Of a stretch of DNA of 64,000 nt, positions 1 through 64,000 are shown one piece after another. This stretch comes from Callorhinchus milii (lineage: Eukaryota). The notes below the pieces were generated by a model that did not search any database, was not told where the DNA came from, and worked only from the letters and a program-made list of their open reading frames with translations. The stretch is taken from contig NW_024704743.1 in the NCBI RefSeq assembly GCF_018977255.1, forward strand, positions 22,322,001-22,386,000, read 5' to 3'. Position 1 is the first letter of the stretch; every line of letters begins with the position of its first letter. A program made the translations under genes and the position numbers.

Positions 1-206
1 TCTTGACCTGTTCACTGTAGAGCCAGATCTCCTATACACAGAGGTAACAAGAGATCCAACTCAGTCAAGTGTGAGAGGATCCAGAGTTGGGAAACACAGC
101 CACTAAACATCAGACTTCTGATTTTCAGGGTATATTTTTAGCTTTCTTTTAATAGCAACTTTAAGAGGGTTTATAAATAAGGGTTTGGGGGGCTTTCATT
201 AGGGTA

Positions 207-334
207 CTGCCGCGTTCGCCCACAAATATACAGTCAATTCACTTTACAATGTCTTCTGTGAAGCGCTTTGGGACGTCCTCTTGACGTGAAAAGCGCTATA
301 TCAAATGCAAGGATTATTATTATTATTATTATTA
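207..334 (+). mobile_element. 5'-truncated young SINE (Deu-domain 3' part, L2-type tail, (ATT)n)
   Basis: Near identical to the 3' half of the copies at 1963, 46084 and 55049. Confidence 0.85.
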
Positions 335-692
335 CTGAGAGGAGGGGAGGAAGAGGTGGAGTGCAAAGAATGCACTGTCGACACCAGGACGCTGCTGAGA
401 GTGAGAGAGAAAATCTCATTTTGGAGTTAAGTCAGAACAGGTGTTTTGTGCGTTTTTCTAGTATTTATTTATTGCATTAAACACAAATTAATTTTTTTTT
501 GTAAATGGGGTGTTTTATCGGGGTGGGGGGGGCGGGGGCGGAGAGGGGTGTTCAGTTAAAATAAAAAAAATCAGAAACCTTAATTATATGCCATCAATTA
601 CCCTTGGAGGCAGTGGTATAAAAGCAGTATTACACAGCACAACAGTTTATTCCTTTGACAGGCATTCATCAGACAGGTATGTATGTACTTAC

Positions 693-821
693 AATGAAGC
701 CAAGTTTCTTGTAATCCCTGGTGTACATGGACTTTCGCTTCTCAATACTTCCACTGTTACTGGGCTCCGACTCCACATCAAATGCAATCCTGCGCAGTTC
801 AAATATGATATCCCTTTGAGC
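693..821 (-). CDS. ELMO1: ELMO coding exon 12: [43 protein letters not shown]
   Basis: 129 nt, ttccag|...|gtaagt, phase 0-0. Confidence 0.96.
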
Positions 822-1469
822 CTGGAAAAGGAAGAAGGAATCTTTCCGGTTGAACAAAACAGACCATGTGTGATGGACATTCAATTATGTATGGAATCAT
901 CAGAAAAGCAACAGGGCTTTCATTCCTGGCAGGTTTACAAACGTCTTTTGACATTCCTCTATGAATATTCAGCTGCGTGAAACCAGAAACAGCCCTTGGT
1001 TCCCAACTTCCTTCAACTTTCCATCTGCAATTTAGGAGCTTAGAATAAACCTAAGACACTCACACATTTATTGGTGGATGTTATGCTTACAATCCCAAGT
1101 GAACTCAGTGCAATACAACTCTCCCCCCTTATTTCTGGCACCCTGTGTCTGCATTAAGTATTCCCAAATCAGGTCATTCAAAAAAGACTGAAAAATCTAG
1201 ACCATTCAATTTAACAGCTGCTGCAGGGGAAATGCTTTTGAAAGCATTATACAGGTGCCATCACAGGTCCTCTAAAGAGCACAGGGACAAGAAGAATTAA
1301 TCACCACAAATTTAGAAGCTGTAGGTCATGTCTCTCACCTCACTAGGATTTAAAGACAAGGCTTCATAAACCAATATCATTTGCTTGGATTTTTAGCTGC
1401 TGTTTGAAGAAGTTCCATATGTGAAACTTTCAAAGGTTAAAACAAGTCTACTACAAATAAATCTCTGCA

Positions 1470-1765
1470 TTTTTCATCAAAAACATGTCTCAAAGTGCTT
1501 CACAGAATGAACTGTAAAACTTAGTATTTTGTGTGTATTCGTATGTATTTTATGTGTGTATATATATTTATACGTATTAACTGTATTTTGTAAACAAACC
1601 CAGCCTATTTGCACATCGCAATGTCCCACAAACAGCCATGAGGTGAGTGACCAATTTTATTTGGGGGATTGTTGGCCATGACACCGGGAAAAGCTCCCTT
1701 CTCTTTTTGAATCGTTCCATGGGATCTTCAATGTCCACCTAAACAACCGGACTTTGATTTAACGC
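1470..1765 (-). mobile_element. Older Deu-domain SINE fragment
   Basis: tgtcccacaaacagc...tggccatgacaccggg...ccatgggatcttcaatgtccacct, homologous to 33475-33890. Confidence 0.7.
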
Positions 1766-1962
1766 GGCTTTCAAATCACTAGAGCTAGTGTAATTTCAGA
1801 TGGTTGGATTGAAAACTGGGGGCTCAGCAACGGGAAGCAGGTAATTATGATGATAAGTAGAAAAGATTCTGTCAGGGGAGGGAGGAGAATAGAGTTGCCA
1901 AAGAAGATAGCCCTGCTCTTCACATCATGTGTGAGTTGAAGAACAACAATTTACAACAATAC

Positions 1963-2286
1963 GTGGAGTCCTGTAGCTCAGTGGTTAGAGCACTCGCTTT
2001 GCAAGCGAGAGACCTGAGTTCAATTCCAGGCAGGTCAGGGCGAAACCTTGGGCAAGTTTCCTTACTCCACACAGAGCCTAATAATAATCCATCCAAAACC
2101 AAAAACAATAATAAATTGGTCATACTCAATCTACGACTGTTTGTGGGACATTGCTGTGCGCAATTGGCTGCCGCGTTCTCCCACAAATATACGGTCAATT
2201 CACTTTACAGTGTGTTCTGTGAAGCGCTTTGGGACGTCCTCCCGACGTGAAAAGCGCTATATCAAATGCAAGGATGATTATTATTA
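1963..2286 (+). mobile_element. Full-length tRNA(Ala)-derived SINE with Deu-like core and L2-type tail
   Basis: A box TAGCTCAGTGG, anticodon arm CTCGC-tttgcaa-GCGAG, B box GAGTTCAATTCC, GTGGGACATTGCTGTGCGCAATTGGCTGCC core, (ATT)n tail. Confidence 0.9.
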
Positions 2287-2444
2287 CACTAATACCTTGG
2301 ATGTTGGTAGAATGTTTTAAAATGCAAAGACTGATCAGGAGCCCGAGCTAGCAGAGTGTGGTGGGGGAGCAGCCGAAAGCACAGTCTTGAGATGGACCTT
2401 GAAAGAGTCCTATAAAAAGTATTGTGCATGGAAGATGTACATAC

Positions 2445-2567
2445 TTGATCTTGTGGGTCCATTTTTGTCATCATTCGGTCCTCCAGAAGATTGAATGTCA
2501 GTATTTGGAGGACGTAAAGCTGGTGAGCCATTTCGGTCTGAATGGTGCGGTTCCCTCGAATGACGTG
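2445..2567 (-). CDS. ELMO1: ELMO coding exon 11: [41 protein letters not shown]
   Basis: 123 nt, tacag|...CAA|gtatgt, phase 0-0. Confidence 0.96.
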
Positions 2568-4373
2568 CTGTAACATAGAAAGAGTTAGCAATATAACAGG
2601 AGAACACGGGTTCACAGTCCACATAGAATACCCCAGCCCCCAACCTCATCAGGAAAGTACAGTGTAAGGAGGTAGGGAATTTTATCCTGTGGGAAAGACG
2701 ATGTTTATATGCGTGTGTTTGTTTGTTAACACAGTGCACCCCTCTAGTGATGCCCAGACTCTATCCATCGTTGAGCTCAACTAGAGCACCAGAGGTAGCG
2801 AAAACAGTGTAAATGTATGTATTAAAAAAAATTGCCAGTATATTTTGGAGACATGAACTCTACGGGGCAAGAACAATACATATTATGTACTGTGCATGGA
2901 TTTGTCCAGGATGGATTTTCTTCAACTAGCAAGTTGTTTTTCCAAATAATCTCATTTCCAGGCTGCCTGTGGAGCAGAGCACCAACAGTGCAGGGGACAT
3001 GTCTTGGGGTGAAACAAGTCACTGGGGATATGATGCCCCAGAGAGGGGCTCTTCTCATCACTGACTTGATATGTTCAATCAATTACAGATTTCTCTATAC
3101 TCCTTGGGTTTTCATGTGTGTCAAGACACTTGCCTCACCAGCAACAACAACAAAAAATAAATCTGCACTAAGTAGAGATATTAAACCACATTAAATGGTG
3201 TTTTGAATTTTGCATCCCCCCTTCCACATACTATGTAAGCATTTTATGCCAATTAACTCAATGTCAGAAATAACAAGGAGTTAATTTACACTGCATATTG
3301 CTCTCCCAGTACAAAGCCTCCCTTTCCCCTTACGCTGAGGCAAGGATTCTGCTTAAATTATTCATTCAGATTTAAACTAGGTTAATCGAGCTTCGAACAT
3401 CATATTGTTTCAAAGCTGATTATTGAGACAATGTAAAAACATAACCATAATGCTTAAATCAGGAACCTTTGAGATAACAGTGCAGGTGTTTTATATATCC
3501 GCACCACAATCAGTAAAGCAACTATAACCACGGGATAGGTGGGGGGGGTGGGAGGAGAAAAAGAGAGGAGGGCATTTTAAAACTCTAATGTCATATATAC
3601 AGCAACACACTCTTTCTTCAGTCAAGAAGTTCATAAATACTCATCACAATGTCTATTGTACAGTATTGATACTATCTAGAATTTTTGCCTGAAACTTTCA
3701 AGCACTTTAAAATGACTATATAAATGTAAATTACATTGCATTGTACTTCATTCACAGCTTTCATTTTTTAAAAAAAAATGCAATGCAGCCCACTATAACT
3801 GTTATTGCAAACGCGCTTATAACTGGTTGCACTGTGGACCCCGTTAACTGTGCACACATGCAGCCGACCCACGCGTTTCCTGAACACGGACCAACCAGAC
3901 AGCTTTTTGTGCTAAAATGGCCCACTTCTGCTTTATTAGGTCGCCGTAAGCATCACCTCTGGCTATGCCGTGCAGGCACACAGAAGCAAGTGACATCGGC
4001 GGCAACATAATGATGTGTCTCCCAACTATGGTCAGTCTTCTGGTGTGAATCTGGACAGTGAGTGCAGCAGGCTATCCAACTGTAGACAGCATCACAGCTG
4101 AATCCGATCAATCCTCACTCTGATAATCTTCACATTTATTTACGAATAATCTAATTTCACATCATCGCAGAGATATCCCGAAGTGCTTCACAGAATATAC
4201 TGTAATGTGCAGTGATTGCTTTGTGGGCAAACACCCAAGAAGTCAAAGCTCAAGCTCTTTGAAGTTATGAGTTCGTAGATTCTCCACCCGCAGCCAGCTA
4301 TGCATTACCTATTGTAAAGGATACAGACCAATGCAAGTGTGATGTTTTGTGTGGCATGTTTTCTGGTACTCAC

Positions 4374-4424
4374 ATTTAAAATGATGTTGCGCAGTTGCTT
4401 CTGTGCCAAGATGCTTGCCATTTC
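4374..4424 (-). CDS. ELMO1: ELMO coding exon 10: EMASILAQKQLRNIILN
   Basis: 51 nt, ccag|...|gtgagt, phase 0-0. Confidence 0.95.
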
Positions 4425-5457
4425 CTGGGCAGAACAAAAAACAAAAAAAATTAACATTTTTGTGCTTTGCAATTTATATGACAAAAGCCTATTTATGAAT
4501 TTACCCATCACCTGTAGCTGCAAAAATGTATTATAACTTTGCGATATTAGAAGTCAAGTACATTACACTACAGGAGAATATAAGCTAAGTCAAATTTCCT
4601 CACTTCGTTGCAAATCACATGTAGTGTGGACCAGACCCTGACTGAATAAGTCAGTCAAGAATGAATGAATGCTGGTTCAGCACCTCTCAACAGCAACCTT
4701 CCAGCAAGTGAAGCTCGCAGATTGCCATATCCACCTTTAAACAAAGAGGCTAAAATTGGTGGATGTGTTACCCTGACCCTGCGCTCTGTGCTGGCAGCGA
4801 GATTTTACCATCCAATAGGAGGCAACGACTTTCCTCACCATATCCGTTTTTCCCATTCAGTCCTTTTCTTAATCCCTGAAAGGGTCAATGGTGCTGCCTC
4901 AGAACGTGCGGGAAAGGCAAGCTCAAGCACAACTATAACGCAACTTGCCCCCTGATCACAAGGAACCCTGAAACAGGAGGCTATTGGGCATATTGAGTAG
5001 GCTGTGTCCGCCGGCATTTTATTTGTTCATGGAAGCTCTTTTGTCCGTCTAATCTCAATTTCCTCCTTTTCTGTACATTTCGTAATGGGCTACTTAACTC
5101 GCCTCGTAACTCAAATGAAAGAGAATCTTTGAGTCTGATGAGACAAGCATCACACCAGAGCTGAATAAGTAGTCTTGAACAATGTGTTGCTAATCAAAAT
5201 TATCTGTTATATTTTTAATGGATAATGCTAGGATTAGGAACAGACGCTATACCCTAATATAACAACACCAACTTGCATTTACAGAGCCTTTCATGCTGGG
5301 TAGCATCTTAGGGCACTTAGTACTTTAGGTGGTATAAGGTGTTATCAGGACATTGAATGCATGATCATACACTGGCTTTGTCAGGTGGGGAGGTAGTTTG
5401 TGAATTAGTTTGGCTGGTTTGCAAACAGAGTCCAAGGTTGCGATGGTCGGTCGGTCC

Positions 5458-5461
<4 letters not shown>

Positions 5462-5520
<59 letters not shown>

Positions 5521-5529
5521 ATGTATGTA
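5462..5529 (+). repeat. Compound microsatellite (TG)n(TATG)n
   Basis: Directly visible. Confidence 0.95.
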
Positions 5530-5599
5530 AAGTCACATCCAGAGCGGGCTTGAAGTTTTGGATGGAGCAGGGGGGCATCACACTGTGGCACCAACAGGA

Positions 5600-5842
5600 G
5601 GCCTGAAATTCCACCTAATCTTACCTTTAAGACCCATTTTTTTGGTAAAATTTAAGATTGCACGCAACTGTGGAAATTTCTTCCATTTGGTCTTAATTTG
5701 GAAGCTGGTTTTCCGCATTTGTTCAAAATAGACTGCTTCCATACTGAAAGCAAATGGAAATTTTTTCCACATGTGTGTGTCGAACCTCAATTTTGAAACA
5801 ACAAAAGGACTTGCAGACTAAGAGTAGATGGAATTTCAGGCC
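5600..5842. mobile_element. Palindromic MITE-like element
   Basis: 24-nt terminal inverted repeats (ggcctgaaattccacctaatctta / taagagtagatggaatttcaggcc, 22/24 match) plus internal inverted segments. Confidence 0.75.
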
Positions 5843-7544
5843 AAGGAGCGGTGGGAACACAGATTCCATTCACCTGCTCCAAAGGCACTGAGCACAGATC
5901 TGGAATTTTTACAGTGAGAGGATCTTAATCGTTCAGTAACTGAGAGCCTGGCAAGGACTGGTGTGATGAGGGTATGGAGTTTTGTGCTGGTGAGAATCCA
6001 GGTGCTGGAGTTCTGAATTAGTTGAATTTTGTGTATGGTGGAGCTGGAGAGACCAGCGAGGAGGGAATTGAATACTCCAGCCGGGATTATTTCTAAAGAG
6101 AGAGACAGAGAAGCAGCAGCATTGCCCCCTGGTTACCCTGCACTCAATCCCCTGTTTGTTCCCAGTGTGCAGAGATGTGTATGTCAAAGGTAAGGACAAC
6201 TAATCAATATCAAGACACATATATTACATATAAAAATGCAAACTCACGTCAGGCAACCCACTGAAAATCAGGTAAATTACACTGAAACCAATTTAGGACG
6301 AATGGTGAACAGCAAAGTACGTTCAGCTGGTTACATGGAATTATGTGAATGACTGGCTGACTGGAGAAAAACATCTATTGAAATCTGTATGTACATCAAC
6401 AGAAAGTCTGAGATGACCATTTGGCCTATAGTACCAGTGATAATGGAGACCCTCCACTGGAGTTACAGTAGAACTGTGTTATAAGGACCCACTTATAATA
6501 ATAATAATATTCCTTACTTTTGAATAGAGTGCATTATCACGTCTTCGAGACGTCTCAAAGGGCTTCACGGAATATACTGTAAAGTGAATTGACTGTATAT
6601 TTTGTGGGCAAAATAACATGGATTTGCTTATCAGGAAGGTGACCTGTGCACCTGTACCTGTCAGCTTCCCACGTGCCGGTTGACTCCACGCATACTAAAA
6701 AGTGGCCAACTTCCAGGTCAACAGGTCATTGTCAATGACACTTTCTGCACGCAGCATTTAGCACCCAGGAAGTGAGATCAATAGCAACCCCTCTGTGATA
6801 GGGCACCCAAAACTGAACACAATACTCCAACTATAACTTAAACAGAGACCTATCTGTTTCCAGGATACCAAACGCATAAAAAGTGCACGCAAGCTGGGTG
6901 CAAACCCTGTCCAGCACCTTAGGATATCGTCCAACGTGAAAGGTGCTACATAAATGACAATTTGTAATTAGTATTATCTATAAGAATTGTCAATAATTAT
7001 GATCAATTATCCATATTAAGAGTGATTAATAATATTAGTAATGATACTTATTAATTATGAATAATAATTATGGACCCAATGCTGGGCCCCAGTCTATTCT
7101 CTCCCCATTTTATATCATTTATATCTTCTTTTTTCAAGTGGTTACAAGTTGCCATCAATAACGGAAAACCCTTCTAACCCTTCCCTGTGGGGGAAAATCG
7201 TTATTTCTCCTTTGAAAATCTTTCATAAATTCTATTAGATGCCTTCTTAAAATCCTCTGCTCCAGTGAATACATATCCAGATTTAAGAGTCTTTCCCTCA
7301 AAGCCTGATTAATTACAACAACAATTTACATTTGTATAGAGCCTTTTATGTCAGAAGAATTTCTCAAGGCACTGAGAACGTCCCAAAGCACAGTTACAGA
7401 CTACAGAAGAGCAGTTGAGCTGTTTGCTGATCAGAACAAGAACAGAACTGGTTTTGAACAGTTTAAAGAGAAAAGCAAATTGAACAAAATATGTTTATTA
7501 ATGGTAATAAATTAAAGAGTGAGGGAGTAAAATGGAAACACTTC

Positions 7545-7832
7545 AGCGGGCATCGGTCTACTTCATGCCTCCCATCCTACTCACCCCACTATCAGCTGTC
7601 GGACTTTCAGCCTATCTGCCCCCATTCCCCGAAACTCAATCCTGGAGTCCCTCCAACTCGCTACTCCCTCACCCTCTTCAAGGTCCATCTCAAGACCTTC
7701 CTCTTTGACCATGCTTTTGGTCATCTTTCTCTCCCCAACCCCTCGGCTCCCAACCCCCAGCTCAGATGCAAAGCAACTCGGTGCATCTTCCCGACGTGAG
7801 AGGTGCTATATTAATGTAAATTTGTATTGTAT
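7545..7832 (+). mobile_element. L2 LINE 3' end fragment
   Basis: FKVHLKTFLFDHAF C-terminus and a tail shared with the other L2 copies. Confidence 0.8.
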
Positions 7833-7989
7833 GGTATTTGCTTTTCAAACACCAAATGCATTTTTTTCGCCCACAAAATTCAGTCAAATCACTTTGCAGT
7901 AAATCCTGTGAAGCGCTTTGAGATGTCTCAATGACGTGATAAGCCGCTATATCAAATGCAAGGATTTTTTTTTAAATCCGTTGATCACC

Positions 7990-8285
7990 ATTGAACTGTA
8001 CGGCACAGTAGAAGGCGATCCAGTCCATTTTTTTGTGTCAATGTTTGCTCCTTCAAGAAGCTGTCCACCCTAACCTCAATTCCCTGCTTCTTCCCTGTGC
8101 TTGTTCAATTTTTTTCCCCAATGCTTCAAACGACTTGCCTCCAATAGGCACTACCTCCAAATTAATCCATACCCCGACACCCTCACAGAGACTTAATTCT
8201 TCTGAATCTCCCCTCTTACTCCACTGGGCACAATCTTAAATTCATGTTTTCTTGTCCTTGAATCCCATACCAGCAGAAAGAGTTT
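7990..8285 (-). mobile_element. Old CR1 3' end fragment
   Basis: Diverged similarity to the CR1 3' region at 13088-13420. Confidence 0.55.
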
Positions 8286-8419
8286 TAATTGTTTTGCAGA
8301 GAAAAGTAGATGTCACCTTTGTTGGAGGGGAGGAAGTGTGACAAGTGTGATTTGAAGCTTGTAAAACCCCCCTTATTTTCAGCCCTTCCTAAAGAGGGGC
8401 CGTGGGTCTAAACACTCAA

Positions 8420-9151
8420 TACGTTGAGAGACACCTGCAAAATTAATGCCTCCTATTTATTTTGTGGAGAATGGTAAGTGGTACAGTAACGAAAAACATA
8501 CCCAAGATACTTTTATATATCCCGCCCCTGCTATGAAAGTTCTGTTTACTTCTAACTAGATGGAGGTGCGCGAGAGCAGTTCAAAATGCAGAACCAGCAT
8601 TGATACACACGTTAAGCAGATAGCAGTAATTGAATTTCTCATAGCTGAGGGGATTTTGCCGATTGAGATTCACCATTGCATGAGGAAAGTGTACGGGCAG
8701 TTCTATATGATGATGCAAGTACTTTAAAACACTGGATAAATCGTGTGAAAAGTGGAGAAACTGAACTTCATGATAGGTCTAGCAGTGAAGAGAATAAACA
8801 CAAAACTGATCTGCAAAGATCGACACATCACTCAGTGATGGGTTGAGTGAGAATCTCGGTATCAATCATCATATCACAGAGATGATTATATTTAACCTCG
8901 GTTACTCTAAAGTTCCACGAATGTTATCCGTGTTTCACAAGTAACCAGAAAGGCCATTTGCACATCATTTTACCTTAATGGCATAAATGGCATTGGTTTC
9001 ACATTGCCACAAGCATGGAGATGGTGATGGTGACTTTGTGGAAAAATAAGTGCACTGGTGTATTTAAAAAACTTTGTGTATATGTTAAGTTTTGAAAGTT
9101 AACAATTAAAGAAAATAGAAGGGACACATTACTTTCGGGGTGTTCCTTGGA
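8420..9151 (+). mobile_element. Internally deleted mariner-type DNA transposon relic
   Basis: Frameshifted KQIAVIEFLIAEGILPIEIHHCMRKVYG...STLKHWINRVKSGETELHD HTH N-terminus from 8614; GDGDFVEK* C-terminus near 9020-9049; degenerate TIRs. Confidence 0.8.
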
Positions 9152-9171
9152 CATTCACCTAGTGCCATCTC

Positions 9172-9420
9172 AATAATAATCAATAACAATACAATAATCC
9201 TTGGATTTGATATAGCGCCTCATCACAACAAAACAACAAAATTACAATAGCGCCTTTCACGTTGGGAGGACATCCCACTCACGTCTTTGTGACGTCTCAA
9301 AGCGCTTCACAGAATATAATGCAGTGTGAATCGATTGTATATTTTGTGGGCGAAACGCGGCAGCCAATTGCGCACAGCAGTGTCCCACAAACAGCCGTGG
9401 TTTGAAGAGACCAATTTATT
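9172..9420 (-). mobile_element. SINE 3' half, interrupted by a short L2-tail insertion (~9231-9280)
   Basis: Reverse complement of the SINE core and tail. Confidence 0.8.
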
Positions 9421-9817
9421 ATTAATTTGTTTGAAGAATCTCAATGCGCTTAAATACCAGCACATTGGATTCAGAAAAGAATATTGCAGTGAGGTTTCCT
9501 TCTTTTGATCACTATCGAGTGAGGCTTGCTGGAAGATGCCTGTGTGTGGACAACGGTGAGGACAAGGACCAGACTCGGCTACAAAACCTCCCCACAGTCA
9601 AATCGCCTGGTGGCACTCCCTGGCCAGGCAGGCACATGAACACCAGACACCTGGGGGATGTACGGGAGTGCTTGCTAGTGGAATCATACACTACATGGTG
9701 GGTTACAGAAAAAGAAATTCAAACAACAAAACCAACAAGGTACGAACAAATGAAGACCATGTAAATCCCTGGTGAGATTCCTACCCCCACTGAAGGTTAG
9801 GTGAGAGTGATACTTAC

Positions 9818-9862
9818 TGTCAGAGGACAATCGAAGATGTCAACATTATCCTCCACATCAAG
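9818..9862 (-). CDS. ELMO1: Putative alternative cassette exon: LDVEDNVDIFDCPLT
   Basis: 45 nt, cgcag|...ACA|gtaagt, phase 0-0, no stop; TACTAAC branch point at 9917-9923; resembles the ELMO2 insert DKHLNPLDLPVT (recalled) at the same junction. Confidence 0.7.
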
Positions 9863-12800
9863 CTGCGTGACACCAGGCAGCGTGCACAGAGGGGAAGCGG
9901 AAAGCAGAAGTGAATAGTTAGTATCACACAAGTAAAAGAGATCAGAAGAAACAGAAAGCAGAGCAAGAGTTAGCTTGCAGCAGCACCTTGCCACCTTACT
10001 GGCCATCTTGTGCAAAGATCCAACACAAAACTAGAGGCGAAACAAGATGCAGCGTTTACACCCGTGGTTTCAATGGTAGCTGTCCGATACCTTTAGTAGA
10101 TACTTAGCAGTCAGCTCCATCGTAACTTAATGTTTGCTATTTCACATACAATTTTATTGTGATATTTGGCCGCATGCAGGGAGAGATTAAAAGTTCTGGT
10201 GAAGAGGAACGAAGCAGCCCCCAAGGTTAAAAGATCATGCAGCTCAATAGGAGGAGCTGATCCTCTCAGACTGCAGACTGCAAGTTTCTGGTTGGTGTTA
10301 AGTCTGGTCAGCTGGCTTGAAGAGAGGAGATTGGAGACGAGGAACAAAGCAGGAGGCAAAAGCACTGTTTGAAGGGAAGGAACCCACAGTCCAGGCTGCT
10401 GACTTGTGAGAGCAAAATCCCTGTAGAAAGATGCACGGCCAGAAGTGTACATTATCGGCTGTTCTTCATCCTTTACAGCAGCAGCTGCAGCTTACACATA
10501 GCCACAAACCCAAAGGGTTGCTCCAGGCCACGCTCTCATACTTTCTTGCACCCAGTTTCAAAGCAGTGTTGGTAAAGGCCCAGGATAGCACACATTATGT
10601 GGGAGAGTAGGGGTGAAAAGAAAGGGGGGGGAAAAAAGTCAAGAAAGAGAAGAAAATACCCTTGATATTCCCTCAATTAAATAATCACACCCAAGTCCAA
10701 AAAAAATACTGTCCCTAGTTTCCAAATCAGTCATTGTTAAGCAAAACTAGAATGTCAACATAACCCAATGTAACGCACGTTCAAATTGCAGTGTTCACTT
10801 AACATCCTGTTAAAAGCAGTCGTGTTTAATTCTTATCAACACTGGAACTGATAGCCCACTTCAGGGAGGATAGCATTATTAGTTCCCTCAATCTACAAAC
10901 AAGCCACGTCGCTCCACACACGCTCCACTCATATCATTCAGGACCACCGGTAATGGCACGGGCTAATGGTTATTTACCATGATGTGAGTTCTGTTTTCCG
11001 CAAGGTTCCAACCAAGGAAATTCCAGGGCTTTGGAAAACCAAACTTTCCGTATTAACGTTAGTTGGCGGCAGGCGGAGGATGAAAGTGCTCTGTGTTGTT
11101 TTCTTCAAATAATACAATTAAATCACTTTGTGGTGGGGGCGGGGGGTGAAGGGGGACACTTATTTATTATTGTGTAAATTAGGTGACAGACACTCAAACG
11201 TGCTGGCAGATGTGACAATTCGGAAAAGCCGACTGAAAGCATTTTGACTGTAAGTCTAAACAACCTACATGCCACTTCAACAGTGAGCCTCAACTGAACC
11301 CAACCAAAAGGCATGGGTGGAAGGAGGATGTTCATTTTATTGACAACAGGGAGGAGTGACTGGACCATTAAATGAATAATATGTCAGGGCAGCTGTCTGC
11401 ACACATTTGCAAACCCAGGTAATGGCTTCATTAATTATCAGAGAGGGAAGAGTCCTCGTCTGTGCTTCCCTGAACCATCTGGGTACATCCTGCTAATTGG
11501 TCTGTGAATTAACACGATTAGTTTATTGGAATAAGGTTGTCCTTTCTTGTCTATTTTGGTGTGTTGTAGCAATAGTCAAATTGAATGCTCCCTGCATTAA
11601 CCCAGTAAGCAGCATTTTTGACACTGAAGTTGCTAATCCCATTTCCCACCTTTTTCCCCCATTTCCCTCAGTACCTCATTGCCTGCCCTTAAACATCAAA
11701 TCGGTTCTACATTCTCACAGCCCTTCTGTAACAGAATATTTCAGCCTTCAATTGGGAACCAATGTTAAGATGATGACTCTTCCCTCCACCACCCCCCACT
11801 CATCTGCAAAGAATAAAACTTCACATTAAAAATGTCACCTACTGACCTGCCTGGGAACAATTCACTCATTTAAAATTGCACACGTCATCTGAGTGACCGA
11901 GGTCAAGTGCTGTCACCAGCACAGCGCAGTAATCAATGAGGTTCCCCGAACTCCATAATCATCCTTTTTCTCCAAAGCGCTATTTTGCTGCACCGTCAGC
12001 AGGACCCAGGTAAAGATTTTGTGTGTTATTTGTTGGTCTAAATTACTTTGATGGTTTAAGTCAGTAAAAGGTCAAGAAAAACTAATACGATGAAGGCTAA
12101 AACATAAATGGGAGCGAGAGAGAGAAAGCCTGGCTTGCTCTCACACTCTGTTCACCTCACTGGGGCTGCTGGGGTTCAGGTAGCAAACATAGTTGACAAG
12201 ATGAAACAGGGTCAGTAAACCTCACAAAGGACCGCCCGAATGACTCACCAAACGTACAGATTTATTTGACTCCCCCTAAACAAAAAGTACCACTGCCGCT
12301 CACAGTACCCAGTCACAACAAGAGGTTAATTCAAATATGAATTACCCCTGCACCTTCACCCCCCCCCCACCCCCCCACCCCCACACACGCACAATGCATA
12401 AAAATCACTTTTTCGCTGACTTTACATCTCAACTACCTGTATGGAGCTAATGAACTGATGTTTAAAAGGTATTTCATGGTCTGCCTTATTAAAAGGACAT
12501 CAGCAGTCTGCTGTAAAATGAAGTTTGTTCAGCACTGTATCACCACGCACCATCTGGCTTGCTCCTGACAAAACATCAATTCAATTTTTTTTGTTCATTA
12601 AAACCTGCGTGGACTTGAACTGCATTAATCAGGTCTGCACTAATGCAATTTCGCCACTGAAACTGCATTAATCATCATTACCGAACTCTGAGAGTAATTC
12701 CATTATTTTTTCCATCACAGAGGTGTGAAGAGGCAGCAGAAACATGCAGCTGTGAGCGGGAGTGAGACGAGTGGCCTCAGGGGAAGGGCACGTATTGCGA

Positions 12801-13087
12801 GGGACATCATTGCTGATCAATTTAGCTGACGTTTATTCCCAGAGGCAGTGTTCTTCACAGGTCAGGCAAATGAAATGCCAGCTACCGTGAATTCCAATTA
12901 CAAATGTCACTGCAACATTCAATGGCGGCTTGGATATTCAGCTGTGAAAACTTGATTAGAGGGAGCACAAGGATTCTGGATGTGCCTTGAAATCTTTTCC
13001 GAGTGCAAGTAAACAATTCCAATTGCTCTTACCCAATTCAACAAGAACCATGCGGAAAGAAGCTCCCACTGTACACCCACTCCTCCT

Positions 13088-14921
13088 CATAGAATCATAG
13101 AAGTATACAGCACAGAAGGAGGCCATTCGGCCCATCGTGTCTGTGCCGGATCTTTTAAAAGAGCTATCCAAATCAATCCCACTCCCCCGCTCTCTCCCCT
13201 TGGCCCTGCAAACTTGTCCTCCCCAAATAATTATCTACTTCTCTCTTAAAAGTTGTTATTGAATCGGCTTCCACCGCCCTTTCAGGCAATGCATTCCAGA
13301 TCCGAACAAATCGCTGTGTGAAAAAATTTCTCCTCACCTCCCCTGTTTCTTTTAACAACTATTTTAAATCGGTGCCCTCAGGTTACTGACCCACCCGCCA
13401 GTAGAAATAGTTTATCCTTATTCACCCTATCGAATCCCCTCATAATTTTGAAAATTTCTATTAAGTCTCCTTCTCTGCTCCAAGGAGAATAATCCTAGCT
13501 TCTCTAGCCTCTCCTGATAACTGAAGTCCCTCATTCCTGGTACCATCCTGGTAAATCTCCTTTGCATCCTCTCCAATGCCTTGACATCCTTCCTAAAGTG
13601 TGGTGCCCAGAACCGAACACAGTACTCCAGCTGAACCTGAACCGGTGTTTTATAAAAGTTCAATATAACTTCCTGACTATGTATGCCCCTATTCTATGTA
13701 TTCTATGCCCCTATTTATAAAGCCTGATATCCTATATGCTCTTTTTTAACAGCTTTATCTACCTGTCTTGCCATATTCAAAGATTTACTTATATGACTCC
13801 CCCAGGTCTCTCTGTTCCTTCACCCCCTTTAAGATTGTACCATCAACTTATATTGCTTCTCCTCATTCTTCCTCACTTTGCATTTCTCCACATTAAACTT
13901 CATCTGCCACGTGTCTGCCCATTTTACCAGTCTGTCTATGTCCTCTTGCAGTCTACTACTATCCTCCTCACTGTTTACTACTTTTCGTAGCTTAGTATCA
14001 TCCGCAAACTTGGAAATTGTACTCCCTATACCCAAGTCCAGATGATTTGTATAGATTAAAAACAGCAGTGGTCCCAATACTGACCCCTGGGGGACACGAC
14101 TTCACACTTCCTTCCAGTCAGAAAAGCAACCGTTCACCAACGCTCTCTGCTTTCTGTCTCCCAGACAGTTCGGTATCCATGCTGCCACTGTCCCTTTAAT
14201 ACAGTGGGCTTCTATTTTGCTTACAAGTCTCTTCTGTGGCACTTTATCAAACACCTTTCGAAAATCCATATAAACTACATCAACTGCACTACCTTCATTC
14301 ACACTCTCTGTTACTTCACCAAAAAACTCTATCAGGTTTGTTAGACACGATTTACCTTTAACAAATCTGTGTTGGTTGTCCTTTATTAACACATATTTTT
14401 CTAAGTGAAAATTTATTTTGTCCTGGATTATAGTCTCTAGAAGTTTCCTCACTACTGACGTTAGACTGACCGGCCTGTAGTTCCCGGGTTTATCCTTCTG
14501 CCTCTTTTTGTACAAGGGAGTAACATTTGCAACCCTCCAGTCCTCTGGCACCACTCCGATGTCCAAGGAGGATTGAAAGATTGTGGCCAGAGCCTCTGTT
14601 ATTTCTACTTTTACTTCCCTCAGTAACCTAGTCTAGACCGGGTGACTTATCTATCTTGAACACTGTCAACCTTTTTAGTACCTTCTCTCGGTTTATTCCT
14701 ATCTTATCCAATTTCTCTACCCTCTCCTCCGATACTGTGGCATTGGATGCATCCTCTTCTTTTGTGAAGACAGATGCAAAGTTCTCATTCAGTATGTTAG
14801 TCATGCCCTTTGCCTCCACAAGAAGATTTCCTCTTTGGTCCCTAATTGGACCCACCCTACCTTTCACTAACCTTTTATTCTTTATATGCTTATAAAATGT
14901 CTTAGGGTTCTCTTTTATGTT
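13088..14921 (-). mobile_element. 5'-truncated CR1 LINE, ORF2 RT remnant with frameshifts
   Basis: WRVANVTP..KK..K.KPGNYRPVSLTS, VDVVYMDF, KFADDTKL, LEYCVRFWAPH; (ATTCTATG)n-type 3' tail. Confidence 0.95.
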
Positions 14922-15826
14922 CCAGCACATTCAGTTCCCTCCTCACGCTGCTGGGCTCTCTGCTCAAGTAAGGCTCTCGCAAGTCTTCCCCTTTGTACAG
15001 GACTCAAACAAAAGCTCTAAACATTATCCCTACTATCTCTCTGGGGTTCAGTACATTAATATGGAAACAAAACCACAAAAACATGCAGTGTTTAAAATAT
15101 TATTATTAATAGTAATATGAGTCATATTAATAAAAATAAGATTAATTTTAATAATACAAGTATTAACATTCATAATACTTGCATTTTGATTCAGCACCTT
15201 TTCATGTCGTTGAGGTGTGTCAAAATGCTTTACGGGATTTTACTTTTAAGTGTGGTGATTGTGTATTTGTAGGTAAATACAGTAGCCAATCTGCGCACAG
15301 TAACGTCCCACAAGCAGCCATGAATTGAGTGACCAACCTATCCTGGTACTTAATACAGGACCTTGGATTTGGTACAGCGCCTTGTCAAGTCGAAACATTT
15401 CAAAGAGCTTCAACGAGTTTCCTATAAAGTGTAGTGACTGAATATGTGTTTCCAATTACCTTAAATAAACTACACCTTCAGCAGTTCAGCACAATATACA
15501 AGCACAATCGTCCCAGGCAGAACAGGGTGAGGTGAAGGCTTCATGAAAAGGCCCCCACTTCCCAACTCCTCAAACCAACTCAAAATATAAATTACAACTA
15601 GAGTAAAACCTTGAGATTGTGATCATGCCTTAAAAAGCTTCAACACAGACAGTCAAAGAAGCACGTGCCTGGTTTTTAAATTTCAAAACTAAAATGAGTA
15701 GTTCATGAAGAAAAAAACCTTAAAGCACTCCAGGATGTTTAAATGTGTCTATTAATCCACATCTAACAGAGTAAATGACAACATGGTGAGTTCCAAACTG
15801 AGGAAAACTTGGGCTTCAATAAATAC

Positions 15827-15905
15827 CTGTCTCTTGTCATCAGGGGCCTTCAGGAAGAGTGCATTAATCACAGCAATTGTGTAAGTCTGAATGTCAGGAT
15901 CCGTA
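15827..15905 (-). CDS. ELMO1: ELMO coding exon 9: TDPDIQTYTIAVINALFLKAPDDKRQ
   Basis: 79 nt, aag|...CAG|gtattt, phase 2-0. Confidence 0.95.
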
Positions 15906-16429
15906 CTTTTGGAACAAAAAAAAACAAAAACACAGCACAGTTAGTTAGCCAGGAACCGTGCACTTCGTAAACTTTTAAACAAGATACAATCGTGGAAAGA
16001 GAACGGTGTAAAGTGGCTGCCGTGAGTCAAGGACAGAGAATGAAGAAGAATCAGGGTCAATATTTCACAAGTTAAATCGCTGCAATCAAACTCACATCCG
16101 GGCAAACTTCAACACAGGGAGGCGGATGACAATCTCGTGATACTGTACGTGGAAAATATAACAACAACAATTTCCTGTTATATAGCACCTTTCACATCGG
16201 GAAGATGTCTCAAAGGGCTTCACGCAGCTGAATGGAAGTTATTTTTCATCCTGAAACCCAAGCACTCTGAACACGTGGTCTGTCAGTCACCGACCAGGAT
16301 GTTGGGTTACCAGGCAGTAGCTTTAATGCACAAAATGCACGCGGCCTGGGACAAACTGCTTCTTGTTCACTTTGGGGCAGATCAGCAGTGACTGTAAAAG
16401 CTTTTACAAAACATGTCACCAATCCTCAC

Positions 16430-16581
16430 CCTTGCAGATGTGGGATCAGCTGGCCAATAGTAATCTCTTGCGCCACCTTCTGGTAGAGATCGTAGCTGTT
16501 CAACACCATGGACTCGAGGATTGCCAGAGACCGTTGCAACACAGACACGTCCATGCCAGTTTTGTTCACGTAACTTGCTAT
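16430..16581 (-). CDS. ELMO1: ELMO coding exon 8: [50 protein letters not shown](G)
   Basis: 152 nt, acag|...GG|gtgagg, phase 0-2. Confidence 0.96.
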
Positions 16582-17557
16582 CTGTTTGTGCAAAAAGACA
16601 CGGTTTAGAGGTAGATCGGTTTTACTTTTCTGCCTGGTTATAAAAAGATACTCAAACAGCTAACTAGAAGAACACAAGTGAGAGGTCAGCTTCCAAACTC
16701 TTCTCCCTACTCGACAAATCACTGGTGTTCTTGACTCAACCATCATCATAATAATGATGCTCAGATTTTGGATAGCTCATTTCATGTCCCAAAGAGCTTG
16801 ACAGTACATACAGTAAAGTGCAGTGACTGTATGTTTTGTGGGCTAATGCAGCAACCAATTTGCACATAGCCACACCCCACAAACAGCGAATGACAAAAAT
16901 TTTATTTGGGAGATTGCTGGCCAGGGCAAACTTTTATGCAAGTATGACATAACTCATACTTTGCATAAGTCACATTAAATGTATGGGCCCAACTGATACG
17001 ACTTATGTGAGGTTTACTTACACATTTTTTTTCAGTGAAGACTATTCTGAATCCTACAGCGACACTAACTGTACACGTTGCACTGGGATTGCGATTGCCC
17101 CATTAAGGATAAGCAAATAGAGCAGATCATTGGACATTACACTGTTCAGGGGTTATGCTGTCATTGCAGTCTCACGCTGTCTCAAACCCTTCTCTTTGTA
17201 CCAATCTTTTCTCTCTCCCCAACTTTCTCGATTTCTTTCTCTCGACTCGAGTATCTAATACTACACCCTACCGTCCGTCATTAAATAAACATTTGCCTTC
17301 ATTCTGTCAGCTTACAGTCAACCGCTGGGTAAATCACAATTCCAGTAACCTTGTGCAAAAGCACACACAATAAATTGTTTGTTTGGTTAATCTCATAACC
17401 TCCCAAGTTCACTTCCACATCAGAACCCAAAGCTAACTTTCTCTTTGCAAGTGCTGCAAAAAATACCTCTCTCTTTCCCCCCTCCCCTCCCTTGCAAATG
17501 CTGTTCTCCTTTGAGCATCATCTCACAGGTGCATTGCAATTATAATCCCATCATTAC

Positions 17558-17657
17558 CTTCTTGATGAAAGCTACTGAGAACGTATCCCAGGAGACAATG
17601 CCATGATCCATGAGTTCGACGAAGGCGGTTAAAGAAAACGACAACATATCTCCAAAG
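17558..17657 (-). CDS. ELMO1: ELMO coding exon 7: [33 protein letters not shown]
   Basis: 100 nt, cag|...AAG|gtaatg, phase 2-0. Confidence 0.96.
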
Positions 17658-19064
17658 CTGATGGCGGGGAGGAGAGAGGAGGGGGTAAAAAAGAAGACAC
17701 CATTTACAAATCATCTGCAGCCATCTACACTCGGGCAACCGAATCAGCCACCGTATTACAGGTAAATCACAGAGCAGGAAAACCGAACGAAAGCCACACG
17801 AGTATTGGCAATGTCAAAAGCGTGAAGAGCAGAAGGGGCAAAAGGTTAAAATACAAGTTATTAAATGATTCCATAGCTCAGCAAAAACAGCAGACCCGCA
17901 CCCTGAAAGGAAGAGGTTTTAGTAGAGACGTTAACAGTGCCAGCCAGCAGAGCCTCATGCATTTACCATGCCCGAGAGTACAAGGTCACAGCCCAACTTC
18001 ACACTCCAATCAGCTTCTTCCTAAAGCATGTCAGTGATCCGTAGAAACCACGAGGAGAGCCGTGGGAATTTCAGTCTCCTCGTGGGATTAACCATCTCTG
18101 CGTTAGTAGGAGGTTAGGAAAGGATGAGGGTGTTTTTTTTGTTTGATGCACACCACAATTTGCCCCCCTCCCACACCGTCTCACTTATAAATCATAAAGC
18201 ATACCTTCAAAAGATGCCAGAATGAACCGTAGGTTTAAGCGAACCGTTTGGGCAACTCTTAACGCTGGGATTTACAAGTCATCTCCTTTGAGGAACAGTG
18301 TTTGTAAAAAGCATATTCAATAGGTAATCAGCTCTGCAATTAATGGTATGTTAATCTCTTATTTGCTCATGGTGTCCGCACACTACACTAAGTGCACAAT
18401 TCTGAGACCTCAGCATTAGATTTCTGTGCTCTTGTCAAGTATTCTACAATCAAAATGCACTAAAGCGACTCAACACCTGATATTCATACACAACCTCGTC
18501 CATAGATGCTTCCAATCAACTGATGGCAAATTAAGTCAGTACAAATGGACTACCATCCCCATTCTGGTGCAGCGTTACCATCCGGCTGCATTGCAAAATA
18601 ATTCCTCGCCCATTCTCTCCAAATTAACGCTAAGTTTTTTTTTGCGCGAAAGAGCTGAGTCTCAGTTTGAAAGTCACCTACGAGGTTCAGAGGTATACAG
18701 TACACTGAAATAAAATAACCTGCTTGTGCTTTCAGTGCACGAGCTGTCTTCCGAGGGGTGACCAATTCCTGTTTCGAGACTGTTCCATCGTCTTCACATA
18801 TCATTTGCTGAATGAGGCGATTGCCTCACTGTAACCCATCCTTCAAATCTGGGAGGTGGCATTAGCACATTTCGTTTAGCATCGGGGATGGCACAAACAC
18901 TCGCTTCGCAGAACTGCATCTTTTCTAGTACACTCAAGTACAATGTACTTTTTAAAAAGTCTGATTGATAGACGCGCCATTTATTTTGGTCAGTTGGTGA
19001 GGTGGAAACCCCTCACTTTACTTAAAAGGTATCCGAACCAGACTGACAGTTCTACCGAAAAATG

Positions 19065-19461
19065 CCACTTATACATGGACACTTCTGTGGGTCTGGAACA
19101 GAATGCACACTCTCTCTCTGGAGGGACGCATCCTGCTTACCTAGGTCCAGAGAGTAATGGGCTCAGGTTAGCAAGAGCCAAAGGACTTCAAAGCGTGCGT
19201 TGGGGTACCTGCTGAAGTCTAACCAGGTAAAACTGCATAGTTTGCCATTGTCTGGCAAGCTTTCCCTCTGCTTGTATAGCTAGGACCACCCAACCCGTTA
19301 GGGCTTTGGCTTACACAGATAATAGGAGCTCAATGGAAAGAATTCCTGTTCCCAGTGCCCTGACTGCACTTCCAAGTCCTGTGACGAGCCCGGCTGGCTA
19401 GTCTATCAAAGCAGTGCCCTGGAGTACTGAGGACTGGCCTGGCTCAGGAACCGAAATTGCC
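19065..19461. repeat. Unclassified dispersed repeat, copy A
   Basis: Shares blocks with 29470-29778 and 32583-32768. Confidence 0.75.
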
Positions 19462-20313
19462 ATATAGTGGCAGAAACACCATGTCCATGAAAGTTTGGAA
19501 GAGGCAGTAGGGAGACATACTCAAAAATATCTATGAGTGTTGCATGGACAGCATGCTACACCTTCTACATGGGGAGGAGGGAGCAAGAGGAGAGAAAGAG
19601 AAGGCATATTGATTTACAATATGTAGCATCCATCTGACTGCAGGGCGAACATACACGCGATACATCTTTGGGTATGTTTTGTGGATTTGCCCATCTGATG
19701 TATACATTACATCAACTCAAAATACAGCTATTGCGGGGGATTCCCTGATGGCCTCTTGAATAAAGGCATCGTGGTCAAGGTTCACACAGTGAGATACCGG
19801 AGACTGCTCGGTGACACAGGAAAAGGATTTAGGAGTCAAATTGTTCTAATTAATTATTGATCAAGATTTCAGGGAACAATTACGCCACTGTTCCATTAAC
19901 TTCTTCTCTGCATTCAGGAGAGAATGAATGATTCCTACATATTGTGACTCTAATTCAGTGGAAGAGAGGTGATACTCTCACCAAAAAAGAAGCTCAAAAT
20001 GTATATTAGGGAAGCATTTGAAATCCATGTGCGCTGCTTGGGCCAGTATAAAAGAGATGATCACAGCATTCCTGAAGGATAAAAAAATAATCTTGAACTG
20101 GAAAGGAAAAGAAGAATAACACACGCATAGAGCGACAGCCTATTTTATAGTGTTATAGCCCTATCATTACTAACAACCATGAGAAGTAGTTAATACCAAT
20201 GCAGGATGCATTTGCCCCAAATGCAATATAATTCTGTATTCAACCAACACAGCCTTCAGGACCTAGCTAAACATACTCAATGTAACACAAGTCACTTGTC
20301 TCACCAATTAACT

Positions 20314-22980
20314 AACAACAACTTGCATTAAAATGGTGCCCTCCAGGCCGGGTGGCGTCTCAGAGCGCTTAACAACTGTGGAGCCCGAAGCTGAGCCAGG
20401 GGGAGGGGGAAGGTGACCCGAGGCGCGGTCGAAGAGGAAGGTCTTCAGGCGCAACCTGAAGATGGGGAAGGAGAGGGTGAGGCGAAGGGGTTGAAGGAAG
20501 GAGTTCCAAATTTTCGGGGCATAGTGGCTGAAGGCACGGCCGACACGGAGGAGGCCGGACCCAGTAGAGCAGAGATAGCAGGTACTGCTGTGGGGAGAGA
20601 GGAGGTTAGAGAAATAGGGGGGGTGCCAAGGAATGGAGGGATTTAAACACTAGAGTGAGGATCTTGAAGTCGATCCGCTCTGTGACAAGGAGCCAGTGGA
20701 GTTTGGCAAGGACTGGAGTAATCGGGGTATGAAGTTTGGTGCAGGTGAGAATGCGAGTGATAGAGTTTTGAATGAGCTGGATTTTGTGAATAGTGAAGGA
20801 GCGGAGAAGACCGGTGAGGAGGGCATTAGAGTAGTCCAGCCGAGAGGTGACAAATGCATGGACAAGGGTTTCGGCAGTTTTTGGGGTGAGGTATTGTCTG
20901 AGACGGGTAATGCGGCGGAGGTGGAAGAAAGCGGTGTTGGTCAGGGACCGTATGTGGGGGAGGAAGGATAACTGGGGATCGAACCTGACCCGTAAGTTGC
21001 GCATGGGTTCGGAGAGTTTTAAGGACAGGTCAGGTAGGTCGAGGAGGTTGGAACTGTGGGATAGAAGATGTCAGCGGGAGCCAAAGGGTCTGGCCAAAGG
21101 GGTGAGGTAGTGCCGTAGTCTGGCAATGTTCCGGAGGTGGTGGAAGGCGGTGCCAGTTGTGGCGTGGATGTGGGGAAGAAAGGACAACTCAGGGTCGAAC
21201 AGAACCCCGAGGTTCCTGACCGGCTTTGAGAGGTGGAGAGTGCAGCGTTGGATGCTGATGCTGTCAGCGCCTGAGGTGCGGAGGCGCTGACGCGAGCCAA
21301 CCAGGAGGGCCTCAGTTTTACGCACGTTGAGCTGAAGAAAGTTGTCTCTCGTCCAGGACTCGATGTCGGACAGGTAGGCTGTCAGGACATCGGTGGTCGT
21401 GGAGTTGAGGGTAGAAGAGAAAAGGTAGAGTTGGGTGTCATCCGCATACATGTGGAAGTTAACCGCATGTCTGTGGATGATGTCACCAAGGGGGAGCATA
21501 TAGAGGGTGGCCAAGTTTGGAGGGATCAAGGGTAGTTTTTTAAGGAGGGGGATGATGACCGCGATTTTGAGGGGGAGTGGGACTGATCCTGAGGACAGAG
21601 ACTGTTTAATAGTGTCTGCCAGCGGTGGACTGAGGAGGGGGAGCTGGGTGATCATCAGTTGGGTGGGAAGGGGTTTGAGGCAGAAGGTGATGGGTTTCAT
21701 TGTGGTGATGGTGGATGAGAGGGAGAAAGGAGAGATGGGGGCCGTGGTAGGAGCTGAGGGCGGGGTGGGTACGGGAGATGGAATGTAGATGGCGGGAGGT
21801 GACACGGGGCAGAAGGATAAAGCTGTCAGGCGGATGTTGTTCATTTTAGAGGTAAGGAAGTCCATGACCTCTTTGCACTTGGCATGTAATGTGATGATTG
21901 AGACTTCTTGAGGGGTCACACAGAGAAGGTGGTGGGGGGTGGAGAATAAGATTTTGGAGTTATTGTTGGCCAGTATGATATTTTTGAGTAGTGCGCAGTT
22001 TTTGCTTGCGACAGGGAGTGGCGGTAGGTGTGAAAATGCTCGAGCCACAGCTGGTGGTGAACCATGAGGTTGGTTTTATGCCACCAGTGCTTGAGCAGCC
22101 GGGTTTGGGATTTTATGGAGCGGATATGGCTGTTGTACCAGGGGGAGGGGGTGGGTTTGGAGACGGTCCTCGATTTCACGAGGGAGTTGAAGGTGGAGGA
22201 GAAGGAGATGAGGAAATGGTCCGAGATGGCCTTGTCCGTGATGCACAGGTCGGAAATGTCAAGGCCATGTGTGATGACAAGGTCGAGGGGGCGGTCACGG
22301 TTGTGGGTCGGCGAGTTGATGTGGAGGGTGAGGTTAGGGAGGAGAGGAGGGCAGTGAAATCTGAGGAGGTGGTGCAAGGGGAGTTTAGGTGGAGGTTGAA
22401 GTCCCCCATTATGAGCAGGCGTTTTGAGCAGAAGGACAGAGAGGAGAGCGGAGATATCAGAGAGGAAGGAGCCAGGGGGTTTTGGGGGGCGGTAAACCAG
22501 GAGAATTTTGAGTGAGAGAGAAGAGATATGGTAGAGGGTGAGGTGCTCAAATGAGGAGAAGCAGCCAGAGGAATAGGGGGATAGACCAAGGGAAGCTTAG
22601 GAGATGAGGGCCACCCCCTGGCACGTTGGTTAGGGCGGGCGGTGTGGTGGAAGGTGTTGCTAGGGGGGAGGCATCAACTAGGGGGACGGAGTCACTGGGG
22701 GAGAGCCAGATTTCCGTAAGCCCAAGAATATCCATGTGCTCATCCTGGATAAGGTCATGGATAGTGAGGGCTTTATTGGAGAGGGAGCCGACGTTTCGTA
22801 GGGAAATGCGGCTGAGTTTGCTGGTGGGGGGGTTGGAGGAGAGAGTGGTACGGAGAGGATTTTGGGTCATAGCGGAGAGATGACTGTGGAGTTTGAGGAG
22901 GGGGAGAGTTGGAGAGGGTATGGATGAGGAAGGGAGAAGAGGTGTTTGTCTTTCGAGCTGTTGTCTAACTGCTCCTCTAT
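20314..22980 (-). mobile_element. Composite L2 LINE: APE endonuclease remnant, deleted RT, second L2 3' part
   Basis: [55 protein letters not shown]; (TTG)n tail. Confidence 0.95.
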
Positions 22981-24879
22981 GTTTAACTATGTGGCTCATT
23001 TATTCTCTAACTTCACAGAGACCAGAGTCAAAACCTGATCGCTATGGCACAGAGTATGCACATTACTACAACATCCCCCAAAACCAAGGATTTATCGCAC
23101 TTGCATTTGAGGAAGACATCAGCTGAACAGAATGTCGGTGCTCGGTCACCGTTGCACTGGATACCCTCAGATGTCAGCCGAAACGACTGGCAGTGCCCAC
23201 CTATTGGCTTTACCGGGAGAGACCTCAAACTGCAAATAGAATTCCTGAGCCTAGTGCAAAACAAACCAAACCAGGAAAACAGGAACACACACAGCAGCCA
23301 CAGTGCAGGAAAGCTGGCTGTATAACTGTGAAGCTCTCTACAGCTGTGAAGCGGCTGGAGCAAGCAAAGCCAGAAGAAGCCGGTGGGAATATTTGTTCGA
23401 TTAATGAACGCATTTTAGTACAATTTTGGCAAATGATTAAGACACACAGGTATTAGTTTATCAGAGCAGCAGTGATTGGCAGTCTTGAACAATCTGATTT
23501 ATTTCTCCTGTTCAAATACAGATTAAGAAAGATTCTACACTCAAATTCATTAGGTCTCGCAAGCATTTTAATGAGCAAACATTTTACATGTGGGAACAGG
23601 CAGAACATTGGAAGGAATATTTGAAATAATTCTAGTGTGGAATTTAAAAGCACTCAATTGGAGACTATCTCAGATCTGTGCAAAGCAGTCTTAAAACAGC
23701 AGCACACAAAGAGCATTGAATGCAATGGCACGTTGAGACTGGCCAATAGCTTAGATGGAAGAGAAGCCAAGTCCCATTCTTTGTTCCACAAAATTCAGTC
23801 ACTGTCTTGCACAGTCTCGAAAATCCCATAGCTTTCATGATGGGTGAAATTTATTAATTCTTGGTATAACCGAGGGAAGAGACACTTAGGCTAGTGGTGC
23901 ATTCTGACTATGAGAATCACTTGGCTGGAACAAAGCAGAATCAACGTGTTCTTCAGAAGTCATTAGCTCAAACCATTCTGCTTTCCCCAAGGTCAAGCAA
24001 GACCCTGGGAGGGACAATCTTTGGAAGGAGATAAGGACAAAGAAGATAAGCACGCAACAGTGTGGGCAACATTGGGAAAAAAAGGAGAGCTGTAAAAAAG
24101 ATGTTTTTGCAGGCAGCTTAGAGGGAAACATGAAGAGAAAGATGCACTTGAACAAAGACAAAAGGTCTATGGCGAGGATTTTAAAGCCAAAAAGGATGCC
24201 TGAATGAACCATTTTTGTTGGTGCAAGTATAGGGTCTAATATGCAGCGATTTCAAACAGAATCCATAACTGGGGATTTCTTCCATTGACCCAAAAAAATC
24301 ATGCGGATCCATGGGAGCTCAAACTCCGATCCGAAATCAGATCGTGTGAGAGCATTGCTGCCGTGAACAAGCATCACTGCCATCAATCAGCGTAGTATAC
24401 GTCCAGTTTCCTTGCTCGAAGAATGCAGTGTGCAAATCACAACTCACATTTATCAAAAATAGAAGTGCTGAAAATCGTAACAACTGAAAGAGTCGTAACT
24501 AGGGGAAATTATTCATTGATGGCTCTGCCCTCTCTTGTTCCTGTATTATGCGGTTGCAGAGTAATCTCTGCATTCCTCAGTTTTCATTACGTGGTCCTTT
24601 CTATATAAATGTACACGAGAAAATATTTCAAATTGAAATTATGATAACTAACACACACCAAAAGCTGAGAGTTACTTCAATACTCCAGACTCATGTGAGG
24701 CTGCCTTTCATGTCTCTCCTCAATCGATGGGCGGTTATCTTGAAAATTTCTTAGCGAGAATGTCAAATTACAGTATGTCCCTATGTAAAGTACAGCTCAC
24801 ATCCTCCAGCAAGCTGGCGGGGTGGGGGGGGGGGGGGGGGTTGCCCAGTATCCTTGTGGATGGGACCAGTTGGATTGAA

Positions 24880-25145
24880 TGGCCTGTTTCTGTGCCATAT
24901 TTGGCAGCCATTTTGCACACAGCAATGTCCCACAAACAATCGCGGAGTGAATGACCAAATTTATTTGTTGCCAGGACACAGCAAGAAACTCCCGTCTCTT
25001 TTCGAACAGTGCCGTGGGATCTTTAATGTCCATCTGAACAGGCAGATGGCACCTGGTTTAACATTGCATCTGAAGGACAGATCACTCTATGGATAACAAT
25101 AAAAAATCCTTACAGTTGTGTAGTGCCTTATCACGTCATCAAGAA
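24880..25145 (-). mobile_element. Deu-domain SINE fragments
   Basis: gcagccattttgcacacagcaatgtcccacaaac...gtgccgtgggatctttaatgtccatctgaacaggcag. Confidence 0.7.
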
Positions 25146-25428
25146 TATCTGCCTCTGGGATTGGGATAACAGCAGAAATACTGGTCTTAATTTTACACTG
25201 CACTTGCCCCTCACTCAGAGGAGCCAGATGTCCAGAGTGGCTGGTGTAGGAAATAGAAAGGGTCAACACTGATGCAGTAGAATTTGTTCTTCTGAGGAAA
25301 AGGCTCAGGCGCATTAATCTGACCTGGCAGTGCTTGCTGTTGACACTAGCTGGTTGGGAAAGTGTTCCATTTCTCAGCACGAACATCTCTGACCTTAATG
25401 AACCTTAAAATGTAACCTCAATCTCCCA

Positions 25429-25812
25429 GTGGAGTCCTTTAGCTCAGTGGTTAAGAGCACTCGCCTCACATGTAAGAGACCTGGGTTCGATTCCCGGGCA
25501 GGGCGAAATGTTGGGCAAGTTTCCTTACTCCACACGTCACTGTTTACCGAGCAGTAAGTAGGAACCTGGTTGTTAGTCAATTGGCGGATCGCTTTGCCGG
25601 GGATAATAATTCCTTCAAAAAAATAATAATAATTTGGTCACTCAATCCACAACCGTTTGTGGGACAGTGCTGTGCGCAATTGGCTGCTGCGTTTCGTCCA
25701 CAACATATACAGTCAATTCACTTTACAGTACATTCTGTGAAGCGCTTTGCGGGGTCTCGAAGACGTGATAAGGCACTATATCAAATGCAAGAATTATTAT
25801 TAGTATTATTAC
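25429..25812 (+). mobile_element. Full-length tRNA-SINE, longer subfamily with an extra central block
   Basis: Same head, core and tail as the 1963 copy plus an extra ~65-nt block (25537-25603). Confidence 0.88.
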
Positions 25813-27367
25813 TACAGGAAGCCACAAGGAAGGAAAAAGGATTGTTCAGCCCAAACCCTCTCTTTCCACAGACCCTATCATGGACTTCACCCTAAGCCCT
25901 TTAACTCCCAGGGAAACATTCTACTCAGGTATTCTCCCATCCCAAAGGCAATCAAATGATAGAACAAAATTAACCTGTCCTGACATTTGCACTATTCACA
26001 CCTATTGTGCTACGTCATCACAGAAACCAAAGTGGTTGTCCAGCAGGGAGGTGCTAATATATCCCTTATTGTTCAACTTGAAACAATACTTGACCATCTG
26101 TCTTTTTTTAATAACAGTAAATAGTTCCTTCAGCTCTTCACTAACATCACAAATGTCATCAGCATTAGGGCTGCAGTGAGGGAAGCAGTGAGCAGAACTC
26201 GCCAGTGCTCCATATTACCCGAGAGTAAAATGGATGAGGCAGTAAAACCTGATGGTGCCTCCCTCTCAGCGCTCTGCAACAGCCATTGATTTATACAATT
26301 GGGGGATAAATAAAACATATGACATCTCTCATAACGCCAGAGAGATGTGCTCTAAAGTAGACCTGGAATGTAAGGATTTTTTCCCAAAAAAACATCAGAA
26401 ATGTGTAGTATTAGGCTCAATAATATTTACTCTTCAAAAACAAATTAGGAGCTTCATAAAGTCACTTATTTTTAGTTAGAAAGTGGTATTTTGGGGCAGG
26501 ATTTACAACTATTGCTCATTAATATGCATCAAACAGGATGCATCAGTGAATGTACTAGGTGGCAACATTGTCAGGTTAAGTCTCTTTGATGGGGAAAGAC
26601 CCACCATGTGGCATAGAAACACTTTCTGTTGTGTATCGCCAAGGCAAGACAATAATACGCGTAAAACATTTTTTAAAAATGCCATTAACATGTACATCTT
26701 AATTGGATTTTCATGTCTTAAGTTTTACAACTTTCGGTTAAAAAGAGTTCTGTGTTTGACGTTCTGTAATCTGGATAGAAATGTTACAAAAATAACCTAC
26801 TCTATAAGTTAGTAAATTACAATTAGTTCTATTTTAAGTGGGTGTGTTTGTTTGTCTGTTCGCCTCAGTGAAGATCGAACAGAGCGAACATTGTGGCAGC
26901 TCTGTGATCCAAGGAAAATCCAGTTCAGCTTCAGTGTCTGTCTTTGGGGCTGGCGTGTCTGTCAGAGTAAAGGCAGATTGCTATTGTGTCAGCTGTGGTT
27001 GAATGAAACCCAGAGAGGTTAAGCCGTCAACCACATGATAAAAAACCTTTGCAAGCTAGAACAGGCAGAAGCGTACAACATGAGGATGAGAGGGTGAAAT
27101 CAAATGGGCTGAAGTTGCCTTCTTCATCAAAACTAATCTTGTGGATTCCAAAATTGTGTCATGATCCATAAATTTCTGATATTGAAATAGCTGTGGTACT
27201 TTACATTTGAGTCAAGTTTTATTTCTGATTTGTTTCCAGTTTTTATAGGACAACAAAATCTGCAGTTTATGAATATTTCTATGCCACCTTATTGTCAGCT
27301 TTGCAAAAAATCAGTAAATTGAGGGCTTTCTAGATGTTATGAGTAAAATCTTTGTTCATGGATTGAT

Positions 27368-27510
27368 GAAGGTCCATCTCAAGACCTACCTCTTTGACCA
27401 TGTTTTTGGTCATCTTTCCCCTCCTTAAACCCCTCAGCTCCCACCCCGCCTTGAGCACCCAGCTAGGATGTGAAACACCTCCTGACGTGAATGTAAATTT
27501 GTATTGTTCT
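27368..27510 (+). mobile_element. L2 3' end fragment
   Basis: Homologous to 7679-7830. Confidence 0.75.
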
Positions 27511-28860
27511 GTTTCTGTCTTTCACCGAATGTCACATAACTTTCTGAGTGCTTTACACGGAAGTGATAGAATTACAAAGTCATTACATTTGGTTGCATTC
27601 CCCCTCCTATCCTTTTTTAAGATAATTAATGGGTGATGGTAGAATTACATACAACATCACAGAATGGAAACAGGGCACTCAGCCCAACTAGTCTGTAACG
27701 GAGATTATGCTAGGAGTTCTCAGAACTCATAAATCAGTTGTTGTATTTATTCTAGTGCAACCAGAATCGTCTTTATAAACCGTTACTAGACAAAACCTCC
27801 ACAATTATTGGAGTTATGTTGCTTTAAGAAACGGATAAACAGCAGGTTTTATTTTCAAACTCTTACAAAATATCTGTTTTCCTGGAATACACAAAGAAGA
27901 TTAAAAAAACTTGAAAAGTAAAATACTACAAGATATTTTAATAATTCTGGTTGGTACCTTTGCAGAGGCTTGAAGGGGTATGACGATTAGTCAGGGCAGT
28001 GGGACTGAATGAACACCTTGCTCTGAGAGACGGTGCAGACTCAATGGACCGAATGGCCTCCTTCTGTGCCGTAAATTTCTGATTCGACACCAGGTTAAAA
28101 ATCTTCACCCCCAACAAGAGGCTGCCCTCACTGTCTATGACCCCGGCTTGTCTCACTCATTTAACATCAGCCTCTGTTTTGGGCTGCGAGGAATTTCTGA
28201 AAAATTGTCTTTTTAAAAAAGAGATTTAAAATATCATTGCTGGAGGTTTTTTTAAGAAAAAACAAAAAGGCACTTGTGTGTTAATAGAGTGCTGCTACAC
28301 CATTCTAAGATAGATGGAGAAATATTTTTTCTCCCATTCTAGGTCTGTTTTAAACACAAACAACATTGGCATCAGTGTTGTTATTCTATCAAATTGTACA
28401 ACCTCAGCAACAATCACCAACAAGAAATAGGCCGATTATTGGTTCAGTCGGACAACAGCTCAGGGCATGCAGAGATTGTGAGCTGTACAGATCTCATTAC
28501 CTCCCTGGGTATTCTACCAGCTGGTTTCTAGTTCAATCCTTGTGTATTTTTCAGGTCAAAGCAGGACTGAAGCCTGACTGACCCAGAAAGGTTTACACAC
28601 CCCTCGCATTCAGAACGCAAACTCTAGAAGGAGTAAGAGTGCAACAAGAAGGTACTTTTAGTAAAAAAAGAGTGAAAGAGGAACTGATAGACTGCCCGTT
28701 ACCACATGCAAAATGAAGTACTGTTCAGAGCTGGCTGCAAACGAAAATCAGCCCACAGAGGAGAGAGACTGAAGCGTTATTTCACAGTGTGAGGACTTGA
28801 TTTTCAACCATGCAATGAAAGAGAGACGATACAAAGCGACAAGTCCGGTGGTATTCTTAC

Positions 28861-28896
28861 CAGGGCTTCATTATCTTCTGCAATTTCTGATAGCGT
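28861..28896 (-). CDS. ELMO1: ELMO coding exon 6 (36 nt): (E)RYQKLQKIMKP(C)
   Basis: tttgcag|...TG|gtaaga, phase 2-2; peptide matches the ELMO1-type RYQKLQKIMKP segment as I recall it. Confidence 0.93.
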
Positions 28897-29469
28897 CTGC
28901 AAAATTTAAAAACTTTCACATATTACACAGTTCTTCATAATGTCATTCATAGCTCCACAAAGTACACTCAGACACCAGCTGTGGTGCTGGAGGAGTTCTA
29001 CACACAGCGCAGAAACAAGTCAGAGGCATCACCTGCGTAAAGTAATACGGTTACTTTACTGCCATCTGTTGACATTTACATCTTTAAGCAAAGCTCCATC
29101 CCTAATCCCCTTTCTCACATCAGAGTGGCAGTGGGGGAAGAGAAAGAGGAAGAAACATATCATAAAGCAGGTACTTTGATCACATTCCTACTTTTAAGAA
29201 TCCACATCCTTGAGTAACATTATGGGAAAGTTCCACTCTCCCAGCACATCAATTTTCTCCGATGAACAGTTTTAACTAAACAGCATTTAAAATGAGGGTC
29301 AGTGATCTTTTCAAATAAAACTACTGAAGTTAAATGCAATTCTCAAAATGCGTCTTTCAGTTTGCAGAGCTGCAAATCACATCAGAACATATTTGAAGAG
29401 AATTAAACAATGTCTTATTTTTGGGTCAACCGGTGTCTGATACATGCAGAAACCCATCAGCTTGCTTAA

Positions 29470-29778
29470 AAGTTGGCGAGAGTTAAGGCTTGGGGACCCC
29501 AGAGTGTGCGCTGGGGTACTGCTGGAGTCTAACCAGCTTAAAAATATATAGATTGCCATTGAGTGCAATGTCTGGCAAGTTCAGCTGAGACCACCCGATC
29601 CATGGCTCTGACTTGCAGGATTGACAGGAGGAGCCAAGTGGAAATCATATCTGTCCCCATTGACAGGTCTGACCCTCCAAGTTCTGCTGATGAGCCAGGT
29701 TACACTGTCATCAGCAGTGCCCTGGAATACTGCAGACCTACCTGGCTCAGGAACTGGACTACCGAGACATTCCATTGC
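29470..29778. repeat. Unclassified dispersed repeat, copy B
   Basis: tgctggagtctaaccag and agcagtgccctggaatactg...cctggctcaggaac shared with copy A. Confidence 0.75.
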
Positions 29779-32582
29779 CAAGCAATTCACCTTGTAGCCA
29801 GCTCATTCCCGAGGAGACCCTGTTTATTTCCCCACAAGGAGAACAGTCCGCAGTCTTATTCACAACAATACAGACAATGCACTAAATCACAGACCGTGTT
29901 AACGTTCAGAATATGCCGTTTGATTGCTACAACTTTAAATATAGAACATTGTCACCTTATTTTTTGTGTCTCCATATTTATATTGTGAATTGGACATTAC
30001 CTGTAATGCATTATGATGGCTTTCGCATCGGTCAAAAAGGAACAAAAGAACAGCAAAGCATTTAATGTGTGTAGCACCAATGGAACCTGCTCCCGTTGTT
30101 AACTAAACTCTCTGCCTCCGTAATTGCAGTCTTTCTCCTGACCTGTACACTGCTATATATGTGAAGGTTTGGCAAGGATAGAATCGGGATGGGCTACAAT
30201 CATCATCCGTTACCCACTCTCCTGCCTTCGAACAGTTTGCCGCCAACACTTACTGTGTAGACTCACACACAAAGTATGTCACCGAGAATCATAGACAATT
30301 CACAGCAATGAAGCAGGCTATTTGACCCATAAAGTCTGCACTGTTGTTTTCCCTCAGTTGGACGAGATTTCGGAGGGGGGCCAGTCCCCATAGAACTTTA
30401 TCCCGGTGCCACTGTTGAACAGAAACAAGTAGCACACGGGTCCAATCCTTTCCTGAGCACTTCCCTATGCTATGCTGAAGAATGAAATCTGCACGTTCAA
30501 GGAGACTCAGCCAGTAAATTTTTTTGGGGAAAAAAAAGGAACATGCCACTTACACCGTGGTTGCACAGTGCTGATGAGCTTTGGAATTCACGGAAAGGGC
30601 CTAGCAACACACTGGCTGGTACAAGTTCACGCTCACAGTGAAAAGTGTAGCATTTTACCTCAGTATCATAAACACTGATGGGAATCAATCGGCTGAAAAA
30701 GGGGGAGGGAGGGAAATGGCAAAACGAATAGTGCCCTGGGAGGATAGGATTTTACTGACTCTTTGCTCTCCTACACCATCTCCATTCACAGCCCCTCATC
30801 TTCCCCATGTTTGGAATGTTTTTCTTTTAAAAGCATTGAAAAACTTGACGTCATTCTGAAAAGATACTTCACTTTTAAGGGAAAAAAAGGGTGGAGGGGG
30901 GGCTGTTGAAATTCCAGAACAAAACTTTTGATTCTTCTCCTTGTAGTTCTACAGAGGCAGGATTTCTCATTTCTGTAATTATTTTGCAGAATAAAAAAAG
31001 ACTGCTACTCTCTTACCATTACAAGGCCCAGGAACAACAGCTGAATGTGCACAAATGATACCAGAAATGCTCACGCAAAACAAGTAGACAGCTTCACCAC
31101 TTTACATCATGGAATAAGAAAAAGCTATACAGCCAATAAAATCCACTCCTTTCACAGACGATACAAAACCCACCCTGACATGGAGTCTACCCCACACACA
31201 TCATCTCCCGGAGAAACTCTCTACAGAGATATTCCCCGATCCCCATAGTGAATCACGTAAAAGTACCAGAATATTACTTTTTTAGAAGTTATTTGACACA
31301 GCATCTTTCAAAAACATGATCCAAAACTGAAGCAATCAAATGATTTAAAGGCTCTTGTTTTAAACATACTTAACATAAATAAAATGTTCTAGCTTCTAAA
31401 CTTATTCTACTTGTGGTGTCAGGGTGTTGGGTTTCAGCTAAGATCACAACAATGCCTGAATTTTAAATTTTGCAGCTCATCATTAACTCCTTTTTCCACC
31501 CCCATTTGTAACTCAAAATATGGCTGTTTCTAAATTTATCTTTTCTAAACTAAAGATACCTGCGTTAATTTAAGCAAATGCTAAAATATATCAGTTCCCA
31601 TTTTCTCACTCAATTATAGTGTGTGTCTGATTTATTTCAGTCCTGCTTAGTCTTCCTTCTGCTTTTGAGTTCCTTTTCTTCCTTTTCTTTTGTTGAACCT
31701 GTTCACATTTAATACTTTGTACATTCACCTTCCTCTCCCCTTAACACAGGTTATACAAAACAAGAGAATGCCAGTAGCTGAGGTAGTTAATGGCAAACTC
31801 ACGGCACAAATGGATGCCAAAAGAGTCACCACCAAAATTTGGGGAAAGAGCATTCAACAAGTGATGCTATGCACAAAATGCTCACCAATCCCTCCCCGGA
31901 ACAAAGCTGATACTGAGTCTGACCATTTTATGCAAATAATTTTAATTCACAGGATGGTGCAAAGACTCAAAAAGGTAATTTCGGCCAGAATGAATGGCAC
32001 ACGTTAAATTAAATCTCAGTGTTTGAAACCGCAGCCATTTCTTTGAATTGCTATGTAATCATTAATTAATGTAAATGCAACTTCAACCTATGATCTGGTA
32101 ATTATCAAGCGGCAGACCAGAAATGTGGTCAACTCCAAACAACAGTTACCGATTGCTTCAGGAATGGCCATCTCCCCCCCCACCACACACACATACTCAC
32201 ACACACACACACACATACACACACAGCATAGCGCTGGTCTCGGAGCTAGTGTTAACATTGTTCCTAGCGATGGCATGGATAGTAATGAGACAGGTGCCTT
32301 GTTGCTGATCACACAGCTCAGTGTTTTGGTTCTTCTTCACAACAGCACATTTACATTTGTATAACATTTATCATGTTAGGAGGGTGTCCCAAGGCACCAA
32401 ATCATTATGCCAAAACCCGGTGGGGATGGGGGGGGTCACCACACAGTAGTGAAAACCATGGACTGTTATTACCCCATGGTTTGGTGTGTAGGATTGATTG
32501 TTTTTTGGTCAGCCAGGTGTCTGACATATGCGGAAACCGATCATTCCATGAATAACCAAACCAGATTGAGACTTCATATATA

Positions 32583-32768
32583 CCACCTGTACATGGACAA
32601 GTCCATGTGTCTGTAATGGAATGCACACTCTCCCTCTGGAGGGACACACCTGTTTACTTAATTCTAGAGAGTATGAAACCACACGCTGGCAAGAGGCAAG
32701 GCTTGGGGAGCCCAGAGGGTGTGTTTAGTGCTGGAGTTTAACCAGCTGACACTGCATAGCTTGCAATG
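32583..32768. repeat. Unclassified dispersed repeat, copy C
   Basis: gaatgcacactctccctctggagggac and tgctggagtttaaccag shared with copies A and B. Confidence 0.75.
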
Positions 32769-33011
32769 ATAATTATCGTATCACAAGTTGCATTATTGCC
32801 CTTAATCAAAGTTTCACAGAGAGGAATGTAGATTTTGGCACTTTCCCACCATGATAATATGAACCTAAAAATGTTTCTCCTGCACTTCTTTCACTCCCCA
32901 TTGCCCCTCCCCCCAGGGGGAAGGGCGGGATAGACAACTGAGAGTTTAATACATTTGCTTACATTCAGATAGTTTAATACACTTGCTATGTTCAGGTGTA
33001 GAGATACTTAC

Positions 33012-33181
33012 TCATTGCCACTTTCCACCATCTGAGTTAGCAGAGAGATACCATCTAGGTTAATGAATTCTTGCGCAAAGGTGATGTCACGGGAATAGCT
33101 AGCCAGGTCCTTCAATGCTTCCAACTTAGCATCCATGCTGGATGACTGGATCCTCCCGTGAAGTCCCTCTGCAGCCTGGGA
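33012..33181 (-). CDS. ELMO1: ELMO coding exon 5: SQAAEGLHGRIQSSSMDAKLEALKDLASYSRDITFAQEFINLDGISLLTQMVESGN(E)
   Basis: 170 nt, ctag|...GA|gtaagt, phase 0-2. Confidence 0.96.
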
Positions 33182-33298
33182 CTAGATGAAAGCAGAGAAC
33201 ATGTAATTTACCTTCCCCCACCTCCACCATTACCAACCCTTGTCCCAAACCAAACTTGATCAGGTCAAAGAACTATAAAGGCTGCATAAGCCACTTAC

Positions 33299-33349
33299 TG
33301 GAGATTGGGTTAATCGAAGGATCGCTCCATTTTTTATTTCATTACGGTT
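33299..33349 (-). CDS. ELMO1: ELMO coding exon 4: NRNEIKNGAILRLTQSP
   Basis: 51 nt, ctccag|...|gtaagt, phase 0-0. Confidence 0.95.
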
Positions 33350-33474
33350 CTGGAGAGGGAAAAAAATGATAGAGGGTTGGATTCATTTTAGATCATAGCT
33401 TAAAGATTTCCAGTCACTAACGGACCCAGCACTAACCATCCACTACTAGACACCACTATTCTGATAATAATAAC

Positions 33475-33890
33475 CATTACATTGGATATAACGCCTTATC
33501 ATGTCATCGAGACACCTCAAAGAGCTTCACAGGATATACTGTAAAGTGGATTGACTATGTATTTTGTGGGCGAAACCCAGCAGCTAGCTCGCACACAACA
33601 GTGTCCCACAACTGGCCATGGAGTGAGTGACCAATTTTATTCAGGGGATTGTTGGCCAGGACACCGGGAGGAACTCCCTTCTCTTTTCGAATAGTGCCAT
33701 GGGACCCTTAACATCTACCTGAACAGGCAGACAGGACCTTGGATTAATGTCTCACCCGAAGGAAGGCACCTCCAACAATGGAACAACCCTCGGCACTGCA
33801 CTGAAGTGTCATCTTAGAGAATGTGATTCCAATGTGGGGCTTGAACCCACAACCTTCTGACTCACAGGCAAGAGTTCTACCACTCATGAC
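33475..33890 (-). mobile_element. Near full-length older Deu-SINE (SacSINE1/AmnSINE1-like organisation)
   Basis: tRNA-like head (gggttcaagcccc on the minus strand), long Deu domain, L2-type tail. Confidence 0.8.
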
Positions 33891-35869
33891 AAGTTACTAT
33901 TTTCCTCCCTCGGGGTCTTCTCACTCAATGCATCAGCCTCTGCCAATACCGCAAATGAACTATACACAAATTCAACCCAGGCTAGTTCCCTCTCCAATTC
34001 CTCTCCAGCCAGCCTGGATGATATCGGGACCCATATTCAGAGAGTGGAAGTTGTCTGTATAACTCCATAGGTGATGCCACAATGCCTGTGGTATCAGTCC
34101 TAAGTGAATCAATTGGGTTTGTGTTCACTTGATATGGAGAGGATGCAGCAGTCCAGTGACCCTGAGTTACTGTCAACTGGAATCAGGAACAAAGATTCAA
34201 CAATCAATGTGAATATGAATCCACTAATCTGCAGATTACATTAGGAGAACATCATGTGGTACCAGCTAGCAACTTAAAAATTGGCATAATTAAAAATATG
34301 AGGTGTGCGCTATTGGTACAATTAATAAATAAGAGATGTCCACAAAAGCAAGTGGGGCAAAAATCCATAGGATTTAAAATGTCCTGAGACGAGGAAGCAA
34401 GTTCACTGTGGATTGCTGAAATTATGCAATGGAACATCAACAACTTCCATTTATATAATGCCCTTCACACAGGATAGCGTGTCAAAGTGCTGCACAGTAG
34501 ATCAAATACAGTATCTATGGTCAATATGAAAATTATCCGGAAATGGAAAAACCATTCAATAACATATAAGAACACAGGGAATAATAATAATCTTGCATTC
34601 GAAATAGCACCTTATCACGTTGTTTAGATGTCTCAAAGCGCATCACAGGACATACTATAAAGTGGATATTTTGTGGGTGAACATGGAAGCCAATTTCTGC
34701 AAAGCAGTGTCCCACAAACAGCTAACAAGTGAGTGACCATTTTTATTTGGGGGATTTGTTGACCAGGACACATAAATACCCATTGTGGGAGTTGTGGGTT
34801 GATTTCACAAACTAAATTTCTCCATTATATGTCAATGGAAGGTGAGCCAAAGGTCAAACCTCATGCCAGAGAATGAGAGCTTCAGCTTCGCCTTTCTCTG
34901 GTTATGTCCAGTGAGTGAGACCTACTGCATTCAGTTCTATATAGAGGACTTTCATAGAGCCACAGGACACCTCCTGAACAGAAGAAGATATTCAGTCCAT
35001 TGTGTCTGCGCTGGTGCTAACTTCTCCACTGGAGTTATAGTCTCTATTTCAATTCCCCTGCTCTTTCCCTTTCCCCCATTTCATATATTTATCCAATTCT
35101 CTATTAAGTGTAATGATCCACAAGGCTTCAGTCGTCATTTATGGCCAGAAATTCCACATTTTAGCAACCTTTTATGTAAAACAAATTCTTCTAAACTCTG
35201 TTGTGGACACATCTAACCTCCAATCAGTACTCAACCATGTCTTGAGAGTATCGCAAATCTGTTGGGTTTAGACCAAGACACAGAAACACTAAGAGTCCAG
35301 GCACTAAGCTGTTTAATAAACAGCTTGATGCTGTGATTTGAACATGACGGAAGGATGAGAAGAAGGGCCTTCGTTGTCTAAATCAATCTTGCAACAGAAA
35401 AAATCTAATTCATCCCTGCAGGTATCCATGGATTACAGAACATGCCACAAACTCAAAGCGGATGATTAACCAAACCCAATGCTATGTTCTACTCTAGCCA
35501 CATGGTGGCAGACACCCTCCTTTATAGAATTAAGGCTGTAGCAGACTCTTCAGTGCACATCATACTAATTTCCCACAGCTAATTGGAAACTATAATGAAG
35601 ACATTCTCCATCCCAAGCTGCACTCAATATAAAATTAAATCAGATACAGTGGGTAACTGTATCCACTGTACCCTCCCTGATCCTAACCACCCCCCACAAC
35701 GGGTCGGGTCCTAATCCCTGACTGTTCAGCAGATGGGACGTCCTCCCGACGTAAAAGGCGCTTTACAAATGTAATTTTGTACTGTAACTCACCATTAAGG
35801 GCAATCAATAGACTGGTCTATTTCCCACTTGGCAGTGAACTGCTCTCGTTAGTGAGTTTTTCAATTTTA

Positions 35870-36545
35870 GTCAACAACTATTTGCATTTATGTTGTGCCC
35901 TTCATATACTGTATGTAGTGTCTCAGGACCTTTAAGAGGGATGAGGTTGCAAAGTGGAGGGAAGAGGACAGGGTGGCAATAAGCGTATGCACAGATGGAA
36001 TTCCAGAATTTGGGGGAGTTTGAAAGTGAGGGTTCACTCGGCCACCATTGATGGCATGGAGAGGGCAGGAAGGAAGCAGGTGTTAGCTGAGGGTGGGGGA
36101 GGAGATTAGAGAGATAAGGGGGTGACAGGGAAGGGTGAATTTGTAGGTTAGGGTGAGGGCCTTGAAATCGATCCACTGGGAGTCAGGGAGGCTAGCGAAG
36201 ACTGGGTTGACAAGAGTGAGGAGGTTGGTGCAAGTGAGGTTGTAGGTAGCAGTTTTGGATGAGTTTTGGCTTGCGAATGGTGACCAGCAAGGATTGTCTA
36301 AGTGAGACGTAAAGAAGGTGTGAATGAGTGTTTCAGTGGCGTTGGGTGTGACATCGGGACAACAACAACAATTTGCATTTATATAGTGTCCCTCACGCAT
36401 GGTAGTGTCCCAGAGTGTTTTAGAGAGGCAGAAAAGAAGGAAAAGGCCAGACGTGAGGGAGAAAAGAAAACTAAGGATTGAACCAGACACCAAGGTTGCG
36501 TGCTGGTTCGAGGAGTTTGAGAGAGAGGCCAGGGAGGTTGGAGGG
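35870..36545 (-). mobile_element. Old L2 fragment with an internal short L2-tail insertion (~36359-36417)
   Basis: ETLIHTFFTSHLD, WIDFKALTL motifs; tail near 35870. Confidence 0.8.
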
Positions 36546-36689
36546 TTTTTCTTTAACCTTCCACTCCTCCAGCTCTTGACCTTTTACTCACACAGTCCTG
36601 ACCCAACTGTATAGCGCCTTGGGATGTCCTTCCCGACGTGAAAGGCGCTTTATAAATGGAATCTTGTTGTTGTTGTTGTTATTGTAACA

Positions 36690-36952
36690 GAGGGGAGGGA
36701 GGGGAGGAAAAATGTTTTCACACAGTGAGTTGTTCGGATCTGGAATGCATTGCCTTGAAATGGCGGTGGAAGCTGATTTGATAACAATTTTCAAGAGAGA
36801 AGTGGATAATTATTTGGGGAGGACAAGTTTGCAGGGCTATGGGGAGAAAGCTGGAGAGTGGGATTGAATTGGATAACTCTTTTCAAAGAACCGGCACAGA
36901 CACGATGGGCCGAATGGCCTCCTTCTGTGCTGTATAATTCTATGATTCTATG
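36690..36952 (+). mobile_element. CR1 3' end, same subfamily as 13088, opposite orientation
   Basis: Close reverse-complement match to 13088-13340; ATTCTATG tail. Confidence 0.9.
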
Positions 36953-37519
36953 ATCTCAACACTGGTGGCCAAGCCTTCAGCCAACGTGACACTTTCCTCC
37001 AGAACTCTCCCCAAATCTCTTTGCCTCATATCTTCTCTCCACTTCCAAAATCCTCTTGAAAAAAATCTATCTCTGTGAGTGTGCTTTTTGGGTTAAAATC
37101 CTTAAATCTCCCTTTCCCTGCTCATTGCTCTCTGTTAAGATGTATAAGAGCTTTAAAATGTTCATCTTCTCCAGCTGAATCGTTACAGATTATGGTAAAG
37201 GGTAACACCCCGAACTAGAGTCTTCTTATGAATTTTTGGTTAATCTGATGAAAACATTTATTACTTTTGGAATGACCTTTCTTTATGTTTATCTTCTCAC
37301 CAGAGCGACTGCTCTTTAATCTAGTTCTAGTAAAAAAAAATGCTGATAATATGGAATATAGTAAAACATTTTTTTTGCGCTCAGCCAGATGGCCAACATA
37401 TGCAGAAACTCATCATCACCATGACTAGGGATATCTAAACCAGATAGCATTCCACCTATTGATGTGCAAAAACTTGTCATCGAGTCAGAGCCTAGTTGGC
37501 AGGTCACACAAGATAACAA

Positions 37520-38310
37520 GATCAGTCAGGTGAAGAAAGGCCCTTTGGCCCAATAACCATAGAAATTTACAGTATGGAAGAAGGCATTTGGTACATCGTG
37601 TCTGTGCTGGCTCCTGCAGTCCTTCTTGTCCCACTTACCAGCCTTTGAAGCTGACTATTTTTAAGGTGTTTGTCTAGTTCCGTTTGTGGGACACTGAGGT
37701 GCGCAATTGGCTGTCGCGTTTCGCCCACAAAATATAGAGTTAATTCACTTTACAGTGTATTCTGTGAAGCGCTTTGAGACTTGAGACTTCGAAGACGTGA
37801 TGAGGGCCTTATATCAAATGCAAGGATTATTATTATTGCTCATTCACTATCTTAAATTGATGCCCTCCTGTTACTGACGTCCCAACCAGTGGAAATAATT
37901 TCTCCCGATTGACTCTTACCAAACCTCTCATCATTTTAAAGACCTCTATCAGGTCACCGCTCAATCATCTTTGTATCATCCTAATAATTCTCCTCTGCAC
38001 TTCTTCTATTGCCTTGATATCTTTTCCAAAGTGGGGTCACCAATACTGGTATTCAAACTGAAGTCTAAAACAATTCATGTAACTTTAGTCTTATCTCGCT
38101 GCTTTTACATTCTCTACCCCTATTCATAAAACGTTAGATTCCATTTTTTTTTGACAGCTTTGTCCCACCTGCCTTTCCCTTTAGCAACCAAAATATAGTT
38201 TTTGTCCTTATTCTTCCTCACAAAATTTACACCCTCACAACTGTCCGTATTAAATTTCATTTTCCTTTTCTTTGCCCATTCAACTAATCTGTCTGTCTCA
38301 ACCTGTCATC
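37520..38310 (-). mobile_element. Old CR1 fragment with a nested SINE 3' half (+, ~37680-37837)
   Basis: Diverged CR1 3' sequence; SINE core and tail inside it. Confidence 0.7.
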
Positions 38311-38652
38311 GGTCCAGAATACCCACCCTACCATCTTCCCATCACAGCATCACGCTGTTTTTTAGACAACTCCAGTCCTGGCCTTGACCACTCTTACTTT
38401 AAAGAGTCCCCATTTGTACAACTCTGATTCCTCATTGGAGTCCCCCATTAAACACAGCAAGTCAGACTCCATTATTTCTGCAATTATTTCTACAATTATA
38501 CCTCGGTACAAAAATCTTTCCTTTTTTTTGCAAGTAGAGATTCACATGGTAAGATGCAATAAAAGTCACAGACATTTAAAATACATTTTAAATGAATGAA
38601 TCGAAATCACCCTCTCTCTTTCTCTCTCTCTTTCTCTCTCATACATACTTAC

Positions 38653-38725
38653 CTTTTCTGTGATGTAAAAGTTGTTGCTGTCTGCATGCTGCAGAGCATA
38701 ATTTTCAGGGTTTACCAGAGTCCAG
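38653..38725 (-). CDS. ELMO1: ELMO coding exon 3: WTLVNPENYALQHADSNNFYITEK
   Basis: 73 nt, aag|...AAG|gtaagt, phase 2-0. Confidence 0.95.
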
Positions 38726-40658
38726 CTTCATTTTCAAAACAAAATAGAAAAAATAAATTTTCACATCGCGTCATTCATTAGTCATTACAAATCGCGTCCA
38801 ATGTCTTCGGCAGAGGGGCAAAGAAGTCAAAAGGAGGGCACGACAGTAATACCACGGTTATTTAGTATTATTGTTATTATATGTTATAATATATCTATTC
38901 AAAACGTACAAATCTCTCAATTGTCTTTCTCGCAAAGCTTCCCCAGGTGGCTCAACTAGTGATGCCTCTGCACAGTGTGAAATTGAGCCACTCAGACTGG
39001 GAAAGCAGCTGATCTCAACCAAGACATCGGGCCTTTGGGCTTGGAGAGGAGCGAGGAATCTCTGGGGTATAGCACTCTTGATACCTCTCCAGTGACTCCT
39101 GTAGCAAAATGAACTCAAGTGTCAGATAAAGTCAGGCTCAGCTTGGGCCTCAGTTCTGGAGCTCTGCCACAGTTATGATAAGCAGCCAACACTTGTTGTC
39201 TGAACTCACAAGGAGCAGGCAGACAGTCACTAGAGAGACCGGTCCAGAGCAGAGCATTGCTCCACTTGGAACAATACCCGGGAAGCAAAGATTCACGCTG
39301 CTTTTCCGTGGCTGCTGCCAGCCTTCTGACACTTCGCACTTTCAAGCAGAACTCACTGGATGGAAATCAGAAGCCAAAATTGCTCCTAGCCACACTCTGC
39401 GACACCACAAAATAGCTGATACTTAGAGATTCTGAAGCATTGTGGAAAATTCTTGAAAAATTCAGTCTTAATTTGGAAACTTTTGTTTAAAAAGAACTGC
39501 AGGAAAAGCAGATGGCAAGTTAAGAATTTTCCACAAATTCTGCTAAAAATTTAATTTTACGTCAGAATGATCTTAAAGGGTAAGAGCAGTGAAATCTCAC
39601 GTCTTGGAATGAGACTCTCCCACCCCCCATCCCACTTTGCTGTCTATTCTTTTTTCTCTCCTAGGCCGGGGCACTGTGTGATAGTAATACTCTATATACT
39701 ACTGCCCCAGTTCAGCTGCCTCAGCCCAGACCAGGATTTAACTTGTGAACTTCCTGAGTATTGTACTGTAGCTCAGTCCCATATGAGATGGTGCAATTCA
39801 CCATAAAACCATCAAATATCGAATCTGAAACTAAATCAGAATGGACTTCCATTGGATCCACTGTCAGACTAGTATCCCAGTTTCAGCTGGTGCAGCAATT
39901 TTCACTTCATTTTATTGAATAGTGCTTACTTTCAAACCCAATATCACACAGCAGTGGTGAATGGAGCCTATAGGGACATTCAGGATGGACATGGATCTGG
40001 AATAATGTAGGTCACTGAAGCGTTTAAGTTCACGTTTGCTAAAACAAACAGTATTTTTCCTTATTCCTCTTCTAGGCTTTGGCACAGATCCACTGTGAAT
40101 GATTACATCTCATGGATTCCCAAATAAGCACTCAATCCAGAATCCCTGACATTTCTCTTTCATTAATCCCCCCTGTTCCTCCTCACTTTGAAGTAAGTGA
40201 TCACCTTTCCTGAAACAAGAGGGCCAACAGGTAATCAACTCTCAGAAGTCTGTGGACACCACACTCGAGCTGAATGGAAGGAAACTGCACAGAAACATCT
40301 GGTCACGGGCCCACTTACTGTGTCTCCCTCTCTACCTCCTTTCCTGTGAGGAGGCTCCTGCAGCCTCTCCTCCAACATCCTGACTGAGATCAAGTTCAGA
40401 TAAAGTCACTTGGTTAAGCGCTTTGGGACGTCCTCCCGACGCTATATCAAATGCAAGGATTATTATTATTATTATTATTGGTTAAGACTAGCACAAACCA
40501 TCCCCAGGACAGGGCTCATTGAGTCAGTCACTGAGGCACTCACTGTCACCTCATAACAGCCCAATCCTTATCCACAGCAAAGAAATTCTTCAACAACGTG
40601 TGTATTGTGCAACGGGCTTGGGACGCACAGACACTGGAATACATTCAGCAGCACTTAC

Positions 40659-40699
40659 CCATCACAGACTTCTCGTATGATTGAGGCCAATGGCTTTTT
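40659..40699 (-). CDS. ELMO1: ELMO coding exon 2: KKPLASIIREVCD(G)
   Basis: 41 nt, ttgcag|...GG|gtaagt, phase 0-2. Confidence 0.95.
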
Positions 40700-41349
40700 C
40701 TGCAAAAATACCAGGGAAAATAGAATTAGTGTCTTTGATACACGGGCGCTAATGCAAGACACCAGTCCCCTGGAGTTTCACCGTTGGAATCCAAATTCCA
40801 CTTTGCCAGCCGTGCAAACCTGAAGAGAACACACACACACACACCTCTGATGACAACCTGCACACAGGAGAGTCTGCACTGTAGCGTCATGTGTGTATGC
40901 GAAATAAATCAAAGCGGTGATGTACTGTGAAGTCTGGTTTTAGAGTCACACAATTCTATGGTCAAAACCACTTTACAGTATATTCTGAGAAGCGCTTTGA
41001 AACATCTCCATGACATAAGGAGGCGCTATATCAAATGCAAGGATTATTATTATTGTGCGATTATATTTTTGGAATAGAAAAGAGCAACTCGCATCAGTTC
41101 AATCTAAGAGCTTTCAGCTAAATGGTAAATTAATTCAGGAGAGGGACTTATACTCTGTTTCACGATAATAGAAGCTCTTCAACAGCAACTTTTCAGCAGA
41201 AAAGGTTTAGAAATATTGTTTTAACATTCTGAATCACACACGCACATGCCTGCCTCATTGTCTGACATTACATATACAAAACAATGATTATAATATTGTG
41301 CCTAACCTCAGTCTTTGTTTAATCTTGGATCTACCTTTATAATAATCTT

Positions 41350-41425
41350 TGCATTTGATATAGTGCATTTGATATAGTGCATTTGATATAGTGCATTTGA
41401 TATAGTGCATTTGATATAGTGCATT
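41350..41425 (+). repeat. Perfect tandem repeat (TGCATTTGATATAG)x5.4 inside a SINE tail
   Basis: Five exact 14-nt units plus 6 nt. Confidence 0.95.
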
Positions 41426-41629
41426 ATCACATCATTAAGACACCTCAAAGGGCTTCACATGAAGTGTATTTCCGGCCAAACATTACAGCCAATTTGCACA
41501 CAGCAATGTACCACAGTGAGGAAATGAATTATCAATTTTATCTGAGGGTTTCTTGGCCAGGACACCGGGAGAAACACCCTTCTCTTTTCACTTTGCATCA
41601 TCTTTAATGTCCAACTGAACAGACAGACA

Positions 41630-42026
41630 ATAATAATAATAATAATAACCCTTGCATTTGATATAGGGCCTAATCACATCTTTGAGACGTCTCAAAGCGC
41701 TTCACAGAACAACAACGATTTGTATTCATATAGCGCGCTTCACCTGGGGTTGCGTCACAGAGCGAGGATGTCCTCCTGACGTGAAAGGCACTATACAAAT
41801 GTCATTTTGTTGTTTTTAATATATTTAATTGACTGTATATTTGTGGGCGAAACATGGCAGCCAATTGCGCACAGCAGTGTCCCACAAACAGTCGTGGATT
41901 CCATAACCAAATTATAATTTTTTTTTGACGGGATTATTACCTCCGGAAAAGCAATCCACCAATCAACTAACAAACGGGTTCTTACTTACTGCTAAGTAAA
42001 CAGAGAAGTGTGGAGTAAGGAAACTT
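41630..42026 (-). mobile_element. Long-subfamily SINE lacking its head, interrupted by two L2 tails (~41708-41817)
   Basis: Reverse complement of 25517-25800. Confidence 0.8.
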
Positions 42027-42845
42027 AAACTCAATCCTGAGCGATGGGAAGCCAGTGGAGCCGGTCGAGGATGAGGGGGATCAGCTCACAGAGTTTAGTG
42101 CGGGAAAGGACACGAGCTGCAGAGTTCTGAATAATCTCTAGCTTGTGGAGGGAAGAGTTGGGAAGGCCGACGAGCAGGGAGTTAGTATAGTCAAGCCTGG
42201 ACTTGACAAAAGTGTGGGATATCCTTCTGAATTGAAAGGCACGATACTAATGTAATTTGTTGTTGTTGTTCAAAGCATGGATGAGGGTCTTGGTGACCTG
42301 AAGGGAGAGGTTGTGGCTGGCAGAGGTGGGCAATGTTGCAGAGGTGGGGGAAGGTAGAATGGGTCATGGCAGATTCAGGGTTTAAAAGACAGCTGGGGAT
42401 CAAACAAGATTCCACCATGTTGTACGGGCTCAGTGAGCTAATGGTGATCATTAACAGTGATCCTGTCAACACCTGAGATGAGAAGACACTGACGAGAGGC
42501 AAGTAGGGGGACATTATCGGCATTCATCTAGAAAAAACAATTGGCTCTCATCCCGGACTTGATATCTGCCAAGATAATCCATCAGGACAGCAGTGGTCCT
42601 CGAGTCGAGGGTGGAGGCAGAGAGACAGAGTTGGTGTCATCCGCACAAACGCGGAAGTTAACCCCATGCCTGAGGATGATATCACCGAGTGGAAGCATGT
42701 AATTAAAGAAGAGATGATCAAGGACACAGCCCTGGGGATCGCTGCACGTGATGTTAATGGATACAAAGTGGAGATAATGGGAAAGGTAAGAATGAAACCA
42801 GGTAAGGGCAGAACTGTGAAGGTGGTCCTGAGAGGAGAGGAAGTC
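42027..42845 (-). mobile_element. Old L2 ORF2 fragment
   Basis: ADDTQL-like motif (tgcggatgacaccaact) and SRLDY region. Confidence 0.8.
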
Positions 42846-42847
42846 GA

Positions 42848-43500
42848 TAACAACAACAACAACTTACATTTGTATACAGCCGAAAGAGCCTTTCACGTCA
42901 GGAGGACATCCCAAGGTGCTGGACAGTCAAGGATTTCGACCCGAGCGGGGGGTTGGGATCAGGAGGAATGGAATAATGATAATGGGGGTTGATAATGGGG
43001 ATAGCAGGTCACAGAGGTAGGAAGTTGCAATGCCATAGAGGGCCTTGAAGGCGAGGACGAGGATTTTGAATTGGATCCTTTGGGGGATGGGGAATCAGTG
43101 GAGCCGGGCGAGGGTGGGGGTGATGGAGTCACGGAGCCTGGTGCGGGAGAGGACACAAGCTTCAGAGTTCCTGATGATCTGCAGCTTGTGGAGGGAAGAG
43201 CTGGGAAGACCGGCAAGCAGGGAGTTTGCGTAGTCCAGCCTAGATGTGATAAATGCGTGGATGAGGGTTGAATGTCAGCAAGACCGAGGCTCTCCTGATT
43301 GGCTTGCGCCGGTGCCTCCGCACTTCAGGCACTGCCAGCATCAGCGTCTACGGATGCAAACTCCACCTCACCAAGCCAGTCGGGCACTTGAGTGTCTTGT
43401 TCGACCCTCAATTGTCCTTTCTCCCCCATATCCGTGCCGTGACCCACTCTGCCTTCCCCCAGCTCTGCAACATTGCCCGATCTCGCTACCGCCTCACCAC
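42848..43500 (-). mobile_element. L2 copy with a 5' inversion (inverted part 43268-43500 on +)
   Basis: Minus part runs from TLIHAFITSRLDY to the tail; plus part is LNVSKTEALLIG...RYRLT, the segment immediately upstream in L2 ORF2. Confidence 0.85.
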
Positions 43501-44102
43501 ATGGCACTTATTTGAAAAAGAGAATGGCGGTTCTCTGGTTGCCCTGCCTAACAATCGCCCAAAATAAAAAAATACCAATATTAATTTCACAGCTATTTGT
43601 GGGACATTGTTGGGCACAAATTATCTGGGGGATTCAGCTGCAAATTCACAGCAGCTGCCCTTTACAAAATAATCTATGAAGCTGTTTTGAGATTTTTGAT
43701 GTGATCAGATACGATATCAAATGCAAGTATTAACATCATTATCCACCTCCCTGTTAAACATGCTGATCGATTCTGCAGTTACCTCATTCGAGGGCAACAA
43801 TAATGTGCATTTACATAGCACCCTTCATGCAGAATAACGTATGGTCAATATAAAATGGAGGGTTTGAACTTTTTCACAGGAGTTACTATTGCAAAATTTG
43901 TTCTTCGCTCATTGCCCTTTACATTCACAGAACAAACAGGCATTTCTGCTTTCAAAACCAGCACTTTTTGCTTTTGATTTTTTGCCTGGAAAGAAAAAAA
44001 AGTTTCAGCAACTGCATGTGAACAAATCAAAAAGGTAGAATCATCTCGCTTCTGATAGAAAGCTACCATCGCAGATAGGAAGGACATACAAACTCTTCTT
44101 AC

Positions 44103-44180
44103 CTGATCTATTTCCATCAGCTTGGGAAAGGCCCCAGGCCATTCGATGGCCACCTTGACAGAGTCCGACGGTGGTGGCAT
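44103..44180 (-). CDS. ELMO1: ELMO coding exon 1: MPPPSDSVKVAIEWPGAFPKLMEIDQ (exon 44103-44231 includes 51 nt of 5'UTR)
   Basis: ATG at 44180; donor CAG|GTAAGA; acceptor ttttccttcag before 44231; matches the ELMO N-terminus. Confidence 0.96.
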
Positions 44181-44201
44181 CCTGCACGTTTAGACTCTCG
44201 C

Positions 44202-44225
44202 TCAAGGCTGGTGCAGGAATCTCAT
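44202..44225 (-). promoter_or_regulatory. uORF MRFLHQP* in the ELMO 5'UTR
   Basis: ATG at 44225, TGA at 44204-44202, ending 21 nt before the main ATG. Confidence 0.6.
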
Positions 44226-45104
44226 CCGACCCTGAAGGAAAACGCACGCAGGAGAGACAGAGAGATAGTCAGCTTAGCAAATCCATTCCGTCCTTGTGTT
44301 TTATTTCCAATGCAATAAAGTTCTGATAATCACCACATGGAAGAACTGAATACCACTCCATTACCAATTCTATGCACCAGCCACCTCACTACCAGTTCTT
44401 TTTATCAGCCCATGATATATATATATGTATCATATATATTCAAAATATATTTTGTTTTAGAAAAGGAGAGTGTTTTGGAGGGATGAACAACAAATTAACA
44501 ACAATTACATTTGGATAGCTCCTTTCACGTCAGGAGAACATCCCAAGATAACCCAAGGCAAGGAGAAATGGAGTAAAACCAAGGGATTTAGGGAAGAGTG
44601 CTGGAGCACTAGTTCGTGACTCATTTATAAGAACATAAGAAATAGGAGCAGGAGTAGACCATTCGGCCCCTCGAGCCTGCCCCGCCATTTAATAAGATCA
44701 TGGCTGATCTACTAACCTAATTCCATTTACCCGCCCTATCCCCATATCCCTTAATTCCTTTAGTTTTTAAAAATCTATCAATCTCAGTCTTGAATATGTT
44801 CAATGACTGAGCATCCACAGCCTTCTCGGGTAGAGAATTACATAAATTCACTACCCTCTGAGCGAAGAAATGTTTTCTCAACTCAGTTCAAAAGGGCTGA
44901 CCTTTAATCCTGAGAATATGACCCCTAGTTTTAGATTCTCCAACCAGGGGAAACAGTCTCACACTATCTACTCTGTCAAGACCCTTAAGAATCTTATAGG
45001 TTTCTATAAGATCACCTCTAATTCTTCTATATTCTAGAGAATATAGGCCTAGTCTACTCAACCTCTCCTCGTAGGTCAACACACTCATCCCAGGAACCAA
45101 CCTA

Positions 45105-45735
45105 CTACAACAACAACTTGGATTTATATAGCGCCCTCCACTCCGGATGGCATCTCAGAGCGCTTCACAATAACAGATCCCGGGGACGAGCCAGGGGGAG
45201 GGGGAGGAAGGTGACCAAAGGCGCGGTCGAAAAGACAGGTCTTCAGCCGAGACCTGGAAACATGAAGAGAGGGGGTGAGGCAAAGAGAGTGAGGAAGGAA
45301 GTTCCAGAGCCTCAGGGAGTAGTGGCTGAAGGCACGGCCGCCAATGGTGGAGTGGCGGATTCGGGGGACAAGGAGGTGGAGCCGGTGGAGCGAAGACAAC
45401 GGGACTGTTGTGAGAAGAGAGGAGGTCACAGAGGTAGGGGGATGCAGAGGAGTGGAGGGATTTGAAGACAAGGGTGAGGATCTTGAAGTCGATCCTCTCT
45501 GGGACAGGGAGCCAGTGCAGTCTGGCAGGGACTGGGGCAATCGGGGAGCGGAGTTTGGTGCGGGTAAGAATGCGGGCGGCAGAGTTTTGGATGACCTGGA
45601 TTTTATGAATGGTAGTGGAGGGGAGATCGGCGAGGAGGCGTTAGAGTAGTCCAGCCGAGAGGTGACAAAGGCATGGACCAGGGTTTCAGCAGCTTTTGGA
45701 GTGAGGTATTTGCGGAGACAGGTGATGTGTCGGAA
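45105..45735 (-). mobile_element. L2 3' fragment nested in CR1
   Basis: AETLVHAFVTSRLDY...LKTCLFDRAF; tail like the 20314 copy. Confidence 0.9.
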
Positions 45736-46083
45736 CCTACGTTGCATCCCCTCTAAGCCGAGTATATCCTTTCTAAGATAAGGAGACCAAAACTACACAC
45801 AATATTCCAGGTGCAGTCTCACCAAGACCCTATACAATTGCAGCAAGACTTCCCTACTCTTGTACTCTAACCTTTGCAATAAACGCTAACATGCTATTAG
45901 CCTTCCTAATTGCTTGCTGTACCTGCTTACTAACTTTCTGTGATTGGTTTACAAGGACACCTAAATCCCGCTGAATACAAATACTATCTAATCTCTCCCC
46001 CTCTAGAAAATAATCTGCTTTTCTATTTTTTCTACCTAGGTGAATAACTTCACATTTCCCCACATTATTCTGCCACCTTCTTG

Positions 46084-46403
46084 GTGGTGTCCTGTAGCTC
46101 AGTGGTTGAGCACTCGCTTTGCAAGCGAGAGACCTGAGTTCAATTCCAGGCAGGGCGAAACCTTGGGCAAGTTTCCTTACTCCACACGCCTAATAATAAT
46201 CCCTCCAAAACCAAAACAATAATAAATTGGTCATTTTCAATCCACGACTGTTTGTGGGACATTGCTGTGCGCAATTGGCTGCCGCGTTCGCCCACAAATA
46301 TACAGTCAATTCACTTTACAGTGTGTTCTGTGAAGCGCTTTGGGACGTCCTCCCGACGTGAAAAGCGCTATATCAAATGCAAGGATTATTATTATTATTA
46401 TTA
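46084..46403 (+). mobile_element. Full-length young tRNA-SINE nested in CR1, with 6-bp TSD TTCTTG
   Basis: TTCTTG at 46078-46083 and 46404-46409; near identical to the 1963 and 55049 copies. Confidence 0.92.
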
Positions 46404-47554
46404 TTCTTGTTCACTCACTTAACCTATCTATATCCCTTTGCATCTTCCTTGTGTCCTCCTCACAGCTTACTTTCCCACCTAGCTTTGTATCATCCACAAA
46501 TTTAGATACATTAAGCTCTACTTCCTCATCTAAGTGATTGATGTAGACTGTAAACAGTTGAGGCCCAAACGCCGATCCTTGCGGCACTCCACTAGTCACA
46601 ACCTGTCAATCTGAAAAGAATCCATTTATCCCTACTCTCTTTTTTCTGCCTGTTAAACACTCTTCGATCTATGCTAATATATTACCCCCTAATTCCTTGA
46701 GCTATAATCTTATGTGACAACCTTTTAGGTGGCACCTTGTCGAATGCCTTCTGAAAATTCAAGTACACTAGATCCACTGGTTCCCCCTATCTAACCTGCT
46801 AGTTACATCTTCAAAAAACTCTAAAAGATTTGTTAAACACGATTTCCCTTTCATAAAACCATTGACTCATTATTATGACTTTCTAAGTGACCCAAGACTA
46901 CGTCCCTAATTATAGAATTTTTCCTACCACCGTAATTAGTCTATAGTTCCCCATTTGTTCTCTTCCACACTTCTTAAATAGCGGTGTTATGTTTGCGATC
47001 TTCCAATCAACGGGAACCATTTCAGAATCCAGGGAATTCTGGAAGATCAAAAACAATACATCCACTATCTCTGCAGCCACCTCTTTTAAAACCCTAGGAT
47101 GCAGGCCATCAGGTCCAGGGGATTTATCAGATTTTAGTCCCATCAATTTCTCTAGTGCTATTACTTTACTGATATTAATTTCTTTAAGTTCCTCACAAAC
47201 ATTAGTCTCTTGGTTCCCCACTATGTTTGGTAAGTTTTTAGCATCTTCCAACGTGAAGACAGAAGCAAAGTATTCGTTTAGTGACTCTGCCATTTCTTTA
47301 TTCCCCATTATAATTTCTCTTGTCTCTGCCTGTAAGGGACCCACATTTACTTTTGTTAATCTCTTCTTCTTTATATACTTGTAAAAGCTCTTACAATCTG
47401 TCGTTATATCTCCAGCTAGTTTATTCTCATCTTCCATTTTCTCCCTCTTAATCATTTTCTTGGTTATCTCTTTGCTGATCTCTAAAGCCCTCTCAATCCT
47501 CAGGTTTCAGATCTTTTTGGCAATATTATAGGTCTCTTCTTTTAATTAAACAGG

Positions 47555-47890
47555 CAGATCAGGGAGAGAAAAGGTGTGTCTTGGTCCCAGACACACCTTT
47601 TCTCTCCCTGATTTGTGTGGTTTGTTGCAAGTTTTCTTTCCCCCCATCTTTGCTCTGCATCATTAACACCTCTTTAACCCATCATCCCCTGTCTCTACCC
47701 CATTTTCTGCTTTGTCTTCCTTGCCCTGCCCCCCTCCCACCCTTTCTGTTTGCCCTTAAAAGCCTCTCCCTCCCAACACGCCCCAGTCCTGACGAAGGGT
47801 CGTGGACCCGAAATGTTGACTCACTTTCCTTTCTCCATAGATGCTGCCTGACCTACTGAGTGTTCCCAGCGACTTCTGTTTCTATTTTAC
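47555..47890 (+). mobile_element. Penelope-like element pLTR fragment with a terminal inverted repeat
   Basis: ctgacgaagggtc...gacccgaaatgttgac...agatgctgcctgacctactgag block typical of aquatic-vertebrate PLEs; 24-bp inverted repeat at the 5' junction. Confidence 0.75.
47785..47821 (+). ncRNA. Minimal type I hammerhead ribozyme motif (PLE-associated)
   Basis: Stem I agtc/gact, core CTGACGA(+A), stem II gggtc/gaccc, GAAA, U-H cleavage site after 47817. Confidence 0.7.
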
Positions 47891-47909
47891 AGTGTCAGCC
47901 TGGCTTAGT

Positions 47910-48430
47910 TAACAACAACAAAATTACATTTATAGAGCGCCTTTCACGTCGGGAGGACGTGCCAAGGCACTGGACAGTCAGGGGTCAGGACCCGAGCATG
48001 AGGGAGGGGTGGGGTAGGGGTGAGGGAAGGCAGAGAGGTGGGAGAGCGACCGAAGGCACGATCGAAGAGGAAGGGCTTGAGACCGGCCTTTAAGGCGGCA
48101 AGGGAGGAAGCGAGGCGAAGGGACTGTGGGATGGAGTTCCAGAATGTGGGCAGAGAGGCTGAAAGCCTGTCCACCGATGATAGGGTGGGTCGGGCGGGAG
48201 ACATGGAGCAGACCGCCCGCTGAACAGAGGGAGCGGGCAGGTTGGTAGGGAATCAGCAGGTCAGAGAGGTAGGAGGGGGCAAGGCCATAGATGGCCTTGA
48301 AAGTGAGGACGAGGATCTTGAATTCGATCCTCTAAGGGATGGGGAGCCAGTGGGAGTGGGGTGAGGGTGGGAGTGATGGGGTCACGGAGCCTGGTGCGCG
48401 AGAGTACACGAGCTGCAGAGTTTTGGATTC
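47910..48430 (-). mobile_element. L2 3' fragment
   Basis: IQNSAARVL..., LKPFLFDRAF, (TTG)n tail. Confidence 0.88.
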
Positions 48431-48772
48431 TACACTCTTGCTTAAGACTCAAAAGATTGTGGATTCAAGCCCCAAGACAAGACTTTGAACTCACAGTCTA
48501 GGCTGACACTCCAGTACAGTGCTTCGGCTAAGAAAATAAACCAAGGTCCCATCAGCTTTTTCAGGTGAGACTAAAGATCCCTTGACTATCAATCCTCCAG
48601 AGAGAAAAAAAATGATCATTCATTTCATGGCTGTTTGTGGGACACTACTGCGCCAAAATCACCTGCCCCATTCATCTACAAATACAGCCACTACACTTCA
48701 CAGAAAATCTTGTAAGTGCTTTGAGATGTTGAAGACGTGAGCTGCATTAAATGTAATTATTATTATTATTAT
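48430..48772 (+). mobile_element. Old Deu-SINE
   Basis: ggattcaagcccc head, ggctgtttgtgggacact core, (ATT)n tail. Confidence 0.7.
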
Positions 48773-49879
48773 AAATAATAAGCAGGGCATCAATTCACTT
48801 TGAAATCCTGCACTCTTGTCCAAGACTAGTAGGTCTCAGACAAGTGTCACTTGCACTATAAGACGTTTTAAGAGTCACAAGCTCAGATGAAACAGGTCTC
48901 TTCTCCCCCCTCCCATGTTCACCATCTCCTGACGCACGCGGACACACACACTCACACAATGCACCTTCCCACATACACACACACAGTGCCAATCCCCACA
49001 CACATGATGCCAATCCCCCACACCCCCATGCACACACATATTTGGTACCAGCCCCCCCACACACTCAGTACAGCATCCTCTTGCCCCCGCCCCTCCCACC
49101 CACTACACACACACACACACAGACAAAGGGTATAAGATAAGATAGAGCAGGGAACTGGATTTAGAGTAGATACTTCCAGTGGGGAGCAAGCAACAATGAT
49201 CACAGTGGGCCCAATGGCCTCCTTTCTGTCTCTACGAATAATCTTTGTATGATTCTATGTAATTGTGGCCTCTTCAGGGGTTCACACCCCCCAACAAAAG
49301 TGTGCGAGTGAAACTGCAGCTAGTGAAAAATGTCTCGATGCAGTCAGGTTCAGCACAAAGCAAACGGAGCAGCGGGATGCTCTCAGCAGCTCACTTCCTG
49401 AGTTTACTCTACCCCAACCGTTTTATTTACTGTTACATTCATGCTGGAAATCTGAGAAACCCCAGCACTATTTTGCAGTCTTAAGCGCATGGGATGTGCG
49501 AAGAGAACTTGAAATCAGATTTTTTTGAACAAAAAGATAGGATTTTAAGGAAAGTTTATATGCTCCAGAGAGGCTGCTAATGTGTGAAATCCATATTCTG
49601 CTATAGTTACTCTGCTATTTTAGTAGAGAAAGAAAGGTCACTTAGCACATCCCACCCCTCCAGAGAGATCAGCACAAAATCCTTGTGAAAGTGCAAGAAA
49701 TTAATAACCGTAGCCCAAAATATAAGAAATGTTAAACTAGAATTTAAAACCTTACTCTCTCTCTCTACGAACACCATTCATTTCAATCCTCTTCTGGTGC
49801 AATGCGCACTGCACTTTTAGCCAGCTTGACCTTTTTTGAGGTGACTGCCCGAATTGATTCTGGGAAGCCATGTGATGTA

Positions 49880-50885
49880 TAGCTAGACACTCCAAAAGGC
49901 ATTGGATAAAACATTTCATGAAAGACTCCCTCGCAATCTGTGGTCACCGGGTATCAAGACTATGGACATGGATTCAGAATTGGCTAGAGGGAAGGAACCA
50001 GAGGGTCTCGGTTAGGGGAGCTAAGGTAAAATAGGGAGAGGGACTAAGCGGGGTGCCTTAGGAGGCAGTATCGTGACTCCCCTCCTGCCCTTGTATATAC
50101 TGGTAGTGCTAGATAGTTTTTTTGAATATGATTTGCATTTCACAGTCACCCTGGCTCAGTGGACTCCGTGTAAGATCTGCAGACCCAGAGTAAGCTGAGG
50201 GGGATGGGGTTGGGGGGAGGGGGGTGGGGAGAGACGGATTATGGAATCAGAGGAGGCAGCAAACGTCCAACAAAGGGACCTTGATAGGGTATGCATATGG
50301 GCCAATAACTGGCAAATTAATTTTACTACTGATAAATCCTATATATAGGATCGATGAATAGGAAAGCCAAGTCTCCATGGATGGGATTGAAATTGCCAAG
50401 GGGGAAGCTGAAAGAGATCTAGGGGTGTTAGTTAACTCGTCGCTCTCTACAACAAAAGAGTGTGAGACAACAATAAACAAGGCAACCAGAATACTGGGCT
50501 ATATTGCGCTAAATCAATTGAGTTTAGACTTGCCCCCCTCTTTCCCCGTTTTCAGATCACTCCTGAGGACCTTCCCCATCGACTGTTCCTATGGTCACCT
50601 CCCTCTGACTTAGTCTCGGCTCCACCACTGTGGGACCATATCAATGCAAGTTGTTGCTGTAGTTTAGATCCTGGATGTCCTACTCAGACTGTACAGTGGT
50701 CTGGTCAGACTGTAGTTTGAATATTGAATACAGCTCTGGTCATCACAACATGCGGGGGTTGTCCAAGCCATAGAGGCAGTGCAGAGGAGAGCAACAAGGA
50801 TGATCCTTGGTGTTAGAGGAATGAGCAACAACTGGTTCTTCAGTCTTGAGAGAAGACGACTCAGGGTACCTTATAGAGGTGTACA
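49880..50885 (+). mobile_element. Old CR1 ORF2 fragments with a nested L2 end (~50525-50660)
   Basis: ERDLGVLV, KATRILGYI, QRRATRMI, FSLERRRLR. Confidence 0.8.
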
Positions 50886-51899
50886 AATAGTGAGACAGTG
50901 CTGTATCACAGGGCATTATAACAGGCTTCCCTATATGCACCACCTATCAAGTGTAGAAACTGTACTTTCAGTTTGCTGCAGTACATTTGTCCGCAGGTTA
51001 TGAAGTGAACAGAAATGGACTATTATAGACTATTCCATATCATAGTTCTGGGAAAGAGATGAGAAGAGTATTTTATTGTACAATATGATGACAGTTTTGC
51101 TAATTCTTCTCTGACGGATATAGTGTTTTGGGATAAGGCGGGGAGGAGAAGGTTAAGCAAACAAACAGTCCAAACACTATTTAGAACTCCTCGGCTCGAA
51201 CTTAGTGGCATTCAGCATCACAATAATTAAAGCTGGTCTATTTGCAACCTCCCCTCTGGGGCTCTGTTTGTGACAATTTGAAGTTGCATTCCACCTAAAT
51301 GGAAATCTCTGTAGATCAAATGAATACCACAACCCAAAAATACTCACTGCTCCACATGAATTATGGAAACAAACAATTTAAAACTGCATTTTATTTGACA
51401 AACATCTCAACAAGTCCAATTTAGTAGGAGGAGGTGATAGTGGGAGTGGGGAGGGTTGCGGTTGAGAAAATAGAGAGAAAAAATTAGTTTTTTCCTCCTA
51501 CATTTTGCACATTTACTTTTCATGCTCGTTTTTTTTGTATATGAATCATCTCTCTCTCTTTTTCCCCTTCCCCACGGGGCTCTACGTTTCCCATAGCAGA
51601 CTGCATCAGATGATACTGTATTTCGCTTCTTATATAGTTCTCTTCCAAAAGAAGGTATGGTCTCAGCTACAATCACAGAATGCGAGGGAGACAGATGGGC
51701 TTCTCCATCCTCTCTTTTTCCTACTCTCATGAGGCATTGCGGGCATAGATTGACTGCTCCCTCCACCCATCATCATAGACTGACCAGAGACTGACCACCA
51801 TCATAGACTGACCAGCCTGAACACTCCACCATCATAGACTGACCACTCCATATATATATATATACAAGCCCGTAGTATAAATGTTAACCCTGCAAACCA

Positions 51900-52240
51900 A
51901 AGCAACAACTTTCTTAAACCTTACCAACCCACCCACTCCCTCTGCTTGACAGCACTGGGCTGCTTCACAGCCACTGCCATGCCCACCCCACCATCAGTGT
52001 CGGGCTTTTAGCCTCTCTGCCACCACCCTCTGGAACTCCATCCCAAAGTCCCTTCATCTTTCCTGGCCTCCTTCAAGTTCCGTCTTAAAACCCTTGCTCT
52101 TTGACCGTGTCTTTGGTCATCTTTCCCCCACACCCCCTTGACCCCCACCCCTCTCAAATGCCCCCCCAGCTTGGGTTCAAACCCTCACTGGGACGTCCTC
52201 CCGAGATGAAAAATGCTATATAAATGCAATTTGTTGTAGT
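51900..52240 (+). mobile_element. L2 3' end fragment
   Basis: ctctggaactcc...ctctttgaccgtg...; tail gggacgtcctcccgagatgaaaaatgctat. Confidence 0.8.
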
Positions 52241-53352
52241 ATTCCCTACTAGTTATACACAATCTTATGCGACTTCTGATGGAGACAAATAACCTTTTTT
52301 AAAGCACGTTATCACCACTTTGTATCTCAAATATTTGTCTCTCAGTATCTCAAAATGTTTACAAGTAATCTCAGTCAAGTGCAGTGACTGCGTTTGTAGG
52401 CAAATGCCACAGTGAATGATTGCGGAAAGGAGAGTACAAGACAGTGTGATGAGCTTAATGCAACATTTGCCACAAAGAAATCCAAACAGAGAGCTAAAGC
52501 TTGAACGTGCGAGAAGCAGCAGCGATGGTGAGGAGCAACAACCACAACTTACATTTATATAGCAAGGCAGCGCCCCACAGTGCTCGAAGCACTGTCTCTA
52601 ATTGAATCGCTAACTCGACCACTCGCCCTGTATAAAGCGTTCAGTCCAGCTCAGCTGCAGGAACTAACACTGCAGTCAAGAGCAAAGGTCTGGATTGTAA
52701 CCTGAGGCAGCGGGCAACACAACAAACTCTTTGGATCAGAGAGCGGTGCTGACACTGCGATAGCCTATCACTGTACCTGCTGTCGTTTCTGCTTCAATAC
52801 CCTCTGTCGGGAACTTGCTCAGACACTTTTCTGCAGCAACAAAGATCTCAGTCCCAAATGCACAACCGCTGGCTGAGCAGCAACAGAAGCAACTGAAAGT
52901 TGGATTAGTTTACAAAAGGTGAAGGACTCAAAACAGAGCACACAAGAGCCTACTTTAAGCTGAGTGCAGGTCGCTGACAGAAGCCGGCTGCTGACACAGG
53001 AAGGAATGCATTAGAAAGTGATGCCTTTCATCAGCCCAATAATTGCCATGACTGTAATTGAATCCGCGATTACCCTGGGAACACTGTCCAGGAACGCCAC
53101 CTTTATAATAATAACGTTCATCTCAGATTTTCTGGCGCTTAAAAATAAAACCTCATCTCTGGGGTGTGGTCTCACTTACAAGTGTTAGTTTGAAATGAGG
53201 ACCTGCCCGCCCTTTTCACTCTAGAGGCAGCGAGAGATGCCAGATCAGCAGTCGCTCAATCAGTTTTGGCCAAAACAAAGTGGCCTCCCACCGGTCGGTC
53301 CTCTTTCACTGATTAATCCGCTCCCATCCTCTCCATTCATATCACTTTGGGC

Positions 53353-53733
53353 AGTCCTGTAGTTCAGTGGTTAGAGCACTAACCATGCAAGCGAGAGACC
53401 CGGGTTCGATTCCCGGCAGGGTGAAACCTTGGGCAAATTTCCTTACTCCACATGCCTGATAATAATCCCTCGAGAAAAAAAAAGCAATAACAATTTGGTC
53501 ACTCAATCCTCGACTGTTTGTGAGACGCTGCTGTGCACAATTGGCTGCCGCATTTCACCCACAAATAAAACAACAACAAAATTACATTTATAGAGCGCCT
53601 TTCACGTCGGAAGGACGTCCCAAAGCGTTGTCAATATACGGCCTAGTCACGTTGCAGTATATTCTATGAAGCGCTTTGAGACGTCTAGAAGACATGAAAA
53701 GCACTATATCAAATGCAAGGATTATTATTATTA
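53353..53733 (+). mobile_element. Full-length tRNA-SINE with an antisense L2-tail insertion (~53569-53632)
   Basis: Head, core and tail as in other copies; inserted aacaacaac...gacgtcccaaagcg. Confidence 0.88.
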
Positions 53734-55048
53734 TCACCATCAGCACAGGGCTTGACTAAGTACCTCAGGGACAGCTCTCGTGCATTGACAGGTACACTCC
53801 CTCCTCAGCCAGTGGCTGCCTCAAGCAAAGGAGAAAGCAGTTTGACAAAAGCAAAAGACAACAACAACAACAACAAAATCACATTTGCATAGTGCTTTTC
53901 ACGTCGGGAGGATGTCCCAAGGTGCTGAGACAAAAACATGGGAAGCGGGGAGGTGATGTTTGCCATTTAGATATTTGCTGGTGCAATGAAAACCCACAAG
54001 TTACTCATTCTGTTTATTTATGTAAAGACAGAAGTGGAGAAATCCAATTAAAAAGTGGTGCAAGACACAGCTTAGCTAGGTTTAGCTTCAGCGTCCGTTT
54101 ACGTAAAGGTTACACACTGCCACTAACAGAATTGTGCAGGGTGTGGGAGAGGGGGAGGGGGCAAGAGAACAGGAAAGAGGAAGTAAAGTATTTCTCTCAC
54201 TCACAAGGCATCCTCCAGGCTTGAGGTTTCAAACACTCCAGCTACCAATAAGTGAAACACTTCCCCCTCGTTTCTGATGCTTTGCAACTCCCAAGGTGGT
54301 CACAAGAAGCATTCGGTTGTAAATTGGCTGCCACATTTACTTACAACTGCACGGTCACTATGCAAAGCCCCAATACAGCCAATGCTGTGTTTGACAGCAA
54401 CCACCTGTGAATTCTTTGAGACATCATCAAATGCAGAGGCCTGTTTCATTTAAGTTAGTAATGCTGTCATTTGCAAAGGTGTGTATTGACATCAGAGTGT
54501 GATGTCCACTAGATAACACCGACCGGGCAGGGAGGTTCGATCGGCAAGGTCCCATACACAGCGGCTTTCCAGGCTGTCGAGAGTATCGAGACCTGCAACT
54601 CCCCTTTTTCACCATTGCGTGGGTGCACGCAGTTACACACCCACTCTGCAACACACCGTAACAGACCCACTGTATAACAAACCCACTCACGCACTGAACA
54701 GTATCACATGAACTCACATATTGAAACAGACTAACTCTCACGCTGAAATGAGCTGTGACGCTCTGTACCACATAAACACACACAGATTCAGCAGATTTAA
54801 CCAGATTCTTCTTGAAAATCCAACCGATCATCTTCCCATTACAGCATCAGCTGCACTTCACCCACAACATATACAGTCAATTCACTTTCGAAGACGTGAT
54901 AAAGCGCTATATCAAATGCAAGCATTATTATATTATATAAAGTACATTCTGGGGCTGTCCTAAACTTGCCTTGTACAATTATTATTTTTAGCAATCAGAG
55001 CTCGGATTTATTGTATACACTTGGAATTAACACACTGAAGTACTCAAC

Positions 55049-55370
55049 AGTCCTGTAGCTCAGTGGTTAGAGCACTTGCTTTGCAAGCAAGACACCTGGG
55101 TTCAATTCCAGGCAGGGCGAAACCTTGGGCAAGTTTCCTTACTCCACACAGAGCCTAATAATAATCCCTCCAAAAACCCAAAACAATAATAAATTGGTCA
55201 TTTTCAATCTACGACTGTTTGTGGGACATTGCTGTGCGCAATTGGCTGCCGCGTTCGCCCACAAATATACAGTCAATTCACTTTACAGTATATTCTGTGA
55301 AGCGCTTTGGGACGTCCTCCCGACGTGAAAAGCGCTATATCAAATGCAAGGATTATTATTATTATTATTA
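55049..55370 (+). mobile_element. Young tRNA-SINE, possible TSD AACAGT
   Basis: Near identical to the 1963 and 46084 copies; aacagt at 55046 and 55370. Confidence 0.92.
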
Positions 55371-55619
55371 ACAGTGCCATATAAGGACAGCTCGGGAGGC
55401 TCAGAAACAAACACACGTTCACCATGTCATGAAGGATGTAAGGGCCAGCCAGCCGTCCATCTATTTAGCATCGAAAGACTGTGCTTTTCGAGATGGCTGA
55501 CTGACAAACAAACAAAGCACATGCAATATTTCACATCAGGCTCAGGGCACAGCAGAAGTGTGCATACGAGTGTTCACTTGCTCACAACTACCTTCGTATG
55601 GCAAGAGAGGTGATCAGCA

Positions 55620-55890
55620 ACGTTCAAATAACCAAATCCAGATGAGTGAGCCAGTGGATAGTTTCGGAAGCGGCTTGGTGTAAGTCATGCCAGTAAATGA
55701 TCCAAGCAGGCACTGATTTTACAATGTAGTTCTTAGTCTGCGACTGGTGGCCACAGTCCCATTGTGCGTTGTCTCTCCCCCTCCAGAGGTGTAAGAGATG
55801 ACCGCGTCTGTCATGTGATGTTTTGAAATAGTTCAATGACGATCATTGTTTCTGGGGTGGGTTGAAGCCTGGAAGTTCTTTTGTGAAGTC
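55620..55890 (-). mobile_element. Vingi/Ingi-like non-LTR retrotransposon C-terminal relic
   Basis: LPGFNPPQKQ*SSLN.FKTSH.R..HLLHLW...WDCGHQSQT..YIV...HQA..ETIHWLTHLDL resembles the degraded CCHC-bearing C-terminus of Vingi/Ingi ORFs. Confidence 0.6.
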
Positions 55891-55974
55891 AGCAATCTGG
55901 CATTTGTTTAGGACCATTAGTATTATCCCAAAACTCTTTCCAGTATACCTCAGGATTGAATGAAGGCACTTTAA

Positions 55975-56758
55975 GAGGATGCACACTCCACCTCATCGAG
56001 CCAGTCCGGTATCTTTGGTACCTTGTTTGACCTTCAACTGTCCTTTCTACCCCACATCCGTGGCATGATCTGCTTTGCCTTCCTCCACCTCCGCAACATC
56101 GCCCAGCTACCGCCACTGTTTCACACCATAGGCCATCGGGACCTTCACATACGCATTCATAACACCCAGGCTCAACTACGCAAACTCCCTGCTTGTCGGC
56201 CTCCCCAACTTCTCCCTCCAATGGCTGCAGATCATCCAGAGCTCTGCAGCCCGTGTCCCCTCCCGCACTAGGCTCCGTGACCCTGTCACCCCCATCCTCG
56301 CCCGACTCCACTGGCTTCCCATCACACAGAGGATACAGTTCAAGATCCTGGTCTTCATTTTCAAAGCACTCCATGGCCTTGCTCACCTCCTACCTCTGTG
56401 ACCTCGTAACCCCTTACCATCCTGCCCGTTCCCTTCGCTCAGCAGGCTCTGGCCTGCTTCATGTCTCCCGTCTCGCCCCCCCCCACCATCGGCGGGCGGC
56501 CTTCCGCCACTCGGCACCCACACTCTGAACTCCATCCCGCAGTCCCTCTGCCTCACCCCCTCCCTTGCCTCCTTCAAGACCCATCTCAAGACCTTCCTCT
56601 TTAACCGTGCCTTCGGTCACCCTCCTTCCGCCCCCTGCCCTCCACCCTCTCCAATGCCAACCCTCAGCTCGGGTCGAAACACTGATTATCCAGCGCCTTG
56701 GGACATTCCCCAGATGTGAAAGGCGCTATACAAATGTCATTTTGTTGTTGTTGTTGTT
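55975..56758 (+). mobile_element. L2 3' fragment
   Basis: FDLQLSFLPHI...LRNIA, LHWLP-type region, FKTHLKTFLF, (TTG)n tail. Confidence 0.92.
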
Positions 56759-57009
56759 AAGAGCATTAGTCCACACGCACTCTGTAATATACTTACTCAC
56801 TTACTGATGTGGACTTCTGGATGTGTGCCTAGGTATAGCCCTGCAGGAACAGGGGAGATAACAGGGTTGAGGAAGTCTCCCACAGACTTGCTCAGACAGC
56901 TGTAGGCAGAGCATGTTGTGCAACCAATTACAAGAGGAACATAGTCTGGTTATCACACAATCTCTATTGTCAGCATTTGGATGACTAGGGCTCTTTTACA
57001 CAAAACAGC

Positions 57010-57460
57010 AACGCCTCACCATACAGGAGGTAGATAAGATGCTAAATGACAACTGGAAAATAAACCCAGAGCAATGTGCTCCGGTGCTCCTAGACAGCGA
57101 GACGGGAGGGCAGAGATTCAGGCTAGTGTAGAGCAATTTATAAACAAACAATGTTAAGTATTTCTTCACCCAGAAAGTGATCATGAACTGGAACAGCTCA
57201 CCAAGAAGATCCAACAACAACAACTTGCATTTACATAGCGCCTCTCACGCAGAGAGTTTGACTGTGGCGGAGCAACACTCCGAGCCATGGGCTAGGCGGA
57301 GGTGACTGTAAGCACGGTCCAAGAGGAATGTCTTCAGGTGCGACCTGAAGATGGGGAAGGAGGGGGAAAGGCAGAGGGATTGAGAGAGAGTGTTCCAGAT
57401 TTTCAGGGAGTAGTCGTTGAAAGCACGGAACCCAATGGTGGAACGTAGAGCATGAAGGCC
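57010..57460. mobile_element. Old CR1 fragment (+, 57010-57210) followed by an L2 3' end (-, 57213-57460)
   Basis: ttcttcacccagaaagtg...tggaacag; FRSHLKTFLLDRAY. Confidence 0.7.
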
Positions 57461-58139
57461 AATTAAAGTCCCAAACCTCACAGTTTCCTGCTTGAGTTGG
57501 GGTTTTTTCAGCGTGGCTGACAGAACTTTTCGGGCAGCCTATGGCAAGCCAGCCATCTGGAAGTGCTTGTTTCATCCACATCCTTGTATCGTGGGGCTTT
57601 GGCAAAGAGCTGAAATGAAATCTTTTCATTTTATTAAACCAGATTGTATTTCTTCTCCAATCAGCACAAGGTCAGAGCTGGAATTCTCTCCCCTCGTGTC
57701 ACTTACTGTCTTGCTGTTCTCTGAATCCTTTCTAATGCACCAATGTCCTTTTGAAGGCAGGATGCCCACAACTGTGTGCAAGCTGTCATTCTACACCCCA
57801 GAGGTAGGGGTTGCAATCCCAGGAATCACAATCCCAGGATCTGGCTTGCTAACGGTGCTCCTAAAATCCTGGGATTTATAGAAAATAATCCTGGGTATTT
57901 GGGGTATCGGGCTGAGCCCTGGCGGAAGGGTAGGATGATCATTTCCAAGGTTGTAGCACACAAATGGAATTTGTTGTGATTGGGTCATTAATAAATATGC
58001 ACTGTGTCAATGCATCAATGGAAATCCCAAATCAATTTCAATAAATAAATTCAGTCTTTCAAGAAGGGAAATAACTTAGAAGTTTGACTGAGATTTAAAT
58101 TGTTGACGTCAGAGGCTTGTGGGTCTCCAAAGAAACGAC

Positions 58140-58715
58140 GCAGCAATTGCTGCACAGCAATGTCACACAACCAGTCGTGAAGCCAATGCCAACTTTGTCT
58201 GGAGGACTGTTGGCCAGGACTCAGGAAATTACTCCCTTCTCTTGTCAGTGTCACAAGATCTTTAAAAATCTGGAGGGTGGATCAGTAACCAGAGGACACA
58301 GATTTAAGATGATTGGCAAAAGAACCAGAGGGGAGGCAAGCAGAATTTTTACCCATAGAGGTGTTACGGTCTGGAATACATTGCTTGAAAAGGTGGTGGA
58401 AGCAAATTCGATAGTAGCTATTAAAAGGGAATTAGACAGGTACTGAAAAAGAAAAAAAATTGCAGGGCTATAGGGTAAGAGCGGGGGAGTGGGCCTTGTT
58501 AGTGCTCTTTCGAAAAGTAGGCACAGACACAATGGGCCGAATGGCCTCTTTCTGTAAGATTCTATGATCCCGTAAGTCCACCCATGCGGGCAAACCGGAC
58601 CTCTGTTTAACATCATACCTGCACTAGAATGTCAGCCACTAACCCAGTCTCGATGTGGGGCTTGACCGGACAATCTTTTGAGCCATTGATGAGAGTGCTA
58701 ACAACTGAGACAAGA
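58140..58715. mobile_element. Deu-SINE (-) split by a CR1 3' end (+, ~58250-58570)
   Basis: TRGHRFK...WNTL CR1 end with ATTCTATG; SINE pieces on both sides. Confidence 0.8.
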
Positions 58716-61700
58716 TGAGCTTAAAGGAGTTAAGTGGTTGATGTTCATAACTCATTTGATTTTCACTCCTGTCGTTTAAGAAGTCATCAGAATCACTAGA
58801 CTGAATTTCTGCCTTATTCTGACTCCTGCCCTTTTCCCTGGAGCACAAAATCATGGAGCACTCACCACCAACAAGTAAATATCCATTCATTTCACATGAC
58901 AAAGTGTGTCTGTCACTAATCACCACTCAAAGCATACATTCATGTCACTTTTTTCATACTTTTACTATTGCAATTCATCTGGAATTCATAGGAAAAATTT
59001 ACTTGGAGATCAGTGTTCCGAATTAGTTTCCATTCCTGACATTTCTATTCATCACAAATTCAACCCGATGGAGACAAAAACACAACATGGTACATTTGTC
59101 GATACCATTTTAAAAAAAATTCTCACAATGGCAAGGCCAGCCGTTATAGTCGGGAGATTAACCGCACCTTTTTTTTTCAGTGGCAGCCAAGACCAGCGCA
59201 GTCTAAGGGCGAAAGCACACCATGCCTGTTCACTGCTTCTACCAGGATATCCTGTCAAAGAGAACCAACATTCTCTGCACAGGCCCAATTAAGATGCGTT
59301 ATAAATAGCATTGCATCTTCACCAGCCTCACCAACCGCCGCGACAGGATTCTGCACAAAAAAACATAAGCCTCCAAATGACTTACAATTTCATGTCCCGA
59401 TCGACTGAGACACGTTCGATCCCTTCTTGTGGCAAAGGAATTCAAGAAGCTGTCACGCAGCTACCAAGCTTACGACTGCAGCCCGGTAGTTTTCAAAAAG
59501 GAAGTGAGGCTTACAACACTGCACTGGTTAAAGGAAGCTGTTTAACAACTGAAGAAGGCACTGCAACGGCAAACCTGCAGCCACGGCAGGAGCAAGGCGT
59601 TCAGTTTCAAACGGCAGGCGAAACCGAGTCAATTGCTGCCATTTCAAGAACTACCCTGCTTGATAAACAAAAATAAAAAGCTTTCAGCAATTCCAAATCT
59701 ATACGTACAGAGAGAGAGACCATTTTTACTGATGAGAAACAGTTTACGAGAATTGAATGTATACATAAGCTGATTAATTGTGCGTGTGGTGTGGGTGAGG
59801 GAGAGGAATCGGACACTGCGTGCATATAAATACACACTGATTTAGTGTGTCCGCGTTTAACTTTACTCTAGGTTATGTACTTATTTTTAAAATGTTTTTC
59901 TCTCCCACCTCGAACTGACATTCTATCTTTGCAAGTCGCTGTTTGTTTCAATGCCCGGTTTAGACTGCAAGCTCTCTGATGACGTTGCCAAGGTGGGCCG
60001 ACACACAGTGATAAAGAGACATGCTCTGTGTCTGCGCCGTTGGTTGAACTCTGGACCATCCGATGCCTCTTCTGCTGAGGTCCGAGTCCGGGACTAAACG
60101 GACTCAGTCCCGGACTCAGTCACTGTGGAACCGGGAAGGTGGGGGATGTGAACGCTGAGGAGCAAAGCAGCCAGACATTCAGGAAAAGCTCCAGGTCTCC
60201 TCTCATGTCATTCATGTTGGGAGAAGACAATAAACCAGGAAAGTACCAGGAATTTCCAATATAAAGTCCAGATAATAATCATAACTAATCATAAAACAAG
60301 TGTACGGCTTTCCAGTTTATACACAGAAGGTATTGCTGCTTACTTCATAGTTCGTTAACAGTAAATGATGTTAAATGACTCTCAACTTATGCTAATGCTT
60401 CTTTTATCGACAACCGAAAAGCAGCAGCTTTAAGTGAGCTGGTTGCCAGAGTTCATGCAAGAGTAAATACATTTGATCAATAACAAACTTGCGCCCTGGA
60501 ACTGCAGGACTTCAGCACTTCTCTGCCTGGTTTGAGCTTTCTCTTTCTGTTGTGCGTTTCTCAAGATAAGAGAAACCAATGTCCGAGTCAAGCCTGAGCA
60601 GATACAGAGATAATCACTCTCTATTCTGTTCCAACAGTGAGCCTTAACCACAACCTCAGAGCAACCTCCACTGCACCAGTGAGACATTTCCTGCACTATC
60701 CACAATTGAAGTGAATAATTGCTAATTTGCCATTGATTTATGCTAAGCTGGGAGCAGTTCTGTGCTGCAGCCCCAGCCAAGGTTCAGCTAGACCAAAGTG
60801 AATTTGCTTTCACTTAGAAGTGCCAGAGACTGAACCCATTCGTCTGAGATGGGTTCAAATCAACATCTAAGGGGGGTCAAAAAGCAAGGCTCCAACTCAG
60901 CACCAAGCAATCCCAAAGAAGGTTTTTCTAACAGATCACGAGAGGTTCAGATGAAGGATATAGTATATAGGTAGAGACATATGTGCATGTGACTGCCAGG
61001 AAGGTGAAAGGCAAACAAGATGGACTTTGGTCTTTTCTTCATCTAGCATTTCTTATATCCTTATGCCCTCTGGCCTATTTGATTTCATACCAACCCTACC
61101 ATCTTGCAATTATATCATTAAGTTGTTTTTCAAATAGCTAATATTCTGGTCTCCATCCTTTCTGGGTATCCATTTGGGCTGTTCATTACCCTCTCCCTCT
61201 GTGTAAAGAAATATTTTCCAGGGTCTGTCCTCAACTTGTCCTTCAGAGCCCTGAACCTGTGCTCTCCTATCCAATTACTTTGGTGTACTGTAGCGAAATA
61301 ATTCAGCAAGACCATGTATCAAAGAAAGTAGAGCAAAGGGAGATGAAAAACCAAAGTAGCAGTCAGGGGAACAATATCCTATTGGCTAAAATAGTGCTAT
61401 TTCCTTTCAAACTACAGTGTACAATTTCCAAACTATCACTATTAGGATATCATGAGGTCCTGGTCTGCATTGTCACATGATGTGGGTTAAGATTATTTAT
61501 ACTTTAAAAATTATTTTCCAAGTATGGGATCCAAGAACAAGAATTGAACATTATGTCTATGACCTGGCCAACAGTCCCCCGAATAAAAAAGTTGGTCTTT
61601 TTTTCAGTCTGTTTGTAGGATATTGCTGTGTGCAATTGGGCTTTCGCTTTCACCTACAAATATACAGTCACTCCATTTCACAGTAAATCCTGTGTATCCC

Positions 61701-62055
61701 CTTTCATATACTCCTGAATGAAAGGCACAATACCAAATGCAAGTATTATCTCTGATAATGCAACAGAAAGTACTGTACTAAAGTATCACCCTAGACTGCG
61801 AGCTCAAAGGCTTAAAAGGCTTGAGCCATCTGACTCAGACAAGAGGTGCTACCAACTGAGCCAAGCTGACGGGTAAAGGAAGGAAGCCAGACCAACCTTA
61901 TGTGTCTGTGTAAAGGTCAGTCTCTCTTATAAGGTGAAGTTAAATACAGCAGGGAAAGCAATCATGTAAATTACAATTTTCATTTCAAACTAGGTTCAAG
62001 TTAAAAGCCGTGTTAAAACCACACACCCATTGAAAAGAAGAGATCAAATGGAAAA

Positions 62056-62250
62056 AGAGAAATGTTGGAAATCTCAAAATAGATTCAGGAAATGCGAGCA
62101 GATCAGTCAGGGTCTGAAACAGAGAGAGGTTCAGATGTGACGTGCATTCAACAAGACGAAGGGTCAAACCCAAAATGTTGACCTCGCCGTCACTTTTAGA
62201 TGCTGGTCAACCTGCTGTGCAATTTCCAAGCATTTTCTGATTTTATTTAA
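62056..62250. mobile_element. Decayed palindromic Penelope-derived element
   Basis: Right arm resembles 47791-47890 (gacgaagggtc..accc.aaatgttgac...agatgctg...); left arm is a diverged inverse. Confidence 0.55.
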
Positions 62251-62759
62251 AAAATTTCCCATGGCTCAACATGTTCCAAGGACAAAATATACAACAAGCA
62301 TATAATAGTGCTTCTATTTAAATATAGCATTACCAGCAGGACATCAGAACACAGAAAACATACAAGCGCTTTATAACCAGCCTGACTTGCTTCACTGTGT
62401 GCATCACATTATTCATTCTCCTCTCTGAGAAAGCACGCTTCATGCATGGGCAAATCACCCATTTATAATAATTCACACTGGCTGAAGAACTTCCTAGTAA
62501 TCAACTGGGAATAATCTCTCACTCAGACAGAGATACTGAGCCAGTCATTGCACGCACTGAGATCATCCACACACATCAACCACTCACTGACAAAGCCATC
62601 CGCACAGAGACGTAAACCTCACCATCACTCACAAATGCATTGGTTAAGAGAATGATTAGAAAACAAAATGATTTGTACCCTGTTACCTTACCTTTAGAAC
62701 ACTGTTACCCTGTTACCTTACCAAAGAACACTTTGGGCCTACTTCACTGATGTACCACC

Positions 62760-63060
62760 TAAACCCCTCAATTGGATCGTTTACCATTTACTGTCTTATA
62801 CATGACCCATCTGAACACCTTGATTAGATCACTGCCCTATAATCACTCCCTGGTATCTGCTATTATATACACAACACTTCCTAGGTTAGATCATTCCCTG
62901 TGATCATTCCCATATATCTACTTTTCTATACATACACACAATCTGCATCCTCCAATTAGATTACTGTTTTATAATCACTCCTGGCTATCTACTGGATTAT
63001 TGTACATGTAAGCAATCTGCTTCTAACTATTCCCACATATCTACTGTTCTGTATATAACC
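62760..63060 (+). repeat. Degenerate ~60-70 nt minisatellite
   Basis: Recurring ttagat(c/t)a...taatcactcc...tatct(a/g)ct...tatacac units. Confidence 0.6.
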
Positions 63061-63639
63061 CACTTGAAGTTCTCAATTAGACTTAGAATTACCCTCAGTT
63101 TCCATTCCTCCATAAATAAATCCTCAAGTGCCTGTAGCCTCAGCTGACAGACGTTTTGGGAAATCAAAAGATGCCTGTCGTCATCGCCAGGTGATGACAT
63201 TGTTCTATAAAAATATCTGAACTCCTCGGCACTCTTCACTTGTAATCAAATGGATCACCACTAAGATAAGATCAAGTCATTGACTTCTCTCGTCTCCAAG
63301 AATCCACACTAACACCAACTAATCGGAGCAAGAAGGGACGTTGGAACATGCTCTCAGGGCCTCTGGCAGTGCTGCATCACAGCAACGATCCTCCACAATT
63401 TTCCCTCTTTCTGTCACCTCCCGCAGCAAGAGATACTTGGCCTCTCCTAACTCCTTCCAGGAACAGACATCAGGCAGCACACCGATTTGGTACTTCAAGC
63501 ACTCAGCAACTTTTTCAGTGTACTACAGTAAAACTCACACAAGTCATATTAGTCGAGACCATAACATTTAATATGACTTACCCGAAGTCCAAATTGCAGG
63601 CAAATTGTATGTCGTAGAAAATCCGATTTAATTAATAAT

Positions 63640-63905
63640 CTACACTGCACATGCGTAATTTAAAACGCATGAAATTTAAAGTGCACATGCGGTGTTGGGT
63701 TAAGACTACACTTCCCGCGATTCAATTAACCTTGACCCGTCGCCACAAGCTTTGGAATCCCAAAGAATCACAAGAAATTAAGTACTTCTGAGTGTGCATT
63801 AACAGATCAGGACTACGTTTCCCACAATTTAATGGAGCTGGCGGTAAGTGCACATACATCGACCGGTCAGGACGTCATTTCAAGGCAGCCGGAAAGGGCG
63901 GGAGT
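63640..63905. promoter_or_regulatory. Probable housekeeping-type Pol II promoter, likely of ELMO
   Basis: Two ACTAYRnnnCCCR (ZNF143/THAP11-type) motifs at 63704-63716 and 63811-63824; two NRF1-like TGCACATGCG at 63646 and 63682; GACGTCA at 63871; CCGGAA at 63889; GGGCGGG at 63896; locally more CpG. Confidence 0.65.
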
Positions 63906-64000
63906 AATGGAGAGTAGGGGAGCTGAGGTTACAGAGTTAGAAGGCGATTAACAATAATAATAATAATGCTTTCATTTGATTTAGTGCCTTATCACATCTT

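Follow-up and report, generated by a model that had tools for sequence, protein, structure and literature searches.

The stretch analysed here (the window, 64,000 nucleotides of the Callorhinchus milii genome) carries ELMO exons on its minus strand and, in an intron of that gene, the end of a Penelope-like element bearing a hammerhead motif on the plus strand. The exon that codes for the N-terminus is closest to ELMO1 (E 2e-11, versus 8e-9 for ELMO2). The relevant parts of the gene are:

44103..44231, minus strand: first coding exon of the ELMO1-like gene, with the ATG at 44180
44232..59385, minus strand: 5′UTR intron into which the element is inserted; the preceding exon ends at 59386

Does the motif truly lie in an intron? 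Contigs of runs X2 and X5 (two of the four runs compared, both from one study and of putative RNA) pass from 44231 into a unique sequence that ends at 59386, and a GTAAGT donor follows the exon end at 59386. Because these contigs join the two exons, the motif, 3.6 kb upstream of the ATG exon, is intronic. The sequence-only reading, which had placed it in an intron and antisense to ELMO, is thus borne out: the intron is a 15.1-kb 5′UTR intron, the host gene is on the minus strand and the motif on the plus strand. Run X1, unlike X2 and X5, joins a different, mixed upstream sequence at 44231-44233, possibly alternative first exons; a search of the window for X1's other upstream end did not find it. 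Run X3 gave no matching contigs.

Other repeats occur in the window. A tRNA-derived, SINE-like repeat occupies 46088-46403 (Rfam tRNA match 46088-46158), and near-identical SINE-like copies lie at 2096-2292 and 55174-55370. Broken LINE-like ORF pieces, which we take to be CR1- and L2-like, are found on the minus strand at 46913-47506, 14105-14632 and 20311-22999. A Pfam search of the first of these, which the Penelope piece adjoins, returned no match.

The motif itself spans 47785-47821 (37 nt, plus strand), and every part listed by the sequence-only reading was found there:

47785-47788, plus strand: 5′ strand of stem I, AGTC (family majority AGTT)
47789-47795, plus strand: core CTGACGA (C3 to A9), against the published consensus CUGANGAH
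47796, plus strand: extra A between positions 9 and 10.1
47797-47801 and 47805-47809, plus strand: 5-bp stem II, GGGTC and GACCC, closed by the 3-nt loop GTG
47810-47813, plus strand: GAAA (G12 to A15.1)
47814-47815, plus strand: vestigial stem III, TG (CG in the family; CpG decay)
47816 and 47817, plus strand: T47816 is U16.1 and T47817 is U17, giving the triplet GUU
47818-47821, plus strand: 3′ strand of the 4-bp stem I, GACT

The predicted cut falls after 47817. A canonical stem III is absent, as just two nucleotides separate A15.1 from U16.1. The palindrome at 15.1-16.1, ACGT in 30 of 57 family copies, reads ATGT in the window copy. Specific to this copy is C47788, by which the pair that closes stem I changes from U-G to C-G.

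What kind of hammerhead is this? The portions of Cervera and De la Peña 2014 (PMC4209133) drawn on here describe minimal type I hammerheads in the pseudo-LTRs (pLTRs) of metazoan Penelope-like elements, laid out as CUGANGAH, a nucleotide between 9 and 10.1, G10.1-C11.1, GAAA, a palindromic 15.2-16.2 and NUH. They occur as thousands of dispersed single copies; the monomer is inactive and multimers are weak. The window copy has the CUGANGA, GAAA and U16.1-H17 of this core, together with the extra nucleotide at 9/10.1 and the G10.1-C11.1 pair (G47797-C47809). Its layout therefore fits the published consensus, and the assignment to minimal type I hammerheads with an extra nucleotide holds. The 4-bp stem I, the dispersed single truncated copies and the place after the ORF are all shared with the class, and the layout of the oyster row is almost identical (PMC4209133). 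Unlike that class, the window copy has lost the palindrome. A search of that paper's searchable supplement found no cartilaginous-fish term.

The motif sits within an insertion at 47548-47888, the 5′-truncated, 5′-inverted end of a Penelope-like element, probably of Neptune type:

47548..47578, minus strand: inverted 5′ arm, which folds back on 47585-47615 in a head-to-head junction typical of Penelope-like insertions
47579..47784, plus strand: 3′ UTR sequence of the Neptune-type element; in longer copies it follows the end of the GIY-YIG ORF
47822..47888, plus strand: remaining pseudo-LTR, which stops at the first of two zones where the 3′ ends of family copies fall

An optional tail of about 35 nt is missing from this copy, and no target-site duplication was found for it. 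Rfam matches of miRNA type at 47557-47613 score under the gathering threshold and correspond to the fold-back junction hairpin; we set them aside.

What ties the repeat to a Penelope-like element? The genome contains 2,660 exact matches (control 0) to a 26-nt family motif that lies downstream of the hammerhead, so that the family numbers at least 2,660 copies. Among 3,131 candidate copies, the best 39 other than the window copy are 89-92% identical to it. Of 29 other loci selected for the endonuclease region, every one matches 47579-47888 wholly or in part. Upstream of this shared sequence a CX2-5CxxC linker is found in 16 of the 29 decayed longer copies; YCxxC is found in 24 and Y[IT]GET in 20. 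Pfam GIY-YIG matches to longer copies have E values of 0.0012 and 0.0094, both below the Pfam cut-off, and the two His of the CCHH-type endonuclease residues were recognised by eye. In locus L012 the motif lies about 325 nt past the ORF stop, and in locus L280 the 3′ part of the pLTR and the tail continue into ORF-side sequence. The hammerhead repeat is linked to a GIY-YIG ORF, and its Penelope-like origin, as first proposed, stands. Loci L040 and L044 contain, again by eye, what we take to be RT motifs; a Pfam search of the element's RT pieces gave no match. The one RVT_1 match falls on a stretch resembling a flanking LINE.

An inverted partner was flagged for 64 of the 110 short copies. Copies end in two 3′ zones about 35 nt apart, at approximately 47880-47890 and 47910-47925. 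Both are published marks and support a Penelope-like insertion. Those parts of Craig et al. 2021 (PMC8557442) that we used give the Neptune order as RT, then a CX2-5CxxC linker, then a C-terminal GIY-YIG, with 5′ truncation, an inverted 5′ partner and an optional 30-40 bp tail. In the family described here 5′ truncation, inverted partner and optional tail are all present and the domain order is the same; here, however, the domains are recognised by motif, and all copies examined are broken, none with an intact ORF. The linker motif is what suggests the assignment to Neptune.

In what state is the window copy? Our sample, chosen solely by the downstream motif, comprised 94 copies at 90 loci of contig C1. 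Of these, 57 could be read across the hammerhead motif without gaps; 49 belong to a main subfamily and eight to a second, subfamily B. Among the 49, 16 show decay of the stem III CpG (to TG in seven, to CA in nine); at three other CpGs the counts are 18, 19 and 19. Since the rate in stem III matches that at the family's other CpGs, the change to AATGTT is ordinary CpG decay, and the earlier view of it as a worn AACGTT is upheld. The accompanying suggestion, that the decayed palindrome might still pair through G-U, finds no support: TG is no commoner than CA (7 versus 9 of 49) and the predicted duplex energy is lost. For the 6-mer the predicted self-duplex goes from -3.5 kcal/mol (family) to +0.8 kcal/mol (window copy); the 4-mer values are -1.7 and +2.6 kcal/mol. 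An intact core and ACGT are both kept in just 16 of the 57 copies.

Folding was predicted in several contexts. For the window copy, stems I and II have a probability of about 0.85 in the motif alone and about 0.4 in an RNA beginning at 47785. With 40 nt of upstream sequence added the value is 0.02-0.03, where a family-type copy reaches 0.2-0.4. In longer context the value is near 0.02 for the window copy and a family-type copy alike. According to these models C47788 would strengthen stem I yet create a rival hairpin that favours a misfold. The argument is a modest one, since long context also impairs the predicted folding of the family-type copy. Non-CpG differences in 23 copies amount to 3.9% in the core, 8.7% in the stems and 9.9% in the flanks, a comparison from a small sample in which the core is A-rich; the 3′ flank alone, summed by hand over the same 23 copies, stands at about 5.7%.

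If the stems once mattered, do they covary? The alignment comprised 50 rows, the window copy and 49 of the 57 copies, eight partial or gapped rows being omitted. Of its 450 stem cells 88.4% are paired and ten are changed on both sides. Seven of those ten represent a single inherited change, G-C to A-U at 10.1-11.1 in subfamily B, which also has U-A for U-G in stem I. The covariation whose absence the sequence-only reading would have counted as a refutation is present between subfamilies, but most of it is one inherited event. It fits selection on the structure of the ancestor, through few events. Its absence would weigh little against that structure, since covariation is not expected among the decaying, dead descendants of a single master. 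Subfamily B, eight of the 57 copies, combines A10.1-U11.1, where G-C is usually conserved, with a different loop and the U-A that closes stem I. Its members are:

L064, L067, L072, L089, L104, L105, L111 and L119: subfamily B loci

We conclude that the window copy is very probably a decayed, inert fossil of a hammerhead-bearing end repeat, lying backwards in the intron of an ELMO1-like gene. It is one worn copy among thousands, of a kind already known from Penelope-like elements. Its intact core, the stronger closing pair given by C47788, the high stem probability when folded alone and the somewhat smaller variation of non-CpG core bases in the small sample weigh against the inert reading.

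Might it nevertheless be weakly active, cutting plus-strand RNA in trans-dimers with the RNA of other family copies, or with the help of a protein, and to no benefit of the host? The core, the GUU triplet and both stems are intact. Family-like sequence is abundant in contigs of the putative RNA runs; over the 20 kb compared, repeats dominate, so that these contigs are not assignable to this locus and carry no information on expression or strand. Protein-assisted cleavage is published for a related element in the parts of PMC11167929 consulted. However, the AUGU self-duplex is predicted to be unstable, minimal hammerheads are weak even as multimers in what PMC4209133 reports of them, and the examined copies showed no intact ORF. 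We regard such activity as unlikely. The proposal that the motif could cut antisense transcripts is likewise without support: no second family copy was found within the 64-kb window, and the monomer of the published class is inactive (PMC4209133, as far as drawn on here).

Co-option by the host, in which the window copy would destroy ELMO1 antisense transcripts in the manner of the amniote intronic hammerheads, is highly improbable. The site is a 5′UTR intron and antisense to the gene, and domesticated intronic hammerheads do exist (PMC6155905). But the copy's divergence from the family is like that of other copies, its CpG decay is the usual one, a stable stem III is absent, and a family of thousands would be expected to yield many intronic antisense placements. 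As described in the sections of PMC6155905 available, the amniote hammerheads (RECK and others) are likewise type I and intronic, but canonical and conserved across species; the one in the window is minimal, one of thousands, decaying and antisense.

A chance resemblance within a repeat has scarcely any likelihood: the bare core pattern does occur at chance level in the window (six matches versus 6.99 expected), and the suggested hammerhead search, made with Rfam over 44000-52000, returned no hammerhead family at E≤10, but the published class has the same place in the pseudo-LTR, the extra nucleotide, G10.1-C11.1 and the palindrome seen in the family, and the second subfamily keeps both stems through paired changes. 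With stem II included, the pattern has 922 matches in the genome of about 1 Gb versus none in the reversed control; a looser hammerhead pattern has 1,501 versus 23.

A second group of minimal hammerheads was also encountered. It makes up most of the matches listed among 3,091 genome matches (control 4) and is found at C14:17.40-17.42 Mb, C5:67.99-68.04 Mb, C75, C82 and C98 (L103, L164-L169). These hammerheads are densely clustered within simple repeats, many of the copies are identical, and a head-to-head arrangement in pairs is frequent; between their subfamilies a 6-bp stem II and stem I covary. The group closely resembles the lamprey Poseidon row in the available part of PMC4209133. No Penelope-like ORF of at least 250 aa was found in 60 kb of these clusters, and telomere hexamers were few. 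It is possibly a young family or one acquired by horizontal transfer.

Where do the copies of the main family begin? Among the 94 sampled, 38 start within the eight bases equivalent to 47782-47789, that is, at stem I, 15 of them at 47786. A further 38 starts are spread over the next 54 bases, one lies at the anchor and 17 copies extend further upstream. The pile-up at stem I has a binomial p of 7e-15; eight of its 38 members are from subfamily B, in which the upstream sequence may be different. A set chosen independently, by the core of the main subfamily, behaves likewise: of 61 copies, 37 start at 47784-47787, whereas 14 read through. It is to the read-through class, and not to the stem I starters, that the window copy belongs. 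Our search, mostly of literature outside subscription, found no published description of copies starting at stem I.

The base that precedes AGTT, where it is not C, is G in 50 cases, A in 29 and T in 21 (hand count over the first 100 of the 183 matches listed), an excess of G with p 5e-7 against base composition. In the independent set G precedes stem I in three of nine. The excess could reflect a copied cap, but part of it may come from inversion junctions and from duplicated bases of the target. Target-duplication-like words were seen in 17 of 46 non-inverted short copies, some of them spurious and many with extra bases. CCAGT(T/C)C at the start of stem I resembles what we take to be the initiator consensus.

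Starts at the cut site itself do not clearly exceed the background. One of the 94 copies begins at 47818 and one at 47819, the former proving on inspection to be an internal deletion. Genome-wide, 59 matches have a non-T before the cut site; of 30 inspected, 19 were point changes and 11 were labelled automatically as starts, of which at least five retain the upstream core by eye. Cut-site starts thus make up at most about 2% of copies, versus a background of about 0.75% per base. In loci L290, L291, L301 and L319 the 3′ half of the core is deleted between two GAC words, one in stem II and one in stem I, so that the copy looks as if it began at the cut site.

Could splicing produce the pile-up instead? 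The sequence CCCCAG followed by TTCTGA could be read as a splice acceptor, as for the intron of Drosophila Penelope, and exon-end bases could then mimic the starts at G, AG and CAG. We consider this less likely: inspection by eye showed no upstream exon shared by the copies, and the start is often directly adjoined by a target duplication. That 38 of 94 copies begin at stem I, and not at the cut site, suggests that uncut RNA was copied from its start. An RNA starting at stem I and copied uncut from internal sites is the simplest reading.

The sense strand of the pLTR has three splice-acceptor-like motifs (a pyrimidine run plus AG), at 47770-47786, at 47822-47840 and in the tail of other copies; one stands directly before the ATG at 47841. 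Such motifs could bias the orientation of copies in introns without any ribozyme activity. Motif matches on genome contigs divide 454/468, 770/731 and 1304/1356 between the strands, a parity that carries no information on orientation relative to genes.

How does this compare with known systems? The accessible part of Frangieh et al. 2024 (PMC11167929) concerns PAc, a Poseidon element of Anolis, whose hammerhead cuts only with protein and is dispensable for insertion. There, two internal starts of reverse transcription explain two 3′ ends, and uncut RNA is the main template. PAc differs in belonging to another clade, one without the linker zinc finger, and in that its ORF starts inside the hammerhead (PMC11167929); in the window element the first ATG past the motif stands at 47841. 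Non-LTR retrozymes, as the part seen of bioRxiv 10.64898/2026.07.22.740005 presents them, are also pLTR-derived, non-autonomous units with type I hammerheads. They form tandem arrays, whereas the window has one truncated copy in 64 kb, with part of the 3′ UTR.

What, then, might the ribozyme have done? In the active ancestor a type I hammerhead would have formed only through pairing of two copies at the ACGU palindrome, or with a protein of the element, and would have cut slowly after GUU. Reverse transcription probably began on a template of uncut RNA, at one of two internal sites roughly 100 and 135 nt past stem I. RNA begun at stem I would have given the many short stubs, and RNA reading through from the ORF the longer 5′-truncated copies, such as that in the window, which after insertion would have decayed neutrally.

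Tentatively, and with slightly less than even confidence, we propose that transcription starts at the first base of stem I and that the ribozyme forms the capped 5′ end of the element RNA. Internal starts of reverse transcription on uncut RNA would then give thousands of 'strong-stop-like' stubs of 100-140 nt. Cleavage would remove the cap and the first 33 nt, and the ribozyme would be a switch of translation or stability and not a cutter of unit-length templates.

The single copy in the window matters little, being retroelement debris of a described class. The start of copies at stem I is the fresher point, and it is one at the level of the family, where the pattern bears on the question of what Penelope hammerheads do. 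If the stubs begin at a cap site in stem I, the template would be uncut RNA, in agreement with one study in vitro.
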